Below the pieces are notes generated by a model. It did not search any database. It was not told the DNA's origin and saw only the letters and a program-made list of their open reading frames with translations. Source: a virus (taxonomy: Duplodnaviria; Caudoviricetes). Taken from it: DNA of 63,419 nucleotides. Below are positions 1 through 63,419 of this stretch, in pieces. The stretch is from positions 1-63,419 of the IMG/VR virus record IMGVR_UViG_3300043425_000902; one strand, given 5' to 3'. Made by a program: the position numbers and the translations under genes. The first letter of the stretch is position 1, and every line of letters begins with the position of its first letter.

Positions 1-142
1 AAGGAGGCTGACCAGTGAACAAGCATATCATCCACCTCGCCGCTGTCGCTTGGGCAAACGGCGGAACCCTGTCCGGAGCCCGCCTGCACGGGGTCAACCT
101 GCGCGAGGCCGTCCTGAGCGGGGCCGACCTGTTCGGGGCCAA
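1..142. repeat. Terminal overlap with 63278-63419 (circular assembly junction)
   Basis: Bases 1-126 are identical to 63278-63403; the following 16 nt differ at 3 positions. The junction lies in a 15-nt pentapeptide repeat tract. Confidence 0.9.
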
Positions 143-1091
143 CTTGCGCGGGGCCGTCCTGAGCGGGGCCGTCCTGTTCGGGGCCAACTTGCGCGGGGCC
201 GACCTGCGCTGGGCCGACCTGTTCGGGGCCAACTTGCGCGGGGCCGACCTGTCCGGGGCCAACCTGCGCGGGGCCGTCCTGAGCGGGGCCGTCCTGTTCG
301 GGGCCAACTTGCGCGGGGCCGACCTGCGCTGGGCCGACCTGAGCGAGGCCGTCCTGAGCGGGGCCAACCTGCGCGGGGCCGTCCTGAGCGGGGCCAACCT
401 GCGCGGGGCCGTCCTGACCGGGGCCGCCCTCGGCCTCGGTGCCGACCTGTCCGGGGCCGAATACCAAGACGACACCCTCTCCGCCCGCATAGCCGCCGCT
501 GAACGCATGAACAAGCACATCATCCACCTCGCCGCCGTCGCATGGGCGAACGGCGGAACCCTGCGCGGTGCCAACCTGCGCGGTGCCTACCTGCGCGGCG
601 CCGACCTGAGCGGCGCCAACCTGAGCGGTGCCGACCTGCACTACGCCAACCTGAGCGGCGCCGACCTGCGCGGCGCCGACCTGATCGACGCCAACCTGCG
701 CGACGCCAACCTGATCGATGCCGACCTGAGCGGTGCCGACCTGCACTACGCCAACCTGCACGATGCCGACCTGCGCCGTGCCGACCTGATCGATGCCAAC
801 CTGATCGATGCCAACCTGAGCGGCGCCAACCTGAGCGGTGCCTACCTGCGCGGTGCCAAGTACGGAGGCGACACCCTCGCCGCTCTTATCGCCGCCGCCG
901 AGCGCATGGACCGATACACCTTCCACCTGTTCCGGCTTAAGGACGGCCCACACAAGGTCATGGCCGGATGCCGCTGGTTCACAGTCGATGACTACCGCGC
1001 GCACGTCGCGGCGGAATACCCAGACACCGACAAGGCCCGCGAGACGCTGGACATTCTGGACTTCTTCGAGCGGAGGCTGACCAGTGAGTGA
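15..1091 (+). CDS. Pentapeptide repeat protein, internally duplicated
   Basis: Many A[DN]L[SR]G repeats; N-terminus [19 protein letters not shown] occurs twice; C-terminal ...KVMAGCRWF domain; AGGAGG RBS with GTG start. Confidence 0.92.
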
Positions 1092-1476
1092 CTGGATCGA
1101 ACACAACGGCGGACCCCAGCCGGTCGCGGATGACGTGTGGGTTGAGGTCATATGGCCGACCCCCGAGGGGCTTTATCTAGCGACGTGCCGGGATGAAATC
1201 GAGACAGCCGATGAGATTCCGTGGGATGGCAAACAACGCTACCGCATCCTCAACCAGCACCTGATCGACGCCGCCCGCCTTGAGGGCATCCGGCTAGGGC
1301 TGGAGGCTGCGGGGAAGGCAGCTGCCAAGGGTTCGGATCGCCTAGTCGTTGAGTGGCGGAAAGGGCGCAAGACGGACAACCACCTAGAGGGCCGGAGCGA
1401 CGGCATGGACGAAGCCGCCGAGTTGATCCGCGCCCTAGACCCCGAGACCATCGCAAAGGAGGCTGACCGTGACTGA
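1084..1476 (+). CDS. Hypothetical phage protein (WIEHxG N-terminal motif)
   Basis: GGAGG RBS, overlaps the upstream stop; N-terminus resembles that of 31552-31950. Confidence 0.75.
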
Positions 1477-1648
1477 CTTTGCCAAAGACTTTATTTCTCT
1501 GGAAGATGGGTATTACTACTACTGGCCCCATTTTGGAAAGGGTGCCTTCAGCGCCGACAACTTGAGAGCCATTGCGGACGAACTAGATCGAAAAAACAAG
1601 CCTTGGGACGATCAGGTGCAAGCATACTTTAATGAGGCTGACCAATGA
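1469..1648 (+). CDS. Hypothetical protein (59 aa, MTDFAKDF...)
   Basis: Hand-translated; AGGAGG RBS, GTG start, coupled to neighbours; AT-richer than the genome. Confidence 0.65.
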   Translation: MTDFAKDFISLEDGYYYYWPHFGKGAFSADNLRAIADELDRKNKPWDDQVQAYFNEADQ

Positions 1649-1815
1649 ACCCTAGCTGGCTCATCCTCCACATCATCGACGCCCTGCGCGTCCCCTCGCC
1701 CCCGCCGCATCCGGCAGACGGCTACTGCTCCGATGCTCTGGCCTACGGGCTAGGCGCGGCGGCTGTCGTTGCGTTTGTTGCTATTCTCATTTGGACCAAA
1801 GGAGTGCTGGGATGA
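1645..1815 (+). CDS. Small membrane protein
   Basis: ATGA overlaps at both ends; hydrophobic C-terminal stretch. Confidence 0.55.
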   Translation: MNPSWLILHIIDALRVPSPPPHPADGYCSDALAYGLGAAAVVAFVAILIWTKGVLG

Positions 1816-1988
1816 CCTACCCCAAAGAACTGCAAGACTACTACGACGCCCACGACGCGATGATGGACGCGGAGCGACAAGGGGATTCTATGCGTCACCT
1901 TTGGCCGCGCCTTTACGGCCTCTACAAGGTCGCCCGATACGCCGCCGTCCGTCGCTGGCTATTGCCCGAGACGCCGGAGTTCGGATGA
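1812..1988 (+). CDS. Hypothetical protein (MTYPKELQDY...)
   Basis: AAGGAG RBS, ATGA overlap. Confidence 0.6.
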   Translation: MTYPKELQDYYDAHDAMMDAERQGDSMRHLWPRLYGLYKVARYAAVRRWLLPETPEFG

Positions 1989-2037
1989 CCCTGCTCGCAG
2001 TCTTGTGTCTCGCGGCGGCTCTGGCGGCTCTCGACCG

Positions 2038-2310
2038 ATGAGCATGGCCCAGACAATCGCGGAGGTGTGCAACCGCCACCGGATCAGCGTGAAGGACTTC
2101 TACGGCCCCAGCCGTTGCCAGCGCTTCGTGCTGGCGAGGTGGGAGGCCGTGTACACGCTCCGCCAGATCCGGTTCTACGGCCCCGACGGGCCGGGGACCG
2201 GCCCTCACCGCTACAGCTACGGCGTCATCGCGCGGCAGATGCGCCGTGACCCGTCCACCATCCGGCATGCGTACGCGCAGATGAAGCGCCGCCTTGCTGA
2301 AACCCAATAG
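2038..2310 (+). CDS. DnaA C-terminal-like HTH DNA-binding protein
   Basis: Pattern I..VC..H.I...D..G.SR.....AR..A.Y......SY..IA....RD.STI.HA typical of DnaA domain IV-like phage proteins. Confidence 0.75.
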   Translation: MSMAQTIAEVCNRHRISVKDFYGPSRCQRFVLARWEAVYTLRQIRFYGPDGPGTGPHRYSYGVIARQMRRDPSTIRHAYAQMKRRLAETQ

Positions 2311-2322
2311 GTGCGGTAACGT
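2294..2322 (+). promoter_or_regulatory. Sigma70-like promoter with degenerate operator upstream of Cro
   Basis: TTGCTG-N17-TAACGT, containing GAAAC-N6-GGTGC (2299-2314). Confidence 0.5.
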
Positions 2323-2351
2323 CCGCGCCACATGAACAGGAGCAACACGCC

Positions 2352-2573
2352 ATGACTTCCATGAACGGCATCGACCGCGCCATTGCCAGCGCCGGGTCGA
2401 TCTCCGCCCTCGCCCGTAAGTTGGGCGTCTCGCATCAGGTCGCCAACCGATGGCAGAAGCGGGGCTTCGTGCCCGCCAAGCGCGCCATCGAGATCGAGCT
2501 GCACTACGGGATCCCGGCGCGAGACCTCGTCCACCCCAGCCTGCTGCAGATCGCCTCCCTGATCGCGTCCTGA
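2352..2573 (+). CDS. Cro/YdaS-like HTH transcriptional regulator
   Basis: AI..AGS.SALAR.LGVS.Q....W...G.VP..RA..IE signature; AGGAG RBS. Confidence 0.88.
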   Translation: MTSMNGIDRAIASAGSISALARKLGVSHQVANRWQKRGFVPAKRAIEIELHYGIPARDLVHPSLLQIASLIAS

Positions 2574-2580
2574 GTCCCTG

Positions 2581-4647
2581 ATGTCCGCCAGCGTGTCCAC
2601 GATCACACCACACGTGCGGAGGGTTGAGGCGCCGTCTGACCTGCGCGAGCTTCCCGGCTGGCTGTGCTGGCGGAACGAGCAGGTGCCGGGCGAGGAGAAA
2701 CCCCGCAAGGTGCCCTACTACGCCTCCGGGCAGCGTCGCCACGGCAAGCAGGGCGCGCCGGACGACAGGGCCAAGCTCGTGTCCTTCGCCGCAGCGCGCG
2801 ACGCCGCGTCGCGCATGGGCATGGACGGCGTGGGTCTGGCCATGCTGCCGGATTTCGGCGTCACGGCCCTCGACTTCGACTACTGCGTCGACGCCGCCGG
2901 GCGCCTGCCGCCGGAGGTCGAGAGCATCGTCAGCCAGACGTACGCCGAGTACTCCCCGTCGGGGAAGGGTGTGCGGGCCTTCATCAAGGGGCAGCTTGGC
3001 AACCAGAAGAGCCACCGGGACGCGGCCAACAGCTACGGCTTCGAGGTCTTCTCGTCCTCGGGGTACGTGACCTTCACAGGCAACACCCTGCCCTTCACCG
3101 AGGCGTTGGGTCTGGAAGACCTCGTCGCGCCGATGAACGACGACGTCGTGAGCCTCTTCAGGCAGCGCTTCGGTGACGGCGCCACGTCGCAGCGCGACGC
3201 GCCCGGCGCGCCCGGCGCGGACCCCTTCGAGACCTTCGAGCCCACCCTCGGCCTGACCCTCGACGAGGCGCGTGCGTACCTGTCCGACCTCGACCCCAAC
3301 ATGGGCCGCGAGCCGTGGATGCAGGTCGCCATGGCCCTGCATCACGAGTTCGGGGCGGAGGGCTTCGAGCTTTGGAACGACTGGTCTCAGGACGGCGTGC
3401 GCTACCCCGGCACGCATGCTTTGTCGCAGCAGTGGCTGAGCCTCGACAGGCGGCAGCCCGCCGGGCGCCCCATCACCATGCGCACGGTCAAGAAGATGAG
3501 CGCCGAGGCGCGCCGGGAGGCGGGTCTGGAGCCGCGAAGCCTGATTGAGACGCACGCCGAGGCCACGGACACCGACCCGGGCCGCATGTCGTCGAGCGAC
3601 GACTGGAAGGGGAAGTACCGCGTTTACACGGGCCTTGAGTTCTCTCAGCGCCCGCCCATCGACTGGATGATCAAGGGCGTCCTGCCCGACAACGCAGACC
3701 TCGTCATGATGTACGGCGCCAGCGGTTCGGGTAAGTCCTTCGTCGTCCTCGACATGGTCATGTCCCTCGTGCGGGGCGTGGACTGGAGGGGCAGGCGCAC
3801 GAAGCGTAAGCGGGCCCTGTACATCGCCGCGGAAGGCGGAGGGGGTGTCTCGCAGCGCCTGCGCGCGTACAGCCTCCACCACGGCGTGAAGCTCGACAAC
3901 CTGCCCCTCGGCATCATTCACGACGCGCCGAACCTCATGGTGGAGGAGGACGTGTCGGCCCTCGTCAAGGCCATCCTCGACGCGGGCGGCGCCGACCTGA
4001 TCGTCATCGACACGCTGGCTCAGGTCACGCCCGGGGCCAATGAAAACAGCGCCGAGGACATGGGTCTGGCCTTGAAGCATGCGCGGGCCCTGCGCCGCGC
4101 GACGGGCGCCGTCATCCTCCTTGTGGCGCACACGGGCAAGGATCAGGCCAAGGGGATCCGGGGGTGGTCCGGCCTGCACGCCGCGACGGACACGGCGATC
4201 GAGGTCGTCAAGCCGGAGGGCGAAGACGAGGACGACGCGCGCCTGATCCGCATCGCCAAGCAAAAGGACGGTCGCGACGACCTGTCGTGGGGGTTCCGCT
4301 TCGAGACCGTCGTCGTGGCTTTCGACAGCGACAACGAGGAGGTCACGTCTCTGGTGGTCGTCGAGGCCGACCCGCCGACGCGCACGCCCTCCGGCCAGCC
4401 CCGCAAGCTCGGTGCGTGGGAGGAGGCCGTCATGGACTACATCGCGTCCTTGGGCCTGTCCTTCTCCGGCCTGAGCATGGGCGACCTGCTTGACGGCGTC
4501 AGGGACAGCATCCCGGCTCCGGCGCCCGGAGAGCGCGACGTGCGCAGGCAGAACGCGATGCGCGCCGTGCGCTCCCTGTGCAAGGGCCACGACGCGCCCC
4601 TGATCCTCGAAAACGGTTTCGTCACTTTGGGTGCATTTCCCTCTTGA
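2581..4647 (+). CDS. Primase-helicase (prim-pol N-terminus, PriCT-2, RepA/AAA_25 helicase)
   Basis: DFD and EYSPSGKG primase motifs, W..V.MALH...W..WS PriCT-2, Walker A GASGSGKS, Walker B LIVIDT. Confidence 0.92.
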   Translation: MSASVSTITPHVRRVEAPSDLRELPGWLCWRNEQVPGEEKPRKVPYYASGQRRHGKQGAPDDRAKLVSFAAARDAASRMGMDGVGLAMLPDFGVTALDFDYCVDAAGRLPPEVESIVSQTYAEYSPSGKGVRAFIKGQLGNQKSHRDAANSYGFEVFSSSGYVTFTGNTLPFTEALGLEDLVAPMNDDVVSLFRQRFGDGATSQRDAPGAPGADPFETFEPTLGLTLDEARAYLSDLDPNMGREPWMQVAMALHHEFGAEGFELWNDWSQDGVRYPGTHALSQQWLSLDRRQPAGRPITMRTVKKMSAEARREAGLEPRSLIETHAEATDTDPGRMSSSDDWKGKYRVYTGLEFSQRPPIDWMIKGVLPDNADLVMMYGASGSGKSFVVLDMVMSLVRGVDWRGRRTKRKRALYIAAEGGGGVSQRLRAYSLHHGVKLDNLPLGIIHDAPNLMVEEDVSALVKAILDAGGADLIVIDTLAQVTPGANENSAEDMGLALKHARALRRATGAVILLVAHTGKDQAKGIRGWSGLHAATDTAIEVVKPEGEDEDDARLIRIAKQKDGRDDLSWGFRFETVVVAFDSDNEEVTSLVVVEADPPTRTPSGQPRKLGAWEEAVMDYIASLGLSFSGLSMGDLLDGVRDSIPAPAPGERDVRRQNAMRAVRSLCKGHDAPLILENGFVTLGAFPS

Positions 4648-4672
4648 CGTTGCAATCTTACGGGTGCATAAC
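4644..4672 (+). promoter_or_regulatory. Sigma70-like promoter of the replication operon
   Basis: TTGACG-N17-CATAAC with operator-like GCAAT-N6-GGTGC in the spacer. Confidence 0.6.
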
Positions 4673-4692
4673 CCGGGGCAAGGAGACCTGAC

Positions 4693-4914
4693 ATGATCAA
4701 AGCGGACAGCGTCGGAAAGCTGGTGGCGAACGCCAGACCCGACACGCGACGCCGGGACTATTTCCGGGCGCTGGACAACCGGGACCTGCTGCTTCACGGC
4801 AAGGAGGCCCTGACCTACACCGACGAGTACGTCTTCGCGCTGATCGAGCGCTTGGAGGACCTGCTCGACCGACAAGACTATCCCGCCCGATGGGCTGAGT
4901 ACTACGAGGACTGA
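4693..4914 (+). CDS. Hypothetical protein
   Basis: Preceded by GGAGACCTGACATG; typical codon usage. Confidence 0.75.
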   Translation: MIKADSVGKLVANARPDTRRRDYFRALDNRDLLLHGKEALTYTDEYVFALIERLEDLLDRQDYPARWAEYYED

Positions 4915-4927
4915 AAGGAGACCTGAC

Positions 4928-5278
4928 ATGTACGAGATCAACATCAAGGCCAACAGCGTCGGAGAGCTGGTGGGGCGCATCCGCGCCCTTGCCGCCGAGT
5001 TCGGCGCCTTCGGGGGCGTCGCCGTGTCCGCGCCCGTCGAGGCCCCGCCCACGCCGACCGCAGCCGTGCCTCTGGCCGTCTCGACGCCGACCGTCGAGGG
5101 GGAGGTGCCGTACGCGGACGTGCGCAACGCCTTCCTGCGCCTCGCCACCCTCAAGGGGCGCGACGTCGTCGGGGAGGTCCTGAAGGCTCACGGCGCCACC
5201 AAGACGGCTCAGGAGTTGGAGCCCTCGTCGTACGCCGCCGTGCTGGCGGACATCGAGCAGAGGCTGGCGGCGGGATGA
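4928..5278 (+). CDS. Hypothetical replication-module protein
   Basis: Preceded by GGAGACCTGACATG; Pro/Ala linker and C-terminal helical domain; sits just upstream of DUF2800. Confidence 0.8.
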   Translation: MYEINIKANSVGELVGRIRALAAEFGAFGGVAVSAPVEAPPTPTAAVPLAVSTPTVEGEVPYADVRNAFLRLATLKGRDVVGEVLKAHGATKTAQELEPSSYAAVLADIEQRLAAG

Positions 5279-6393
5279 GCGAACACGCCAAGCTCAGCCC
5301 GTCCGGCGCGCACCGATGGATGCGCTGCCCGGCCTCCCTGCGCAGAGAGGAAGACTTTCCCGACGAGTCCAGCGTCTACGCGCAGGAGGGCACCCGGGCC
5401 CACGAGGCCGCCGCGGCGATCCTCGAAGGTCGAGAGCCTCAGTGGGAAGAGGACGACATCGTCTCGGGCATGCCTGAGCACGTGCAGAGCTACGTTGACC
5501 TCGTCCGCGAGCTTGCGGAGGGCGGCACACTGCTCGTCGAGCAGCGCGTCAGTTTCAGCCCGTACATGGGCGGCGCCGCCGCGTCGGCCTTCGGCACGTC
5601 CGACGCCGTGATCCTGAAGGACCTCACCCTGACCGTGGTGGACCTGAAGTACGGCATGGGTGTCAAGGTGGACGCCGAGGACAACGAGCAGCTGATGCTG
5701 TACGCCTTGGGGTGCTTCAACGAGTTCGGGTGGTACGCGGACTTCAACGAGGTGCGCCTCGTCATCCACATGCCGCGCCTGTCTCACGTCAGCGAGCACT
5801 TCATCTCCGTGGAAGAGCTGCTTGCCTTCGCCAAGCGCGCCAAGGCCGCGGCCCACGTCGCCCTCGCCCCCGACGCGCCCTACGAGCCGGGCGCCAAGCA
5901 GTGCCGCTTCTGCCGCGCCCGCGGCGCATGCGAGGCGCTGAACGGAGAGGTCATGCGCGTCGTGGCCGCCACCGCCGACGAGTTCAACCCCGTCGTGCCG
6001 GACGACAGCGACGCCCTCTCCGAGGCCATGTCGAAGGTCGAACTGGTCGAGGTGTGGTGCAAGGGCGTGCGCGCGGAGGTCGAGCGGCGCCTGCTCGCGA
6101 ACCAGACCGTGCCGGGGTACAAGCTCGTCGAGGGTCGTCAGGGCCCGCGCGGGTGGCGCGACGCCGAGGCGGTCGAGCGTCTGTTCAAGTCGTGGCGCCT
6201 GAAAAAGGAAGACGTCTACGATTTGAGCTTGATTTCACCCACGAAGGCGCAGAAGATGCTTTCCAACACCCCGAAGCGCTGGGCGAAGCTCGAAGCCCTG
6301 ATCCAGCGCAGCGCGGGCAAACTATCCGTGGCTCCCGCCACAGATCGGAGACCGGCCATGTCGGCCTCCGCAACCGCCGACGAGTTCGGCTAA
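5275..6393 (+). CDS. DUF2800 Cas4-like PD-(D/E)xK exonuclease
   Basis: HAKLSPS.AHRW..CP, EGT.AH, FGTSDA, VDLKYG, QL.LYALG, C.FC....C motifs. Confidence 0.92.
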   Translation: MSEHAKLSPSGAHRWMRCPASLRREEDFPDESSVYAQEGTRAHEAAAAILEGREPQWEEDDIVSGMPEHVQSYVDLVRELAEGGTLLVEQRVSFSPYMGGAAASAFGTSDAVILKDLTLTVVDLKYGMGVKVDAEDNEQLMLYALGCFNEFGWYADFNEVRLVIHMPRLSHVSEHFISVEELLAFAKRAKAAAHVALAPDAPYEPGAKQCRFCRARGACEALNGEVMRVVAATADEFNPVVPDDSDALSEAMSKVELVEVWCKGVRAEVERRLLANQTVPGYKLVEGRQGPRGWRDAEAVERLFKSWRLKKEDVYDLSLISPTKAQKMLSNTPKRWAKLEALIQRSAGKLSVAPATDRRPAMSASATADEFG

Positions 6394-6415
6394 TGTGCGA
6401 AAAGGAACGTGCAAA

Positions 6416-6976
6416 ATGAGCGTGCGACTGATCATTCGGAATGTGCGAATTGCTTTCCCGGCCATCTTCGAGCCGCAGGCTGTCGGTGACGGCGAACCCG
6501 CCTACGGCGCCAAGTTCATCGTCCCCACCGACCACCCGCAGATCGACGAGATCCGCAAGGCCGTGCGTGACGTGGCCAAGGGCCAGTGGAACGACAAGGC
6601 GGACTCTGTCCTCAAGCTCCTGACTGCGGACAAGAAGACGGCTTGGGTCGAGGGGCCCTACATCAACAAGGACGGAGAGCCCTACGAGGGGTTCGAGGAC
6701 GCCTTCCACCTGTCCTCGCGCAGCGCCAAGACGCGCCCGACGGCCTACGACAACGCCAACAACCCTGTGACGTCGGCGGACGGCCTGATCTACAGCGGCG
6801 CCTACGTCGATGCGTCCGTCGAGGTCTACGCGCAGGACAACAAGTGGGGGCGGCGGATCAACTGCGGCCTGCGCGGTGTCCGGTTCGTGAACCACGGCCA
6901 GAGCTTCGGCGGCGGGGCCCCGGCTGGCGCCGACGAGTTCGGCGCTCCGGTCGAGGTTGAGGACTCCTTCGTCTGA
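6416..6976 (+). CDS. DUF2815 single-stranded DNA-binding protein
   Basis: NVRIAFP.IF, IYSG.Y..A and acidic C-terminal tail; position between nuclease and PolA. Confidence 0.88.
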   Translation: MSVRLIIRNVRIAFPAIFEPQAVGDGEPAYGAKFIVPTDHPQIDEIRKAVRDVAKGQWNDKADSVLKLLTADKKTAWVEGPYINKDGEPYEGFEDAFHLSSRSAKTRPTAYDNANNPVTSADGLIYSGAYVDASVEVYAQDNKWGRRINCGLRGVRFVNHGQSFGGGAPAGADEFGAPVEVEDSFV

Positions 6977-7236
6977 TGCCGGAGGCTGGCCACAACTCCG
7001 TCGCGGCTGATGAGCTGAAGAAGCTCATGGACCGCATCGAGACGCTCGACGACGAGCGTGTAGCGCTCGGAGAGCAGATCCGCAGCGTCTACATGGAGGC
7101 GAAAGCCGCGGGCTTTGACACGAAGCCCATCCGAAAGCTCGTCGCCCTGCGACGGCGCGATCGGGGCCAGATCCTTGAGGATAAGGCCATGCTCGAGCTT
7201 TACGCATCCGCCCTCGGCTGCTTGGACCTCGTCTAA
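6976..7236 (+). CDS. gapR: GapR/DUF2312-like nucleoid-associated protein
   Basis: HNSVAADELK....RIE.L..E.......I..VY.EAK..GFD.K..RK.V.LR....LY..ALG signature. Confidence 0.88.
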   Translation: MPEAGHNSVAADELKKLMDRIETLDDERVALGEQIRSVYMEAKAAGFDTKPIRKLVALRRRDRGQILEDKAMLELYASALGCLDLV

Positions 7237-7244
7237 ACAGCCCC

Positions 7245-7283
7245 GCGCCCCCGCCGAGAAGTCAGGTCTCCCGGCGGGGGCGC
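7245..7283 (+). terminator. GC-rich hairpin between gapR and polA
   Basis: GCGCCCCCGCCG...CGGCGGGGGCGC inverted repeat; no U-tract, so may be a processing or stability hairpin. Confidence 0.45.
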
Positions 7284-7302
7284 ACTCCCTTCACAGGCGC
7301 CC

Positions 7303-9252
7303 ATGGACCTCTTTCTCGACACCGAGACGTACAGCACTGTGCCTATTGACTGCGGAGCGCACGCATACGCCGAGCAGTCCAAGGTCCTGCTGGTGATCGT
7401 GGCGCGCGACGATGAGCCTGCGCAGGTTCTCGATTGCACGCAGGACCCGACCGTCCTCGACACCCTCAAGGCCCTTGTGCGCAAGGCGCGCAGGGTCATC
7501 ATCCACAACAGCGCCTTCGACCGCATCGTGCTGGCCAAGCACGGCGTCGACATCCCCCTCACCAAGATCCACGACACCATGGTGCAGGCCCTCGCACACG
7601 CCCTGCCCGCCAAGCTGAGCCTCCTGTGCACCGTGCTGGAGGTCCCGCAGGACAAGGCCAAGAGCAAGCGCGGCGCCGCCCTGATCAACCGCTTCACCAA
7701 GCCCAACACGCGCGGCGAGGTGTCGGACAGCTCGACGCACCCCGACGAGTGGCTGGAGTTCATCGAGTACGGCAGGCTGGACGTCGAGGCCATGCGCGAG
7801 GTCTTCAAGCGCATGCCGACGTGGAACAACACCCCGGCGGAGCGCGAGCTGTGGCTCGTCGATCAGGCCATCAATGATCGTGGGTGCGCCGTCGATCTGG
7901 ACCTCGCCAAGAACGCACAGCGCGCGGCCAAGGCCGAGGTGGGGCGTCTAAACGCCCGCCTGTCAGAGATCACCGGGGGCCGCCTCAAGAGCGCCACGCA
8001 GCGCGCCAAGGTGCTGGACTTTCTGGCCGACGAGGGGCTGATCCTAGAGGACCTGAGGTCGAACACCGTCGCGCAGGCCCTGAAGCGCACCGACCTGACG
8101 CCGCTCATGCGAGAGGTGCTGCAGATCCGCAAGCTGGCCTCGGCGACGAGCCCCGCCAAGTACGCAGCCGTCGAAAAGGCCGCCGTGGGCGGTCGCCTGC
8201 GCGGCGCCCTGCAGTTCTGTGCCGCGGGCCGCACGGGCCGGTGGGGCGGGCGCATCTTCCAGCCCCAGAACCTGCCAAGGCCGACCATCAAGAACGAGTA
8301 CATCGAGCAGGGCATCGACGCCATGCGGGCGGGTGTCGAGGACCTCTTCTTCCCCAACGTCATGGAGCTGTGCACGAGCGCCATCCGTGGCGTCATTGTG
8401 GCGCCTCCCGGGCGGAAACTTGTCGTCGCCGACCTGTCGAACATCGAGGGTCGCGTGCTGGCGTGGCTGGCGGGCGAGAAGTGGAAGCTGGACGCCTTCA
8501 GCGCCTTTGATCGCGGGGAGGGGCCCGACCTGTACAAGGCCTCGTACGCCAAGGCGTACAACAAGCCCGTCGAGAAGGTCGAGCCCGCCGAGAGGCAGAT
8601 CGGCAAGGTCATGGAGCTGGCGCTGGGATATCAGGGCGCCGCGGGCGCCTTCGTGAGCATGGCCGCCCTGTACGGCCTGCAGATACCCGAGACGCAGGCT
8701 GTCGCCCTCGTTCGGGCGTGGCGGTCGGCGCACGTCGCCACGGTCGCGCTTTGGTCGTCGGCTGAGCATGCCATCCGGTCGGCCCTCGCCAACCCCGGCA
8801 AGGCCTTCGTGGCGGGCAAGCTCACGTATCAGGTCACGGGGAGCTGGCTGCTCTGCAAGCTGCCCTCCGGCAATCGCGTCCTGTGCTACCCTAACCCGCG
8901 CATCGGCTCGATGCAGAAGGAGAGGGCGTTTGCTGAGCGCGCCATCGCCTACGACGGCTTTGACATCCTGCGCAGGTGGGGAGAGGTCGTCACGTACGGC
9001 GGCAAGGCCGTCGAGAACGCGACGCAGGCCGTGGCCCGCGACATCCTCGCGGCGGGCATCCTGCGCGCCGAGGAGGCCGGGTATAAGCCCGTCCTGCACG
9101 TGCACGACGAGATCATCTGCGAGACGCCAGACGACCCGTCCTTCAGCTCCGAGGGGCTGGCGGCCATCATGTCCGGCGGCACGCAATGGTCCGTCGGCCT
9201 GCCCCTCGCCGCGGCGGGCTTCGAGACGTACCGATACCGGAAGGGGGATTGA
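7303..9252 (+). CDS. polA: DNA polymerase, family A
   Basis: Exonuclease DTET and HN..FD motifs, RTGRW, motif A DLSNIEGR, motif B RQIGKVMELALGY, motif C VHDE. Confidence 0.96.
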   Translation: MDLFLDTETYSTVPIDCGAHAYAEQSKVLLVIVARDDEPAQVLDCTQDPTVLDTLKALVRKARRVIIHNSAFDRIVLAKHGVDIPLTKIHDTMVQALAHALPAKLSLLCTVLEVPQDKAKSKRGAALINRFTKPNTRGEVSDSSTHPDEWLEFIEYGRLDVEAMREVFKRMPTWNNTPAERELWLVDQAINDRGCAVDLDLAKNAQRAAKAEVGRLNARLSEITGGRLKSATQRAKVLDFLADEGLILEDLRSNTVAQALKRTDLTPLMREVLQIRKLASATSPAKYAAVEKAAVGGRLRGALQFCAAGRTGRWGGRIFQPQNLPRPTIKNEYIEQGIDAMRAGVEDLFFPNVMELCTSAIRGVIVAPPGRKLVVADLSNIEGRVLAWLAGEKWKLDAFSAFDRGEGPDLYKASYAKAYNKPVEKVEPAERQIGKVMELALGYQGAAGAFVSMAALYGLQIPETQAVALVRAWRSAHVATVALWSSAEHAIRSALANPGKAFVAGKLTYQVTGSWLLCKLPSGNRVLCYPNPRIGSMQKERAFAERAIAYDGFDILRRWGEVVTYGGKAVENATQAVARDILAAGILRAEEAGYKPVLHVHDEIICETPDDPSFSSEGLAAIMSGGTQWSVGLPLAAAGFETYRYRKGD

Positions 9253-9255
9253 GCC

Positions 9256-9564
9256 ATGGACGAGTATTTTCAGGACCTGCAGTGGCAGGAAGACTGGCGC
9301 GATAAGGCCCTGCGCGGGGAGTGGGTCCGGTGGGACGACGTCGCCAACGCAGGCGCTCAGGCAGAAGGGGTGTGGGAGCGCAGACACGACACGCAGGAGG
9401 CGCGACTGATGCCTCTTCGACGGAAGTTCCTCGTCCTAACCTTCAAGGAGTGGCTGCGGGGGCTCTTTATCGGAACGCGGCGCTACGCGGTGCACTACTA
9501 TTTCGTGTTTCACCTCGGGCGACGGCGCAGGGTCATGTTCCGTGAAGAGATCGCGCAGCTGTGA
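9256..9564 (+). CDS. Hypothetical protein
   Basis: Fills the operon gap; GTGA overlap with the next gene. Confidence 0.6.
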   Translation: MDEYFQDLQWQEDWRDKALRGEWVRWDDVANAGAQAEGVWERRHDTQEARLMPLRRKFLVLTFKEWLRGLFIGTRRYAVHYYFVFHLGRRRRVMFREEIAQL

Positions 9565-9848
9565 CCCCCGAGGGGCGGATCCAGTCGTACCTGAAGCGGC
9601 GCATCGCCGAGACCGGCGGCCACCAGCGCAAGCTGCAGTGGATCGGGCGCCGCGGCGCGCCGGACCTGTTCGTGTGGTGGGACGGGCCCCGCCTGTGGTT
9701 CGTCGAGGTCAAGAGCGAGACGGGCAGGCTGAGCACCCTGCAGGAGCTTGAGATCGGGCGCCTGAGGGCGTCCGGCTTTCGTGTGTGCGTCGTGGACTCC
9801 ATGTCTGCGGTGGACGCCTTCATCGCCGAGGCAAAGGAGACAGCATGA
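9561..9848 (+). CDS. VRR-NUC domain nuclease
   Basis: E..I...L, G.PDL, FVEVK...G.LS..Q motifs. Confidence 0.9.
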   Translation: MTPEGRIQSYLKRRIAETGGHQRKLQWIGRRGAPDLFVWWDGPRLWFVEVKSETGRLSTLQELEIGRLRASGFRVCVVDSMSAVDAFIAEAKETA

Positions 9849-11212
9849 AACCGCGCTTCATCCCCCACAGCTATCAGCGCGACATCATCCGCTTCATCGA
9901 GGACACCCCTCGCTGCGCCGTCTGGGCGGGCATGGGCACGGGCAAGACGGCCTCGACCCTCATGGCCCTCGACCACCTGTCCCTCGTCGAGGGGAACATC
10001 TTCCCGGCCCTCGTGCTGGCGCCCCTGCGCGTCGCCAAGTCAACGTGGCCGGACGAGGTCGCGAAGTGGGAGGACTTCAAGCACCTGCGCGTGTCGGTGA
10101 TCTCCGGGTCCGTCGGGGAGCGCGAGAGGGCGCTGGCCGACAAGGCCGAGATCTACACCATGAACTACGACAACCTCATCTGGCTGACGTCGGAGCTGAT
10201 CGACCACTGGCCCTTCAAGACGGTCATCGCCGACGAGTTTACACGCCTCAAGAACTACCGCACGCGGCAGGGTGGCCGTCGCTCGCGCGCTCTGGCCGAG
10301 GTCGCGCACCGCGACGTGACGCGCTTCATCGGCCTGACGGGCACGCCCTCTCCGAACGGCCTGTCCGACCTGTGGGGCCAGACGTGGTTCCTCGACAAGG
10401 GCGCGAGGCTGGGCCGGTCGTTCTCCGCCTTCGAGGGGCGGTGGTTCACCCGGGGGTGGGACGGGTACAGCGTCAAGCCCACGCCGTACGCTCAGGAGGA
10501 GATCGAGGACCGCCTGCGCGACATCTGCCTCACCGTTCCCGGCCTGCCTGTTGACGAGCCGATCTTCAACACGATCGAGGTGGACCTGCCTCTCAAGGCC
10601 CGCGCCACGTACAACGAGATGGAGCGGGACATGTTCGTGATGATCGACAAGTTCGGCGTCGATGCGCCCAACGCCGCCACGCAATGCGGCAAGCTGCAGC
10701 AGCTTGCCAACGGCGCCATCTACGTGGACGACGACCACAACTGGGCGGAGGTCCACCGCGCCAAGCTGGAGGCGCTGGAGAGCATCGTCGAGGAGGCGGC
10801 GGGGGCGCCCGTCCTCGTGTCGTACAACTTCCGCTCCGACCTGTCCCGCCTCAAGGCCGCCTTCCCTCAGGCGCAGGTGCTGGACGCCGACCCCGACACC
10901 ATCAAGCGCTGGAACGCGGGCAAGATCCCCATCCTGCTGGCGCACCCCAAGTCCGCCGGGCACGGCCTGAACCTCGCCGAGGGGGGCAACATCCTAGCCT
11001 TCTTCTCGGTGGACTGGAACCTTGAGGAGCACCTCCAGATCATTGAGCGGATCGGTCCCATGCGGCAGAAGCAGGCAGGCCTGAACCGCCCCGTCTTCGT
11101 CCACATGATCTGCGCCAAGAACACCGTCGACTTCATGGTGCTCGAACGCCTGCAGACCAAGCGCAACCGGCAGGACATCCTCCTAGCCGCACTGAAGCGT
11201 CACGCACTCTAG
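9845..11212 (+). CDS. SNF2-family helicase
   Basis: MGTGKT, IADE, GLTGTP.PN, SAGHGLNL, Q...RI...RQ. Confidence 0.93.
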   Translation: MKPRFIPHSYQRDIIRFIEDTPRCAVWAGMGTGKTASTLMALDHLSLVEGNIFPALVLAPLRVAKSTWPDEVAKWEDFKHLRVSVISGSVGERERALADKAEIYTMNYDNLIWLTSELIDHWPFKTVIADEFTRLKNYRTRQGGRRSRALAEVAHRDVTRFIGLTGTPSPNGLSDLWGQTWFLDKGARLGRSFSAFEGRWFTRGWDGYSVKPTPYAQEEIEDRLRDICLTVPGLPVDEPIFNTIEVDLPLKARATYNEMERDMFVMIDKFGVDAPNAATQCGKLQQLANGAIYVDDDHNWAEVHRAKLEALESIVEEAAGAPVLVSYNFRSDLSRLKAAFPQAQVLDADPDTIKRWNAGKIPILLAHPKSAGHGLNLAEGGNILAFFSVDWNLEEHLQIIERIGPMRQKQAGLNRPVFVHMICAKNTVDFMVLERLQTKRNRQDILLAALKRHAL

Positions 11213-11223
11213 GCTGCGCATAT

Positions 11224-11258
11224 GCACTTGACGCGGTGCATAGCACCTGTCAGGTTGC
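11224..11258 (+). promoter_or_regulatory. Tandem operators with a TTGACG -35 element
   Basis: GCACT-N6-GGTGC (11224-11239) and GCACC-N6-GTTGC (11243-11258). Confidence 0.5.
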
Positions 11259-11285
11259 GGTCTCCAGACATAAAGGAGACGTTAT

Positions 11286-11480
11286 ATGACGCGGGTCGTG
11301 CTGCCTTCGGGCTTCGTTTACCACAGGCCGCCTTACACAGAGGAAGAGGTGGCCGACATCTACCGGCGCCTTGAACAGGTGACGACGTTTACTCGTCCGA
11401 GTCGTAAGGCGCCGAGCCCGCCACAGCCGCACCAAGACCAAGAGCCGCCGTCAGGGCCGGGAGAAACTCCTTCCGGCTAA
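11286..11480 (+). CDS. Small hypothetical protein convergent with the late operon
   Basis: Strong AAAGGAG RBS; 3' end overlaps the antisense gene by 92 nt. Confidence 0.55.
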   Translation: MTRVVLPSGFVYHRPPYTEEEVADIYRRLEQVTTFTRPSRKAPSPPQPHQDQEPPSGPGETPSG

Positions 11481-12915
11481 GGGCGTCCTTCAGCGCCTTG
11501 GGGCCCCGCTCCCAGATGACGCGGCGCAGGTTCTGCAAGTCCTCGCGCACGGGCTGTCCCGTGCGGGCGGCGTACTCGTAATCGGCCTCCATGGCCGTGC
11601 GGGCTTGGTTGCGGATCTCCGGTGTGTCAAGACGTTCGAGAGCGTTGGGTGCGCCGGACTCTTCGAGGTACTGAAGCATCTGTCGCGTGACGGCACCGGA
11701 TCCGTGAGGCTGCGCCCACTCGTTTTCGTAGCCTTTGTAGCCTGACGCAATACCGACAGCTCGCGGTTGGGCCCCGGGCAGGAGCGTCGAGTACGCGCTT
11801 TCAAGACCGTTCGCGAGGTAGTTTTCGGTTTCCGCCCCTGTCGGGGGTTCGGGGTAGAAGGAAGTCATGGTCACGCCCTGCCCGGTGTCCACCACGTCTC
11901 CAAGCCCGTACCGCTCACCGAGATTTGCGAGGCCTTCAATCTCGCGCTGAGTTTGCTTTTCTGGAAGCGGCGTAAACAGCGAACCGGACAGCTCGCGGGG
12001 AGCCTCGGGCAGCACTTTGTGGTACGCGCCAGCGGCTTGGCCAGACACGGCGGCGCGATACGCTTCCCCGGCTTCCAGCAGGGCTCTGTGCTCAGGCGCA
12101 ATGTCTTCGCCGCCCGGGGTCTCTTTCACGCGCGGCCTGCTTACGAACGCGGGGTTGTATTCGGTTCCTGCCTCGGTCTTGAACATGCCCTGCGCCTCAA
12201 GCATGGGAGCCTGCTCAAGACCCAAAGCGTTGTAGACGATGTCTCGGCTGTTGGGATCTCGAAAGAGGCGCCGGGGGTCAGACGAAAATGCGCCTCTTTC
12301 AAGTTGAAGCTGCGCTGCGTCCGCGGCTGACGTCGGCACTCGCACCAAGTTCGGCAGATGCCCGGTAACTTTGCCGGGGATGACCTCGTGCGTGGCAAAC
12401 GCTACGGCTCGTTCCGGCATTGTCGCCGAAGCGCGAAGGGCTGCGCGCTCTACCGCTTTGGTTCCGGCCTTGAGGGCGGGCTTGGCCGCAGCCGCTCCGG
12501 GCACGGGCAGCATCCCGAGAGCCAGTCCGCCGGTCGCGGCGGCGGCCATCTCGCTGTACTGGCGGTAAGCGGCCATGTCGCCGCGCGCCTTGGCCTCGAT
12601 GGCTTTCTGGCGCAGCTCCTTGGCATCCATCGCGCTCATCACGCCGCCGACGACAGGGAGGTTCTCAGCGACGGTGCGACCGGGGTTGGCCTTGAAGTCT
12701 TCCACCATTCCCATCGCCATGGGCGTGGCGACTTGGTTCTGCAGCACTTGCGGCAAACCCCCGCGCAGAAGGTCGGGCGCGACGCGCATGGCGAGGGCCG
12801 CCGAGTCGCGCAAGGCGTTACCGCTGGATGCGTAGTCGACGGCGCGTTTGCCGAGCGACTTGGCGCCCGCGACGATGGGGTCGTCGAGGATGATGGAGAG
12901 CGGGTTCTTAGGCAT
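11389..12915 (-). CDS. Putative virion-associated effector 3 (shared N-terminal module plus unknown cargo)
   Basis: Last gene of the late operon; N-terminal module paralogous to the two upstream genes. Confidence 0.75.
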   Translation of the reverse strand: MPKNPLSIILDDPIVAGAKSLGKRAVDYASSGNALRDSAALAMRVAPDLLRGGLPQVLQNQVATPMAMGMVEDFKANPGRTVAENLPVVGGVMSAMDAKELRQKAIEAKARGDMAAYRQYSEMAAAATGGLALGMLPVPGAAAAKPALKAGTKAVERAALRASATMPERAVAFATHEVIPGKVTGHLPNLVRVPTSAADAAQLQLERGAFSSDPRRLFRDPNSRDIVYNALGLEQAPMLEAQGMFKTEAGTEYNPAFVSRPRVKETPGGEDIAPEHRALLEAGEAYRAAVSGQAAGAYHKVLPEAPRELSGSLFTPLPEKQTQREIEGLANLGERYGLGDVVDTGQGVTMTSFYPEPPTGAETENYLANGLESAYSTLLPGAQPRAVGIASGYKGYENEWAQPHGSGAVTRQMLQYLEESGAPNALERLDTPEIRNQARTAMEADYEYAARTGQPVREDLQNLRRVIWERGPKALKDALSRKEFLPALTAALGLGAAVAGSAPYDSDE

Positions 12916-15064
12916 GGTCGGCCTCCACTAGGCCCCCTTTAGCGTACACTGGGCCACCAGACAGGATGTGTTGAAGCGCTTCGTCCGGGCTTATGCCGAG
13001 GATCCGCGAAGTCCTCTCCACCGCTTCGTTGATGATGGAGATCATGGGCTGCGGCTTGAAGTTGGGCGTCTTTGCCGTCTTGAGGCCTGCCCAAGTGACG
13101 TCTTGGAAGTTGGCGGGAGCGACGCCGTACTTCGCCGCGAGATCGTGCACGGGCTGCTCGTACAGTCCGTAGTACGTAGGCTGCGCCATCTTTCCGGTGG
13201 GGTCCCACGCGCCCATCATCTGCTCGTCGATGGTGGCTTTGTCGCGATGCCCGAGGAAGTTGCCCTTGAAGTTGAACCTTTTGGGGTTCCCGGCGGTGGT
13301 GAACAGCTCCGGGCTATCCATGAACTTTCGGCCCAGCACGATGTTGCCCATCGCGCCGTGCTTGCCGCCGCCGATCGGATACGGGATTTCGTAACCTTTC
13401 AGTGGTGTGGGCGTTCCGGTCAGGTCGAGGTGGTTCAGGTACCCGGTGGACAGGAAGTTTGTCGCCGGATCGGCGCCGCCGGTCGTTCCCGCCATGCTGT
13501 CGGCGAAGTACTTCTTGAACCGCCTCCGGCCTTCTTCGGGGCCGTACATCTGCATGTATGCCTGCTGCAGTTGCAGCATGGCATACCAGTGCTCTGCGTC
13601 CGGGTTGCCCTGCTGCGCCAGAAACCCCTCCTCCAAACGGCGAAGAGCTGCTGGATCTTGCGCCTTTTCGGTGTGAGCCAAAACAGTGGCTTCTTTTTTG
13701 GGGAGGGTGTCGATGAGCGTCGATCCGGCAAGCGGATAGTCTGCGGGGTCGACGTAGTCCCGCTTGGAGACGTCGAATATCGGCGTGTAGTTGCCCGCCT
13801 TGATGTCCGCAGTGGCCTGTTGCCGCGCCTTTGTCAGGGCTTGGATCTCGGGCGTGTCTGACCCCTTCCCTTCGTAAAAGCGCCCTTTGTTCTTGTCCCA
13901 CTTCTGCTCTGGCGGAGCCGGGTCTGGGTACCGCTCCCGCAGCTTTTCGCGGTCTAGGCCTGCGCTGGGCGCACGGCGCGCGGCGCCGCTTTCCGACCGG
14001 ATGATAGCTGGCGCCGACACCTGTTCGGTGGGCGCTTTGTACAGGTACTCCGCAAGGCGCTCCGGCGACATCGCGCCTTCAAGCCCTTCGCCTCCCGCGT
14101 AGTACCGGACCTCAGCGGGGATGGCGGGGATGCCTAGGGCCCGCGCGACGGCGGCGCGGTTGTTGCCCTCAAGGATAAAGGGCTCTCCCGTGTGGCTGAC
14201 GCCGATCATGATCGGGCCGCCCGCCTCCGCATCGTACCCCCGCTCGCTCATGGAGGGCAGAAGCCGGTCGTACTTCGGGTTGCCCGGTCCCGGGCTTTCG
14301 CGCATGGCCCCGGGAATGTCCTGCAGCTTTTGAGGATCCAAAAGCACGGGGCGGTCCAGATAGCCTGTCACCGCCCCCGCAGGGGCGTTGCGGGCAAAGT
14401 TGCCGCTTGCGCTGTTGTCGGCTGCACGCTCTGCCGCACGCTCGCGCTCGTACTTCAGCCAGTCCCCGCCGGGGTTGTCCCTCTGAACCTTGGGGGGTTC
14501 AAGGCCGTACTTCTCGGTCAGCTTCGAGACGTCGCGCACGACGTCGCGCTCTGCGGCGTTCTTGATCGCGCGCACGCCAGCCTTGCCGACGGCGCGACCG
14601 CCCGGGAGCACACCCGCCGCGATGGTTGCCGAGGAGATGGCGGCAAGCTCTTCCAGCCTGCGCGCCGCACTTTCGTCGCCGCGCTGCCGGGCCTCTTCAG
14701 CCTGATCGCGCAGGGCGCTCGTGTCGAGGGCGGAGAGAGCGCCGCCGACAAAAGGCACAAGCCCGGCCACAGTCTTGACGGGATGCTCCTTGAAGTCTTC
14801 CGCGAACCCTTCGGCGACAGCCTTTCCCCCGCGGACGACACTCCCGACCGGGTCCTTGGCAAGCCGGGACACGTCCTGATCCGCACGACCGCTGGCCACG
14901 TAGTTGCGGAACCGCGCGCCAGCGTCCTGCGCGCCCTGAAGGAGCGACAGGGGGTTGCTCAGCAGCCCTTCCAGCGGCTTGCGCTTCTTGCGGCGCTTGC
15001 CGGTGACGACGACCTCTTCAACCGTCGGGGCGTCGAGCGCGGCGGACATGGGGTTCTCAGGCAC
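12908..15064 (-). CDS. Putative virion-associated effector 2 (TonB-box-like motif, shared module, ParB/Srx-like domain, glycosylase-like domain, YAKGG tail)
   Basis: TVEEVVVTGKR; PIMI......ILEGNNR.......G...IP..V ParB-like core; WY...TIDEQM...QDVTW; likely GTG start at 15064 after GGAG. Confidence 0.75.
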   Translation of the reverse strand: MPENPMSAALDAPTVEEVVVTGKRRKKRKPLEGLLSNPLSLLQGAQDAGARFRNYVASGRADQDVSRLAKDPVGSVVRGGKAVAEGFAEDFKEHPVKTVAGLVPFVGGALSALDTSALRDQAEEARQRGDESAARRLEELAAISSATIAAGVLPGGRAVGKAGVRAIKNAAERDVVRDVSKLTEKYGLEPPKVQRDNPGGDWLKYERERAAERAADNSASGNFARNAPAGAVTGYLDRPVLLDPQKLQDIPGAMRESPGPGNPKYDRLLPSMSERGYDAEAGGPIMIGVSHTGEPFILEGNNRAAVARALGIPAIPAEVRYYAGGEGLEGAMSPERLAEYLYKAPTEQVSAPAIIRSESGAARRAPSAGLDREKLRERYPDPAPPEQKWDKNKGRFYEGKGSDTPEIQALTKARQQATADIKAGNYTPIFDVSKRDYVDPADYPLAGSTLIDTLPKKEATVLAHTEKAQDPAALRRLEEGFLAQQGNPDAEHWYAMLQLQQAYMQMYGPEEGRRRFKKYFADSMAGTTGGADPATNFLSTGYLNHLDLTGTPTPLKGYEIPYPIGGGKHGAMGNIVLGRKFMDSPELFTTAGNPKRFNFKGNFLGHRDKATIDEQMMGAWDPTGKMAQPTYYGLYEQPVHDLAAKYGVAPANFQDVTWAGLKTAKTPNFKPQPMISIINEAVERTSRILGISPDEALQHILSGGPVYAKGGLVEADHA

Positions 15065-17210
15065 GGTCAATCTCCGCTAGGCCGCCCTTGGCGTACGCTT
15101 TGAAGCCTTCGGTCAGGATGCGCTGCCGGGTCTCCGGGTCAAGGCCAAACCCGGGCACCTCGTCGAACTGCCGCTCGTCGTTGTATCGCTCAAACAGGGC
15201 ATCATGCTCGTCGGAGTCGACGATGTCTTCCCACGGCCTGCGGAAATAGTTCGCGATCTCGCTCCCCGACGCGCCGCCCGAGCCACCCGCATACAGGGAG
15301 AACATGTCCATCTCGGGCTGGACGCCGAAGGGCTTCAGCACTTCGTTGATGCGCTTCGGCACGATGCGGTCGTAGAACTCGCGCGAGCCCTTGCCGGGGC
15401 CGACGATGAGATCGGGCGTCTCAAGGACGCCCCAAGGCTCGCTGCGCGAACGCTCGACAAGCGCGCGGGTCAGCGGCTCGCCGATCCGCTTTTCGAGGAG
15501 GTCCGGCGTCCACAGGGCGAGCGCCCGCATCATGTGCTCCGACGACCATGGAAGCCTGTGCGTCGTACCCGCATAGTCGATGGGCGCTATAGAAAACAGC
15601 GGCTCTCCGGGGCGCCACGACTCGGGGCCGCCTAGCGCGCGGGCATTGCGGCTAATGAGTTCTCGGGCCCGCTCTTCATCGAGCGTGTCGAGGGCGCCAA
15701 GCCCTCGCCGAAGGCGGTCTGCGTCAATCGCATCGACGTCCACGGGAACGGTGCGGTAGTGCAGCTCTCGTATCGGGATGTCCTGATTGTACCGCCGAGC
15801 CTGCAGGGCGCCCGGCGTCCACGTGAAATAGTCGCTTTGGCGGCGCGCGGCCTCGGTCAGTGCGCGCTTCAGGCCTAGATCGACCCAGTCGTTCGTGCTT
15901 TCGACGTACGGACCCACCGGCGGCTCGTACGGGTCTCGCTCCTGTTTATTCGCGCGCAGCTGTTGCGCCCAGTCGCTTTGCAGCTCCTCAAGGTGCGTAG
16001 AGCTTCCCAGCGGGTCGTTGGACAGCGGGCGGCTTCGACGTCCCGTGTCGAGGTCATACGCCCACTCTCCGGCCTGTGTGCCGCGCGGGAAAACGTCCCG
16101 GTCAAGCACGCGGATGTGCGCGTACGTGTTGGGATCGTGCTCCCAGTGCGGCGCGCGGTACGCGACACGCGGCCATTTCAGCCTTTCAAGGCTAGGGCTG
16201 CTGTGCTGTCTTTGCGCGATCTCAACCGTCTGGGTTTGATACGGACTTGGCCCACGCAAAAGGATTTCCGAATAGTTCGTGGGGTTGCCGCCATCGAAGT
16301 CTTCCTCACTGAGAGGCTTCGGACCTGCGTCTCTTCCTACATTCAGTGCGAGCGGTTCGCCTCCCGCGGCGTCAAGGCGAGGATTACCCCACCTGTCTAG
16401 CGCGGACTTAGGATCGCGAGCGCTATAGGCGGTCTCATCCATGGCTGAAGGGATCCAAGCCTTGACGCCTAGCGTACGGGCTTTTGGCGGCTCCCGCTCG
16501 ACACCCAGAAGCTGCTCGTCGAAGTGCTTCGCGACCTCGTCCTTCGTCACGGAGGGGCGGTCGCCGAAGACCTCCCGGTACCCCGACCAGCGGATCTCTG
16601 CAGGCTTCACGCCGCTGCGCAGCAGCATCGCCTCTACCTGTTGGGGCGTGCCCTTCTCCTGCGGCAGGTTGCGGGCGACCTCCGCCGCGTGGCTGTAGAG
16701 GTTGAGCGGCGACAGCTTGCGCTCCGCGATGTTCTTGGCGAGGCCCTCGGCGCCCGTCTTGAGGCCGGGCTTGGCGCCGGGGACCATCCCCGCGAGCATC
16801 AGGGGCGTCATGGTCGCTGCGGCGGTCTCCAGCCGCCGTGCGGTCGCCGCGTCGCCGCGGTCTCGGGCCTCTTGAGCCTGCGCGCGGGTGTCCGCGATAT
16901 CCTTGGCGTCGCCGAACGGGGTCAGGCCCAGCAGGGCTTCCGCCGGGTCGCGCCTGAACTCGCGCCCGAAGCTCGACAGGGCGCCGGATGCGGCGCGATC
17001 GAGGGCGCCGACCGGGTCCCGCACGATGTCCTCGCCGAAGCGCATGAGGTCGCCGCTGGCGACGCTTTCGCCCAGCGCGTTGACCAGCGCTCCGGGGACG
17101 CCCTTGGCGCCCTCCAGAAGGGCGCGGGGGTTGCCGAACAGGGCCTTGAGGCGGTTCCGCTTCGGGCGCTTGCCGGTGACGACGACCTCGTCGACAGTGG
17201 TCTCGGTCAC
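15057..17210 (-). CDS. Putative virion-associated effector 1 (TonB-box-like motif, shared module, polyvalent-protein-like cargo, YAKGG tail)
   Basis: TVDEVVVTGKR; cargo motifs GVK.AE..WSG, H......AH.R..DR, EELQSDW that I recognise from large phage virion proteins. Confidence 0.75.
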   Translation of the reverse strand: MTETTVDEVVVTGKRPKRNRLKALFGNPRALLEGAKGVPGALVNALGESVASGDLMRFGEDIVRDPVGALDRAASGALSSFGREFRRDPAEALLGLTPFGDAKDIADTRAQAQEARDRGDAATARRLETAAATMTPLMLAGMVPGAKPGLKTGAEGLAKNIAERKLSPLNLYSHAAEVARNLPQEKGTPQQVEAMLLRSGVKPAEIRWSGYREVFGDRPSVTKDEVAKHFDEQLLGVEREPPKARTLGVKAWIPSAMDETAYSARDPKSALDRWGNPRLDAAGGEPLALNVGRDAGPKPLSEEDFDGGNPTNYSEILLRGPSPYQTQTVEIAQRQHSSPSLERLKWPRVAYRAPHWEHDPNTYAHIRVLDRDVFPRGTQAGEWAYDLDTGRRSRPLSNDPLGSSTHLEELQSDWAQQLRANKQERDPYEPPVGPYVESTNDWVDLGLKRALTEAARRQSDYFTWTPGALQARRYNQDIPIRELHYRTVPVDVDAIDADRLRRGLGALDTLDEERARELISRNARALGGPESWRPGEPLFSIAPIDYAGTTHRLPWSSEHMMRALALWTPDLLEKRIGEPLTRALVERSRSEPWGVLETPDLIVGPGKGSREFYDRIVPKRINEVLKPFGVQPEMDMFSLYAGGSGGASGSEIANYFRRPWEDIVDSDEHDALFERYNDERQFDEVPGFGLDPETRQRILTEGFKAYAKGGLAEIDRA

Positions 17211-20200
17211 CGCGTGTCTCCCGCCTCGAACTCCCGCTGCGCTTGCATGAACGCGGGGATCTTGTCTGGGGTCAAGATGTCGTCCAGCTTCATGCCGGTC
17301 TTTTTGCCGACGTACGCCTTGTAGGCCGCACGCTGCGCAGGCGTGTTGAAGGGGTGCGGCGCGTAGCGCTCGATCACGGCGTCAAGGGTCTTGCCCGCGA
17401 AGCGGTTGCGCAGCAGCGCCTCGTGCGCCGCGTCGCCGTTCTCTAGCGTGTCGAACTTGGCGAGGCCCGTCTTTTCGTCGAAGCCGACGAAGCCCGGCTG
17501 CTTGGCCACCCACGGCGACTTGCTCTTCTTCCCCTCGGCGTTCTGCACGATGTACATGATCGCGCCGCGGTTGTTGAAACGGTTCGTGGCGGCCCCCGCC
17601 GCGGGCGTGTCCTCGGGCGGCATGCCGAAGAAGTCTCCCAGCTCTTTCTCGCGCTGCTCGGGGGGCTTGTCGTCTTCCTCCGTGATCTGCGGCGCGGGCA
17701 CGTCGGGAGGCGCCGTCGGGGACGGGCCCGGCGTGCCGCCGACGTACGTCGCGGTCGGCTGCACCGTGCGCCGGGGCAGGGAGCCAAGGAGGCTGGACCC
17801 GGAGACGATGGCGTTTACACGGCGCATGAACGCGCGGGCAGGACCCTCGCCGTACATCTTTTGGATGCGCGCCATGACCTCGTCGGTCTTGGCCGGGTCG
17901 AGCAGCTCCTGCGTGACCCGCACGGCCTCCTCGCGGCTCATGCCGCGCCCCTCAAGCCAGCGCAGGGCTGGGCCGAGGACCGTGAGCCCGCGCGTGGCGC
18001 GCTCGGCGGCGTTCGCGGCGGTCGGCAGCTCGTCGACGCCTCCGGCACCCCGCGCGGCGGCGGTGGACTCTCCGGCGGCGAGGGCGGCGCGGCTGGAGCG
18101 GTTGACGAGGGCTGTGGCGCGGCGGATGAGCGTCGCCGCCGCCTCAGGGCCCATCAGGGCCTCGACGTTCTCGCGCAGCCGGGCGTCGGTGCGCAGGGCG
18201 CTCAGGAACGACTCCGCCCCCTCGCTCGTGCCGACGGCCTTGGTAGCGGCGTCGCGCCACGCCACCAGAGCGGCCCGCCTCTCACGCGGCGCGAGGTTGG
18301 CGACAGCCGCGGCGAAGTCCGGCGACAGGATGTTGGGCAGGTTCCCGCCGAGCTTGAGAGCGCCGAACAGGCCTTCCGCCTCCTTGGCGGTCTGCGCCGC
18401 GACGGGGAAGGCCTCTTGCTCCTGAGCCGTGAACAGCAGGTCGCGCAGGGTCGGGTTCTCGCGGCTCCACTTGTCCCAGCGGCTGCCGGTCTTGGCCTCG
18501 TCGGGGCCGAGGATCTGCGCCTGAGCGTCCTTGCGCATGGCCTCCCACTCGGGGCTGCCTGCGCCGAGCCTGTCCCTCGCCGCCTTGAGGTTGGTGATGC
18601 CGGTCGGGCTCTTGTCGGTCAGGCTCCCGAACAGCAGGCCGCGCGCACGGCCCGGGTCGTTCTCGACGAGGGCGGCCACGGTCGGGTCGTTGACATAGTT
18701 GCTGTAGTAGTCGCGCGCCTTGAGGATGGCGTCGCGCGTCTTGGAGACGGCCTGCGTGTTCCCTGAGAAGCGCCCCGCCATGTCCAGCCGGTCGACGAGA
18801 CCGTCGAGGGTCCGCCGCGCCTTGCCTGCCGCCGTGGCGGCGGTGGTTCCCGGCACGGCCCGCTCGATCTGCGACAGTTCGCGGCGAAGGCTGAAGATGT
18901 CCGTCGAGGTGAGGGACGACATCTGCGGCTGCTCCAGCCGCTCAAGCGCCTTGAGCACGGGCGTGATCTCGTCAGGCACGACGGTGTAGTCGCTGATCGC
19001 CTCGCGCAGGGCGGCGTTGAACTCTCCGACCGTGGTGGGGCCGATGCCGCGCGCCGTGGCGACCTCAGGGGCGCCGCCGGGAACGATGCGCATGTAGTGC
19101 GTCTCGCCTTCGGTGTACGGCACGCCGAGGTCGTCGAAGCGCTGCCGGTAGTACTTCTCCTCCTGCGGCGTCATGCGCTTCCAGTTGCCGACGGTCTCGC
19201 CGTCGTCACGGGACAGCTGGACGGTGGCGGGCTCCTTGGCGATGGCCGCTTCGTCGTAGGCCTGATCCATGGCGCCCTTGGCGGCGTTGGCCTCGGCCTT
19301 GAGCCTCTCCGCAAAGGCCGACGCGGGCTGGCCCAGCTCGTCGACCTGCGGCGTAATGCCGCGCTGCGCGGCGCTCACGGCGCCTTCCGCCTCCGTGCGC
19401 AGGGCCGCGCCCGTCACGCCCGGAGCCTCGGGGCTGATCTCGCCCGTGGCGCGAGCGCCAGCGGCCTGCGTGCCGGACGGCCCGCGCACCTCTTCGTTGT
19501 ACTTCCTGAACATGCCCGACGTGTCAGGCTCCGCGGCGCCCGTCCGGCGCGCCAACCTCGACGTGATGCCCTCATCAAGGACATCGACGGGCCGGGCCTC
19601 GACGCCAACCTCGGACAGCGCGCCCCGGGTGAGGCCCATGTCCTCGGTGTTGGCGACGGCAGGCCGTCCGCCGGGCTGGACGCTCTCACGCGCAGCGCGC
19701 GTCAGGGCCTCTTCGGGCGCTCCGAAGGCGGCGGTGTTGGCTGCCCACGGCTTGCCCATGAGCGCACCCACGCCCGTCATGGCGCCAATGCGCTGCAGGC
19801 TCGGCGTCTCTCCGCTGTACGCCTGACGTATGGCCTCGGAGCCTCCGCTCAGGATGGCGGACAGGGCGGTGGGCCCCAGCTGCGTCGTCGGGCGCCCGCT
19901 CACGAGCCCGGTAAGCCCTTGCCCGACGGCGGTGGCTGTCGGGTACCGCTCGGTGTCGAGACGCTCTTGGATGGGCGACCAGCCGAGCTTTTCCTGCAGC
20001 CAGTACGGCATGCGCTCCAGCAGTTCGCCCTGTCCCTGCAGCCCCGCGCCGTATCCCGATGCGCCTCCGATAACCGCACCCACCAGCGCGCCTGTAGGCG
20101 CCGTAACTTCGGCGAACGGGCCGCCAAGCATGCCCAGCGCTCCGCCCGTGCGCGCGCCCACCCCAGCCCCGGGAATGGCGGAGAGCATGGGGATCATAGA

Positions 20201-20599
20201 ACGCGACGCGCTGCGCACTGCAGCCCCGAACGCGCCACCCGGCGTCGAGGGCTCGCTCTCGCGTATCCGCGCCCCGATGTCCTGCTTTCCCGCCTTGGGG
20301 CCGATGCTGCGCTCGATCGCCGACTTCAGGTCGTCGACGCCCATGTACCGACCACCCATGTTGGTCGCGGCGGCTTCTTCTTCCGTGAGGCCGGGCCCGG
20401 CAAGCGTGGTCGGAGGCTCGTCCGTCTTGGGGAAGTCCGGCACCTGCTTCGGCTTCGCCTCGGGGTTGATGCGCTTCTCGACGAGCTTGCCGTCGGGCGT
20501 GATGAGGCCACGCGAGACCGCCGTCTCGTACAGGGCCTGCTCTTCCGGCTGGAGCAGGCCGCGCTTGGCGCCTTCAGCGAGGAGTTCGTATTCCGTCAT
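17207..20599 (-). CDS. Large DNA ejection/internal virion protein with C-terminal lysozyme-like domain
   Basis: 1130 aa, Gly/Ala-rich hydrophobic segments; C-terminal NN.G.I...F.....G..A...L......T....I.RYAP...N motif. Confidence 0.72.
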   Translation of the reverse strand: MTEYELLAEGAKRGLLQPEEQALYETAVSRGLITPDGKLVEKRINPEAKPKQVPDFPKTDEPPTTLAGPGLTEEEAAATNMGGRYMGVDDLKSAIERSIGPKAGKQDIGARIRESEPSTPGGAFGAAVRSASRSMIPMLSAIPGAGVGARTGGALGMLGGPFAEVTAPTGALVGAVIGGASGYGAGLQGQGELLERMPYWLQEKLGWSPIQERLDTERYPTATAVGQGLTGLVSGRPTTQLGPTALSAILSGGSEAIRQAYSGETPSLQRIGAMTGVGALMGKPWAANTAAFGAPEEALTRAARESVQPGGRPAVANTEDMGLTRGALSEVGVEARPVDVLDEGITSRLARRTGAAEPDTSGMFRKYNEEVRGPSGTQAAGARATGEISPEAPGVTGAALRTEAEGAVSAAQRGITPQVDELGQPASAFAERLKAEANAAKGAMDQAYDEAAIAKEPATVQLSRDDGETVGNWKRMTPQEEKYYRQRFDDLGVPYTEGETHYMRIVPGGAPEVATARGIGPTTVGEFNAALREAISDYTVVPDEITPVLKALERLEQPQMSSLTSTDIFSLRRELSQIERAVPGTTAATAAGKARRTLDGLVDRLDMAGRFSGNTQAVSKTRDAILKARDYYSNYVNDPTVAALVENDPGRARGLLFGSLTDKSPTGITNLKAARDRLGAGSPEWEAMRKDAQAQILGPDEAKTGSRWDKWSRENPTLRDLLFTAQEQEAFPVAAQTAKEAEGLFGALKLGGNLPNILSPDFAAAVANLAPRERRAALVAWRDAATKAVGTSEGAESFLSALRTDARLRENVEALMGPEAAATLIRRATALVNRSSRAALAAGESTAAARGAGGVDELPTAANAAERATRGLTVLGPALRWLEGRGMSREEAVRVTQELLDPAKTDEVMARIQKMYGEGPARAFMRRVNAIVSGSSLLGSLPRRTVQPTATYVGGTPGPSPTAPPDVPAPQITEEDDKPPEQREKELGDFFGMPPEDTPAAGAATNRFNNRGAIMYIVQNAEGKKSKSPWVAKQPGFVGFDEKTGLAKFDTLENGDAAHEALLRNRFAGKTLDAVIERYAPHPFNTPAQRAAYKAYVGKKTGMKLDDILTPDKIPAFMQAQREFEAGDTR

Positions 20600-22047
20600 C
20601 GCCGCCTCGTCGCGTTCAGAGCCTCAAGCACCTCGTCGTCCGTCATCTCGCTGGGCGCCTTGCCCGAGGTGGGCTGCGTGATGGCCTTCACTCGCCGGTA
20701 CATGGACATCACCTGCTGCCCGTCGCGCTTCATGCTCTCCAGCACGTTGGTGTAGTGCTGAATGACGATCTTGGCGTTGGCTTGGACATCTTCCAGCTTC
20801 ATGGACTGGTTGAGCGCGGCGATGGACCTTTCGAGCATGGCCAGTTCGCGCTCGGTGACCGAGCCTAGGCCGGATGCGCCCGTGGTGCTCTGCTGCTTCA
20901 GCTCGGCCAGCTTGGCCATGGCGAGGTTGCCGACGGTCGTCTTCAGCTCTTCCGCCACCGAGAACGGCTCGGACCCGGGCGCGAACTTCAGGATGGCGCC
21001 CGCCGGGCCCGTCGTGAGGCCGGTGAACCGCGAATACAGGCGGCGGATCTGGTTGAGCTTGGCCGTCTCCGAGACGAGGCCCGACTGCAGCGCGTTCAGG
21101 TTCGACAGGTACTCTTCGGGCGTCGGCAGGGGCTTCTCGTTGGCGAAGGGCTTGAACTCCCCGGTCGAGGTCTCGAACTGTCCGCGGATGTACGTGCCGC
21201 CTGACCGGCGCAGGGCCTCATCCCCTGACACGACCTTCAGGCCGGGGATCGGCGTGGCGCCGGTCGTGGTGACGTTGTAGATGGCGTCGGGGTTCAGGCC
21301 CAGCGCCTCTCCGGGCACACCCACCTGCCCGACGTACTGTCGCCACTTTTCTCCGGCAGGCGCGCCCGCCGCAGGAGCACCCTCGCCGGGAGGCGGAGGG
21401 GGCGGAGGAGGCATGGCGCCCGCAGCCGGGGCCCCGGGCGCAGCGCCCATGGCGGCAGCTCCACCCGCGACCTGATCCGGGGTGACTTGGCTGAGGTCTT
21501 GCAGGGAGTTGAAGGGCACGGTCTGGCCGCCTTCGAGGACGACCATGCCGTCAGGGACCCTCGCTCCGGTGTAGGGGTTGAACGAGTACATCTTGCCGTC
21601 GGTGGTGTTGTACTGCGTGACGAGCTTGGCGAGCTTGGGCGTCCTCGGGGCGGTCTTGGTGAGGTACTTCAGCTCAAGGGCGGAGTCCGCGAGCTTCTTT
21701 TTCAGCTCCTGCTCGGCGTCCTGCGCCGCGGCCTGAGCCTGCTGCTCGCGGATCTTGTCTCCGCTGCTTTGCCAGCTCTCCAGCCCCTGTTGCAGGCCGA
21801 CCCACCCAGACCCCCAGCGGTTGGGCTTGGCCGCGGCGAGGAAGGCGCGCGACAGACGCTGCAGGTCGCTCGGCACCGCCATCTGGCGCGCCTCACGGAT
21901 CTTCCGACCGTACTCGTCGTACGCGGCGCTCGTGCTCTGCTTGAGGGACGCGAGCGTGCCCGCGGGCAGAGCCATGCTCTGTTCCTGCGGGGCGATCGTG
22001 GAGAGGGCGCCGGAGGCCTGCGTCGAGTCTTCGTCTTCGGGGTCCAT
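20596..22047 (-). CDS. DNA ejection/internal virion protein
   Basis: Position; GASGLGSVTEREL motif; C-terminal SEMTDDEV. Confidence 0.7.
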   Translation of the reverse strand: MDPEDEDSTQASGALSTIAPQEQSMALPAGTLASLKQSTSAAYDEYGRKIREARQMAVPSDLQRLSRAFLAAAKPNRWGSGWVGLQQGLESWQSSGDKIREQQAQAAAQDAEQELKKKLADSALELKYLTKTAPRTPKLAKLVTQYNTTDGKMYSFNPYTGARVPDGMVVLEGGQTVPFNSLQDLSQVTPDQVAGGAAAMGAAPGAPAAGAMPPPPPPPPGEGAPAAGAPAGEKWRQYVGQVGVPGEALGLNPDAIYNVTTTGATPIPGLKVVSGDEALRRSGGTYIRGQFETSTGEFKPFANEKPLPTPEEYLSNLNALQSGLVSETAKLNQIRRLYSRFTGLTTGPAGAILKFAPGSEPFSVAEELKTTVGNLAMAKLAELKQQSTTGASGLGSVTERELAMLERSIAALNQSMKLEDVQANAKIVIQHYTNVLESMKRDGQQVMSMYRRVKAITQPTSGKAPSEMTDDEVLEALNATRRR

Positions 22048-22056
22048 CAGCCGCTC

Positions 22057-23094
22057 CTAGATGTAGCCCTTGCTCTTCAGCCAGTCGAACACTTCCGTGG
22101 CGGTGGCGAGAGCCGTGTTGATGTTGCTGGCCGTCGTCGGGCCCGGGCCCGCAGGCGTGCCCTGCGGCTCGTACCCCTTGTACGTCTCGCCCTGCGGGAT
22201 GCCGCCCTGCAGGGTCTTGGCCGTCGCGGCGGCGTCGTTGATGCGCTTCTGCTTGTCGGCCTGCTCGTTGATCCAGTCCTGATACGCGACGTCGTAGTTC
22301 TTCTGGACCTGACCCTGCTGCTTGTCGCCGATGGTGGACAGGGCTCCGGCGCCCGTGAGCCCGAGGGCCTGCTGGCGCGCCGCCATGTCGCCCATCTGCG
22401 CGGCGGTGGCGCGGCGGGAGGTGATGTCGCCCGCGCCGAGGGCGCCAGCCGTCTGGCCGAGGCCCGCGATGCGCGACAGGTCGGTATTCGCGGCGCTCAG
22501 GGCTCCGCTGTAGCCGGACGACAGGGCCTCGGCCTGCTTGGCCGTGATGCCCTCCATCGTATCGCGGATGCCCCGACCGATCATCTCGGCCTGACGCGAC
22601 CCGCCGAACTGCCCCGACTTGATGAAGCGGTCGCTGATCTCCGGCAGGATTTGCTCGCGCAGGGTGCGCGCGCCGAGTTCCCCGATGCGGTTGACCACCG
22701 CGTCTTGGTAGGGGTTCATGTATTGCTGCACCTGAGACGCCGACGTCTGCGCGGCGCGGTTCAGGTAGGGCTGGGCGGTCTCAAGGCCGCCCGGCGCGTT
22801 CATCAGGCCCGCCGTGGCGCCCTGAGCCGCGTTCAGGCCCGGCTGGTAGGAAAACGCCGCGTCCTTGGTGGCCGCGAACCCAGCCTGCTGGTCGGGCGTG
22901 AACCCCGCGACGCGCGGGCCCTGATAGGTCAGGTACGGGGCGTCCATGACCGCGCGCTGGTTCGACAGCACCTGCATGGTGTAGTTGTTGTACCAGTCCG
23001 GCAGGACTGTCGTCTTGGTGTAGGCCTTCGGCTGAACGGCGGCGTTGCCGCTGTTCAGGAAGGTGGTCATGCCGTCGTCGGTGCCTGTGGGCAT
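22057..23094 (-). CDS. DNA ejection/pilot protein
   Basis: Gln/Ala/Gly-rich; YMNPY and FGGSR motifs typical of podovirus internal proteins. Confidence 0.75.
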   Translation of the reverse strand: MPTGTDDGMTTFLNSGNAAVQPKAYTKTTVLPDWYNNYTMQVLSNQRAVMDAPYLTYQGPRVAGFTPDQQAGFAATKDAAFSYQPGLNAAQGATAGLMNAPGGLETAQPYLNRAAQTSASQVQQYMNPYQDAVVNRIGELGARTLREQILPEISDRFIKSGQFGGSRQAEMIGRGIRDTMEGITAKQAEALSSGYSGALSAANTDLSRIAGLGQTAGALGAGDITSRRATAAQMGDMAARQQALGLTGAGALSTIGDKQQGQVQKNYDVAYQDWINEQADKQKRINDAAATAKTLQGGIPQGETYKGYEPQGTPAGPGPTTASNINTALATATEVFDWLKSKGYI

Positions 23095-23095
23095 C

Positions 23096-25582
23096 TTAGG
23101 TTCGTCCTCCGCGCAGGTAGGCTTCGGGGGGTTTGGCGTTAGCGCTGAAAGCCCCCTTGGCGAGCTTCCTGCCCTTGTGCTTGCGGATGTTTACACGGAA
23201 CTGGTCGAGGCGGTCAGCCCCGGCTTTCGTCGAGCCGTCTCCGAGCAGGGCCACGGTCTCGGCGTCAATGACGTACTCCCCGTCGCTCAGGCGGGCCGGG
23301 ATCTTGTCGTCGCGCCCGGAACCCATGCCGCGCACGGCGAAGCCGCCGCGGGCGAAGTCCTCGGGGTTGGCGGACGGCGCGGGCATCGGCAGCGGGCGGG
23401 CGACCACGTCGCGGAACGGCGTGGGGTTGGTCGGCGCTTGGTTGTAGACGCCCGCCTCGTAAGGCGTCGGGCCGGTGAAGGTTGGGCCTGCGCCGGGCAG
23501 CGTAGACGCCGCAGGAACGCCGCTGACAGCGAACGGCGAGGTCGGGGCGGTGGGCGACTGGGGGGCGGTTCGCGCCAGCCGTTCGTTAACGGCGGCTTGC
23601 GCATCGGCCTCGGTCGCGTAGTCCCGCCAGAACACACCGTTCCCGGCTTCCCCGGTCTTGGCGTAGAACTTCCCGCCGTGAGACACGACCTTTGAAGGGT
23701 CAGCCTTGTCCAGCACCGCGCTGGTTTGCGCCCACGCATCGTTCTGCGCCTTGATCGCGGCGCGCGAGTTCGCAGACTGAACCGCGTAATCCGAGGCGTA
23801 CTTGTCGGCCTCTTCGCGGGTGTTGAACGTCGCCCCTGTGTCACCGATCATCACGGTGTATCCGCCGGGCCCACCACCGACGCGCGGCGTGAAATTGGGG
23901 ACCGGCGGGCTGTCGTTGGTCGGCTCAGGCCAGTAGCCGCCCGCCACCTGAACATCAGGCGTCGGGGTCACGTTGGCCGCAAAGCCGGTGGGCGACGGGA
24001 GGATACCCGACGGGCGCTGCGGCGTGCTGTTCAGGAACGCGACCTGCCCGCGCTGCCCGTAAGTGGCCCACTCCTCGGGCGTCATGCTGACGTTGCGCGC
24101 TGACATGTCGGCGAACGGCCCGGAAGGTGGCGGGAGCTTGGCGCGGAAGATGTCGGGCAAGCTGCCCGGGGTGCCCGCGTCGAGCACGCCAGCCGGAAGC
24201 GATGCGGGGCCTGAGCCTTGCGTCGCGGTCGTGACGCCGCCTGACACAAGCGACAGAAGTTTGAGCCAGTCGGCCCAGCTCATCCCGGCGGGCTTTTTGC
24301 TGTCGTCCAAACTGTCGTCGCCCGGATCGCTGCTGGTTTCCCCGTCGTCCGTGCCGCTGAACGTATCGGTCCCGGGCAGACTATCTTCACTGGGCTCGAC
24401 GACAACTTCCGAGACATCGGTCGCAGGGGTTGTGGTTACGGTGCTGAGGGCTCCGCCCGGCAGGCTGTCGTTACCACCGCCCTCGACGACGACTTCCGAG
24501 ACCGACGGCTCGGCGGTCTTGGGGGCGGCGGTCACGCTGGTGAGAGCCCCGACGCCAGCGCCGGTCAGTGGGTCCGTGCTGGCGGTAACGTCCACCCCCT
24601 CGATGGTGTTGCCGACTGTGTCAGCGCCCGTGCCGCCCCGCATGACGTTCTGGCCGCCCGCTCCGGTAACGGCGGAGCCCCCGACTGCACTAAGTGCGCC
24701 ACCAGTCACCGCGTCAACGCCGCCCTTGACGCCTTGGACAATGACCTCTCGGACGGTGTTTCCCGCGCCGGTAGCCGCTTTGCCGAGGGTGTCGGTGACG
24801 ACGTTCCCCGCCCCGTCGACGGCGCGCGTGACCGCGTTGAGAGGCTTCATCACGGCGGAGTAGCCGTTGTACATAGCCTGCCCTATGGGGCTCTCGCTGT
24901 TCGCCAGCACCTTGCCCAGCTTGCCGACGGCAGTGCCCCCGACGTAGGTCAGGCCCGCGCTCAGCGCGGCGCGCTTGACAGTCTCCTCGAAACTGCGCCC
25001 CTGAGCCACGGACGACAGCGCCGAGCCCGCGGCGGAGCCCACGGCAGCCCACGCCAGACCGATGCCCGGCGCAAGGATGGCGCCGATGATCGGCAGGGCG
25101 AAGTCGGCCACCTTGCCGAGCAGGCTTTGCTTCTTGGGGTCCCAGCGCTCCTCGGCCATGGACACCCAGCCGCCCTCGTCGGTCGGCTTCTGGATGGCCC
25201 ACGCCGCCGTGCGGCCTTGGTTCTGGGATATTGAGTTGGCGACGGCGGTGGCGGTTTGCGCCGCCTCGGGCCCCGCCCCCTCGAAGACGACATCACCCGT
25301 CATCTTGTCGACGAGACGGATCTTCTGCCCGGGGGCAACCATCACGGCGCCCGCGAAATCCCCGTCGTTGGTGTAGGCCGCGTAGTAGGGGGTGGCGTAG
25401 CCCTTGTTCGGATCGGCAGGCATGAGCTGCGCGTTGCGGAGCGGCGACTCCGGCTTCGGCGGGTCGCCGGGCGTCGCGCTCGCAGTCCCGTAGCGCCCGC
25501 GCTGAACGGCGCCGGGGCTCACGGCGAAATCGCCGCGCTCGCCCTGCAGGACTTCCGGGTTTACAGCAAAGCCTTCAGGCAT
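23096..25582 (-). CDS. Ejection protein with membrane segment, TonB-box-like repeats and FARGG...RLSDGEYV C-terminal domain
   Basis: Hydrophobic LPIIGAILAPGIGLAWAAVG; EVVVE-type repeats; FARGG..V.G.G.G..D.IPARLSDGEYV. Confidence 0.72.
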   Translation of the reverse strand: MPEGFAVNPEVLQGERGDFAVSPGAVQRGRYGTASATPGDPPKPESPLRNAQLMPADPNKGYATPYYAAYTNDGDFAGAVMVAPGQKIRLVDKMTGDVVFEGAGPEAAQTATAVANSISQNQGRTAAWAIQKPTDEGGWVSMAEERWDPKKQSLLGKVADFALPIIGAILAPGIGLAWAAVGSAAGSALSSVAQGRSFEETVKRAALSAGLTYVGGTAVGKLGKVLANSESPIGQAMYNGYSAVMKPLNAVTRAVDGAGNVVTDTLGKAATGAGNTVREVIVQGVKGGVDAVTGGALSAVGGSAVTGAGGQNVMRGGTGADTVGNTIEGVDVTASTDPLTGAGVGALTSVTAAPKTAEPSVSEVVVEGGGNDSLPGGALSTVTTTPATDVSEVVVEPSEDSLPGTDTFSGTDDGETSSDPGDDSLDDSKKPAGMSWADWLKLLSLVSGGVTTATQGSGPASLPAGVLDAGTPGSLPDIFRAKLPPPSGPFADMSARNVSMTPEEWATYGQRGQVAFLNSTPQRPSGILPSPTGFAANVTPTPDVQVAGGYWPEPTNDSPPVPNFTPRVGGGPGGYTVMIGDTGATFNTREEADKYASDYAVQSANSRAAIKAQNDAWAQTSAVLDKADPSKVVSHGGKFYAKTGEAGNGVFWRDYATEADAQAAVNERLARTAPQSPTAPTSPFAVSGVPAASTLPGAGPTFTGPTPYEAGVYNQAPTNPTPFRDVVARPLPMPAPSANPEDFARGGFAVRGMGSGRDDKIPARLSDGEYVIDAETVALLGDGSTKAGADRLDQFRVNIRKHKGRKLAKGAFSANAKPPEAYLRGGRT

Positions 25583-25812
25583 CAGTTCACCTCGAGCAAG
25601 GGATAGACGCGCTCGGCCCAGTCGCGCCAGTCCTCAAACTGATAAGGGTTGGGGATCGCCTGCTGTGTGAACGGTGATGCTCGCACGAAGCCGATGGCCC
25701 AGTCCTGCCAACGCGCTTCGTCCTCCAGCTTGCCGAAGGACCACGCATCACTCACGGAGAGGATAACACTATCCGCCCAGTCTGTCAGCGTCATGTTTCG
25801 AGGATTGATCAT
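25582..25812 (-). CDS. Small Trp-rich tail-associated protein
   Basis: MINPRNMTLTDWA...; overlaps both neighbours. Confidence 0.7.
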   Translation of the reverse strand: MINPRNMTLTDWADSVILSVSDAWSFGKLEDEARWQDWAIGFVRASPFTQQAIPNPYQFEDWRDWAERVYPLLEVN

Positions 25813-27350
25813 CCGATCATCGTCCCGTCGCCCGGCTGGAAGTGCCCAAGGATCAGGCCCATCTGGTAGTCGCCGCCCACCACGTTCGACGCGAAGCGGA
25901 ACCGCAGTTGGCGCCGCTGCGTCTTGAGGTAGACGACCTGATCCGTCTGGCCCGTCGCCGCCGCAGGGAACGGCATGAACGGCCCCTCGACTTCCGGCGA
26001 GCGGGCGTTGAACCGACCGTGCACCGACACCATCATCTCGCCGGACTGCACGAAGTCGGGCTCGATGTAGGCGATGTGCAGTTGCTTGTTGATCTTGCCC
26101 TCGCTGGAAATGGGCAGGGAGATTTCCGCCGTCTCGAAGAACGAGTAGATCGGCTGAGTGGACGTGCCATCCACCTCGTCGACGCCGGTCTCGTGGACCC
26201 ACAGCTTGTAGCCGCTGGTCGAGGACTGCACGCCGGTCAGCAGCGGCTTGCGGAACACCGAGGGCGACGTGCCGGCGGACCTGCCGCCGTTCGGCAACTC
26301 GCAGTCATACCACGAGTTCTCGCGCACGTTGTAGATGATGGCGTGGCTGCACTCCGTCGCCTCGCCGCGCGGGTAGCACCACCAGATTTCGCCGTAGCGC
26401 GGCACCTTGAAGGCGAAGACCTTCTGCGCGTGATTGACGTTCAGGCCGTCGAAGAACCAGTTGATGTTCATGGCGTTCGGCACTTCGCGCACCACGCCGT
26501 TGAACATGAGGAACCTGTCAACGCCCAGCCAGAAGAACACCCCGTCGTACTCGATGACGCTGTTGGGCGACAGGATCGAGGACTCGGTGCTCAGGGTGTC
26601 GAACTGGAAGACCTCCGCGCCGCCCACGAAGGTGGCCCGCACGACGGCGTCCAGCGACCACATCAGGCCCGACGGCGAGTTGCCCGGGCCGCCCCGGAGC
26701 GGCATGGCCTTGACGATCTTCTGCGCCGTGACGTTTGCGGATCCGCTACCGCTGCCGGTGAAGTCGGTCGGGTCGCCCGCCACGGACCAGGCCACATAGC
26801 CGTTTGTCCCATAGATGAAGGTGTAGGGGTGCAGCGCCACGACGCCGCCGGTGCAGTTGCCGCCGGACGGCAGGGTGATCGCCGTCAGGGCGCCGGTGCC
26901 GAGGATCGGGCCGGAGAACAACTCGCCGCCGTTGCTGTTGGCGATGTTCGTCCCGTTCGGCGCCACCTGCGCCACCAGCAGGTTCTGCGTGCTGTCGCTG
27001 TCGATGTCGAACTGCCAGACGTTGGCGGCGTCAGCCGTGAAGCCCGACGTCGGGGTGCGGTCGGTGATGACCGAGGTGTTGTTCGACGAGTCGATGAAGA
27101 ACCGCTCGATCTTGTTGGCCGAGCCGGAGTGCACGTAGGTCAGGTCGTTCTGCGTGTAGGCGTTCAGCGCCCGGCTGACCTCGGACAGGTACTTGTTGAT
27201 GGAGCGATAGCCGCCGATCTTCCGCGGCAGGCCGCGCTGGAAGCGGACCCACTGCCCGTCGACATAGGCGTCGCCCTCCAGCATGGTGCCGTCGCGCTTT
27301 ATGCCGGGCTGGGACTGGATGCGGATGATGCTGGTTGACGGCGGGGGCAT
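25809..27350 (-). CDS. Tail nozzle / packaged-DNA stabilisation protein (tail tubular B or P22 gp10-like)
   Basis: PGIKRDGT, WVRF..G.PRKIGG, EIWW.YP, YN..E..WY; beta-rich; position. Confidence 0.78.
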   Translation of the reverse strand: MPPPSTSIIRIQSQPGIKRDGTMLEGDAYVDGQWVRFQRGLPRKIGGYRSINKYLSEVSRALNAYTQNDLTYVHSGSANKIERFFIDSSNNTSVITDRTPTSGFTADAANVWQFDIDSDSTQNLLVAQVAPNGTNIANSNGGELFSGPILGTGALTAITLPSGGNCTGGVVALHPYTFIYGTNGYVAWSVAGDPTDFTGSGSGSANVTAQKIVKAMPLRGGPGNSPSGLMWSLDAVVRATFVGGAEVFQFDTLSTESSILSPNSVIEYDGVFFWLGVDRFLMFNGVVREVPNAMNINWFFDGLNVNHAQKVFAFKVPRYGEIWWCYPRGEATECSHAIIYNVRENSWYDCELPNGGRSAGTSPSVFRKPLLTGVQSSTSGYKLWVHETGVDEVDGTSTQPIYSFFETAEISLPISSEGKINKQLHIAYIEPDFVQSGEMMVSVHGRFNARSPEVEGPFMPFPAAATGQTDQVVYLKTQRRQLRFRFASNVVGGDYQMGLILGHFQPGDGTMIG

Positions 27351-27916
27351 CAGAGCGTGACCTCGGCCTCGATGGTGACGGTCGCGCTGTCCAGCACGGT
27401 GGTCGTGCCGACCTTGCGGATGTCCACGGTGAACGTGCAGGACTTGATGCCGAGGGTGCTGCGGGTCACGGTCCAGTCGCGGGTAGACGACAGCGCCACC
27501 CACGAGCCGCTGGTACCGCTGGACAGCGTGCCTGACGTCACGGTGACGTACGCCTCGTAGTTGGCCGCCGCGCCGGTGGGCGTCACCCAATCCTCGATGT
27601 AGTTGAACGTGCCGCTCGGGCTCTCGGTGTAGACCTTGCCGTTCGAGTTCAGCCGGTAGCCGTTCGTAGCGGAGCCGGGCGTCGGGGCCGACGAGTAGCT
27701 GCTCTGGTTCGTGATGCTGATCGTCGGGGCCGACGTGCCGTAGAAACTGCCGATGCTGATCGCTCCGCTGGACGGCACCGCGCCGTTGGTGCCCGACGTG
27801 CCCGCCGGGACATAAGTGCCGCCCGCATAGTAGTCGCCGAGGGACGGCGACGAGGGGCCGCCGAACTCGCCCTTGATGTCGTTCAGGCTCAGCGCACCGC
27901 TGGTCGGCAGCGTCAC
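27350..27916 (-). CDS. Tail fibre tip/accessory protein
   Basis: LP.SG.LSL.DI..EFGG....SL.DYY.GG N-terminus, commonly found downstream of chaperone-bearing fibres. Confidence 0.7.
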   Translation of the reverse strand: MTLPTSGALSLNDIKGEFGGPSSPSLGDYYAGGTYVPAGTSGTNGAVPSSGAISIGSFYGTSAPTISITNQSSYSSAPTPGSATNGYRLNSNGKVYTESPSGTFNYIEDWVTPTGAAANYEAYVTVTSGTLSSGTSGSWVALSSTRDWTVTRSTLGIKSCTFTVDIRKVGTTTVLDSATVTIEAEVTL

Positions 27917-30201
27917 CGCAGGTTCTCCAGGTCGATGATGCGGGCGTGCAGGTCGTCAATCTGGTCCTGCTGCACCTTGATGGCCTCGATGAGCAGGGGC
28001 ACCAGCCGCGAGTAGTCCAGCGTCAGGTAGCGGTCGTCGACAGGCGCCGGGGCCACGACCTCGGGCATGACGGCCTGCACGTCCTGCGCCGACACGCCGA
28101 CCTCGCGCTTGGACTTGTAGCCTAGGGCCTCGGCGGTGGCGTTGGCCCGATAGTAGAAGCCCTTGAGCGCCTTGACCTTGCCGATGGCGTCGTGGATCGG
28201 GCCGAGGCGCTGCTTCAGCCTGTCGTCGGAGAAGTAGGCGGTGATGTTGCCGGTCGCCGTGATCCCGCCGTTCACCGACAGGCCGGCCATCGTGTAGCTG
28301 TTGCTGCTGTTCAGCGCGTTGGCCGTGCTGGCGGTCGTCGCCGACGTCGCGCTGGTGGCCGACGTGGCCGTGGCCGCGTTGCCGCTGATGCTGATGGCCC
28401 ATGTGCCGCTGGCCCCGGAGCCCGAGGTGGAGGGCACGTCAAGCGCGGAGCGGGCGCCGGACGCGGTCGTCGCGCCCGTGCCGCCGTTGGCGAGAGCGAG
28501 CGTGCCGCCGAGGGTCAGGGTGCCACTGGTCGTGATGGGGCCGCCCGACAGGGTCATGCCGGTAGAGCCGCCAGACCCGCTGACGCTGGTCACGGTGCCT
28601 CCGCCCCCGCCGGTCGCCGCGATGGTGATGCCGCCGGCGCTGTTGGTGATGGTGACGTTGCTGCCCGCCGTCAGCGTGGCGAGCGAGTAGCCCGAGCCGT
28701 TGCCGATCAGCAGTTGGCCATTGGTCGGCGTGCCGGTGAGGCCCGTGCCGCCGTTCGCGGTGGCGAGGGTGCCGCCCAGCGTGATCGTGCCGCTGGTCGT
28801 GATGGGCGAGCCGCTGGCCGTCAGGCCGGTCGTGCCGCCGGACAGGGCGACGCTCGTCACGGTGCCGCCCCCGCCGCCCCCGCCGCCACCCGTGTTGGTG
28901 ATGGTTATGGAGCCGCTGGCGTTGGTGATCGAGATGCCCGAGCCCGCCGTGAGCGTGGCGGCGGTGTAGTTGGTCCCGTTGCCGATCAGCACTTGCCCGT
29001 TCGACGGGACGGTCGTGACGCCGGTGCCTCCGTAGGCGGGAGCCAGTGCGGTCGTCAGGCCGGACAGCGAGGTGATGTCGGAGTTGGCGCCCGACGCCGC
29101 CGCCGACAGGTTGACCCGCGCGCCGGAAGCCGTCGTGGAGCCCGTGCCGCCGTCCGCGATGCTGACCGGCGTGGAGATGCCGCCCGTGTCGGCGTCGACC
29201 ACGTTGGACCCGTCGCAGTAGAAGATGCCGCGGGAGTTGCGCACCACGTTGATGGCCGGCGTCTGCGCGGCGGTGCGCACGCCGAGGGTGTAGGAGCCGC
29301 CGGTCGTGGAGTTGTCGATCCAGTACTGCTGCGTCGTGGACGGGACCACGATCTCCATGTTGGCCGTCAGCGTGCCGGTGAACTTGTAGGCCACGCGGTT
29401 CAGTTCGCTGCCGCTCAGGGTGTAGGGCGAGGACTGGCCGGTCAGGCTGATTGACGTGTAGTCGAACGCGAAGGTGGCGCTGCGCCCGAGGCCGAAGGTG
29501 TACCAAGCCGACCCGTCCGTCACGACCCGGCAACTGTCGCCGGGCGACAGCACGAGCGTCGTGGCGCCGTTGATCAGTTCCGAGGAGGCCGGGTCGATGG
29601 TCAGGTTGCCCGTGCCGCCGTTGCGGATATCGGCGAACCAGTTGTTGCCCAGCGTGCTGGCGGCGATCAGCGACACGGTGCCGAGCGCGCCGGTCCAGAC
29701 GTAGGCCGCACCCCGCGCGCCGGCGGGCAGCGTGAAGTTGCTGTTGAAGGTCGTGACGGTCTCGGCGACGGACAGGGTCGAGCCCGTGGCGATCAGGCCG
29801 AAGCCGGCCAGCGACGAGGCTTGAGCCTGGGCGGTCGTGGCGCCAAGCTGGAACGTGCGCCAGGTTCCCGCCGCCGTGCTGTTGTCGACGAGGTAGACTT
29901 CCCACTGGGCTCCCGCCGCGATGGACAGGAGCGTGCCGCCGCTCGCGTCCTTGATGGTGATGGTCGAGGGGCCGAGGTTGTTGAACAGCACCGTCTGGCC
30001 GACGCCGGTCAGCGTGGCGTCGGGCATGGTGACCGCAAACGCGCCGGACGGCGACACGTCGATGATCGAGGCGGCGACCGGCGTCGTGGTGTTGGACTCC
30101 AGCGGCCATTCCAGCGCGGTGTCCGCCGTCAGCGCGAGGGCGAGATACGAGACGTCAGAGGGGTAGAGGTTCGAGCCTCCAAACACTTCGGTGTAGGACA
30201 C
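27913..30201 (-). CDS. Tail fibre with C-terminal intramolecular chaperone (peptidase S74)
   Basis: GGTG and VTSV repeats; YFSDDRLK, G.SAQ.V..V.PE.V, LDY..LVP.LIEAIK and terminal coiled coil. Confidence 0.9.
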   Translation of the reverse strand: MSYTEVFGGSNLYPSDVSYLALALTADTALEWPLESNTTTPVAASIIDVSPSGAFAVTMPDATLTGVGQTVLFNNLGPSTITIKDASGGTLLSIAAGAQWEVYLVDNSTAAGTWRTFQLGATTAQAQASSLAGFGLIATGSTLSVAETVTTFNSNFTLPAGARGAAYVWTGALGTVSLIAASTLGNNWFADIRNGGTGNLTIDPASSELINGATTLVLSPGDSCRVVTDGSAWYTFGLGRSATFAFDYTSISLTGQSSPYTLSGSELNRVAYKFTGTLTANMEIVVPSTTQQYWIDNSTTGGSYTLGVRTAAQTPAINVVRNSRGIFYCDGSNVVDADTGGISTPVSIADGGTGSTTASGARVNLSAAASGANSDITSLSGLTTALAPAYGGTGVTTVPSNGQVLIGNGTNYTAATLTAGSGISITNASGSITITNTGGGGGGGGGTVTSVALSGGTTGLTASGSPITTSGTITLGGTLATANGGTGLTGTPTNGQLLIGNGSGYSLATLTAGSNVTITNSAGGITIAATGGGGGTVTSVSGSGGSTGMTLSGGPITTSGTLTLGGTLALANGGTGATTASGARSALDVPSTSGSGASGTWAISISGNAATATSATSATSATTASTANALNSSNSYTMAGLSVNGGITATGNITAYFSDDRLKQRLGPIHDAIGKVKALKGFYYRANATAEALGYKSKREVGVSAQDVQAVMPEVVAPAPVDDRYLTLDYSRLVPLLIEAIKVQQDQIDDLHARIIDLENLR

Positions 30202-30855
30202 CTATGCCTCCTTGCGGGCGGAGTTGCGGTCGAGCACCTTGGCGAGGTCCTCGCCGTTGAGCATGGCGGCGGCGCGGTCGTACATGCCCTGCCACACTTG
30301 GATGCGCTCGTCGTTCTTGAGGAAGGGGGTCGCCTCCAGCAGCGTGCCGTACAGCAGCAGCTGGGGCGCGTACTCAGTCAGCCAATTGGTTTGCACCGTG
30401 TCGTCCAGCAGCGGCGGCAGCTCGTAGTAGAGGATCTCGAAGGGGTACGCGGCGTCGGGTGTCGGAGCGAAGACCCAGTGGCTGTAGTCGTAGTCCGCCG
30501 TGAAGACGGGTTCGCCGGTCTCGCCCTCGTCGGGCCAGTACTGCCGGACGTACTCGTAGGAGCGCGTGTAAACCTGCTTGCGGGTGCTGTTGCCGGTCCC
30601 CGTGCCGATGTTGATCGACACCGTGTCGCGCCAGCGGTCGGGCTTGGCGTAGACGGACTGGCCGGGCGTCAGGGCGCCCGTGACGACGTTGATGAAGCCT
30701 TGGACCTTCAGCTCCCGGGCGATGCGGCGCTCGGCAAGGTTGATGAGGCGGGGGAGCTGCTCGATGATGACGGGGTCGTTGCCGAGCGTGGACCCGCGCT
30801 CAAGGTACCGCTGCACGTCTTCTTTGAGCGTGGTGAAGGTCGTCGTCGTCGCCAT
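30202..30855 (-). CDS. Head-tail adaptor protein
   Basis: L...V..YL.R, I.LAE.RI.REL, PTPD..Y, NWL....P.LLLYG.L.EA..FLK. Confidence 0.8.
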   Translation of the reverse strand: MATTTTFTTLKEDVQRYLERGSTLGNDPVIIEQLPRLINLAERRIARELKVQGFINVVTGALTPGQSVYAKPDRWRDTVSINIGTGTGNSTRKQVYTRSYEYVRQYWPDEGETGEPVFTADYDYSHWVFAPTPDAAYPFEILYYELPPLLDDTVQTNWLTEYAPQLLLYGTLLEATPFLKNDERIQVWQGMYDRAAAMLNGEDLAKVLDRNSARKEA

Positions 30856-31059
30856 TGAGCACCTTGTCGGGGGCTGATGGACGCCGCAGCCCTCATCAGG
30901 ACCTCGACCGTCAGTCTGTGGAGTGTATCACGCCGCCGGGCGGCAGGGAAGGATGCGTTTGAGGCTCACGCATGACACGCAAACCGGGTTGTGGCTCACG
31001 GATGGGGGTCCCATAAGCCACAAGTTATACCCGCAGGCTTGGCGCATAAGCTGGGGGCT

Positions 31060-31260
31060 ATAAAGCAAGGGCCGAGGTTGCCCCCGGCCCTGCGACTCAC
31101 GCCCGAAGCGGTGCGGGTTGATGTTTGCCCGCCTACGGGCGTCGGATTGATGTGCCAAACGGGAACCAGCCGCCCGGCGCTTCGGTGGTCGATGATCCAT
31201 TTGGGAACATCGACCTTGGATAAATCCCAAACCCCGCCCAGGGGAGGAAAGGAGTATCCC
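31060..31260 (-). ncRNA. Candidate structured non-coding RNA
   Basis: Intergenic, several stems, 5' anti-SD-like CU tract, terminator-like 3' hairpin; no ORF with typical codon usage. Confidence 0.45.
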
Positions 31261-31291
31261 TTGTGGCACCAGACGCCATCAGCGCGGGGCG

Positions 31292-31555
31292 TCAACCCTC
31301 TTTGCCACCCCAAGGGATTTTGTGCAGCCGAGCGGCGGAAGCGGCGAACAGGAAGGCGCAGTGATACATAGACGACCGGCGTCCACCGCAGAAAGTCTCG
31401 TGCCCGTTCTCTCCAGCCAGAGCCACGACGAGGGTTTCTACTTCGCCGTAGACGCCCGCCTCAATGTCGTCGGCTATGTTCCGCAGCATCTTCGCCGGGT
31501 CTCTGAAGTCGGGCGGTTTGATTTCCCCGACGATCTTGAGGTCTGGCTTGCTCAC
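31292..31555 (-). CDS. Hypothetical protein
   Basis: GTGA overlap; LR.IAD.IE.G.YG motif. Confidence 0.7.
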   Translation of the reverse strand: MSKPDLKIVGEIKPPDFRDPAKMLRNIADDIEAGVYGEVETLVVALAGENGHETFCGGRRSSMYHCAFLFAASAARLHKIPWGGKEG

Positions 31556-31950
31556 GCCTTGTCCACCGATCCGTTGAGGACGTAGTGGAGGAGGCGGTCT
31601 GCGAAATGCTCAAGGGAAACCACCCCGGGCGGATTCCCAACGCTCTCCTGCACCGCCAGTTTCAGGCACTCCAGACGCAGGGTGATGAGGTCGGGTTCGG
31701 GCTTGGTCGGGACGCCGAACGTGGGGCCGGTGTAGTCCTCGTGCGTCTTGGGCATCTCGGGCTCCGGGGGCTTTGCGGGGGCGATGATGCGGTAGCGGGT
31801 GATGCCTCCGTCCTCCGTCCAAAGAAAGCGGTGAGCAGGCTGCGCGTGCGACCGGGCTTTTATGCCTGCGCCATATTGCAACTCCACCTCCACCACCGTC
31901 TCCGGGTCTACCGGGCAGGTGTCGCCGGTGTGTTCGATCCAGTCGGTCAT
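31552..31950 (-). CDS. Hypothetical protein (WIEHxG motif)
   Basis: AGGAGG RBS; N-terminal domain similar to 1084-1476. Confidence 0.75.
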   Translation of the reverse strand: MTDWIEHTGDTCPVDPETVVEVELQYGAGIKARSHAQPAHRFLWTEDGGITRYRIIAPAKPPEPEMPKTHEDYTGPTFGVPTKPEPDLITLRLECLKLAVQESVGNPPGVVSLEHFADRLLHYVLNGSVDKA

Positions 31951-32108
31951 CGCTTGTCCTCCTTGAACAGGATGCCCGGCTCCACCGTGCCCGACCCCCA
32001 GATGGCCTTGGAAAGCTCATCGAGCTTCCGCTGCGCCTCCGCGGACGGCTTCGGGCTCGGCTCGGGGAACTCGCCGTCCTCCCACTGGTGCGAGGTCCAG
32101 CGGGTCAT
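31947..32108 (-). CDS. Hypothetical protein
   Basis: GAGGAG RBS; overlaps neighbours. Confidence 0.55.
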   Translation of the reverse strand: MTRWTSHQWEDGEFPEPSPKPSAEAQRKLDELSKAIWGSGTVEPGILFKEDKR

Positions 32109-32368
32109 CACGGCAGCTCCTCGCCGTCCATCCAACAGCGCACCCAGTTGACGAGGGTGTACATGTCGGCGTCGCGCTTCGCCATCGGGGCGTTGCCGAA
32201 CACGGGGGCGACGGGAGTGGTGTCGGCCCGCCAGTCGCCGAAGCCCTCGCGCTTTTCGAGGACCAGACGGTCTCCGTCGATCGTGACGGTCAGGGGTGTG
32301 GTGAGCTTGCCGTCCGCGCCCATGCGGAGGAAGTGGCGGTAGTTGGAAGTGTCAGGGGTGTCGGTCAT
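32108..32368 (-). CDS. Hypothetical protein
   Basis: GAGGAG RBS; upstream TTGACG with operator-like site at 32417-32432. Confidence 0.7.
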   Translation of the reverse strand: MTDTPDTSNYRHFLRMGADGKLTTPLTVTIDGDRLVLEKREGFGDWRADTTPVAPVFGNAPMAKRDADMYTLVNWVRCWMDGEELP

Positions 32369-32415
32369 GGTAGGCTCCTCTCTCCATGACGTTTTCGCCC
32401 CTGACAGCCGTCACG

Positions 32416-32844
32416 TCAACCCGTTAGGGTGCCACCCTTCTGGAAGTGCGAGATGGTCTTGCCGCCCGTGTACTGAAAGTGCGGGAACTCCTTCATGCGG
32501 ACCCAGCGCCCGGCCCACTCCAGACCGGCCTTCTCGCCCAGCTCCCCGACGCGCTGCCACAGGGCCCCGTCGGCGCCGCGGGTGCCCCACACGGGCTTGC
32601 CGTTGCGCAGGGGGACGACGTCGTACGCGACGCGGTACTGGTGGTACGACTGGCCGCCGCGGGCCTTGGTGACGATCCTGCCGGGCTTGGTGCGCCCCTG
32701 AGCGTACAGCTCGTCCTGCTCCTGCGCTGAGCGGTACGTGCACGTGATCAGCACGTCGATGCCCTCGGCAGTGCACATTTCCATGTGCCTGCGGCAGCGC
32801 TCCTGCACAAGCGGGTGCAGGTCCTTGATGTTACGGCTTGGCAT
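32416..32844 (-). CDS. Endolysin, M15-family L-Ala-D-Glu peptidase
   Basis: R....Q..LYAQGR..PG..VT.A..GQS.H....A.D, GL.W.G.W....E.PHFQ. Confidence 0.93.
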   Translation of the reverse strand: MPSRNIKDLHPLVQERCRRHMEMCTAEGIDVLITCTYRSAQEQDELYAQGRTKPGRIVTKARGGQSYHQYRVAYDVVPLRNGKPVWGTRGADGALWQRVGELGEKAGLEWAGRWVRMKEFPHFQYTGGKTISHFQKGGTLTG

Positions 32845-33151
32845 GGGATCTCCTCCAGAACTGATACCAAGGCTTGGCGGGCGGCGGCTCGATCAGGGAC
32901 AGCAGGCCCACCCGCTTGGCCTCGCAGTCCTGCAGCGCGACCTCTTGCCGCACCGAGAAGACGGCGAGGTCGGCGATGGTCTTGACGTCAGCCTCCGGCC
33001 CGAGGCACGGCTGCTTGAACGCCTGCGGGATCGGCGTCCTTGCCGCCGGGGTGGCGCAGGCCGTCAATGCCAGAACGCCAAGCAGACAGGATGCCGTCAG
33101 GGACAGGCGTCTCGGCGCCGGGCGCCTCTTTGATGCGGACAGTGGCGACAT
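32831..33151 (-). CDS. o-spanin (Rz1-like lipoprotein); start uncertain
   Basis: Lipobox LALTAC, Pro-rich, extra Cys; overlaps the 3' half of the i-spanin in another frame. Confidence 0.72.
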   Translation of the reverse strand: MSPLSASKRRPAPRRLSLTASCLLGVLALTACATPAARTPIPQAFKQPCLGPEADVKTIADLAVFSVRQEVALQDCEAKRVGLLSLIEPPPAKPWYQFWRRSHAKP

Positions 33152-33347
33152 TCCCCTTCTCCCGAATGACGACGGTTTTCTCGGTGTAGGCGTTGGCGGC
33201 GTCAAGCGCGCGCCGCGTTTCAACGACCTCGGCGGCGGACGCCTCGGCGCGCTTGCGCTGGATGTTGAACATCACCCGGTAGTAGCCCACCACGACGAGG
33301 GCGAAGATGACGATCCCGAAGGCGATGATCACGAGGTAGCGGTTCAC
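32988..33347 (-). CDS. i-spanin (Rz-like)
   Basis: N-terminal TM segment followed by coiled coil; lysis cassette context. Confidence 0.75.
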   Translation of the reverse strand: MNRYLVIIAFGIVIFALVVVGYYRVMFNIQRKRAEASAAEVVETRRALDAANAYTEKTVVIREKGNVATVRIKEAPGAETPVPDGILSAWRSGIDGLRHPGGKDADPAGVQAAVPRAGG

Positions 33348-33604
33348 GATACGATCTCCTTGACCTCCTCGGCGGTCTTCACGGCCTCGGCCTTGAGGCG
33401 GGTCAGGTCCACGAGCGTGGCGCCCGCCATGTAGACGAAAGCCAGCATGATGTTGGCAAAGATGAGGCCGAGCCCGACCCACTTCAGGGCGTCGGGCTCG
33501 TCGATCTTCCAGATGGCGACGGCGATCGCAGAGAAGTTCAACCCCGTGCAGAGGAAGGTGAACAGCCTGCGCCAGAACCACTGGACCTCAAGGACGGGCT
33601 TCAT
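33344..33604 (-). CDS. Putative holin (2 TM)
   Basis: Two hydrophobic helices and a charged C-terminus; upstream of spanins and endolysin. Confidence 0.65.
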   Translation of the reverse strand: MKPVLEVQWFWRRLFTFLCTGLNFSAIAVAIWKIDEPDALKWVGLGLIFANIMLAFVYMAGATLVDLTRLKAEAVKTAEEVKEIVS

Positions 33605-34752
33605 GTCGCGCTCTTCCCCAGCTCCCACTTCTGCCGCCTCCACGTCAGGTACTCCGCCATCTCGGTCAGGTCGAAGAAGGGCTTGATGAAGCGGACGGGG
33701 TCGTCAGCGTAGTCGGGGTCGATGACGGCACCCATGGCGCGGGCCCAGTTCTCGTCCTTGAAGCCCTTCTCCTTGGCGTAATGGTCCCAGTCCTTGTACG
33801 CGCCCGCACGGAAGCCGTGGCAAAGACGCTTCGGGTCGTTGTGCCAGATGGGCACGTACCCCGACTGGTGGCGGTGGCCGCAGGCGAGGATGTGGTCCCG
33901 GTACCCGAAGAGGGTCTCGCGGACAAGGGCGTGCGCCGGGTTGAACTGGGATCGACCCGGGAAGTCGTGTCGGACGTTTACACGCACCGACGCGCCGTTG
34001 GGCAGGTTCAGCTGCATGCGCGCCCCGCCGTCCGAATAGACGCCGATGGCCTTGTGCAGGCGGTGCATGATCTCGGCGGGGTCGCCGTAGTCCGTGTGCC
34101 ACGCCCCGTGGTTGCCCGGCTCCCAGAGGAGCCACGGCAGCTGGAGCATCAGCCACTTGATGAGCTTTAGCGACTGGCGCGCGGTGACGCTCTGGTTGGC
34201 GTAGAGCCGCATAAGCCTTCCGACCCAGTTGTTGCTGGTGTCGCCGACGTTGACGGCCATGATCCCGGGAGTGTCCCGGCAGACGGCCACATCACGCTCA
34301 AGGTCGCCCCACGCGCAGCCCGGGTCGTCGACGTGCGGGTCGCCGATGAAGCTGATGGCGACGGGGCCGTCCATGGTGACCTTGACCTGACGAAGCTCCG
34401 TCGCGGACTCGTGCAGCTTCCGTTTGGCGTGCCGATCCTTGAGCAGGCCGATCAGCTCCTCTGCCGAAAGCTCGCCGTCGTGCGGGAGGCCCTCAAGCTC
34501 AAAGATCGGCGCAGCTTTGACGGGCCGGTAGGCCGACTGGCGCGGCTCCAGTCCATACAACTCCTTGGCCCGCTTGAGCCGGGAGCGCACAGTCATGGCG
34601 GGGATCGCCTCTCGCTGAGCGAAGACCAAGACTGCGCCGGGGTTCTCGTTGTCCCCCTTGACGCCCGGGTAAGGCACGCCCTCACCCATGATTTCCTCGA
34701 TGGCCGCGATGAGATCCTCCGCGGCCTCGCGACTGATTGAAGGCATTGGCAC
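33601..34752 (-). CDS. Calcineurin-like metallophosphoesterase with N-terminal HTH
   Basis: GDPH, GD...N, GNH, H and GHRH motifs. Confidence 0.85.
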   Translation of the reverse strand: MPMPSISREAAEDLIAAIEEIMGEGVPYPGVKGDNENPGAVLVFAQREAIPAMTVRSRLKRAKELYGLEPRQSAYRPVKAAPIFELEGLPHDGELSAEELIGLLKDRHAKRKLHESATELRQVKVTMDGPVAISFIGDPHVDDPGCAWGDLERDVAVCRDTPGIMAVNVGDTSNNWVGRLMRLYANQSVTARQSLKLIKWLMLQLPWLLWEPGNHGAWHTDYGDPAEIMHRLHKAIGVYSDGGARMQLNLPNGASVRVNVRHDFPGRSQFNPAHALVRETLFGYRDHILACGHRHQSGYVPIWHNDPKRLCHGFRAGAYKDWDHYAKEKGFKDENWARAMGAVIDPDYADDPVRFIKPFFDLTEMAEYLTWRRQKWELGKSAT

Positions 34753-34770
34753 GTGAGTGCTCCGTAACTG

Positions 34771-35004
34771 TTACCGGGGGGCCTTCGTGTCCAGCTTGTC
34801 GTAGATCTTGTCGAGAAGCTCGTGGATCCGCCCGATGTCCTGACGGAAGTCATCCTTGGACACGTACTCTTTGGGCAGGTCGGCGCGCAGACCGGCCAAG
34901 TCCGTGCGCAGCTCCTTCACGGCGCCCCACAGCTCACGCAGGAACCACCCTCCGAGGGCCATGACGAGGGCGGCGAAAATCTGCAGGATGGCGTCCCACT
35001 GCAT
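34771..35004 (-). CDS. Small single-TM coiled-coil protein (holin/antiholin-like)
   Basis: N-terminal TM then LPKEYV.K.D...I..K.D.K. Confidence 0.7.
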   Translation of the reverse strand: MQWDAILQIFAALVMALGGWFLRELWGAVKELRTDLAGLRADLPKEYVSKDDFRQDIGRIHELLDKIYDKLDTKAPR

Positions 35005-35009
35005 GGCAC

Positions 35010-35333
35010 TTAGCTCCAATCGCTCCGGGGTGGGTAATCCGTGCGGCGCTTGGCTCGCTCGGGGTGGTCGTACTGACCCGGGCGCTTGCCCTCGTCGCGC
35101 TCGATCGCTTTCTCGCAGTGGTGCGGGTCGATCCAGTCGAGGATGCGGCACAGGACACAGGCAAACTTCCGGCCCCGCCGCCGGTCCTTGGCGATGCGGG
35201 AGCTGATCGTTTCATCCTCGTCGCCGCCGAGGATGACATTGAGCAGTTGGTCGGCGGCCACGAAGAGGCGCCGGAAGTAGGACAGGATGGGGCGACCGGG
35301 GACGGTCGCGCTCTCTTGCGGCATCTCGTTCAC
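35010..35333 (-). CDS. Conserved phage hypothetical protein
   Basis: DQ..N..LGGD.DETISSR...C..L..ID..HC motif. Confidence 0.8.
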   Translation of the reverse strand: MNEMPQESATVPGRPILSYFRRLFVAADQLLNVILGGDEDETISSRIAKDRRRGRKFACVLCRILDWIDPHHCEKAIERDEGKRPGQYDHPERAKRRTDYPPRSDWS

Positions 35334-35758
35334 GGCGACTCCCCTGCGAGGATCTGCGCGGCGCGGCCCGGCGCGAGCAGCTGAGCCGCCTCCAGCGCCG
35401 GAAGGCCCGCTTGGATGTCCGGGTCGCTCAGGCGCACGACGGTCGCTTGGCTCAGCTTGTACTGGTAGACGGCCACCATCGGGCTGACCTTGGCCGCTTC
35501 GAGCAGTGCGCCCAGCTCCGCGTCCGTGAACAGCCGCAGGAAGTCGACCTTGTTCAACTCGTCGACAGGCGGCGGGGGCGGCGGGTCGGGCGTGAAGGGG
35601 AAGAAGCCCTGCCCGCTGTAGCCGAGTTCCGCAGCGGCTTCCGGCACGGCGGCGGACAGGTCGGCGAGACAGGCGTCCGACAGGCCCACCAGAGCGGCGG
35701 GAAGCGGGGCCGGGTCGCCCATGAGGGTCGAGGGGAGGGTCTTGCGTTGGTAGAGCAT
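35330..35758 (-). CDS. Tail fibre assembly-like protein
   Basis: Directly after the Gly-rich adhesin; F..LFT..E...RA..IL motif. Confidence 0.65.
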   Translation of the reverse strand: MLYQRKTLPSTLMGDPAPLPAALVGLSDACLADLSAAVPEAAAELGYSGQGFFPFTPDPPPPPPVDELNKVDFLRLFTDAELGALLEAAKVSPMVAVYQYKLSQATVVRLSDPDIQAGLPALEAAQLLAPGRAAQILAGESP

Positions 35759-35765
35759 CAGGGCC

Positions 35766-36677
35766 TCACAGAAGTATCACGCGACCATTCAGGTCTGTAC
35801 CTGCGCCGTTTCGCGCCGGATCGGACGCATTGCCCGGCGTGGTGCCGGAGCCCGAAAGCATGGACTGGTTGGTGACAAAGGTTGGGTTGAAATAGCTGGA
35901 GCCGCCGCCACCACCCGCGCCTGAAAAGTCGGAGCCTGCGCCGCCGCCGCCTCCGAAATACCCGCCGCCGCCGCCACTGCCCCCGTAGCCGCCCGCACCC
36001 CCGGTCATGCCGCTGCCCGGCGAACCGTTGGTGGAGAACAGCCCTCCGCCGCCTATGCCCCCGGCCCCCGCAGCGGACTGCGTGGCTCCGCCGCCGCCCG
36101 TGTCACTTCCTGCGGGGTCGGTGCTCCCGGTGCCGCCGTTTGGCCATCCGCCAGCCCCGCCGAGTACGCTAGCGTTAGAGTACCCGGCGCCGCCACCAGC
36201 CCCGGCCACGAGAACCCGAACACCGGATGCGTCAACCAGAACGCCAGACCACCCTCCCCCGGAACCGCCGAACGGGCCGGAGGCTCCGCGCCCTTGGCCG
36301 ACGCCTAGGCGAAAAGTTACGCCTGCCGTGAGTTGAATGACCCCGCCCGCAAACCCCCCGGCTCCGGCGCTCGCCGACCCGCCGCCGTACCGCGTGCCGC
36401 CTTCACCCCACAGTTTGGCCGAGACGCTGAATGTTGAAAGCGGAGTGACATACCAAATGCCCTGCGTTCCAAGGTTCAGCGCCCCGTCCGTGTCGAGGTT
36501 CCAGACGGTCTTGCCGTTCACCGCCGGGGAGATTTGCAGGACGCGGTTGCCCCGCTTCCGTCCGTCGACGCCCTGAGCCTGCATCCTCATGCCGCCCTCG
36601 AACATGCTCTGGGTCCCAGCAGCCATGTTCATGGACTGGGCTGTCAGGCCGACAGGACCGAGGGGCTGGACGGGCAT
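35766..36677 (-). CDS. Glycine-rich receptor-binding/adhesin protein
   Basis: Polyglycine motifs [23 protein letters not shown]. Confidence 0.75.
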   Translation of the reverse strand: MPVQPLGPVGLTAQSMNMAAGTQSMFEGGMRMQAQGVDGRKRGNRVLQISPAVNGKTVWNLDTDGALNLGTQGIWYVTPLSTFSVSAKLWGEGGTRYGGGSASAGAGGFAGGVIQLTAGVTFRLGVGQGRGASGPFGGSGGGWSGVLVDASGVRVLVAGAGGGAGYSNASVLGGAGGWPNGGTGSTDPAGSDTGGGGATQSAAGAGGIGGGGLFSTNGSPGSGMTGGAGGYGGSGGGGGYFGGGGGAGSDFSGAGGGGGSSYFNPTFVTNQSMLSGSGTTPGNASDPARNGAGTDLNGRVILL

Positions 36678-36678
36678 G

Positions 36679-37344
36679 TTAGTAGCCGAAGCCCTCGGCG
36701 CGGAACACGATGCCGGTGTTCGTCACGCCAATCGCCACATACAGCGTCTCGGAGGCGCTCAGGATCAACGGCGAGGAGTCGGTGTAGCCGAAATCGCCGC
36801 CGGTCTGGCCGGTGGTCTGCGCCACGGTGTAGGCGGCCAGCAGCACGGACTTGATGAACCGCTTGGTCGTGCCGCCGTCATTCGAGACGTAGAGTTGCAG
36901 TTCGGTCGCGGTGTTGGTGGCGCGGGCGAGGGCCGTCAGCCTTGTGATCCGCGCACCGTTCGCCGAGGTCCGAGCCAGTTGCGCCAGCACCGCCGTGCCG
37001 CCGCCCGTCGCGTTCGACGTGGCGTTGGAGCCGTGGGTGAAGGTGTAGGCGTCCACGCCCGTGACGGTGATGGTGTAGGCGCCCGAAGGCGTGATGCCGC
37101 CGACCGCAGCCGAGCCGCTGATCGTGACCTGCATCCCCGTGAAAAGGCCGTGATCGGGGTGTGAAACCGTCACCGTCGGCGAGCCGTTCGTGACCGTGAA
37201 CGGGTTGGGCGGCAGCAGGTCCTGCCGGGCCAGCAGCACGCTGTTGGTCGGTGAGTCCGTGTAGGTGCTGTTCGCCGTGGTGGCGACGGCGGTAGCGGTG
37301 AAGGGCCGCTGCGGCGTGACGATTGAGGTGGGGGTGACAGCCAT
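36679..37344 (-). CDS. Tail structural protein with inserted beta-barrel domain
   Basis: Thr-rich; VTV....HGL.TG..V.ISG...Y.IT......FT motif. Confidence 0.7.
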   Translation of the reverse strand: MAVTPTSIVTPQRPFTATAVATTANSTYTDSPTNSVLLARQDLLPPNPFTVTNGSPTVTVSHPDHGLFTGMQVTISGSAAVGGITPSGAYTITVTGVDAYTFTHGSNATSNATGGGTAVLAQLARTSANGARITRLTALARATNTATELQLYVSNDGGTTKRFIKSVLLAAYTVAQTTGQTGGDFGYTDSSPLILSASETLYVAIGVTNTGIVFRAEGFGY

Positions 37345-37356
37345 GAGGTTCAGTCC

Positions 37357-38514
37357 TTAGAGAGCGGAGGCCATGGCGACGACCTGCGCCAGCGAGGGTC
37401 CAGACGAGGTTGCGGCGATGGTGATGGAGCCAGTGCCGTTGGTGATGCTGATGCCTGACCCCGCCGTGAGCGTGGCCTTCGTCAGCGTGTTGCCGGTGGT
37501 GTTGCCGATCAGCAGTTGGCCGTCGGTGTAGGTCGTCTGGCCCGTGCCGCCGCTGGCGACCGGCAGCGTGCCGTTGACGCCAGCCGACAGGGAGACCGTG
37601 TTCTTCTCCCACAGGCTCGTGCTGCTGTTGTAGACGATGGTCTGGCCGTTCGACGGCGACTGCGCGGAGACGTTGTGGATCTCGTCCAGTTCGTAGCCGT
37701 TCTGCACCTTGACGAACAGGGAGCCCTGCGTCGGGTGTGCATACTCGACCACGGCCACATAGACGATGTGCGTCGGAGCGTAGGGCTTGGTCGCCGTCAT
37801 GGCCCCCGCCACCGCGCCGCTCAGGTAGAGTTGCTGGCCGTCGGTGAACGCCGAGGTGTCCACGTTCGACACGCGACCGATCACGGTCACGTTGCCGTTG
37901 GTGTTGTTCGCCAGATCGGCGGAGATCAGCCCGAGGGTCTGCGCCGAGGTCGCGTCGCTGTTCGCCTGCGCCTTGGAGACCGTCGGGATCTGGCCGGTGG
38001 CGCCCGTGATGTAGACCACCGTGCCCTTGGTCAGGGTCGAGCCGGTCGCGTTGCGGACCCGCACGATCATGTTGGTCGACGCCGCCACCGCGAGATCAAT
38101 GGCCGTCGTGCCTGTCACCACAACCGACCCGTCAGCCGAAGAGACGGTCTGCACGGCGGTGTCGGCCTTCGTGCCTTGCGCCGCTGTGGCGTAGGCCGTG
38201 GAGTTGGTGGTCGCCGCGGTGCCGAGCCCGAGAGCCGTGCGCGCGCCGCTCGCCGTCGTGGCGCCCGTGCCGCCGTTGGCCAGCGCAAGGGTGCCACCTA
38301 GCGTTACGGCTCCGTTGGTCGGCGTTGACGGCGTCAGGCCGGTGGTCCCGCCGCTGAACGAGGTGACGCCAGTCCCGGCGACGTTCAGCGTGGAGAACTT
38401 CACCTTGTAGGTGACGCCGCCCACGATGTAGGGCAGGTAGCCGTTCGCATCGAGGCCGGTGTACTCGTTGAGCTGCGAGATGCGCGTCGGGATGAGGTTG
38501 CTGGGCACGCTCAT
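37357..38514 (-). CDS. Second tail fibre protein
   Basis: RISQL N-terminus; GGTG repeats shared with 27913-30201; ELDEIHNV motif. Confidence 0.8.
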   Translation of the reverse strand: MSVPSNLIPTRISQLNEYTGLDANGYLPYIVGGVTYKVKFSTLNVAGTGVTSFSGGTTGLTPSTPTNGAVTLGGTLALANGGTGATTASGARTALGLGTAATTNSTAYATAAQGTKADTAVQTVSSADGSVVVTGTTAIDLAVAASTNMIVRVRNATGSTLTKGTVVYITGATGQIPTVSKAQANSDATSAQTLGLISADLANNTNGNVTVIGRVSNVDTSAFTDGQQLYLSGAVAGAMTATKPYAPTHIVYVAVVEYAHPTQGSLFVKVQNGYELDEIHNVSAQSPSNGQTIVYNSSTSLWEKNTVSLSAGVNGTLPVASGGTGQTTYTDGQLLIGNTTGNTLTKATLTAGSGISITNGTGSITIAATSSGPSLAQVVAMASAL

Positions 38515-38813
38515 GGGAGCAGGAACTCCTCGAAGTCCTCGGTGACGAGGAAGATGTTTCCGTCCTCTGAGATGACGCCCGCCGGGTCCGTAGCGATGCT
38601 CTCGTCGGGGCGCACGAAGCGCAGGGTGATCTGCTCAGTCTCGCGAGCCGGAAGCCGGTAGGGGTCGAAGTCGTCGAGGTCGGCCTCGCAGACCATCAGG
38701 CCCGGGAAGTTCGGGTCGGACTGCAGGTCGTCGAGCGAGAACTTGCGGCTGCAGCGCGCGCACAGGCCGATGCCGAGGGTCGAGCGTCCGCGGGTGTCGA
38801 GGTAGACCGCCAT
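38511..38813 (-). CDS. Conserved CxxC virion-region protein
   Basis: CARC...GL.VC...D..DP...RPD. Confidence 0.75.
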   Translation of the reverse strand: MAVYLDTRGRSTLGIGLCARCSRKFSLDDLQSDPNFPGLMVCEADLDDFDPYRLPARETEQITLRFVRPDESIATDPAGVISEDGNIFLVTEDFEEFLLP

Positions 38814-38816
38814 GGC

Positions 38817-39803
38817 TTACCTCGTGTAGGCGCTGATGTTGGGCGCCCAGCGGATGGGCGAGTTGTCGCGCTCCTCAGCCCACGCCTCGGCCTCAGCCTG
38901 CGCGGCCTTGGTGTCCAGCAGCGGGATCATGTCGGGCGCCACGTCGGGGATCTCAAGCGCCAGCTTGGCGGCGAGCAGGGCGATCACGGCGTCGAGCCAC
39001 CGCTGCGGGACCTCGATGTCCTGCGTCATGGTGCCGACGTCCATGATGTGCCGGTGACGCCACGCGACGATCTGGTAGACGGTCGAGCCGGAAGCAGGGA
39101 CCGGCCACAGGTGCATGACGGGCGCGGGGACCTGCCGGTCGAACCAGTATTGCAGGGGGCGGAGCGACTTGAACGCCTTGTTGGGCAGGTTCGTGTAGTC
39201 GTCCTTGTTCAGCCTGCCGAACGGGATTTCCGTCGGACTGTTGCCGAAGTAGACCTGCGTGTAGTCCAGCACGCCGGTCGTGGCGCGCACGCGGAAGTAG
39301 GGCGCGGAGATGATCTGCGAGACGTCGAACCACGTCCACTCGCCAGCAGTGGCGGATGGCGTCTCGGTCTGGACGGTGGTCCACGTTGCGCCGTCGGCTG
39401 ACCGCTCAAGGGCGATGGGGGTTGAGGCGGCGGACCACAGCACGCCGACAGTGGTAACGGGCGCATCGGCGCCGAACGCCGTGCTGTAGGTCGTCGAGGT
39501 GACGGTGTTCGTGCCGGTCACTTCCTGCAAGACGCGCAGGTTGACGTTGAGGATGTCGACGGTGCCGACCGGCAGGGTGACGTCGCCGACGCCCTCGTAG
39601 AGCGGCAGGATGACCTTCTCGACGCACCAGAGCGGCACGCCGCGGTTGGCGAGATTGGACAGCAGCAGGTAGAGCTGGTCCTTGGCAATCTCGATGTTCT
39701 CGCCGGAGACGGTCTCGGGCAGCAGTTTCGTGCGCCGGAAGGCGTTGTCGATCACCTTGCGGGTGTCGAACACAGTCTGCGAGATTGTGCCGGAGTAGGC
39801 CAT
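38817..39803 (-). CDS. Head-tail connector (tail tubular A-like) with inserted beta-sandwich
   Basis: I..AF.R, NRG..LW, Y..LPNK....RP.QYW.DRQ, LWPVP. Confidence 0.75.
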   Translation of the reverse strand: MAYSGTISQTVFDTRKVIDNAFRRTKLLPETVSGENIEIAKDQLYLLLSNLANRGVPLWCVEKVILPLYEGVGDVTLPVGTVDILNVNLRVLQEVTGTNTVTSTTYSTAFGADAPVTTVGVLWSAASTPIALERSADGATWTTVQTETPSATAGEWTWFDVSQIISAPYFRVRATTGVLDYTQVYFGNSPTEIPFGRLNKDDYTNLPNKAFKSLRPLQYWFDRQVPAPVMHLWPVPASGSTVYQIVAWRHRHIMDVGTMTQDIEVPQRWLDAVIALLAAKLALEIPDVAPDMIPLLDTKAAQAEAEAWAEERDNSPIRWAPNISAYTR

Positions 39804-39883
39804 GGCAGGTCCGCTGTGGGGGTCAGCAGTCCGCTAAGTCGCAGCAGACCTGTCTGGTCAGATTGTACAGGAGGCAGGTCGGC

Positions 39884-40276
39884 CTAGCAACCGACCATGC
39901 CACCGTTGCGCATTTTGGTCAGGGGCTTGCCCGGGTGCATGACGCGCTCGTGCTTGTGGACCGCCTTGCGCACGGTCGCCTTGTCCTGTGCCTTGTCGCC
40001 TTTGACGGCTCCACCCTTCACGTAACCGCCCTTGGCGAAGGGCCGCGAGGTGGGCTCATCCTTCACCGGGTCGTAGCCACGCTTGGCGTCAGCCGCCTTG
40101 GTCGCCGCACTGCGCGCAGCAACCAGTCGGCTGTAGCCTTCGCCGACGGTCTTGGGCGGCGCCGCCTTCATGCGGCTGCGGACGTTGCGCATCTGGTCGG
40201 CGGTAAGCGGGCGCGAGGTAGGCTCGTCCTTCACCGGGTCATAAACGGTCTTGGTGGTGTTTTTGTAGCCCTTCAT
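39884..40276 (-). CDS. Small basic protein with xxxGG motifs and an internal repeat
   Basis: MKGYKNTTKTVY; YDPVKDEPTSRP x2; FAKGG, YVKGG, MRNGG. Confidence 0.75.
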   Translation of the reverse strand: MKGYKNTTKTVYDPVKDEPTSRPLTADQMRNVRSRMKAAPPKTVGEGYSRLVAARSAATKAADAKRGYDPVKDEPTSRPFAKGGYVKGGAVKGDKAQDKATVRKAVHKHERVMHPGKPLTKMRNGGMVGC

Positions 40277-40292
40277 GGGGTCAGATCCTTGT

Positions 40293-40592
40293 CTAGCAGT
40301 TCCACGCACGCAGCGACTTGTTGATGCGGCTGTTGGGGTCGCGGGCCGTCTCCGCGCTGGTGAGTTTCGCCTTCATGCCCTTCATCCGGGCGCAGAAGCT
40401 GTCGCGGCGCGGACCACCCTCGGGCTGAGGGCGCTTCAGGCCCGGCTTGCCGGGGTTGGCGCGGTTGTAGGAGGCGCGGCCCTTGGCGTTCAATCCGCCG
40501 TCGGGGTCCTTGCCCTCTTTGCGGGTCCACGCCGGGGTTCTGCCGCCCTCCGACATGTAGACCGTCTTCGTCGTGTCCTTGTAGCCCTTCAC
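40293..40592 (-). CDS. Small basic conserved phage protein (DUF6321-like)
   Basis: W.RKEGK.P.GGLNAKGR.SY, RR.SFCARM.GM, PNSRINKSLR.W.C. Confidence 0.8.
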   Translation of the reverse strand: MKGYKDTTKTVYMSEGGRTPAWTRKEGKDPDGGLNAKGRASYNRANPGKPGLKRPQPEGGPRRDSFCARMKGMKAKLTSAETARDPNSRINKSLRAWNC

Positions 40593-40596
40593 CGCA

Positions 40597-40965
40597 TTAC
40601 CTCCGCGTCACCAGACCGCCGCGGGCGTAGCCGGGCATCAGGGGGCCTCCCGCCTTGACGGGAGACTGCCCCAGCGCGGCGCCGAGAGACCCCATGGACC
40701 CCTGCTGCTGGCGCAGCTCCGGGTTTGAGGCGGCGCCCGCAAAGGGCGAGGGGGTGCCTTGAGCCTGACCTGAGTCCCCGGGCCCCGGGGCCGGAGGAGC
40801 AGACGGCGGGGGCGGGCCGATGGGAGAGGGCATCGGCTGGCGGGGAGCTTGATCAGGCGGCGCAGGGCTTTGGGGGCTCGGTTGCGCACCATTGAACAGG
40901 CTCAAGGCTTCTTGGATGGCGATCTTGGCCTGTTCGGTCTGCTCTCTGAGTGACAGGTCGTACAT
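40597..40965 (-). CDS. Pro-rich protein with C-terminal YARGG
   Basis: ORF in the late operon; low-complexity linker. Confidence 0.7.
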   Translation of the reverse strand: MYDLSLREQTEQAKIAIQEALSLFNGAQPSPQSPAPPDQAPRQPMPSPIGPPPPSAPPAPGPGDSGQAQGTPSPFAGAASNPELRQQQGSMGSLGAALGQSPVKAGGPLMPGYARGGLVTRR

Positions 40966-40967
40966 GG

Positions 40968-41378
40968 TCAGGCCGTGCGCCTCTTGATGTCGTAGGGGTA
41001 CGACAGGGTGGTCGTGGTGAAGATGTCTGTAACATGGGGGCCGCTCACCGTAAATTGCTCGGTGGGGCCGCCTCCGACGGTTATGCTGATCGCCGCAATG
41101 TCCTGCGCCTCGGTGGCGGACAGGGCCATGGTGATCGCGGCCCCCAGCGACAGACTGATCGCCGCAACGTCCTGCGCCTCAGTGGCGGCCAGCGCGACCG
41201 TGGTGCGCACTACCACGTCAATCGCGGCAATGTCCTGCGCCTCAGTGGCGGCAAGCGAAACGGTGATTGGGTTGGCGACGGTGACGCTGAGTGCAGCAAC
41301 GTCCTGCGCCTCAGTGGCGGCCAGCGAGACGGTGATCGTCCCGACAGCACCCTGCGGGGATAGAAGGGTCAGCAGCAT
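40968..41378 (-). CDS. Virion structural protein with four LAATEAQD repeats
   Basis: In-frame repeats spaced 69/63/69 nt. Confidence 0.72.
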   Translation of the reverse strand: MLLTLLSPQGAVGTITVSLAATEAQDVAALSVTVANPITVSLAATEAQDIAAIDVVVRTTVALAATEAQDVAAISLSLGAAITMALSATEAQDIAAISITVGGGPTEQFTVSGPHVTDIFTTTTLSYPYDIKRRTA

Positions 41379-41401
41379 TGAGCGCCCTCCCGGCTAGGCG
41401 C

Positions 41402-41566
41402 TCAGGGCAGCGAGCGCAGTTGATCCAGCGTCAGTTGCGTCTGCTCGATCTGGTTTTCCAGCGCCACCACGCGGGCGACATCGCCCTGCGCCGTGGCGGT
41501 CGCCAGAAGGCCGTTCATCGTGGTGATCTGGTTCTGCAGCAGCCGGATCAGGTCGGAGATGGTCAC
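41402..41566 (-). CDS. Small coiled-coil protein (MTISDLIRLLQN...)
   Basis: Hand-translated 54 aa; GTGA overlap. Confidence 0.65.
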   Translation of the reverse strand: MTISDLIRLLQNQITTMNGLLATATAQGDVARVVALENQIEQTQLTLDQLRSLP

Positions 41567-43176
41567 ACCAGCACCACGAGTTCTTGAGCCACGGTCGAGA
41601 GGTGGGACTGGAGCAGCACCACGTCGTAGGTGTCTGTCCCGTCGATGGCTGCATACGCCGCCATGCGCTTGCCGAGCGCCGCCGTGCCGGTCTGGAGGAA
41701 GTCAGTCGGGGCGTAGGGCGACAGAACCCGGTTCTGAACGTCGAACCGGAAAATCTGGCTGACCTGCGAGGCGACGTAGGGGTTGGTGTAGAACATCCGC
41801 CCCTCGTTCTCGAACGGGGCGTAGGTCCCGCAGGTGCCGGTGCCGATGGTCGCAGCGCCCGAGCCCTCGTAGACAATCGCGCCCGACCATGTGCCGGTGA
41901 TGGTGGCCGCGATGTCCAGAACATCAAGCGTGACCGCTGCGCCGCCACGGAAGAAGTAGCAGAACGAGTGCCGGGCGTTGCGAGCCGCATCCGGCTGGAT
42001 GCCGAACGAAGGCATCCACATGCCGCCCGCACCGTTTGCCGCCGGGGCCGCGCCGAAGTAGGTGGTGGACCACGCCCCCGCCGCGATGCTGTTGGTGCCG
42101 TTGTTCACGGTCGCATCGCCGTAGTTGTAGGTATAGACCGTCGTAACCGCTGTGGACCGCACGAGGATCAGGTTCGGGAGTTCGATGACGTATTTCGCGC
42201 TGCTGGAGGGCTGCGTCGTCCACGCCGTGCCGAGGGTGTAGACCGGCGAGGCCCCCGCCGTGTGAGACGCGATGATCCGCCGCTGGCCGACCGCCGCCGG
42301 GGTGGTGGTGTCCTGCACGATGCGGATCTGGAAGTTGCGGTATTCGTTGGCGAGGACCACCGCGTCCCCAAGGGTCGCTTGGCCGGTGAGCGTCGAAGCA
42401 CCCGAGGCCGTGGCGGTCAGCGAGGTCAGGCCGGTGTCGTAGGTAAAGGCACCCTTCACCAGACCCTCGCCGGGCTTCATGTCGTAGGGGCCGAACTGCT
42501 CGTCTAGCACCATGATGTCGGAGTCGGTGCCGATGGTGGCGGGCAGGCCCGTGGTCGAAAGGCCAGTCGAAAGGGTGTTGGCCGCAACCTCCAGCGAACG
42601 CCAGATGTTCGCCGCCGTGGTGCCCGCGCCGAGCATGAACACCCGGCCCGCGATGATCTCGTAGCGGGCACCCGTCGAGGGCGTGAAGCTGAAGGCCGCG
42701 CCGACCGTGATCGTCGGCGTCGTGCCCGCCGTGTTGCCGGTGATGAACCGCTCCTCGGTCTTGCCCGCCGTGGCGTCGATGATCCGCAGCTTGAAGCCGA
42801 AGTCGCCCGAGCCGCCACGGTTGGCGAGCATGTTCAGGCCGACCGCCGTCGGGAAAGCCGTAGAGATCACGACGCTCGTAGTCGTCGCGCCCGCCGCAAT
42901 CGTGCCCACAAGGCCGAGGGACGGGGCGAAGGCCATGGCCGCGCCCGCGCCGAAGGTGCCAGCCAGCGCGGGCGACTGGACGAAAGCCCACGCCTTGGTG
43001 ACGATATTGAAGCGGTTCAGAACCGTGTTGGAGGTCAGTTGGTAGACGAAGGGGTTGCGGCTGACATCCGAGCGCAGGTCCGAAGTCAGACAATGCGCCG
43101 CCGCGTGGGTGGCCGGTGCCGGGGCGACCTGCCTCCAGACCAGCGGGTCGATGACCTTCTTGAAGGTGTTGGCCAA
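41563..43176 (-). CDS. Beta-rich virion structural protein (head fibre/appendage-like)
   Basis: 537 aa, Thr/Ala/Gly-rich with an internal repeat; AGGAG RBS and TTG start. Confidence 0.7.
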   Translation of the reverse strand: MANTFKKVIDPLVWRQVAPAPATHAAAHCLTSDLRSDVSRNPFVYQLTSNTVLNRFNIVTKAWAFVQSPALAGTFGAGAAMAFAPSLGLVGTIAAGATTTSVVISTAFPTAVGLNMLANRGGSGDFGFKLRIIDATAGKTEERFITGNTAGTTPTITVGAAFSFTPSTGARYEIIAGRVFMLGAGTTAANIWRSLEVAANTLSTGLSTTGLPATIGTDSDIMVLDEQFGPYDMKPGEGLVKGAFTYDTGLTSLTATASGASTLTGQATLGDAVVLANEYRNFQIRIVQDTTTPAAVGQRRIIASHTAGASPVYTLGTAWTTQPSSSAKYVIELPNLILVRSTAVTTVYTYNYGDATVNNGTNSIAAGAWSTTYFGAAPAANGAGGMWMPSFGIQPDAARNARHSFCYFFRGGAAVTLDVLDIAATITGTWSGAIVYEGSGAATIGTGTCGTYAPFENEGRMFYTNPYVASQVSQIFRFDVQNRVLSPYAPTDFLQTGTAALGKRMAAYAAIDGTDTYDVVLLQSHLSTVAQELVVLV

Positions 43177-43186
43177 GGTTCTGCTC

Positions 43187-43615
43187 CTAGGTAATGCGTG
43201 CGCGGACGCATTGCGCCCAAGCCGAACGGTTCTGGTCGAGAACGGTCATCTGGGCGCTGTAGCCGCCGATGCCCGCGATGTTGGTCAGGGAGCCCAGCGT
43301 CGTGACCGTCGAGCAGGTCGTCACCGTGGTTACGGTTGAGACAGTCGTCACCGTCCCAGACTCCACCACGACCGTTCCGCGCTGGCGCTGGAGGCTCTTG
43401 TCGTAACCGAGCGGCGCGGCCAAAATGTTGAAGATCCGCAGCAACAGGTTCTGCGAACCACCATCGTTGACCGGCATGGGGTTGGCTTCGGAAACGTCAA
43501 CCGCCGTCCCGTCCGCCCCGATGCCGACCTTGATGCGCTGGTGCAGGACGCCGCCGATGTCGTCCGCCGCGACGACAGCGCCTGACCCGGGTGTATAGCC
43601 TACGTTGTCAGCCAT
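43187..43615 (-). CDS. Virion structural protein
   Basis: MADNVGYTPG.G, V...NPMPV, TVTTV repeats. Confidence 0.7.
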   Translation of the reverse strand: MADNVGYTPGSGAVVAADDIGGVLHQRIKVGIGADGTAVDVSEANPMPVNDGGSQNLLLRIFNILAAPLGYDKSLQRQRGTVVVESGTVTTVSTVTTVTTCSTVTTLGSLTNIAGIGGYSAQMTVLDQNRSAWAQCVRARIT

Positions 43616-43621
43616 GACCCC

Positions 43622-43996
43622 TTACCCGTGCGTGAGAGTAGCTGCGGTCAGGTCGACGCTCTGGCCGGAGGTGAACGTCGTGGTGCTGACGATGACGTTC
43701 GTGCCGCTGGTGCCGACCGTCAGGCCGTCGCAGACCACGGTGCCGGTGGAGTCCTTGAACCGGGCCAGCGCCGCGGTGCCGCTGTTCGACGCCGTGGTGC
43801 TGATCGGCAGGGCGCTGAACGACAGCACGCCGCTGGACACGGTGCCGCACGGGTCGTCCATCGTGACGGTCGCCAGCACGGTCGTGTAGCTGGTCGTGCA
43901 GACCTCCAACGTGCCGGACGCCGGGCCGCCGTCGATGGCGTCGCGCACCACCGTCATGCGGCTGTTCTTGACCGTGGTGCTGTAGTTAACCGCCAT
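43622..43996 (-). CDS. Virion structural protein
   Basis: Thr/Ser-rich; GTA..AR......V.DG..VG..G motif. Confidence 0.7.
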   Translation of the reverse strand: MAVNYSTTVKNSRMTVVRDAIDGGPASGTLEVCTTSYTTVLATVTMDDPCGTVSSGVLSFSALPISTTASNSGTAALARFKDSTGTVVCDGLTVGTSGTNVIVSTTTFTSGQSVDLTAATLTHG

Positions 43997-44570
43997 TGGC
44001 CACACCCCGCAGAGCCGCAAGGAAGTCGCGGGCTGCGCCTTCGAGCGTCGCGGCGGTGGCCTCGGCCTCGGCCTTCTTGGCGAGGGCGTCGCTGAGCGCG
44101 GTCTGCGCGGCGGCGGACGCCTTCTCGATGTCGCCCGCCTCGGCCTTGGCCGCCCGGACCAGCTCCAGCGCCTCAGCCTTGGCGGCCTTGAGCGCCTTGT
44201 CCGCCTCGGCCTTGAGCGCCTTGGCGTCGGCCACCGCGGCAGCCTTGGCCTTGTCGGCGTCGGAGAGCAGGGTGTTGGCCTTGTTGGCCATCTCGTCGGC
44301 GGCGGCCTTGGCCTTGATCACGATGGCCTCGGCTTCGTTCTTGGCCTTGGCGAGTTTTTCCGTGGCCTCGCTCCTTTTGGAGGAGGCCTCGTCGAAAGCC
44401 TTGGCGGCGTCGCCCGCGATGCCGAGATCCTGCTTGGCCTTGATCGCGGCGTCCTCGGCCTGACGCAGCATGTTGATGCGGTCAGCGAAGGCGGACCCAC
44501 CCTCGGCGGCCAGAGCCACCTTGGCGGCGAAGTCCGAGTTGCCGCCTCCTGCAGTGAGCGTGTCGGTCAT
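43986..44570 (-). CDS. Ala/Lys-rich coiled-coil protein
   Basis: GGGAG RBS; long AK-rich helical repeats. Confidence 0.7.
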   Translation of the reverse strand: MTDTLTAGGGNSDFAAKVALAAEGGSAFADRINMLRQAEDAAIKAKQDLGIAGDAAKAFDEASSKRSEATEKLAKAKNEAEAIVIKAKAAADEMANKANTLLSDADKAKAAAVADAKALKAEADKALKAAKAEALELVRAAKAEAGDIEKASAAAQTALSDALAKKAEAEATAATLEGAARDFLAALRGVANGG

Positions 44571-44581
44571 GCCCGGCTCCC

Positions 44582-44908
44582 TTAGTTGTACGCCACGCCC
44601 GACTGGACGAGGGTCAGTGCTGCTGTGCCCGTGCCCGCGGTCACGGTGATGCGGATGCCCCGGACGGCGAAGGCGTAGTTGCTGACCGCGTTCGCCGAAA
44701 GAGAGGCGAGGGTCGTGTGCGGGAACCACGTGGCCGAGGCGGGGGTGAAGTTGGCGGCGAACACGTCGTCGAACGTGTGCTCAACCGTGTAGGTGACAGT
44801 GCCCGTCACCTTGACCGCGACCCCGACATTGAAGGGGTTGAGCGCGATGTCCATCGGCACAACAGCGCTGCTGCCGATGCCGGTCTGGCTGACTGTCACT
44901 GGACGCAT
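44582..44908 (-). CDS. Head decoration-like structural protein
   Basis: YTVEHT.D...WF.H...IR beta-sandwich pattern; downstream of MCP. Confidence 0.7.
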   Translation of the reverse strand: MRPVTVSQTGIGSSAVVPMDIALNPFNVGVAVKVTGTVTYTVEHTFDDVFAANFTPASATWFPHTTLASLSANAVSNYAFAVRGIRITVTAGTGTAALTLVQSGVAYN

Positions 44909-44959
44909 GGTGTCGTCTCCGAAAGGGGTGAGGGCCGATCCGAAGACCGGCCCCCGGAG

Positions 44960-45400
44960 TTAGGCGCCCGTGGTCTGGACGTAGTTGACGGTCACGCGGA
45001 CCTGACCCGCAGTCGGCTGACCGACAGAAGTCACGGTGGCCACGAACGGCGCCGTGGCGCCGATGTCATCCATGGCCGCCAGCTGCGCCGCCGAGAAGGT
45101 CGGAATGGTCCGACCCGCGGTCTTGGCGTTGACGCCCGAGACGTACTGGGTGCCCGCAGCCGCGGTGCCCGCCGTCAGCGTCGCCGAAGTGGCGCTGTTG
45201 TAGGCGGTCAGCACGTCGCAGATGACGTTCACGATCTGGCTGTTGACCGGCAGGTTGAGCGTGCCGCTCTGGACCAGCGTCGCGTCGAAGTTGATCAGCA
45301 TGGTCTGCGAGAGCACGACCAGTCCAATGTTGGCGCCCCGCGGATCCCCGGCTTGGATGTCGCCGGAGGCCAGAGGGCCGTTGTTGTGGGTTTGAGCCAT
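44960..45400 (-). CDS. Capsid cement/spike-base-like protein
   Basis: LP..SQIV....DV.TA.N......L..GT pattern; immediately after MCP. Confidence 0.7.
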   Translation of the reverse strand: MAQTHNNGPLASGDIQAGDPRGANIGLVVLSQTMLINFDATLVQSGTLNLPVNSQIVNVICDVLTAYNSATSATLTAGTAAAGTQYVSGVNAKTAGRTIPTFSAAQLAAMDDIGATAPFVATVTSVGQPTAGQVRVTVNYVQTTGA

Positions 45401-45439
45401 GTGGCGAGTCTCCGAGTGAGGGGTGGATCAACGAGGTTG

Positions 45440-45462
45440 GAGCCGGGGTCACCCCCGGCTCC
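45440..45462 (-). terminator. Hairpin downstream of MCP
   Basis: GAGCCGGGG...CCCCGGCTC inverted repeat. Confidence 0.5.
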
Positions 45463-45470
45463 GTGTCTCG

Positions 45471-46385
45471 TCAGACGCCAGCGGTCCCGTAGATGCCGCG
45501 CGGATCGGTCCAGCCGAACGCATAACGCTCGGTGGCCTTGTACCGCATGGAGTCGGTCTCGAAGTCGCCTTCCATGGACTTCTCCAGCCCGCGGCGCTTG
45601 GCCAGCTTCAGGCCTTCGGGCGCATCGGTCTGGATCCACCAAGCGGTGGTCGAGGTGATACGCGCGAGGTTGGCCTGACCGCCCTTGAGCATGCCCATGG
45701 ACTTCACCGGGTTGATGTCGTTGTTGGCCGTGCCAGCGCGCAGGGCCGAGTTCAGGATGACCTCGGCTTGAAACACGTTGGAGGGGCCGGTCACGAGCTG
45801 AGTGCCGGTGAGCCGGATGCGCTTGCCGTTGCTGTCGACGGCGTTGCGGATCTGGATCAGGAGCTGCTCCACCGAGGTCTGGGACATCGCCGCAGCGGTG
45901 CTCAGGACGTTGGAGAAGGTGCCGTTGACGATCGGGTGGTTGTTGGCCACCAGCGCCACGCCGTCGCCGCCCTGATACGAACCGTTGAAGGAGCGGTTCA
46001 GGACGTTGGCGCCGAGGGTCTCCTTGGTCTCGACCAGCGACTGGGCGAGGTGCTTGGAGTAGGTCGAGCCGATGCGGATGTGGTCGCCGTCCTCGACAAG
46101 GACCTTGGTCAGGGCGAAGGCCAGACCGTAGACCTTGTAGATGTAGCGCTGCAGGAAGAGCACGCCGCCGGACTGGTAGGTGACGGGCATGCCGTCGGGC
46201 AGTTCGGGGGCGGCGCCCATGCCGTAGAGAACAGGCTCTTCGTGGTAGTTCCGCGGCGTGCCGCTGAACTCCTTGAAGACCTGCTTCCACTCGTCGGCGC
46301 GCTGGTCGTAGATGCCGTCGAACTCTTCGTTCATGATCGGCTCGACGATGGACCGGAAGTCGGTTGACCTCATGGGGTTAGCCAT
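45471..46385 (-). CDS. Major capsid protein
   Basis: 304 aa; GDG..L....HP, EGDFET...RYK..ERY.FGW.DPRG.YG..G; position after scaffold. Confidence 0.9.
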   Translation of the reverse strand: MANPMRSTDFRSIVEPIMNEEFDGIYDQRADEWKQVFKEFSGTPRNYHEEPVLYGMGAAPELPDGMPVTYQSGGVLFLQRYIYKVYGLAFALTKVLVEDGDHIRIGSTYSKHLAQSLVETKETLGANVLNRSFNGSYQGGDGVALVANNHPIVNGTFSNVLSTAAAMSQTSVEQLLIQIRNAVDSNGKRIRLTGTQLVTGPSNVFQAEVILNSALRAGTANNDINPVKSMGMLKGGQANLARITSTTAWWIQTDAPEGLKLAKRRGLEKSMEGDFETDSMRYKATERYAFGWTDPRGIYGTAGV

Positions 46386-46399
46386 TGCGTGGGTCCTCC

Positions 46400-46960
46400 T
46401 TAGAAGGCGACGCGGTCAGCGACGAACTGGTGTTCGGCGATCTGGACCTGAAGGATGACGAAAGAGTCGCCGAACGCATTGTCGGGACCGGGCGAGGCGT
46501 TCAGGATGCGCAGCGACGCACTGGCGGCGGTCGTCAGCGTGGCGGCGTCGAGCATGAGCTGCGACAGGCCAGTGACGGTGGAACCGGCGGTGATGGTCGT
46601 GAAGTCAGCCTGAGAGCCGATGTCCGCCACGGCGATGGTCGCCGAGGACTGGATCTCGTAGACGATGGACGGGTCGATCGTCGCGTAGGCCACGATGTCA
46701 GTGGCCGAGGTGCCGGACACCCAGCGGTTGGACACGCGGCGGCGCCCTTCGCTGTCGGTGAACTCGACGCCTTGGAAGGTGCCGACGAAGCGGTCGCCGA
46801 TGGCGGCGGCCTCAAGGGTCCCGTTGGTGCCGATCTTGACCGGCTGGTTCTGGAGGATGTTCGCGCCGTATCCCGTGATGATCGACATGGCGACGGGACG
46901 AACCACGCCGCTGGGCGAATAGACGGGACGGAGGCCGAACGGTTGGGAAGTCGCGGGCAT
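46400..46960 (-). CDS. Minor capsid/decoration protein
   Basis: PFGLRP, G.F.GVE..D..G, DP...YEIQ; directly upstream of MCP. Confidence 0.75.
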   Translation of the reverse strand: MPATSQPFGLRPVYSPSGVVRPVAMSIITGYGANILQNQPVKIGTNGTLEAAAIGDRFVGTFQGVEFTDSEGRRRVSNRWVSGTSATDIVAYATIDPSIVYEIQSSATIAVADIGSQADFTTITAGSTVTGLSQLMLDAATLTTAASASLRILNASPGPDNAFGDSFVILQVQIAEHQFVADRVAF

Positions 46961-46998
46961 TGCGTCTTACCTCATTCGAGGGGGTTGCGGGAACCCGA

Positions 46999-47535
46999 CT
47001 AGGAGAAGACCCCCCGGGCGGGTTGGTTGGATCCGAGTTCTGCCATGCCGTCTTCCATTTCGATCGGAAGGCCGTCCCCTCGTCCTTGCTCCACGAGCCG
47101 CTGGGCGTCGTAGTTCAGGCGTTCGGCTTCTCTGGCGGGGGCCTCGTGGTGAGCTTCCTGCATGAACGCCAAATAGAGGTTCATGGGCAGCTTAAACGCG
47201 AGCATCTCGTTGACGCCGATGCACCCTGCGTACTCACCCGTCTTCAGGGTGGCGTGGTCCAGACCGGGTGCGTCTTCCGCAGTCACCGGCATGTACCCCA
47301 GCATCATCCTGCGATGGATGCTGTCGCGGGGGTTCGTCGTCGTCAGCCAGCACACATGGTAGCCGGGGATCGGCGGCAGGTCAGGCAGAGCATCGTTGAA
47401 CATCTGCTGGCGGAACATCGTCAGCCGGTCGTCATCGGTCCTCACACGATCCTCGGTGACGTGACGGTCACCAGCCGCGCGAGACCGGCGTCCAGCACCG
47501 ATTTCCTTCTTCAGCCTATCATCCTCTTCGTGCAT
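46999..47535 (-). CDS. Conserved head-assembly region protein
   Basis: LP..P..PG....W, GY.PV, G.IGV..M.A.K.P; AAGGA RBS. Confidence 0.7.
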   Translation of the reverse strand: MHEEDDRLKKEIGAGRRSRAAGDRHVTEDRVRTDDDRLTMFRQQMFNDALPDLPPIPGYHVCWLTTTNPRDSIHRRMMLGYMPVTAEDAPGLDHATLKTGEYAGCIGVNEMLAFKLPMNLYLAFMQEAHHEAPAREAERLNYDAQRLVEQGRGDGLPIEMEDGMAELGSNQPARGVFS

Positions 47536-47551
47536 TGTCTCGTCCTTTCTT

Positions 47552-48502
47552 TCAGCGCGCGTTGGCGCCGGAGTTGCGGTCGTACTTGGCGTAAGCGCGG
47601 AGGTACTTTTCCCGCAGGACGGGATCCTCCCAAGCGCCCAGCTCCTCAAGCGCGGCGCGGCGTTCGGGCGTGACGAACACCGTGTTCTTGCGGGTGGTGG
47701 GCGGTGCGTGCTCGCGGGTGGTTCCCATGGGCGGAGCCTTGTTGCGTCGGGGTGCGGGAGCCGCGGGCGCGGCGTCGCCGGACGGATTGAAGGCCTCGTT
47801 GATGCGCCGGGTCAGCTCGAAATAGTAGTCGGGCGTGCGGGGGTTGAGCCCCTCGCGCGTCAAGGCCTCGTCGATGCGCCGGGCCGTGACGGACGCGATG
47901 TCGGTCCCGTTCGGCTTGTACCAGTCGTTCTCCTCGACCCACTGCTGGGCGTAGGAGCGCACGATGGGGTCCGCGGCGGGCGTCGCCCGGGACTGGTTGA
48001 AGCGCTCGACGTCCTGAGACAGCTGGGCCGCCCGGACGCGGGCGTCGTCGCGCAGGTTGATGGCCGCGGCCACGTCGTCGCCGTTGCCCGCCTCGACGGC
48101 CTTGGCGATGATCTGCTCCGCGCGGCGCACGTCGATCTCGGCGTTGCGCAGGGCGGCGTGCAGGTTGTTCTCGATCTGCGACTGGCTGACGCCTTCAAGC
48201 TGGTTGAGCCGCTGGACGAGGGTCGCGTTCAGCTCGCGCTGCGCGCGCAGGTCGGCTTCGAGGCGCTGCTTGGCGATCTTCTGCGCCTGCCTGCGCTTGA
48301 GCCGCTTGGCGCGGTTGCGGCTGATGGCGCCTTCGTCGCTCTCTTCCTCGTCCTCATCCTCGTCGTCCCCGAGGCGGACGTCTTCCTCGTCTTCCTCAGG
48401 CTCTTCGGGCTCGGGCGCCGGAGCTTCCGCTTCGCCGCCCTCGGGGATGTCATCGGTCTCGATGATGACCAGCTCTTCCGTGTCCTCTTCGGTCGAGGCC
48501 AT
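47552..48502 (-). CDS. Capsid scaffolding protein
   Basis: Acidic N-terminus, coiled coil, W...N.WY, C-terminal helix; between portal and MCP. Confidence 0.78.
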   Translation of the reverse strand: MASTEEDTEELVIIETDDIPEGGEAEAPAPEPEEPEEDEEDVRLGDDEDEDEEESDEGAISRNRAKRLKRRQAQKIAKQRLEADLRAQRELNATLVQRLNQLEGVSQSQIENNLHAALRNAEIDVRRAEQIIAKAVEAGNGDDVAAAINLRDDARVRAAQLSQDVERFNQSRATPAADPIVRSYAQQWVEENDWYKPNGTDIASVTARRIDEALTREGLNPRTPDYYFELTRRINEAFNPSGDAAPAAPAPRRNKAPPMGTTREHAPPTTRKNTVFVTPERRAALEELGAWEDPVLREKYLRAYAKYDRNSGANAR

Positions 48503-48518
48503 GCGCGTCTCCTTTGCG

Positions 48519-48947
48519 CTAGATGAAGGCCTTGATGGCCAGCGGGTCGCCGGTCACAAGGCCAAGGATGTCGAGGTCGTTGAACAGGGCGAGGATGGCT
48601 TCATCCTCTCCATCGTTCGTCATCACCGTCCAGCGATCTCCGCCGTACTTCGGGACGCGAACAAAATCGCCCGGCGCGCACCACGCACCTTCAGGCCAAA
48701 GGGTCATCTTCTCGCGGTTGTGGAAGGCGAGGGGGCCAACGGCGAGAACCTTGGCCACCTGCGTGTTGTAGTGCTCGGTCTCGCGGACGTCGTCCGTCAG
48801 GATGATGCCGCCCTTCGTGACCTTCTTGGGGGTCCGAAACTGGACCAGAACCCGGGAGCCGAAGGGGCTGACCAGCGGGTCACAGGGCGGGAAGGCCTCC
48901 TCAAGGGTGCCGTAGTCGAACGCGACCTTGTTCGCGATGCTTTGCAT
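48519..48947 (-). CDS. groES: Phage co-chaperonin GroES-like
   Basis: P.G.RVLV, TKGGIIL, V.AVGP, GD.V...KY.G, ND.DILG. Confidence 0.88.
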   Translation of the reverse strand: MQSIANKVAFDYGTLEEAFPPCDPLVSPFGSRVLVQFRTPKKVTKGGIILTDDVRETEHYNTQVAKVLAVGPLAFHNREKMTLWPEGAWCAPGDFVRVPKYGGDRWTVMTNDGEDEAILALFNDLDILGLVTGDPLAIKAFI

Positions 48948-48956
48948 GTGTGCTCC

Positions 48957-49151
48957 TCATGCGTTGTAACTCTTGCGCTCCTGCTCCTGAAAAGCGTTCA
49001 GGAGCAGGTCGCGCACGCGCTGGTAGCCTTCGTGCAGGCCGACGGCTCGGCCATACTCGAAGGCGTCACGTCCCGCAGGCGTCGACAGGAGCGTGTTGGC
49101 GACGCGCGCCTGCTCCATCTCGATCATCCTGACGATCATCTCGGGGGTCAT
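48957..49151 (-). CDS. Conserved small protein between portal and GroES
   Basis: EY...VG...G motif; operon fit. Confidence 0.7.
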   Translation of the reverse strand: MTPEMIVRMIEMEQARVANTLLSTPAGRDAFEYGRAVGLHEGYQRVRDLLLNAFQEQERKSYNA

Positions 49152-49258
49152 TTGGGCGGCAGCGGGCCCTTGCGCTCACTGCCGGGGATGGGCTTGCCCA
49201 TCGCCATGCGCTTGTGCTGGTTGATCGGGCCCGAGGGCGCCGCGGGGGACTTGGCCAT
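49148..49258 (-). CDS. Small basic peptide (MAKSPAAP..., 36 aa)
   Basis: GGAGG RBS; fills the gap after portal; ATGA overlap. Confidence 0.55.
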   Translation of the reverse strand: MAKSPAAPSGPINQHKRMAMGKPIPGSERKGPLPPK

Positions 49259-49259
49259 G

Positions 49260-51767
49260 TCAGCCTCCGTTGGGGTTGGGGTTCTGCGAGGGGTTCGCCG
49301 TCTGCCCGTGCTCGATGTTGAGCAGGGCCAGATCCATCGCCGTGCGGTTGTCGGCGTCGTTCATCGAGATGCGCGACTGCACGTCGAGCTTGAGCCGCGT
49401 GTCCTCGCGCTGCTCCTGCATCTGCTCCAGCTCTCGCTGCATGTTGAGCTTGGCCTGCGCCACCTGCTGGTCGAACTGCAGGCGCAGCTGGTCCATCTGG
49501 TGCTCGAACTGCATGCGCTGCTGGTCCATCTGCGCCTTCATCTGGTCGGCCTTGGCGCGCCGCTCGGTCTCGGCCTGCGCCGCGGCGATCGCCGGGTCCG
49601 GCGGAGGTTGGGGCGCCATGGACTGCATCATCTGGATGGCTTGCATGATGACGGGGTTCAGGGCGCTGAAGGCCTCGTTCGCGCTCTTCGACACCGTCGT
49701 GGCGGCCTCGGACAGGAGCCGGTCGAAGGCCTGCTTGTCCTCGACGCTCTTGTTGTTCTTGGCCGCCTCGCCGAGGTCCATGCCCGTGGCCTCGTTGCCC
49801 AGCTCGTAGACCTGCTGGGCGTACCACATGGCAAGGTGCTCCTTGATGTGGTTCAGCACGCCGGGCAGGAACTGCTGGGCGATGAGGGGGTTGCCGCCCA
49901 GCGTCGGGTTCAGCAGGTAGGTCAGGTGCGTGTTGAGGTGCGCGACGTGGTCCTGCTGCGGGAAGGCGACGACGGGTCGGCCCATGGTCATGGCCACGTT
50001 CTCGGCGACCGCGTTCTGCTCCTGAGGCTCGACGGGCGGGACCAGCAGGTCCTCGGCGTTGGGCACCTTGAGCGTCTCAAGGATGCGCTCCTCGACCTTG
50101 CGCGCGTTGTAGAGCATCGGCATGGCCGCCGCCCGCTGGGCGATGGTCTGGATCTGCGCGATGCGCTGGGTCTCGGAGAAGATGTTGGGGTCGCTGACGG
50201 GGACGACGTCCATCGGCCCGGAGAAGTCGGCCTGCTTGGCGATCTCCTCGCCGACCTCCTCCTTCTGCTTCGCGTCGTCGAGGTACATCCCGTTGAGGCG
50301 GTGCAGGATGCCCAGCAGGCGCGCCATGGCGTTGTGCAGGCGCATGTGGATGGCGCTGAACACCACCATGCCCTGCTCGATCTTGGCCATGGTGGTGCCG
50401 ACGGGCACGTTGGCGTTGCCGTCCGACACGTCGTCCATGGTCGTGCGCACGACGCCCTTGCCGGAGTCGACGAGGAAGCCGAGGAGCTGGAACAGCACGC
50501 CGGAGGGCGGGTTGAACGGCAGGGGCATGGCGATCTTGCGGACGTCGTCCACGTTGATGCCGCCCTCGATCTCCGTCACCTGCGTGGGTTGGATCTCGAC
50601 GCTCTGCCCGCCGATCCCGGCGCCCTTCAGCTTCAGCATGCTCTGGCTGTTGCTGATGTGCGCGGAGTCGAGGAGCGCCCGCAGGGCCCCGGTGGCCGCG
50701 GCGGACAGGCCGCCAATCATGTGCGTGATGCCGATGGGGTACGCCCCGCGCCAAGGCACGAAGGGGAACTCCACGAACCACTGCAGCTCTTCGCGGCTCT
50801 CGTCGTCCTCGTCCCAGTTGCGGTAGATGCTCAGCACCTCCGACGTGGTCTTGTCGACGGTCAGGATGTACGGCGCCGGGCCGTCCTCGATGTCGAGGTT
50901 GGTGTAGATCTCGAAGACCGTGCGCAGGCCGTCCTCGTTGAAGGCGCTCTCCGTGCGCCCCTCGATCTTGTCGTTGGCGATGTCGGCTTTGCTGCGCTCG
51001 GGGTCCGACGAGGGGGGCAGGATGTCCACGTCGCGGTACATGCCGCTCGTGACGCGCTCCTCGTAGTCCTGAGCCGTCAGGTACTGCACGTGGGTCTTGC
51101 GCTGCGCCGTGTAGAAATTGGTCGCCGCAAACGGGATGAACATCTCGTCGACGGCCACGAACAGGAACTGGGGCCGGTTGCGCGCCTCGTTCCACGTCAC
51201 CTTCATGTACTGCACGCCGCTCAGGGGCACCTGCGTGAGCAGCTGCTCCAGCTCGGAGCGGAACTCGTGGCACTGGGTCGTCAGCTGCCAGTTCATGAAG
51301 TCGGTCTTGCGGCGCGCCTTCAGGACCTTGTCGCGCGTGACCCTGCCCGGGATGAAGTCCTTGACGGGCCCCGCGGCGGGGAACAGCTCCTTGATGGCGC
51401 GGGACGAGAAGTCCACGCACGCCTCGGTCAGGAGGGGATGCACGACCTTGCTGGCGCCTTGGAACTGGGCGCCGCCCGGCGCGTCGTCGCCGAGGCCCGT
51501 GCGTCGGATGCCCTCCTCGTACTGCTCGTCGCGCTTGGCCCGCGCGTCCTTGTCCTTCGTGATCAGGTCAAGGTACTGCGTGGCGATCTTCTTGAGCACA
51601 CCCGGGTCGAGGGTCTCGGCGAGGTTGTCGAGGAAGCCTTCGGAGGGCTCGTCGCTCTCCTCGTCGCCCAGCGTGACGATCGCACCGCCGTCCGGCGTGT
51701 ACTCAACGCCGTCGTCTTCCTCGGTGACGGGGATGTAGGCGCCTTCGTCGAGATCGTCAGACGGCAT
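49260..51767 (-). CDS. Portal protein
   Basis: 835 aa; F.GAS.V.HP.L.EA...F, PVSDPNIFS, Gln-rich barrel C-terminus; after TerL. Confidence 0.9.
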   Translation of the reverse strand: MPSDDLDEGAYIPVTEEDDGVEYTPDGGAIVTLGDEESDEPSEGFLDNLAETLDPGVLKKIATQYLDLITKDKDARAKRDEQYEEGIRRTGLGDDAPGGAQFQGASKVVHPLLTEACVDFSSRAIKELFPAAGPVKDFIPGRVTRDKVLKARRKTDFMNWQLTTQCHEFRSELEQLLTQVPLSGVQYMKVTWNEARNRPQFLFVAVDEMFIPFAATNFYTAQRKTHVQYLTAQDYEERVTSGMYRDVDILPPSSDPERSKADIANDKIEGRTESAFNEDGLRTVFEIYTNLDIEDGPAPYILTVDKTTSEVLSIYRNWDEDDESREELQWFVEFPFVPWRGAYPIGITHMIGGLSAAATGALRALLDSAHISNSQSMLKLKGAGIGGQSVEIQPTQVTEIEGGINVDDVRKIAMPLPFNPPSGVLFQLLGFLVDSGKGVVRTTMDDVSDGNANVPVGTTMAKIEQGMVVFSAIHMRLHNAMARLLGILHRLNGMYLDDAKQKEEVGEEIAKQADFSGPMDVVPVSDPNIFSETQRIAQIQTIAQRAAAMPMLYNARKVEERILETLKVPNAEDLLVPPVEPQEQNAVAENVAMTMGRPVVAFPQQDHVAHLNTHLTYLLNPTLGGNPLIAQQFLPGVLNHIKEHLAMWYAQQVYELGNEATGMDLGEAAKNNKSVEDKQAFDRLLSEAATTVSKSANEAFSALNPVIMQAIQMMQSMAPQPPPDPAIAAAQAETERRAKADQMKAQMDQQRMQFEHQMDQLRLQFDQQVAQAKLNMQRELEQMQEQREDTRLKLDVQSRISMNDADNRTAMDLALLNIEHGQTANPSQNPNPNGG

Positions 51768-53259
51768 ACGGGTTCACGATCCTCTTGGGCGCGACGTACC
51801 CGTCGCTGGCAGACTTGTTTACACGCATTACACCCGAAATCAGGCCCTTGTCCATAAGCAGGCGCGCGGCTTGGCTCACGGAGTCGACGTAGTCGTCGTG
51901 CTTGATCGACTTGTCGCCGCGGAAGGCGCACACCTGCTCCAGCATGGGCTCGACCCACGTCTTGGGCTTGCCGGGGCGCTTCTCGCTCTCCGGCAGCCAG
52001 AACAGGCCCTTCTGGAAGAGGTGGCTGACGACGTGCAGGCGCGACGTCTTGTCCGCCCGGCCCGGGTTGTAGGCGTAGGCTTGGATCCCCTCGCGCTCCA
52101 GAGACTGGCGCAGGCTGATGCCGCTGCCTTTGTCCTCGATGAGCACCATGTCCGGCTTGCGCCCGGCGCCGGTCTGGCGCACCGGCCCAAGCAAAGGCTG
52201 GATGACCGGCTCGTCGGCGTCGTCGCCGTACGACACGTTCAGCTCCTTGCGGACGCGCTTGAGCAGGTCGGGCAGGCCGAGGTGCTCGCTCCAGCAGTCG
52301 AGGAGGAGCGCCTTCATGACCCCCTCGTGCCAGAAGACGCCCCAGACCGTGCAGGCCGATGCGTCGGGGTCGTGCGTGCGCCGGTCGAGCGTCTTCTCCG
52401 TGAAGGCCGTGTCGAGGGACATGACGATCCACTCGAACTTGGGCAAGGGCTTGCTGGCTGGCCACATCTTGAACCACGACCGGGCGATGATGCCGCCCTC
52501 CTCGGCGTCGATCAGCTCACCGTACAGCTCCTGACGACCGAGGGTCGTGCCCTCGTACTGCGCGATCTGCTCATAGAACGACTCCGGCAGGTTCGCGCGG
52601 TTGTCGAAAGTCGAGCCCGTGGTGATGACCCGGCCCTTCTTCGCCTTCGTCAGCCTGCGCACCAGATCGCGCGGCTTGGGCGTTGTCGTCCAGACCACGC
52701 GGGGCATGGCGCCGAGGCGCAGGCCCATCATGGCCATGTCCCACGTCTCTTCGCCCTTCGTCCACGCCGCCAGCTCGTCGCCCCAGATCCGGGCGAACTG
52801 CGGGCCGCGCAGTCGCTCCGGCTCCTCCGCCGAAAATCCGCGGATGATCGCCGGTTTGCCCGACTCCGTCCTGATCGTGATGATGAGGTTGGTCTTGTTG
52901 TAGTCGAGCACCAGCTCCTGAGGCATGATGTGGAGCAGGCCAGCGGGCCCCTCGAAGCACGTGTGCCGCACGTCGTTCAGCGTCGGCGCGATCACGGCGC
53001 TGGGATGAGCGAGGGGGTCATAGTAGGCGTCGTGCAACAGCCATTGGGCCCCCGTGAGGGTCTTGCCGAAGCCTCGACCGGCCATCAGGCCCCACTCGAC
53101 CCATGGTCCTTCGGGCGGCTCCTGCTTCTCGCGGGCCGTCAAGGCCCACTCCATCTGCCATTTGATGGCCACCACCTGCTCGATCGGCAGTTGGCCCGAG
53201 GAAACCGCGTCAAACAGCGTTTTACGCTGCTCTTCCGTGAGCTTTTTGAAGGGTAGCAT
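51757..53259 (-). CDS. terL: Terminase large subunit
   Basis: AGRGFGKT, LRGPQF, WGDE, TTTP, SLDTA, IEDK.SG, HDD.VD; start taken at MLPFKK after GGAG. Confidence 0.95.
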   Translation of the reverse strand: MLPFKKLTEEQRKTLFDAVSSGQLPIEQVVAIKWQMEWALTAREKQEPPEGPWVEWGLMAGRGFGKTLTGAQWLLHDAYYDPLAHPSAVIAPTLNDVRHTCFEGPAGLLHIMPQELVLDYNKTNLIITIRTESGKPAIIRGFSAEEPERLRGPQFARIWGDELAAWTKGEETWDMAMMGLRLGAMPRVVWTTTPKPRDLVRRLTKAKKGRVITTGSTFDNRANLPESFYEQIAQYEGTTLGRQELYGELIDAEEGGIIARSWFKMWPASKPLPKFEWIVMSLDTAFTEKTLDRRTHDPDASACTVWGVFWHEGVMKALLLDCWSEHLGLPDLLKRVRKELNVSYGDDADEPVIQPLLGPVRQTGAGRKPDMVLIEDKGSGISLRQSLEREGIQAYAYNPGRADKTSRLHVVSHLFQKGLFWLPESEKRPGKPKTWVEPMLEQVCAFRGDKSIKHDDYVDSVSQAARLLMDKGLISGVMRVNKSASDGYVAPKRIVNPYAV

Positions 53260-53957
53260 GGCGCTCCAAGCCCGTTTGGGCCGAATTACGACCGTTTTTT
53301 GGTCTCTGCAAGCCCCTGCACCGGAAAAAGTGCGTTTTTGGCGTAAAAACTGCAAAAAATTGCAATTTTTGGGCGTTTTTGGCTGATTTTTAGGGGGGCG
53401 GGGTTGCGGGGAGCACCTTACAGGGTGCACCTATTGGTCATTTTTGAAAAAATTGGTGAGTGGGGGTGGAACAATTCTCAGGGCACCCGGAAACGGGGGT
53501 ATGGGGTCCACAGCATCTCGCCCCCAGCCCCCTCCCAGCCCGGCCCTGCACCCGAAAAGCTCAATGATATCAGCCACTTGGCCAGCTGCGCCGAGCCCAG
53601 ACCCATGGCTCACGGCCACGCTGCCCTGCGCCATCGGCCTGCAGCACGCAGGCTGCAGCACACCGCACCGGAGATCGCCACCGGCTGGGTGCAGGTGGGA
53701 TGTGGCAGTTGGTAATGGGTTACCTGAGGCAGGCTGCCGCTGGCTGGGCGTGGGAGGAGACCCCCAGCCCCAACCCGGCCGGATGGGAGCCCCTCACCAC
53801 ACCCAAGCCCTTGATAACACTGGACTTCCTGCCTGCCCTACGCGCGCGCACCTATAATGTGCAATCGGCTGCATCTTTTTGGTTGCAGACATGTTCAAAC
53901 GGGTCCATACGTTGGCTCCCGGCTGTACCGGGGCCACACAACCTATGGAGACCTGAC

Positions 53958-54221
53958 ATGACCTTCACTCGTGAAAACCTCGAAGCCCTGATCGCTGAGT
54001 GCGGATCGTTCCTCCCGGCAGACGCTGGATACCGGGAGTGCGCCGACCTCGACGGGCAGGCCGCCCACCTGTTCCTGCAGGCCCTCGGATACTCCGTCCT
54101 CGGCCACCAAGACCGGCACACCCACGGCTGCGCCTACACCGCTTGCGGCGTGATCCTGAGCACAAACGGGTTCGTCCACCGCGACATCAACTTGGCGTGG
54201 AAGCTCCACCGCAAGGCCTGA
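53958..54221 (+). CDS. Early hypothetical protein
   Basis: GGAGACCTGACATG start. Confidence 0.75.
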   Translation: MTFTRENLEALIAECGSFLPADAGYRECADLDGQAAHLFLQALGYSVLGHQDRHTHGCAYTACGVILSTNGFVHRDINLAWKLHRKA

Positions 54222-54281
54222 CCCCTCTCACCCCAGCCCGGGGCATCCCGCCCCGGGCCCACCACCCCATGGAGACCTGAC

Positions 54282-55793
54282 ATGACCTTCGCCCCCACCC
54301 CCCAGCAGGAAGCCTTCCTGAGCGCCCTGCGCACCACCACCTCGAACATCGCTCTGGAGGCCCGCGCGGGCTGCGGCAAGACCTCGACGCTCCTGCTGGG
54401 CGTTGACGTCGTGCGCGACCTGAACGCCCGCAACCGCGTGATCCTCGCCGCTTTCAACAAGGCGATCGTCGAGGAGGTCGAGACCAAGCTGACCAAGGCC
54501 GGTCACGGCTTCCCGCACGTGCAGGCCAAGACCGCCCACGGCCTCGGCCTGAGCCTGCTCAAGGACGCTGGCATCGACACCCGCCGAGGCCTGAACGCGC
54601 ACAAGGTCCGCGACCTGATCACCGCCGCCGGGCAGTCCGACGGCCTGTACCGCGACTACGCCTCGACCATCTCCAAGCTCGTCTCGCAGGCCAAGCAGGC
54701 CGCCCTCGGCGTGTTCGGGTCCGCCTCGGACGTCGAGCGCTGGCAGGGCCTCGCTGACCACTACGGCATCGAGCTGGAGGACGCCTACGCTGCGCGGATC
54801 ATCGCGGCGGCTCAGGACGTTTACACGCGGTCCTGCGCCGACCGCGAGACGTTCGACTTCGACGACATGATCCTCCTGCCTCTGCTGGCCAAGCTGTCGT
54901 CGCGCTTCCCTGCGGACTTCCTGTTCGTGGACGAGGCGCAGGACCTGAGCCCGGCCCGGCAGGCCCTGCTGGCCAAGTTCGTGAAGCCCCGCTTTGGCCG
55001 CCTGATCGTCGTGGGCGACCCGGCGCAGGCGATTTATGGCTTCGCCGGGGCCGACGCGCGGGCCTTCCAGAACCTGATCAGCGACTGGCGCTGCACCGTC
55101 CTGCCCCTGTCCGTCACCTTCCGCTGCCCCAAGGCGGTGGTCGCCGAGGCTCAGAAGATCGTGCCCGACATCACCGCCGCAGACAGCGCTCCCGAGGGCG
55201 TCGTGCGCAGCGAGGCGTCCCTGCCGCCCGTCCTCATCCCGGGCGAGGACGCGATCCTTTGCCGGAACACCGCCCCGCTCATCTCTCAGGCCTACGCGCT
55301 GATCCGCGCGGGCATCCCGGCCAAGGTCGAGGGTCGGGACATCGGGGAGGGCCTCGCCGCCCTCGCGCGACGCTGGAAGGTGCGCACGTGCGCCGAGCTG
55401 CTGGCGCGCCTCGACGCGCATCAGGAGCGCGAGGCCGCCAAGCTCGCGAAGCGGCCCGACGGCGAGGAGCAGGTCGAGCGCCTCGCCGACCGCCTCGACA
55501 CCCTGCGCGAGATCGTCTTCGCCTGTCAGGCCAAGGGCCTGCAGCTGGTGACCGACGTCACCTCGGCCATCGCCGACCTGTTCGGCGACGACGTGTCGAA
55601 GACGAAGGCGGCTGTGACGCTGGCCACGTACCACCGCTCGAAGGGCCGGGAGTGGGAGCGCGTCTTCCTGCTGGAGCACGCCGCGCGCTGCCCCTCCCGG
55701 GCCGCCCGCCAGCAGTGGCAGCTGGAGCAGGAGTACAACCTCGCCTACGTGGCCATCACCCGCGCCAAGCGCGAGCTGGTCTACGTCGGCTGA
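54282..55793 (+). CDS. UvrD/Rep-like SF1 helicase
   Basis: A.AG.GKT, VDEAQD, VGD..QAIYGF.GA, HRSKGREW, YVAITRA. Confidence 0.93.
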   Translation: MTFAPTPQQEAFLSALRTTTSNIALEARAGCGKTSTLLLGVDVVRDLNARNRVILAAFNKAIVEEVETKLTKAGHGFPHVQAKTAHGLGLSLLKDAGIDTRRGLNAHKVRDLITAAGQSDGLYRDYASTISKLVSQAKQAALGVFGSASDVERWQGLADHYGIELEDAYAARIIAAAQDVYTRSCADRETFDFDDMILLPLLAKLSSRFPADFLFVDEAQDLSPARQALLAKFVKPRFGRLIVVGDPAQAIYGFAGADARAFQNLISDWRCTVLPLSVTFRCPKAVVAEAQKIVPDITAADSAPEGVVRSEASLPPVLIPGEDAILCRNTAPLISQAYALIRAGIPAKVEGRDIGEGLAALARRWKVRTCAELLARLDAHQEREAAKLAKRPDGEEQVERLADRLDTLREIVFACQAKGLQLVTDVTSAIADLFGDDVSKTKAAVTLATYHRSKGREWERVFLLEHAARCPSRAARQQWQLEQEYNLAYVAITRAKRELVYVG

Positions 55794-55798
55794 CCCCA

Positions 55799-55826
55799 GC
55801 CCCGCCCCGGGTTCGCCCGGGGCGGG
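55799..55826 (+). terminator. GC hairpin after the helicase
   Basis: CCCGCCCCGGG-TTCG-CCCGGGGCGGG. Confidence 0.6.
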
Positions 55827-55830
55827 ATCT

Positions 55831-55874
55831 GAAACAATTCGTGATTGGCACCCGCTTGGGTGCAGGAGTACAGA
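55831..55874 (+). promoter_or_regulatory. Early promoter/operator
   Basis: ACAATTCGTGA, TGGCAC-N17-TACAGA, perfect GCACC-N6-GGTGC. Confidence 0.65.
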
Positions 55875-55913
55875 GGAGGTGCGTTTACACGCGCCGAACA
55901 GAGGAGACCTGAC

Positions 55914-56543
55914 ATGATCCACCAGACCATCCAGCACACCACCCGCGAGGGCTGGCTCCACGCCTTCGCCGAGGCCGCCCGCCCCCGCTTCATCGAGGCT
56001 GGGCACCCCCTGCCTGAGACCCTGCGCATCGGCATCGGCTGGGGCAGCGGCGGGGCCCGCTCGCGGGCCATCGGCGAGTGCTACTACGGGGCCGCCAGCG
56101 CAGACGGGGTCCGCGCTATCATCATCACGCCCGGTGCGGGCATGGATGACGCCGCGCGTGCCGCCGACGTCCTGACGCACGAGCTGGCCCACGCCGCTCT
56201 GCCGGAGGGCGTCGGGCACAAGGCCCCCTTCAAGCGCCTCGTGACCGCCCTCGGCCTCGAAGGCAAGGCGACGGCCACCGTGGCCGGGGATGCGTGGCGT
56301 GCGTGGGCCCTGCCCATCATCGAGAGCCTCGGCCCCTACCCCCACGCCGCCCTGTCAGCCGGGTCCACCGGCAAGAAGAAGCAGAACACGCGCATGCTCA
56401 AGGCCGAGTGCTCCGAGTGCGGGTACACCGTGCGCGTCACCCGCAAATGGCTCGACGTCGGCTCTCCGCGCTGCGGCTTGTGCGAGGACGCGCCCCGCCT
56501 GATCTGCGAGGACGCCGGGGGAGAGGAGGGAGACGACGAGTAG
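55914..56543 (+). CDS. SprT-like zincin metalloprotease with C-terminal Zn ribbon
   Basis: HELAH, GH...F, CSECGY...C..C. Confidence 0.8.
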   Translation: MIHQTIQHTTREGWLHAFAEAARPRFIEAGHPLPETLRIGIGWGSGGARSRAIGECYYGAASADGVRAIIITPGAGMDDAARAADVLTHELAHAALPEGVGHKAPFKRLVTALGLEGKATATVAGDAWRAWALPIIESLGPYPHAALSAGSTGKKKQNTRMLKAECSECGYTVRVTRKWLDVGSPRCGLCEDAPRLICEDAGGEEGDDE

Positions 56544-56546
56544 GCC

Positions 56547-57047
56547 TCAGGCGGGCCCCTCCAGAGCCTTGCGGGGCTCTGGCAGGGGCACGGGCCGGGA
56601 CACGCCCTCCAGCGCCTCCTGAGGCTTCTGGAGGGCCTCCATGGGCGCCACAGGCCTCAGCAGGGCCATCACCTCGATCACCGCCGGGTTCAGCTGCAGC
56701 TTGTTGCCCTCGGCGTCGGCCAGCTGCGTCCGCTCTCCGTACCGCCTCGGGTCGAGGCGTGCGAGGAGGCGCAGCCTGTGGTCCGCCCTCGCCTTGTCCC
56801 TGCTGGCCTCCGTCGGCACACCCTCGACCGGGGCCAGCCCATCGACGATGTCGAGGCTCTCCTCCGCAATGATGTCGTAGCAGACCTCCTTGGCCTCCTG
56901 CACCGCCTGCTCCAGAGCGGGATCCTGCCGCCTCCAGTCCCTCCACCGCGTGGGCGGGATGTCGAGCTGCCGGAGGGCCTTGTGCATCAGGACGCCCTTG
57001 CGCATCCGCTCCAGCACCTCTTCAACCTGCACCCAGTCGATTGCCAC
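56547..57047 (-). CDS. terS: Terminase small subunit (Sf6-like)
   Basis: N-terminal HTH, W...DP, AEE..DI.D, R..LL..L.P.RYG; GGAGG RBS with GTG. Confidence 0.82.
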   Translation of the reverse strand: MAIDWVQVEEVLERMRKGVLMHKALRQLDIPPTRWRDWRRQDPALEQAVQEAKEVCYDIIAEESLDIVDGLAPVEGVPTEASRDKARADHRLRLLARLDPRRYGERTQLADAEGNKLQLNPAVIEVMALLRPVAPMEALQKPQEALEGVSRPVPLPEPRKALEGPA

Positions 57048-57257
57048 CGCGCGACCTCCTCCGTGAACGAGGGTTCCAGCATACCACACCCCCACCCTCC
57101 ACCGCTACCCGCCAAGGGCTTCCTTGACGACGGGGACCTGCACCCTTCTGCTTGCTACCTGTCCGGGTCCTCTGCACCCTGTCCTGTGCACCCCCTCCCG
57201 CCCCTCTCCCCCTCCCACCCCGCTCCCCTCAGCCCCTGCCCCAGCCGCCCACCGCCC

Positions 57258-57421
57258 CGCCAACACCAGCAACACCGGGCCTGAGCACCCCGTGCAACAC
57301 CGCAACACGAGGGGCCCCCTCTAAAGAGGGGCCCCCCGACGTGTTGCAGTGGTGTTGCACTGGCGGGGTGCCTGCGGGTCTTACAACACGTTGCAACATG
57401 TTGTGCCGTGTTGCGTGTTGG
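57258..57421. repeat. CAACAC/GTGTTG iteron cluster around a hairpin; candidate replication origin
   Basis: About 10 copies in both orientations; GTGCAACACC/GGTGTTGCAC inverted repeat flanks CCCCTC-TAAA-GAGGGG. Confidence 0.6.
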
Positions 57422-57461
57422 CACCCAGAAAAGCGCCACCAAAAACGGCACCTTTTATGTT

Positions 57462-57522
57462 ACAATTCGTGATCAAAATCTGCACCTTCCCTGTTGCACC
57501 CACCCCCTCCCACCTGTACAAC
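57462..57522 (+). promoter_or_regulatory. Early promoter/operator
   Basis: ACAATTCGTGA, GCACC-N6-GTTGC, TTGCAC-N17-TACAAC. Confidence 0.65.
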
Positions 57523-57642
57523 ACTCTCAGAGGCGACGCGGTGAGACAGCCACGTCGATGTCCTCGACCCCCGCTCCGGGGCCGGGCTGCCCGGGACAGG
57601 AGGCGAGGCGGGGCGCTCTCCCCGCCGCCTTGGAGACCTGAC

Positions 57643-57909
57643 ATGTCGCGCAACGGCCTCACCCTGACCGAGCAGACGCTGCTCGCATCCGCCAACAGCC
57701 GCGGCGTGGTCCACTTCCAGACCTACACCAAGCGCCGCGGATACGCCTTCTACACGGTCGGCGGGCGGGAGCTGCGCGCCGCGCAGAAGCTCGTCAAGCG
57801 CGGCCTGCTGCGCGAGGGGGAGCACAAGTCCAGCTCGACCTACGTGCGGTACTCCATGGGCTACCGGCAGGAGCGCTGGACCGACCACTTCTTCCACACC
57901 GTTCTGTAG
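57643..57909 (+). CDS. Early hypothetical protein
   Basis: GGAGACCTGACATG start. Confidence 0.75.
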   Translation: MSRNGLTLTEQTLLASANSRGVVHFQTYTKRRGYAFYTVGGRELRAAQKLVKRGLLREGEHKSSSTYVRYSMGYRQERWTDHFFHTVL

Positions 57910-57940
57910 CGTTTACACGACCTCACACAGGAGACCTGAC

Positions 57941-58234
57941 ATGAAAGACTACATCTACGTGGGATCCGCCCCCACCGACGAGGACTGCGTCCAAGTGACG
58001 CGGGACGCGGACTACCTGCCCGCCATGCGCGCGGAGTGCCTGCGGTACATCGCCGCCCTGCGCGCCAAGTACGGCCCGGAGCCTGAGGGCGCGGAGCTGC
58101 GCCTGAAGCGGGAGGGGCACGACTTTGGGCCGTACATCGAGGTGGTGTGCGTCTTCGACCCCACCGACGACGCAGCCGTCGAGTACGCCTACGACGTCGA
58201 GGGCGGCCTGCAATTCTGGCCGGAGGAGGCCTGA
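57941..58234 (+). CDS. Early hypothetical protein
   Basis: GGAGACCTGACATG start; G..P.DE.C.Q and HDFG.Y.EV motifs. Confidence 0.8.
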   Translation: MKDYIYVGSAPTDEDCVQVTRDADYLPAMRAECLRYIAALRAKYGPEPEGAELRLKREGHDFGPYIEVVCVFDPTDDAAVEYAYDVEGGLQFWPEEA

Positions 58235-58235
58235 C

Positions 58236-58457
58236 ATGACCTACCGCACCGTCACCATCGAGCTGAACCGCCGCGCGTCGACGATCGAGGCCCACGCCTC
58301 GGTCGTCCGGCGGGCCCTGACGGGCAGCTTCACCACCGAGGCGTCCCTCGACGCCGCCCTGCGCGCAGCGCGCCACCTCGCCGCCGAGGCCCAAGCCCTC
58401 GCCGCACATCTGCAGGCCCAAGCCCTCGCCGCACAACCGGAGACCACGCCACAGTGA
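58236..58457 (+). CDS. Early hypothetical protein
   Basis: GGAGGCCTGACATG start; short C-terminal AQALAA duplication. Confidence 0.7.
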   Translation: MTYRTVTIELNRRASTIEAHASVVRRALTGSFTTEASLDAALRAARHLAAEAQALAAHLQAQALAAQPETTPQ

Positions 58458-58466
58458 AGAAAGTCC

Positions 58467-58495
58467 TTGCACCCCCAGGGGTGCGGGTGTACGGT
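58467..58495 (+). promoter_or_regulatory. Early promoter/operator
   Basis: TTGCAC-N17-TACGGT with perfect GCACC-N6-GGTGC. Confidence 0.65.
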
Positions 58496-58522
58496 CTGAC
58501 TGTGAACGCAAGGAGATCTGAC

Positions 58523-58807
58523 GTGATCCGGTATGTGGTTACCAACCCCGACGGGGACGCCGTCGCAGAGGGCCTCACCTCCGAGGAGGCCGGGCGCCTG
58601 ATCCTGTCCTACTGCTCGCACAGCATCAAGCCGTGGGGCAGGGGGTGGCTGCTGCGTGTAAACGGCACCCCGCGCCGCGGCGTGGGCCCCGGCTGCACGC
58701 GCGAGGAGGCCACGGAGATCATGTTGCGCGGCGTGGCGCGCGACGCCCGCATCGAAGATGGATGGCCCGCCGAGGCCCGCTTTCAACCCGACAGGGAGAG
58801 TGAATGA
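58523..58807 (+). CDS. Early hypothetical protein
   Basis: GGAGATCTGACGTG start. Confidence 0.7.
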   Translation: MIRYVVTNPDGDAVAEGLTSEEAGRLILSYCSHSIKPWGRGWLLRVNGTPRRGVGPGCTREEATEIMLRGVARDARIEDGWPAEARFQPDRESE

Positions 58808-59256
58808 TGACTGACGAAGAGCTGGACAAGGCGCGAGCCGCCGAGGCTTGGCGTGTTTTCTCGACCAGCGATGCCGACTTTACAATCGAGGCGCTTGGGG
58901 AGATCGCCGCCCGCCTAGCCCGCGAAGGCTGGACGCCGCCCGTTGACCCGGACCTGCTGGTAGCGCGGGAGATCGCGGCGAAGGGGTGGGGCGAAGTGGG
59001 TTTGGGTTTGTCCACGGCTGAAACCGCCGCCCTCGTCACACAGACCCTTGCGGGGAGCTACGACACACATCTGTTTGTCCGCGCCGCCCTCGCCGCCTAC
59101 AAGGCCGGGCGAGAAGCCGAGGCCGAGCGGGCGAAGGTGCTGCTGGCGGCGCTGGACGACATGCAGAAAAACAGCATGACCGTTTGGAGCGCCCGCGCAA
59201 GCGCCGCCCTCGCCGCCTACAAGGCCGGAAAGGCGACTGGAAAAGGCCCTCGCTGA
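58804..59256 (+). CDS. Hypothetical protein with duplicated AALAAYKAG
   Basis: ATGA overlap; 26-nt direct repeat GCCGCCCTCGCCGCCTACAAGGCCGG. Confidence 0.7.
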   Translation: MMTDEELDKARAAEAWRVFSTSDADFTIEALGEIAARLAREGWTPPVDPDLLVAREIAAKGWGEVGLGLSTAETAALVTQTLAGSYDTHLFVRAALAAYKAGREAEAERAKVLLAALDDMQKNSMTVWSARASAALAAYKAGKATGKGPR

Positions 59257-59267
59257 CTACAAGGCTT

Positions 59268-59311
59268 GAAACAATTCGTGACTTGCACCTGAACGGGTGC
59301 GGAGCTACTTT
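59268..59311 (+). promoter_or_regulatory. Early promoter/operator
   Basis: GAAACAATTCGTGA, TTGCAC-N17-TACTTT, perfect GCACC-N6-GGTGC. Confidence 0.7.
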
Positions 59312-59347
59312 CTGACTGTGGCCACTGGGGCCGCAAGGAGACCTGAC

Positions 59348-59518
59348 ATGGACAACTACACCGCCGTCGGCCTTGCCGAGGGTTTCATCGAGACGGACGA
59401 CGAGACGCAGGTCGTCGCCGCATGGCAGCACCTGCACGACACGGGCCTCGCCTACCAGCTGCAGGGCTGGTTCGGGCGCACCGCCCAGCACCTCCTCGCG
59501 GAGGGGGTGATCCAGTGA
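59348..59518 (+). CDS. Small conserved phage protein
   Basis: GGAGACCTGACATG start; WQ.L.DTG....LQG.FGR.A..L...G.I. Confidence 0.78.
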   Translation: MDNYTAVGLAEGFIETDDETQVVAAWQHLHDTGLAYQLQGWFGRTAQHLLAEGVIQ

Positions 59519-59931
59519 TTGAACAGCACACGCCGGGGCCTTGGCGCGTCATCCATTATGATGCAGGAGATAGACCCTATCGAGACCATAACGGTCCGTG
59601 CCCCGGCATTTTTGCATCCGAAGAACAGGATTGCAGCATAGTCCATTGGGATGGATTCAAACAAAAGCATTGGTCATCCGCAAACGGGAATCAAAAACAG
59701 ATAGAAGCCAACGCCCGCCTGATCGCCGCCGCGCCAAGCCTCCTGAAGGCTCTGGAGGATCTGCTGGCCAGTGACTTGGTCCGGCTTGGGTGGCTGCCGT
59801 TGCCCGGCACGCCCGACTTCCCTGAAATGAGCCTCAGCCTTCGTGAGCGCGCCGCGCCGATCTTCGCCGCCCGCGCCGCCATCGCCGCGGCGCGTTTACA
59901 CAACCCCCAAACACAGGAGAGCGGGGAATGA
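59515..59931 (+). CDS. Phage hypothetical protein (HTPGPW...ANARLIAAAP family)
   Basis: Characteristic motifs flank an AT-richer variable middle. Confidence 0.78.
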   Translation: MIEQHTPGPWRVIHYDAGDRPYRDHNGPCPGIFASEEQDCSIVHWDGFKQKHWSSANGNQKQIEANARLIAAAPSLLKALEDLLASDLVRLGWLPLPGTPDFPEMSLSLRERAAPIFAARAAIAAARLHNPQTQESGE

Positions 59932-60281
59932 GCACTGAAATGGATGTCGCCAAGGCGCTGGTCCGAACGGCCCTCGCCAAGGGGTACAGGGTCGTCATCT
60001 GGGACGGCTTCAGCGAGACCGACGACGGTCTGCGGGACATGCTGTACCTGATGCCGCCCGGGGAGGTCCCCGACGCGGTTCTGGAGGACGCGCTGGGGCG
60101 CACGGAGGAGGACAGCATCTACCTCACCACGCCGGACGGGAAGCACCTCGGCACCCTGTGGCTGATCTGGGGCAACGACCCGAGCGGCGAGGAGCTGGTC
60201 GCGGACATGACCTCCACCGACGCCGCCCGGGACGTCGTCAACGACGTCAACCGCTCCTTTGGCTTCGAGGTGTACGAATGA
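59928..60281 (+). CDS. Hypothetical protein
   Basis: AGGAG RBS; LIWGN....E...D motif. Confidence 0.75.
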
Positions 60282-60949
60282 CCCACATCACGTACACAGC
60301 TGGCGGGGGTGGCGGTGGCGGGATGTCCACCGTGCCGGGCCCCATCGAGCGCGACAGGGACAGGTACATCCGCTACCTCGCCGTCAACGCGTGGATCAAC
60401 GGCGACAGGGTGTACCTGCTGAAATACGCCAACCTGCAGGGCGCCGACCTGTCGGACCTGAACCTGTCGGGCGCACACCTGAGCTGCGCCAACCTCCGCG
60501 ATGCGTGTCTGGTTCGCACAAACCTGTCGGGCGCAATTCTGGGTCACGCCGACCTGTCAGGCGCGCAGCTCAACGGCGCAAACCTGAAAGCGGCCCAGCT
60601 GCAGCACGCCAATCTGCAGGGTGCGCGGCTGGATGCCGCCATCATCCCCTTCGCAGGGTTCTACGGGGCGAAACTTGAGGGGAGCACCTTCCTCGAGGCT
60701 AGATACCTCAAAGAGGCGAACCTGTGCGGAGCGAGCTACTACGGCGAGCTGCGCCGGTACGCCATCAGCGCAGATCGCGGGGACTACGTGTTCCACCTGC
60801 TGAAGTACGACGACGGCCCGCCCAAGGTCCGCGCCGGGTGCCGCCTGTTTACACTCTCCGAGTACCGCAGGCACACGTGGTCCTATTTCGGGTCGCGCAA
60901 ATGGCGCCAGACCCGAGCCATCCTGAAACTGTTCGAGGCATACAAATGA
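60278..60949 (+). CDS. Second pentapeptide repeat protein
   Basis: ANLxG repeats; C-terminal FHL....DGP.KV.AGCR.FT shared with 15-1091; the start could be 60323. Confidence 0.88.
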
Positions 60950-61353
60950 CCCGCAAATATCGCAGATGGACTGAAGCCGAGGACCTGACCCTGCGCACGC
61001 GGTACGCTGCGGGGGACAGCTACGAGGACATCGCCCTCATCCTCGACAGGGAGCTGCACTCCGTGCGCTGCCGCGTGTATGACCTGCGATGCACGGATCC
61101 GAACGACGAGGCTCTCGCGCGCCGCAAGACGCGCCCCAAGCCTCGCCTCGCCCTGTCGTGCGCTCCGCCCCATCAGGGGCCTCAGGAGCCGCCCCCTGCG
61201 GCGCCCTCTCGCCCGGGCGGGTGGCTCAGCGAGGCGCTGGACGACGTGCGGTACAGGCTCGACGTCCTGCGGCAGCAGGAGGCGGACATCGCCTCGGCCC
61301 GGGCCGCTCTTGAGCAGACCCTGTCCGTTCTGGAGGGCCTGCGCATCGGCTGA
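60946..61353 (+). CDS. Myb/GcrA-like HTH protein
   Basis: WT..ED..L...Y..G.S...IA..L.R....V..R...L. Confidence 0.65.
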
Positions 61354-61395
61354 AACAATTCGTGATTTGCACCCATATAGGTGCAGTGCTACTGT
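61352..61395 (+). promoter_or_regulatory. Early promoter/operator
   Basis: GAAACAATTCGTGA, TTGCAC-N17-TACTGT, perfect GCACC-N6-GGTGC. Confidence 0.7.
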
Positions 61396-61447
61396 CTGAG
61401 GGTGGGGAGCGGGGCCGTGGTGGCCCTGCCCCACGGGAGACCTGACC

Positions 61448-61795
61448 ATGACCCAAGTGTTCAAGAAGTCCGACGCCCTCACGCACTGGGCCGCCCTGCC
61501 CAAGGACGCCCCGCTCCGCCCCCACGCGATCGCGTACAAGTCGCGCGGCTCGACCTACGGCCACGACGGGGTGCGCGTCGAGGGGTCCCGGGACTTCATC
61601 GACGCCGTCCTCGGGCGTCTCTCCGACCTGCTCGACATGGAAAGCGACGACACCCGGATCAGCATCTCGTACCAGACGGTCGAGGCGAGGCCGGGCAAGG
61701 ACCACAACGGCGGCGAGTACGTCTGCTACCTCAAGTTCCACGAGCGGGGGCCTGAGGCGCGCATCGCCAACCGCGTCTTTGGACGCGCCGCCTGA
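61448..61795 (+). CDS. Early hypothetical protein
   Basis: GGAGACCTGACCATG start. Confidence 0.78.
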   Translation: MTQVFKKSDALTHWAALPKDAPLRPHAIAYKSRGSTYGHDGVRVEGSRDFIDAVLGRLSDLLDMESDDTRISISYQTVEARPGKDHNGGEYVCYLKFHERGPEARIANRVFGRAA

Positions 61796-61802
61796 AGGCG
61801 CA

Positions 61803-61831
61803 TTGCACCCCACCCGGTGGGGTGCTACCTT
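61803..61831 (+). promoter_or_regulatory. Early promoter
   Basis: TTGCAC-N17-TACCTT with GCACC-N6-GGTGG. Confidence 0.6.
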
Positions 61832-61850
61832 CCTCTCAAGGAGACATCCC

Positions 61851-62009
61851 ATGACCCTTCAATTCATCATCGCCGCCCTGTGGCTCGCCCTGTTCGCTCA
61901 CTCGATGTACAGCATCGGGGTTTCCAGCGACCGGGCGGGGTGGTGGCTCGCCGCCATTGCGCAGGCCGTTCTCGCGATCAACACCTTCATCGGGGCGTTC
62001 GCCGAATGA
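61851..62009 (+). CDS. Small 2-TM membrane protein
   Basis: AAGGAG RBS; hydrophobic. Confidence 0.65.
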   Translation: MTLQFIIAALWLALFAHSMYSIGVSSDRAGWWLAAIAQAVLAINTFIGAFAE

Positions 62010-62110
62010 AACGCGACCTCATCTGGTGGGCGTGGCAGATCTTCTGCGCCCTCATCATCGCCGCCAGCCTAACGGCCTTCCTGTCCATCGCCGTGAGCCT
62101 GATCCCATGA
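62006..62110 (+). CDS. Small 1-TM membrane peptide
   Basis: ATGA overlaps on both sides. Confidence 0.55.
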   Translation: MKRDLIWWAWQIFCALIIAASLTAFLSIAVSLIP

Positions 62111-62295
62111 CCCCGGACACGTACGTCGTCGTCACCCCCGGGGCCGACGGACACCCCGACCGCGTCGCGCTGATGACGATGGACCGGGACGAGGCGGTCA
62201 CCGAGGCCAAGCTCCTGTCCGCCTACCACCCCTTCGTTTTCCTCGGGCGCCTCGACACCATCGTCATCGCCCTCCCCACCAGCAAGGAGACCTGA
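62107..62295 (+). CDS. Hypothetical protein
   Basis: ATGA overlap; stop lies within the start-associated motif. Confidence 0.6.
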   Translation: MTPDTYVVVTPGADGHPDRVALMTMDRDEAVTEAKLLSAYHPFVFLGRLDTIVIALPTSKET

Positions 62296-62296
62296 C

Positions 62297-62473
62297 ATGC
62301 CCCCGTCCCCCGAAGACATCGCCGCCCTGCGCTCCGCGTTCCGGGCGGCGCAGCAAGCCGCAGCCGACGCTCACCTCGCCTACATGCAGGCCATGGCCCG
62401 AGAGATCCGGGCCCGCGACGCCATCGAGGACGCCCTGCGCGACGCCCGGGAGGACGAGACATGCGCCTCCTGA
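62297..62473 (+). CDS. Small helical hypothetical protein
   Basis: Hand-translated 58 aa; GGAGACCTGACATG start. Confidence 0.65.
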   Translation: MPPSPEDIAALRSAFRAAQQAAADAHLAYMQAMAREIRARDAIEDALRDAREDETCAS

Positions 62474-62817
62474 CCCTCGCCTTGGCGGCCAGCCTGTGCC
62501 TGCCTCCGCCCGCCCACGCCGTCGCGTCCAGCGAGACCGCCAAGGCCCTGTACGAGGACTGCACGGCTGACGACGACACCTACCTCAAGGTCGCGTACTG
62601 CGTCGGCCAGATCCGCGGTATGGTGATCGGCGCCCAGATCGCCTTCACCGCCGAGGAGCTGACCCTGTGCTACCCCGACGACGTGCGGAACCGGGAGCTG
62701 CTGCAGGCCTTCCTCGACTACTACCGCGACAACCCGTCTAAACGTCTTGAACCCGCCTTCGTCACGGTCGTCCTGTCCGTCACGACGCGCTGGCCGTGCA
62801 CCGGAGGCAAGCGATGA
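62461..62817 (+). CDS. Rap1a/Tai4-like periplasmic immunity-family protein
   Basis: Signal peptide (PAHA-), L...C, C.G.I.G, C.P, F..Y...NP, WPC pattern. Confidence 0.72.
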   Translation: MRLLTLALAASLCLPPPAHAVASSETAKALYEDCTADDDTYLKVAYCVGQIRGMVIGAQIAFTAEELTLCYPDDVRNRELLQAFLDYYRDNPSKRLEPAFVTVVLSVTTRWPCTGGKR

Positions 62818-62996
62818 CCCCCACCGAACAAGCCCGCCGGGCGGTGGGCTACGCGCTCGAAGAGGCCGAGATGTTCGACGGCATGACCCGCGCGGACGTT
62901 GAACGCCACCACACCGCCTTTGATGCTATGCCTGACACGCTACTGGTATCGCTGGCCCGCCAGCTATGGACCGTGAAAAGGGAGACGATGCGATGA
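62814..62996 (+). CDS. Hypothetical protein
   Basis: GGAGG RBS, ATGA overlap. Confidence 0.6.
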   Translation: MTPTEQARRAVGYALEEAEMFDGMTRADVERHHTAFDAMPDTLLVSLARQLWTVKRETMR

Positions 62997-63295
62997 GTGA
63001 TGAACCCGACGAGGTCTACGCTGCGTGGGAAGCCTGCGCCTGCGACCGATATAAAGACGAGGAAAACGGCAACCCCCTTGGCCTCCCCCAAGGGATGCCG
63101 AACATCGACGATTTTAAAGACGGCTACCGCGCCGGTCAGGCCGCATCCGCAGAGCGGATCAAGGCGCTGGAGGAAGAGATCGCCGCCATGCAGGAAATAC
63201 CGGGAAACCTTCGGGTCGAGATGAGCGACATGCTGACCCGACTGCATGAACTACACCCCGAGGATTTTGTGTGGCTCAAGGAGGCTGACCAGTGA
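62993..63295 (+). CDS. Hypothetical protein
   Basis: GGGAG RBS; stop overlaps the GTG of the pentapeptide gene across the circular junction. Confidence 0.7.
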   Translation: MSDEPDEVYAAWEACACDRYKDEENGNPLGLPQGMPNIDDFKDGYRAGQAASAERIKALEEEIAAMQEIPGNLRVEMSDMLTRLHELHPEDFVWLKEADQ

Positions 63296-63419
63296 ACAAG
63301 CATATCATCCACCTCGCCGCTGTCGCTTGGGCAAACGGCGGAACCCTGTCCGGAGCCCGCCTGCACGGGGTCAACCTGCGCGAGGCCGTCCTGAGCGGGG
63401 CCGTCCTGAGCGGGGCCAA
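63278..63419. repeat. Terminal overlap with 1-142
   Basis: Direct repeat of the window start. Confidence 0.9.

Follow-up and report, generated by a model that had tools for sequence, protein, structure and literature searches.

By which route short-tailed phages move DNA and internal proteins through the periplasm, and from what source the energy comes, is an open question. The present locus raises it in a specific form. The window, which is the whole stretch of 63,419 nucleotides analyzed here, represents a complete 63-kb podophage that is syntenic with Caulobacter phages RW and RLK (the cultured relatives being RW, RLK, GB2A and KcrB), and two of its proteins, g717 and g720, carry a short motif resembling a TonB box. 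Do these proteins mimic the box of host transporters and thereby engage the TonB machinery?

The motif TVDEVVVTGKR of g717 (positions 17166..17198; residues 5–15) and the motif TVEEVVVTGKR of g720 (14993..15025; residues 14–24 when counted from the GTG at 15064, or 16–26 of the longest ORF) were both found on the minus strand near the N-terminal ends, where the earlier note had placed them. Its further observations, a 25-nt DNA core common to the two copies and a basic patch following each of them, were also confirmed from the sequence. The longest identical run is 25 nt (14992-15016 = 17165-17189), and the patches, as read from the translations, are KRPKRNRLK in g717 (17145..17171, minus strand, residues 14–22) and KRRKKRK, extending to KRRKKRKP, in g720 (14978..14998, minus strand). 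A six-frame scan of the whole window with the pattern [DE][DEQT][VIL][VI]V[TS][AG] matched just these two sites. Because g717 and g720 are paralogs (40% identity over 167 aa, E 2e-25), the two copies represent one evolutionary event and not two.

The gene g717 (15057..17210, minus strand) is an ORF of 717 aa with a GGGAG-N7-GTG start that overlaps the stop of g1130. The longest ORF of g720 (12908..15070, minus strand) has 720 aa; the GTG at 15064, which gives 718 aa, appears to be the more likely start than 15070, since its GGAG-N7-GTG spacing equals that of g717 and the resulting MPENP... start resembles the MPKNP... of the paralogs. Both are modular proteins with a C-terminal YAxGGLVE motif and display the following order of features: (i) in g717, the N-terminal motif, the basic patch, a helical N-module of ~165 aa, a payload domain of the LYSHAAE...KGTPQQ type and the C-terminal motif YAKGGLAEIDRA; and (ii) in g720, the MPENP prefix, the motif, the basic patch, the N-module, a weak ParB-like region, a further domain and the C-terminal motif YAKGGLVEADHA. 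Neither protein matched a Pfam family above threshold. The ParB-like region of g720 was seen by tblastn against mycobacteriophage ParB-like proteins at an E value of only 0.03, and homologs of the middle part of g717 bear ART-PolyVal, ParB and other polyvalent-protein domains. A g720 homolog, P0216, contains an ART-PolyVal domain above the cut-off (E 4.4e-10) and a weak ParB_N match (E 0.061).

To compare the motifs with boxes of bacterial origin, a matrix was derived from 28 of 30 box regions located upstream of Plug domains in one Caulobacter genome (109 Plug matches). Among the 20,510 residues of the phage proteome, the g720 motif ranked first (25.9 bits) and the g717 motif second (21.0 bits), whereas none of 200 composition-preserving shuffles of the proteome reached either score (maximum 20.7). 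Genuine Caulobacter boxes, scored by leave-one-out, gave a minimum, median and maximum of 10.1, 24.7 and 30.4 bits. The consensus of the 28 boxes is VEEVVVTGIRI, as compared with VEEVVVTGKRR and VDEVVVTGKRP in the phage, so that the proposed TonB-box form of the motif was borne out by agreement at 10 of 11 positions and by scores like those of a genuine box. The match exceeds chance, as evidenced by the two sites being the sole pattern matches in six frames and the top two scores, with no shuffle attaining either. In bacterial genomes the octapeptide EVVVTGKR occurred in 71 ORFs of at least 250 aa, 31 with a Plug domain and 24 with a TonB-dependent barrel, and hence mostly signals TonB-dependent transporters. 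The boxes of G001, a bacterial bin holding the same contig, differ from the phage motifs, which scored just 11.5 and 5.7 with a matrix made from G001 boxes, versus at least 17.1 for the bin's own boxes; either the host is a bacterium other than this bin, or the phage copies the box imperfectly. The box flavor common in G001, QRVEITGS, had two matches when scanned for in viral contigs, neither of them in a phage virion protein: one fell in a 51-residue open frame taken for non-coding and the other in a real transporter.

The motif heads an N-terminal module of ~165 aa that is common to three consecutive genes, g717 (module at 16701..17210, minus strand, residues 1–170), g720 and a third paralog, g508 (11389..12915, minus strand). 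The last of these has the N-module without a cassette of ~36 aa that holds the motif and the basic patch, and the same is true of its orthologs P0092, P0108 and P0236. Thus, four of the nine module-bearing proteins are devoid of cassette and motif, and the remaining five (g717, g720, P0087, P0216 and the L173 ORF) have both. Conservation in homologs could be affirmed in this form: the motif does not vary among the proteins that have the cassette (5/5), with N-modules just 33–51% identical and payloads that are unlike. Since g508 and its orthologs retain the module without the cassette, the module rather than the motif is the likelier signal for incorporation, and the motif would be an add-on. 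An AF2 model of the g717 N-module, with a mean pLDDT of just 50, showed coil at residues 1–19 followed by an all-helical structure.

With regard to the setting, the earlier note had taken both proteins to be phage-internal, and the gene context agrees with it. Between g828 and g717 lie g1130, g483 and g345 (PHROG 'DNA ejection protein'; 17207..23094, minus strand), a region syntenic with gp063c–gp065c of Caulobacter phage RLK. Directly after these ejection-protein genes, and translationally coupled to them, g717, g720 and g508 close the operon; relatives of g717 and g720 bear domains that are typical of injected 'polyvalent' proteins. From their gene position and translational coupling, g717 and g720 are predicted to be present in the virion and expelled from it, and both are probably injected into the host. 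No sequence relation was found between the ejection proteins of this phage and the structurally solved ones of podophages.

The motif is not confined to the paralogs. The tape-measure-like ejection protein g828 (23096..25582, minus strand), which ends in a conserved SDGEYVIDAE domain, contributed five of the 12 best-scoring proteome windows with the Caulobacter matrix. In the window, its copies are degenerate only, and are located in the disordered middle part of the protein: VREVIVQGVKG (24722-24754, 13.7 bits), VSEVVVEGGGN (24470-24502, 7.0 bits) and VSEVVVEPSED (24383-24415, 4.0 bits), all on the minus strand. Within this phage lineage, the positional orthologs of g828 have three to six strong tandem copies in Pro-rich disordered linkers; as these phages belong to one lineage (adaptor 43–75% identical), the array proteins are not fully independent evidence. 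In phage RLK, no site in the proteome matches the 7-residue core better than VDEIVVT of gp066c does (22.3 bits; reached by none of 200 shuffles, maximum 18.7), and over the full 11-mer the gp066c site scores 13.7 bits, which is inside the shuffle range (95th percentile 14.6). The recorded host of RLK is C. vibrioides. An unrelated T4-like virion protein, whose gene adjoins a baseplate hub/lysozyme gene, contains LEEVVVTGKRV in an N-terminal linker, a score that 0 of 2000 shuffles reached. Its 45%-identical orthologs have LQEVQVTG[RV]R in a C-terminal linker instead (28 and 36 of 2000 shuffles). Judged from these sequences, the T4-like case behaves as a short linear motif that is kept for its presence and not for its position. 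The arrays in other ejection-type proteins, which the earlier note had missed along with the common module and the paralog devoid of the motif, widen the TonB idea rather than weaken it; the colicin-like use of TonB-ExbBD that the note proposed is supported in part.

Taken with the predicted unstructured position of the motif, the match to host boxes, the conservation, the recurrence and the gene context lead us to favor, with moderate confidence, a reading in which proteins delivered from the virion bear a portable mimic of the TonB box. Within this reading we infer presence in the virion, exposure to the periplasm, binding to TonB and coupling to force or energy. The mimic would be the 11-residue motif on the portable N-terminal cassette of ~36 aa formed by motif and basic patch, and g717 and g720 would be modular cargo, in which an N-module serves incorporation and is followed by effector payloads that vary and by the C-terminal YAxGGLVE motif. 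Probably packed in the capsid, they would exit alongside the other ejection proteins by way of the tail, and their N-terminus, predicted to be unstructured, would emerge on the periplasmic side of the outer membrane. There, the C-terminal domain of TonB could pair with the emerged motif as a β-strand, as it does with transporters and group B bacteriocins, whereupon the TonB-ExbBD motor, driven by the proton motive force (pmf), would pull or anchor the cargo protein. In related phages, the arrays of the tape-measure-like ejection protein may have the same role for the ejection machinery. The payloads appear cytoplasmic (ParB-like, ART), which speaks against such a mimic, in that a periplasmic pull alone leaves the crossing of the inner membrane unexplained. 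A literature search yielded no podophage with TonB-dependent ejection, and none is known to us.

The strand might instead serve inside the virion, pairing with the portal, core or nozzle during assembly so as to load or position the cargo, with its likeness to a TonB box a result of convergence. Most of the strong copies do come from one phage lineage, in which the adaptor, fiber and g716 proteins are conserved, and the motif is kept across contigs of 49–67% GC, a range suggesting that the hosts are probably different; T4 internal proteins, moreover, bear N-terminal capsid-targeting peptides. We nevertheless regard this as unlikely: the motif-less paralogs have the N-module too and should also be packaged, the copy number varies from one to six and the position moves between linkers, a variation not usually seen in a fixed structural contact, the motif is present in the unrelated T4-like lineage, and convergence would hardly produce an agreement with host boxes that covers 10 of 11 positions and extends to TG.R.

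Release by lysis, followed by entry into neighboring cells via a TonB-dependent transporter in the manner of the nuclease bacteriocins pyocin S2 and colicin D, would dispense with injection altogether. The layout is indeed pyocin S2-like: the N-terminal TonB box lies inside the first ~20 residues, the lead is predicted to be unstructured, and the putative payloads are of the nuclease or ART type. Such a route is quite improbable, however, because the three genes overlap and provide no space for an immunity gene, no receptor-binding domain was recognized in g717 or g720, the translational coupling of all three genes is to ejection-protein genes, and the motif also occurs inside tape-measure-like virion proteins.

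If the strand augments a β-sheet, the partner could be another periplasmic protein, such as TolA through its domain III, a chaperone, or a component of the Lpt or Bam machinery. Binding of this type is known between TolA and the N-terminal strand of TolB, and TolA is also exploited by filamentous phages. We consider a partner other than TonB very improbable, in view of the match being specific to the region upstream of Plug domains and of transporter families leading among the bacterial ORFs that contain EVVVTGKR.

It is highly improbable that the motif is a processing site, cut by a prohead protease after [LV]-x-E or at the dibasic KR, or a capsid-targeting peptide that is cut off. The prohead protease of T4 cleaves after L/I-x-E and thereby removes N-terminal capsid-targeting peptides of ~10 residues, a gene resembling a head maturation protease lies at 45471-46385 of the window, and [LV]-x-E precedes nearly all copies (in g717 and g720, V-[DE]-E stands before the hydrophobic run). 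Cleavage would, however, leave the conservation of VVVTG.R past the supposed cut unexplained and would shred an ejection protein at its tandem arrays, and the [LVI]-[DE]-E prefix is found in host transporters as well and is thus part of the likeness to the box. A chance by-product of V/E-rich, high-GC sequence with no function of its own, as the shortness of the motif, the paralogy of the two window copies and the nine of 20 viral-contig matches to the DNA pattern in frames that do not look coding might suggest, fits the data poorly and has hardly any probability, given the shuffles, the invariance across diverged modules and the recurrence in arrays and in a second lineage.

The reading as a TonB-box mimic on delivered proteins can be set against known systems. 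TonB-dependent transporters have boxes like the phage motifs, but the phage box leads into a basic patch and a helical module. As candidate transporters themselves, g717 and g720 were rejected, for they belong to no Pfam family and have no signal peptide, and neither a Plug domain nor a 22-strand barrel follows the box. The group B colicins and pesticin, like pyocin S2, have an N-terminal TonB box of their own, and they resemble the phage proteins in placing it within the first ~25 residues of a large protein, with an unstructured lead and nuclease-type cargo, features that are putative in the phage. They differ in arriving from outside via a transporter, with receptor-binding domains and immunity genes, whereas g717 and g720 would come via the phage tail. 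Classification of the two as bacteriocins of the group B colicin/pyocin type was also rejected, as they have no receptor or bacteriocin domain and the overlapping genes include no immunity gene. Filamentous phage g3p engages the periplasmic domain of TolA, a pmf-linked transducer related to TonB; that case involves the Tol system, a folded domain instead of a short strand and another type of phage. According to the available excerpts of one paper (PMC11658791), pyocin S2 is a 74-kDa endonuclease with its TonB box at residues 11–15, and its N-terminus engages TonB1 ahead of pmf-dependent translocation. The same excerpts state that infection by phages T1 and phi80 requires TonB and the pmf, a dependence that acts through the receptor FhuA and irreversible adsorption, and they describe no box on a phage protein (PMC11658791). 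The genes of podophage ejection proteins (T7 gp14-16, P22 gp7/16/20, N4) follow those of adaptor, nozzle and fiber, as they do here; excerpts of the literature searched presume that these proteins are packaged inside the head and then expelled from it to bridge the periplasm, and report no TonB box on them. Polyvalent proteins, for which packaging and injection are predicted (Iyer et al., 2017; PMC5512222), are described in excerpts of that paper as modular, in late-gene context and with ART-PolyVal and ParB-like domains, like the relatives of g717 and g720. The word TonB does not occur in it, and its excerpts contain no description of the N-module, the motif cassette or the C-terminal YAxGG motif.

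Our literature search found no report of TonB-box mimicry on a phage virion protein. Among bacteriocins, such mimicry is an established route for stealing the pmf to cross the outer membrane. We tentatively extend the idea to a general device of phages on transporter-rich Gram-negative hosts, in which portable TonB boxes, single at the N-terminus of injected effectors and arrayed in disordered linkers of tape-measure-like ejection proteins, might let TonB-ExbBD and the pmf draw virion proteins, and the DNA channel along with them, from the tail through the periplasm; genome delivery in at least two unrelated lineages would then use an energy source outside the phage. If true, a short, transplantable tag for the delivery of cargo proteins would be at hand, and the disordered Pro-rich arrays in tape-measure-like proteins would be explained. 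Ejection would gain a defined host motor, and tonB and exbBD would be predicted host factors for a class of phages that includes the cultured Caulobacter phages.

The record is that of a complete virus of 63,419 bp with a GC content of about 67%, in which a minus-strand block encodes the terminase, the portal, a head protein/protease, an SU10-type adaptor, the tail fibre, a 716-aa virion protein (g716) and a series of large proteins. The latter follow g716 in the order g828 (tape-measure-like; 23096–25582), g345 (PHROG 'DNA ejection protein'), g483, g1130, g717 (15057–17210), g720 (12908–15064) and g508 (11389–12915), all on the minus strand. The order adaptor-fibre-g716-g828-g345-g483-g1130 is syntenic with gp070c–gp063c of Caulobacter phage RLK (identities of 75% for the adaptor, 57% for g716 and 50% for g345), and the nearest DNA polymerases are those of the Caulobacter phages RW, RLK, GB2A and KcrB (53%). 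Since the g1130 orthologue is the last gene of the run in RLK, g717, g720 and g508 are, judging by gene order, additional genes that close the putative ejection operon. Among cultured phages, no close DNA or protein relative of the 9-kb region, g1130 or the 30-aa N-terminus was found; searches with g717 and g720 returned distant partial matches only, and sequence searches of the PDB gave no useful match. The C-terminal ~90 residues of g828 (SDGEYVIDAETVALLGDGS...; 23099–23380, minus strand) have counterparts in siphophage proteins annotated as tape measures (from phages of Actinobacteria, Pseudomonas and others) and in some podophage proteins called 'tape measure'; hence this podophage ejection protein and tape measures have a module in common.

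The peptides TVDEVVVTGKR of g717 (17166–17198) and TVEEVVVTGKR of g720 (14993–15025) lie where the earlier note had placed them, and their 25-nt identical DNA run was confirmed. The start codon of g717 is a GTG overlapping the g1130 stop codon, with GGGAG 7 nt ahead; the most likely start of g720 is the GTG at 15064, with GGAG 7 nt ahead, and the resulting MPENPMS... agrees with MPKNPLS..., the N-terminus of g508 and its orthologues. The first ~165 residues of g717 and g720 (the N-module) are 40% identical, while their middles differ. The N-module is also present in g508, without the ~36-aa cassette that comprises the motif, the adjacent basic patch and ~20 residues beyond it. AlphaFold2 modeled the N-module as coil at residues 1–19 followed by helices, with a mean pLDDT of only 50, too poor for a fold search. 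The middle of g717 is a domain of many metagenomic proteins that also bear ART-PolyVal, ParB and other 'polyvalent' domains, and g720 has a ParB-like stretch with a weak match. Phage polyvalent proteins encoded beside virion genes have been predicted to be packaged and injected (Iyer et al., 2017; PMC5512222); the available text of that paper nowhere mentions TonB. Two other identities for these sequences were ruled out: a Rossmann/SDR 'VVVTGxxxGxG' element, as no GxG follows the motif, and a TonB-dependent transporter fragment, as g717 and g720 have no signal peptide or Plug.

To score the likeness to TonB boxes, a matrix was built from the regions upstream of the 30 best of 109 Plug matches in one Caulobacter genome; a box was present in 28 of the 30, with the consensus VEEVVVTGIRI. 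The motifs of g720 and g717 scored 25.9 and 21.0 bits, respectively, and outscored every other 11-mer in the 20,510 aa of 72 greedy ORFs. The TonB-box form proposed for them was thereby borne out, on boxes that may not be those of the host. Genuine Caulobacter boxes scored 10.1 to 30.4 bits in leave-one-out (median 24.7), and 200 shuffled proteomes gave best scores with a median of 8.0, a 95th percentile of 14.8 and a highest value of 20.7 bits. A scan of bacteria, one genome per species, with the DNA pattern of EVVVTGKR yielded at least 120 stretches, two of which lay in the contig of this very phage, present in a bin. Among the matches listed, 71 of the other 118 lay in ORFs of 250 aa or more, and these matched Plug (31/71), the TonB-dependent barrel (24/71) and the carboxypeptidase-regulatory domain, which precedes the box in Bacteroidota transporters (25/71); the remainder belonged to scattered families. 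The TonB_C family itself was matched by two of the 71 ORFs listed. In two large bacterial proteins the motif is internal and not at a transporter N-terminus: it reads GGLDEVVVTGKRKLAEQ near residue 620 of 833 in a Caulobacter sp. (L136:2480–4978) and NEEVVVTGKRASLPKP near residue 611 of 1362 in the other (L116:3505–7590).

The same 63.4-kb phage contig (loci L128 and L130) sits in the bacterial metagenome bin G001, which has 19 Plug matches. The box consensus of G001, AQRITITGSKI, is unlike the phage motif in flavour, and on a G001 matrix the phage motifs scored 11.5 and 5.7 bits, below every G001 box (minimum 17.1). By these comparisons the phage motif is of the Caulobacter type, which fits the kinship of the phage and makes G001 doubtful as its host. 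The QRVEITGS box flavour had two matches in viral contigs, neither in a virion protein.

Conservation of the motif was examined in the nine N-module proteins with a known N-terminus (P0237, whose N-terminus is cut, was excluded). The cassette occurs in five of them, namely g717, g720, the homologues P0087 and P0216, and a 567-aa ORF on metagenome contig L173, where the gene again lies behind a g1130 homologue and closes the operon. All five read T-V-[DE]-E-V-V-V-T-G-K-R, although their N-modules are mutually only 33–51% identical and their payloads differ. Conservation thus held among the cassette bearers but not across the N-module proteins as a whole, the motif being absent from g508, P0092, P0108 and P0236. 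P0236 joins the C-terminal payload of g720 to a motif-less N-module, which indicates that modules and payloads are shuffled; the comparison shows a recent exchange of heads and payloads. The part of g720 (12908–15064) found in P0236, on a related 63.2-kb phage contig, is its C-terminal 360 residues.

Searches of IMG/VR found no relative with the g717 N-module alone and none among 32 stretches matched by a four-sequence module alignment. A locus search with four motif-bearing sequences gave 507 pattern matches and one relative, L173; the motif served as the pattern, so that this search was blind to motif-less relatives. The profile search of protein representatives used an alignment that kept all of P0087, gave a profile of 488 positions and was payload-diluted, so that the family may be larger; most of the 150 matches listed were to the ART payload, and among the matches listed only P0092, P0108 and P0216 had the N-module. 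No prophage relatives were found in 40 relatives of G001 or in 200 genomes from the family to which the Caulobacter genome belongs, bar two weak matches.

Another short motif, [YF]-[AK]-x-G-G-[LVEF]-[VA], frequently with EKYG[VL] behind it, forms the extreme C-terminus of g717, g720 (15060–15095 and 12911–12946, minus strand) and many homologues, and is internal or near the N-terminus in others; the last 12 residues common to g717 and g720 read YAKGGL[VA]E.D.A. It also occurs in P0004, P0006, P0025, P0032, P0033, P0067, P0081–P0086, P0087, P0216 and P0236 and in proteins of viral loci L004 (as YADGGEV) and L020, with FARGGFAV in g828, and EKYG stands at the N-module/payload junction of P0092 and P0108. 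This motif may act as a signal for packaging or processing.

The DNA pattern of the TonB-box-like motif had 20 matches in IMG/VR, of which nine lay in frames without a coding look, one formed the final eight residues of a 568-aa ORF, and ten fell within five families of large proteins. Three of these families (L004/L006/L021, L020/L022 and L005/L015) are positional orthologues of g828 from the same lineage (adaptor identity 43–64%), with three to six copies that score at least 10 bits, e.g. LEEVTVTGKRI, LQEIEVTGKRI, LDEVIVTGSKY and LDTVTVTAQRP, housed in linkers of 3–32% proline. The copies in g828 of this phage are weaker, yet five of the 12 best-scoring 11-mers of the proteome lie in that protein. 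For RLK gp066c, the 7-residue core VDEIVVT was the best of its proteome (22.3 bits; none of 200 shuffles reached it, maximum 18.7), with VDELVIK and VDPVVVN following in the same linker; scored on all 11 positions, the site reached 13.7 bits and did not exceed shuffles. A main weakness here is that most array-bearing proteins share ancestry.

The L009/L018 family is unrelated; its member is a T4-like phage virion protein of 988 aa, encoded beside a baseplate hub/lysozyme gene. It carries LEEVVVTGKRV in an N-terminal disordered linker, a score reached by none of 2000 shuffles. In its 45%-identical orthologues that linker is without the motif, and LQEVQVTG[RV]R occurs in a C-terminal linker (scores reached by 28/2000 and 36/2000 shuffles); the site is N-terminal in L213 (ORF 501–3467) and C-terminal in L217 (435–3479) and L221 (468–3518). 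Retained while its location shifts, always in disordered segments, the motif behaves as a short linear motif for a common partner, and a partner common to two unrelated phage lineages would more likely be a host protein than a phage one.

We favor, as modestly probable, the reading of the motif as a TonB-box mimic, given its established match to host boxes, conservation, predicted unstructured placement, recurrence and gene context. A phage-internal assembly strand is unlikely; to judge by the motif-less paralogues, packaging would be signalled by the N-module rather than by the motif. Bacteriocin-like uptake from outside is considerably less probable, another periplasmic partner such as TolA a shade less so again, and a protease or targeting site sits at the bottom of the scale, together with chance likeness. 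For a TonB-box mimic, proteins of the g717/g720 type would be carried in the virion, and their unstructured ends would come out on the periplasmic side of the outer membrane, where TonB seeks exposed boxes; TonB would bind the motif, and the pmf-driven motor could then pull or anchor the protein. The nearest parallel is pyocin S2, an endonuclease of 74 kDa; its box (residues 11–15) engages TonB1 once threaded via FpvAI, and its subsequent translocation is pmf-dependent, according to the available text of a 2024 TonB review (PMC11658791), where phages figure just as users of TonB-dependent receptors. Our full-text literature search, which covered few subscription journals and no supplements, found no phage virion or ejection protein described as bearing a TonB box. 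Parasitism of TonB by means of its box is already known for bacteriocins, and phage virion proteins would extend it.

Follow-up and report, generated by a model that had tools for sequence, protein, structure and literature searches.

TonB-box-like motifs in the predicted disordered linker of a phage ejection protein

Introduction

TonB-dependent outer-membrane transporters such as BtuB, FhuA and FepA dock onto the energy-transducing protein TonB through a short N-terminal motif, the TonB box, that lies in an extended, unstructured stretch ahead of the plug domain. Group B colicins, S-type pyocins and pesticin, which must also cross the envelope, carry TonB boxes in unstructured translocation domains, so TonB-box mimicry is well established for bacteriocins. 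For phages, TonB dependence has been placed at the level of the receptor: infection by T1 and phi80 needs TonB and proton-motive force, and the dependence is assigned to irreversible adsorption to FhuA and its TonB coupling, with no TonB box in a phage protein described in that account (PMC11658791). Short-tailed phages such as T7 (gp14/15/16), P22 (gp7/16/20), N4 and phiKMV-like phages eject internal virion proteins that are presumed to build a trans-envelope conduit. How these proteins and the first part of the genome cross the periplasm, and what powers that step, remains an open question. None of the titles and abstracts on these ejectosomes that we surveyed mentions TonB boxes, and no paper held both ‘TonB box’ and ‘ejection protein’. 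More broadly, full-text searches found no paper linking TonB boxes to ejection, virion or tape-measure proteins of the phage itself, although most subscription journals lay outside these searches and an earlier report cannot be excluded.

Here we analyse a 63,419-nucleotide stretch (the window; IMG/VR record IMGVR_UViG_3300043425_000902, Caudoviricetes), a complete 63-kb phage related to the Caulobacter Riverwalk phages. A sequence-only reading had proposed that four TonB-box-like strings in a low-complexity linker of the first ejection protein alternate with GALS[AT]V and D[ST]LPG repeats, and that they could be serial handles for ratchet-like pulling by TonB as the trans-envelope channel forms, an idea said to be supported by the presence of such motifs in a third, non-paralogous protein.

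Results

A tape-measure-like protein at the head of the ejection module

The motifs are encoded by the ORF at 23096-25582 (minus strand, 828 aa; P0001), the first gene of the ejection (internal virion) module, which follows directly after the tail genes in the late structural operon. The gene order matches that of Caulobacter phage GB2A: SU10-type adaptor, fibre, structural protein, small ORF, this protein (annotated there as ‘tape measure’), two hypotheticals and ‘lytic tail protein’. The next gene matches PHROG 4287 ‘DNA ejection protein’ (E 4.4e-7) and is followed by two more large proteins, an order likewise shared with GB2A, and 4297 library proteins match P0001 at E<=0.001. Pfam gave no family at E<=0.01, apart from sub-threshold noise, for P0001, its three downstream neighbours, or the two further late proteins discussed below, and no Plug, barrel or bacteriocin domain was detected in P0001.

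The AlphaFold2 model, built with a 70-sequence alignment, has a folded N-terminal alpha/beta domain (aa 50-145, 25148-25435, minus strand like all features given here; pLDDT about 94-97), followed by a hydrophobic, membrane-segment-like stretch (aa 152-186, 25025-25129) with predicted helices at 154-169 and 181-193. This is the only strongly hydrophobic part of the protein (19-residue Kyte-Doolittle windows starting at aa 152-168, maximum 1.96, the only windows at or above 1.4). The acidic linker that holds the motifs (aa 256-425, 24308-24817) is 52% Gly/Ser/Thr/Ala over 170 aa, with 24 Asp+Glu against 5 Lys+Arg, and is predicted to be disordered: pLDDT is below 50 almost throughout (block means 30-42), with no DSSP helix or strand anywhere in 257-426. 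A short second hydrophobic helix (aa 436-447, 24242-24277) closes the linker in a segment (W..ANP..AA.LGL.L.GG) conserved in close homologues, and a second folded alpha/beta domain follows (aa 565-680, 23543-23890; pLDDT about 85-96).

The C-terminal module (aa 740-828, 23099-23365; GGFAV.G.G.GR.D.IPA.LSDGEYVIDAETV...) has nearly invariant columns in the 70-sequence alignment and is shared with tape measure proteins, carrying the conserved GG[FY]..G.GTGRSD....ARLS.GE[FY]V motif module. PHROG 6090 and 5448 are hit over aa 742-800, and a profile of the alignment hits PDB 8zdo chain S, ‘Tape measure protein (gp16)’, at E 5.4e-5, a protein in which the motif occurs twice. However, the model has no long coiled coil of the kind expected for a tail ruler, and no tube or sheath family was matched among the ORFs scanned, which were not all those of the window. 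A fold search found no PDB match at E<=0.001, and the viral structure library returned only uncharacterised homologues. The protein resembles the T7, P22, N4 and phiKMV-like ejection proteins in its gene block after the tail genes, hydrophobic segments, large disordered parts (predicted here) and presumed conduit role, but there is no detectable sequence or fold similarity to them.

Four motifs in the linker

The observation made from sequence alone holds: all four strings are present, in the linker after the hydrophobic segment, and they lie on the minus strand, which had not been stated. Slot 1, TVREVIVQG, is at aa 276-284 (24731-24757); slot 2, TIEGVDVTA, at aa 326-334 (24581-24607); slot 3, SVSEVVVEG, at aa 360-368 (24479-24505), followed by GGNDSLPGGALSTV; and slot 4, DVSEVVVEP, at aa 389-397 (24392-24418), followed by SEDSLPG. 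Flanking repeats are GALSAV (295-300), GALSTV (377-382) and a third copy, GALTSV (345-350), which does not fit GALS[AT]V as it had been written. DSLPG occurs twice (372-376 and 400-404), and the second copy (24371-24385) lies just outside the start of the interval that had been delimited. Directly upstream of slot 2 are two RTX-like nonapeptides (GAGGQNVMR and GGTGADTVG; aa 307-324, 24611-24664), a hint only.

The pattern [VIL]x[DE][VILM][VIT][VI] occurs 3 times in the linker against a mean of 0.045 in shuffles, with 0 of 20000 shuffles reaching 3, and a looser pattern covering all four copies gives 4 against 0.031, again 0 of 20000, although both patterns were chosen after seeing the data. 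Slots 3 and 4 derive from an old duplication, a 28-nt repeat that is 86% identical with its arms 87 nt apart, whereas Tandem Repeats Finder reported nothing in 24200-24900.

In 12 close homologues, slots 1 and 2 are conserved in position. Slot 1 appears as xxGELI[VI]T or xxKELVVQG (majority identity 0.67 against 0.49 for the rest of the linker) and slot 2 is the most conserved (0.75, with full occupancy), in orthologues that are 50-60% identical overall. Close orthologues vary the number of slot 3/4 units from one to three: the unit occurs three times in the homologue P0003 and once in most other close homologues.

Likeness to transporter TonB boxes is weak in this protein and strong in its family

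We built a scoring matrix from 47 TonB-box sites found upstream of Plug domains in six bacterial genomes (leave-one-out median 17.2 bits, 25th percentile 8.5 bits). On this matrix the four copies score 6.9 (slot 2, the best in the protein), 3.9 (slot 1), 1.6 (slot 3) and 0.1 (slot 4) bits, ranking 1, 2, 4 and 7 of the protein's 818 positions, all below the 25th percentile of real boxes. Their sum of 12.5 bits is reached by 499 of 5000 shuffled linkers, and the reversed linker scores 15.0, so their likeness to TonB boxes is not above chance on its own. The copies carry Q, T, E and E at the Thr position, and the basic residue is absent in three of the four.

The family evidence is much stronger. 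In 226 homologues of at least 450 aa the matrix finds 208, 97 and 20 sites at thresholds of 8.5, 12 and 17 bits, against 19.65, 2.8 and 0.05 in shuffled sequences, 25, 3 and 0 in reversed sequences, and means of 21.1, 3.5 and 0.08 (maxima 56, 14 and 2) for sixty column-permuted matrices. At least one site at or above 8.5 bits occurs in 132 of the 226 proteins, against 19 expected, while 94 have none; copy number varies from one to five, falling to one in many homologues, and 181 of the 208 sites lie at 40-70% of protein length. The family consensus is x-[DESG]-E-[IVL]-V-V-T-[GA]-x-[KR].

This result was reproduced on an independent set of 64 unique family ORFs from 80 IMG/VR loci, which give 75, 37 and 7 sites forward against 1, 1 and 0 reversed, although 24 of the 64 have no site at or above 8.5 bits. 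Other same-strand frames of the same loci give 65, 15 and 2 sites in 359,173 residues, a density roughly 8 to 26 times lower. Most of the 15 non-family hits at or above 12 bits lie in large proteins just downstream in the same module, including N-terminal ones in L145, L147 and L173.

In the window, the two best hits among 67,957 residues of six-frame ORFs are N-terminal matches in two other late proteins. VEEVVVTGKRR (aa 17-27, 14990-15022) in the 720-aa product of ORF 12908-15070 (P0237) scores 26.3 bits, above the median of real transporter boxes, and VDEVVVTGKRP (aa 6-16, 17163-17195) in the 717-aa product of ORF 15057-17210 (P0236) scores 16.9 bits. These two proteins are paralogous to each other only in their first ~170 aa and are not significantly similar to P0001. 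A search for homologues of the N-terminal module of P0237 returned a single hit, P0239 at 97% identity, and none in viral contigs.

Hosts

The only cultured relatives infect Caulobacter vibrioides (PMC11053796), and the control genome of that species has TonB_C and Plug matches. Host inference from MAG binning was judged unreliable. The identical contig sits in a ‘Pseudomonadota’ MAG whose transporter boxes are of a Q-R-V-E-I-T-G type unlike the phage motifs, and relatives sit in MAGs labelled Aestuariivirga and Acidobacteriaceae. The MAG that holds the closest non-identical relative showed no TonB_C, Plug or TolB_N match, though it may be incomplete or a mis-binned phage contig. Among 61 sampled alphaproteobacterial genomes, 39 have TonB_C and 57 have TolB_N.

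Discussion

The motifs suggest, but do not prove, that these phages borrow the host's TonB motor during infection. The strings are real short linear motifs, beta-strand-prone and set in a linker, predicted to be intrinsically disordered, of a tape-measure-like protein that is probably ejected with the DNA of a roughly 60-kb short-tailed phage. Given the order-specific match of the family consensus to the TonB box of TonB-dependent transporters, the most likely function is TonB-box mimicry, as in group B colicins and S-type pyocins, to which we assign a probability of about 0.45. In this view, the protein would leave the virion unfolded and reach the periplasm, where its linker would offer one to five boxes to the C-terminal domain of host TonB, binding by beta-strand addition and coupling the protein to the proton-motive-force-driven ExbB-ExbD motor. 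The two co-encoded cargo-like proteins would be coupled in the same way through their N-terminal boxes. Such coupling could extract, stretch or anchor these proteins while the trans-envelope conduit is built. Our analysis establishes the motifs, their conservation, their variable copy number, the predicted disorder and, at family level, the order-specific likeness to transporter boxes, whereas the presence of the protein in the virion (assumed from synteny; no proteomics data were found in the sections consulted of the paper on the cultured relatives), exposure of the linker in the periplasm, binding to TonB and any pulling are inferences. The copies in this particular protein are degenerate and may be weak or drifting versions of the family motif.

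The earlier interpretation is partly supported. The two outcomes named in advance as counting against it, folding of the repeats into an ordinary beta-structure and lack of conservation, were not seen: the linker is predicted to be disordered and the motifs are conserved in kind, with repeat number varying between homologues. The strong boxes of P0236 and P0237 also fit the proposal. However, the four copies themselves are statistically unremarkable as TonB boxes, and ratchet-like pulling as the channel forms is pure inference. Other observations sit uneasily with TonB mimicry. These include the 94 of 226 homologues and 24 of 64 viral ORFs that have no site at or above 8.5 bits, the lack of a TonB_C or Plug match in the MAG of the closest non-identical relative, and the presence of TonB_C in only 39 of the 61 sampled alphaproteobacterial genomes. 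The repeating unit is longer than a TonB box, with a D-[ST]-L-[PT]-G-G-A-L-[ST] tail that recurs after each strand and that TonB binding does not explain, and the shuffle and reversal controls do not exclude a common beta-strand-plus-turn motif that resembles a TonB box by convergence.

The differences from the described systems are clear in each case. Compared with the transporter box, the residue order is the same (acidic or polar residue, I/V, V, V, T, G/A, x, K/R) and 20 family sites reach the transporters' median score range, but the motif lies in the middle of a phage protein rather than at the N-terminus of a plug domain, and in one to five copies. Compared with the bacteriocins, a parasitic protein that must cross the envelope likewise carries the motif in a Gly/Ser-rich, predicted disordered region, and P0236 and P0237 carry theirs at the extreme N-terminus as bacteriocins do, but here the carrier is a putative virion ejection protein delivered through a tail, not a free toxin threading through a receptor, and the box is repeated in series.

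A bolder extension, which remains tentative and is rated slightly below the main reading, is that a widespread group of roughly 60-kb short-tailed phages equips its first ejection protein, and in some members further ejected cargo proteins, with genuine TonB boxes. Host TonB-ExbB-ExbD would then use the proton-motive force to pull these unfolded proteins out of the virion into the periplasm, or to tension the conduit, a phage counterpart of colicin import and a direct energy source for protein ejection and DNA delivery. Should ejection proteins carry working boxes, a defined host motor would be linked to protein ejection, tonB and exbBD would be predicted as resistance loci acting after adsorption, variable copy number would be explained as more handles, and there would be a simple sequence marker for finding such proteins in metagenomes.

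Alternatively, although this seems unlikely, the motif may serve phage-internal assembly or packaging, with the short strands binding the portal, the inner core, a scaffold or other ejection proteins of the assembled conduit by beta-strand addition. Three unrelated virion-internal proteins would then share the motif because they share that partner, and the likeness to TonB boxes would be convergent. The occurrence of the motif in several different proteins of the same late module, the conserved tail beyond the box and the poor scores of the copies in this protein are consistent with this, and a monomer AlphaFold2 model cannot see order that arises only in a complex. However, a phage-internal partner gives no reason for an order-specific match to the transporter consensus that includes the T-[GA]-x-[KR] half (97 sites at or above 12 bits, against about 3 in three different controls), and the window has no TonB_C-like domain in six frames that could act as an internal receptor.

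Less likely still, the linker may be a repeat that folds only on leaving the virion, with units of about 29-50 aa (strand plus Gly-rich turn) forming a calcium-bound beta-roll or an oligomeric beta-barrel or tube in the periplasm or membrane, so that folding itself acts as the ratchet or forms the pore without TonB. The RTX-like nonapeptides, the recurring Gly-rich tails and the position of the linker between two hydrophobic segments hint at this. The equivalent stretch of two homologues, P0003 and P0007, gives Pfam HemolysinCabind (PF00353) hits of 15.3 and 16.3 bits, but these are below the cut-off of 23, the other 8 of 10 homologues scanned have none, and P0001 has no hit at E<=0.01. AlphaFold2 gives no strands anywhere in the linker, the strands are only 6-7 residues long, and the fall in copy number to one in many homologues suits a docking motif better than a repeat fold.

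It is also improbable that the motifs lack a specific function, as by-products of a Val/Thr/Gly-rich low-complexity linker plus one old duplication. The chance-level matrix score, the higher score of the reversed linker and the origin of two copies by duplication would allow this, but the pattern count far above shuffles, the conservation of slots 1 and 2 beyond the surrounding linker, and the replicated family-wide enrichment speak against it. Docking onto another periplasmic strand acceptor, such as TolA (as for TolB and some colicins) or an envelope-biogenesis protein, is very unlikely: the C-terminal domain of TolA is homologous to that of TonB and also binds its partner by strand addition (see also the review PMC7391070), and TolB_N is more widespread than TonB_C in the sampled alphaproteobacteria, yet a TolA-box matrix from 29 alphaproteobacterial TolB N-termini (consensus L-x-I-D-I-T-x-G) finds 5, 1 and 0 sites forward against 9, 3 and 0 reversed in the same 226 proteins, and none of the four motifs scores above 1.7 bits on it.

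Finally, we considered and rejected prohead-protease cleavage sites of the [LIV]-x-E type. In the matrix hits the position two residues before the Glu is often Pro, Gly, Asp or Thr, and the conserved part lies after the Glu. No protease gene was identified among the ORFs scanned, which did not include every ORF, and the 304-aa ORF that hits ‘major head and protease’ families matches their capsid part.

Genomic context

The complete 63,419-bp virus record has a G+C content of about 67%, and its late genes lie on the minus strand. From high to low coordinates, these encode a protein of the SU10 adaptor family (30202-30855; Pfam PF24175, E 1.2e-30), a tail fibre with an endosialidase-chaperone end (27913-30201), a virion structural protein (25809-27959), a small ORF, the motif-bearing ORF (23096-25582, 828 aa, hereafter P0001), a 345-aa protein that matches the PHROG ‘DNA ejection protein’, and proteins of 483, 1130, 717, 720 and 508 aa. 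Portal, large terminase and a capsid-like protein lie further upstream. The same order from adaptor to ‘lytic tail protein’ occurs in Caulobacter phage GB2A (Riverwalk cluster), where the counterpart of P0001 is annotated as a tape measure protein. A 304-aa ORF at 45471-46385 (minus strand) matches the capsid part of ‘major head and protease’ PHROGs. The major capsid gene of the Riverwalk relatives was stated not to have been identified (PMC11053796); the counterpart of this ORF may be that gene.

The phage genome itself (a 100% identical, 63,398-bp contig, JBDKFA010000315.1) and two relatives are binned into bacterial metagenome-assembled genomes (MAGs) labelled Pseudomonadota, Aestuariivirga and Acidobacteriaceae. 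These are probably phage contigs swept into bins. We took the three different labels as binning noise and treated the host as unknown. The Aestuariivirga MAG showed no TonB_C, Plug or TolB_N match.

Serial motifs in the linker of P0001

The four strings noted in the sequence-only reading are all present in P0001, at aa 276-284, 326-334, 360-368 and 389-397, so that observation is confirmed. They follow the only strongly hydrophobic segment of the protein (aa 152-186), and lie in an acidic linker that is 52% Gly/Ser/Thr/Ala. As described in that reading, they alternate with two further kinds of repeat, here three GAL(S/T)(A/S/T)V strings and two DSLPG strings, although one of each departs slightly from the original description. 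A simple pattern covering three of the motifs occurs 3 times, against 0.045 in shuffled sequences, and 0 of 20000 shuffles reach that count. The last two units are an old duplication (28 nt, 86% identical, 87 nt apart).

AlphaFold2, run with a 70-sequence alignment, predicts a confident N-terminal domain (aa 50-145), helices through the hydrophobic region (154-256), no secondary structure and pLDDT below 50 over nearly all of 256-425, a short hydrophobic helix (436-447), a second folded domain (565-680) and a helical C-terminus. That the repeats might fold into an ordinary beta-structure had been named in advance as an outcome that would refute the TonB reading, and this is not seen in the monomer model. 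The C-terminal 90 residues are the most conserved part of the protein. They match tape-measure PHROGs and the tape measure protein gp16 of PDB 8zdo (E 5.4e-5), whereas no solved fold matches the rest. The highly conserved module (aa 740-828; 23099-23365, minus strand; GGF..G.G.GR.D.IPA.LSDGEYV) is shared with tape measure proteins of long-tailed phages. These include Corynebacterium and cyanobacterial phages as well as 8zdo gp16, in which the module occurs twice.

Comparison with transporter TonB boxes

To evaluate the likeness to TonB boxes, we derived a scoring matrix directly from transporter sequences. Plug domains were located in six bacterial genomes, one a MAG that holds the phage contig and five alphaproteobacterial genomes rich in transporters, and the 40 residues upstream of each Plug match were cut out. 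A one-site-per-sequence expectation-maximisation search found an 11-residue motif in 47 of these. One duplicate locus was dropped, and a few of the 47 sites look wrong but were retained. The motif is the familiar x-[EQD]-[ETR]-[VI]-x-[VI]-T-[GA]-x-[RK], and leave-one-out scores have a median of 17.2 bits and a 25th percentile of 8.5 bits.

Within P0001, the four motifs rank 1, 2, 4 and 7 among 818 positions, but score only 6.9, 3.9, 1.6 and 0.1 bits. Their sum is reached by 499 of 5000 shuffled linkers, and the reversed linker scores higher. The motifs keep the V-x-E-V-V-V half of the consensus but mostly lack the T-[GA]-x-[KR] half, although real transporters in our set include similar variants such as VSVEG, ISVQG and ILVQG. 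On this protein alone, the TonB-box reading would not stand.

P0001 has 4297 relatives at E<=0.001 among 50%-identity representatives, and 2094 at E<=1e-10, most of which share only the C-terminal module. We scanned the 226 proteins of at least 450 aa that were returned by the homologue searches. The transporter matrix finds 208, 97 and 20 non-overlapping sites at thresholds of 8.5, 12 and 17 bits, respectively, whereas shuffled sequences give 19.65, 2.8 and 0.05, and reversed sequences give 25, 3 and 0. Sixty column-permuted matrices give means of 21.1, 3.5 and 0.08, with maxima of 56, 14 and 2. At least one site occurs in 132 of the 226 proteins (19 expected), and 94 have none. Of the 208 sites, 181 lie at 40-70% of protein length, which is the linker. 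Typical sites read IEEIVVTGSPK, TDEIVVTGQRP, DDTIVVSANRL and VDELVVTGAKK.

The result was replicated using 80 IMG/VR loci, of which 75 had a frame with the C-terminal signature and 64 were unique (five loci without the signature and 11 duplicates were dropped). This set gave 75, 37 and 7 sites forward against 1, 1 and 0 reversed, and 40 of the 64 ORFs had at least one site. The other same-strand frames of the same loci gave 65, 15 and 2 sites in 359,173 residues.

In 12 close homologues (about 50-80% identical to P0001), the first two motif slots are held in place, with majority identities of 0.67 and 0.75, respectively, against 0.49 for the rest of the linker. The unit corresponding to the third and fourth slots is present once in most of these, twice in P0001 and three times in one homologue (P0003). 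Across the family, sites per protein range from 0 to 4 at 8.5 bits, with up to 5 in one viral ORF. The GB2A protein has VDEIVVTPS (9.8 bits) and VDELVIKPP between proline-rich spacers.

Interpretation and alternatives

The proposal in the sequence-only reading that the repeats relate to TonB is thus supported in part. The analysis shows that the motifs belong to a family-wide, order-specific TonB-box-like signal in the predicted disordered linker of a putative ejection protein, but the copies in P0001 are degenerate, and binding to TonB is unproven and inferred from sequence alone. We tentatively favor TonB-box mimicry (probability about 0.45). Full-text literature searches found no paper that describes TonB boxes in phage ejection, virion or tape-measure proteins, and the only joint hits concern the TonB box of FhuA in phage T5 work. 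A 2024 review of TonB-dependent transport places the TonB dependence of phages T1 and phi80 at the receptor (PMC11658791). The paper on the Riverwalk phages does not mention TonB and gives no receptor (PMC11053796).

A phage-internal docking motif seems less likely, yet a phage-internal partner cannot be excluded, and the conserved Gly-rich tail after each strand is not explained by TonB binding. The window has no TonB-like domain of its own. A conditional repeat fold appears more doubtful still, although a fold that forms only in an oligomer likewise cannot be excluded. Two RTX-like nonapeptides (G-x-x-G-x-[ND]-x-hydrophobic-x; aa 307-324 of P0001; 24611-24664, minus strand) lie directly upstream of the second motif slot, but the Pfam HemolysinCabind hits at the same place are sub-threshold and were seen in 2 of 10 homologues (P0003 and P0007). 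Mimicry of the TolA box receives no support, as a matrix from 29 alphaproteobacterial TolB N-termini (L-x-I-D-I-T-x-G) shows no enrichment, even though TolB_N occurs in 57 and TonB_C in 39 of the 61 genomes sampled (both tallies include one unpublished genome, from which no sequence was used and on which no conclusion rests).

TonB-box-like sites in other late proteins

In related viral contigs, TonB-box-like sites of 12-20 bits also occur in other large proteins just downstream of the family ORF, which account for most of the 15 non-family hits at or above 12 bits in the IMG/VR loci. The sites are at aa 883 of proteins of about 1130-1200 aa in loci L134, L137 and L190, at aa 900 of a 1011-aa protein in L191 and L192, and near the N-terminus of proteins of about 730 aa in L145, L147 and L173. 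The motif is therefore a feature of the whole ejection module and not of one protein.

In all six frames of the window (67,957 residues), the two best matrix hits are the N-termini of two adjacent late proteins of about 720 aa, P0237 (12908-15070, minus strand; VEEVVVTGKRR, 26.3 bits) and P0236 (15057-17210, minus strand; VDEVVVTGKRP, 16.9 bits). P0001 is not significantly similar to them. The best match is a weak similarity between aa 236-320 of P0001, in its post-membrane part, and aa 52-135 of P0237, in the N-terminal module that P0237 shares with P0236 (37% identity over 87 aa, E 0.015 for a single comparison). It includes a GGALSA string in both and may be chance. The description of P0001 in the sequence-only reading as a third, non-paralogous protein with such motifs is thus correct.

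P0236 and P0237 share about 170 N-terminal residues (40% identity, E 3e-23), beginning with the strong TonB-box match followed by a polybasic run (KRPKRNR and KRRKKRK, respectively), and a short C-terminal tail (YAKGGL.E.D.A), while their middles are unrelated. A third, metagenomic variant (P0239) has the same ends around a middle that carries a precomputed PF18760 hit. This looks like a polymorphic, possibly injected, cargo family.
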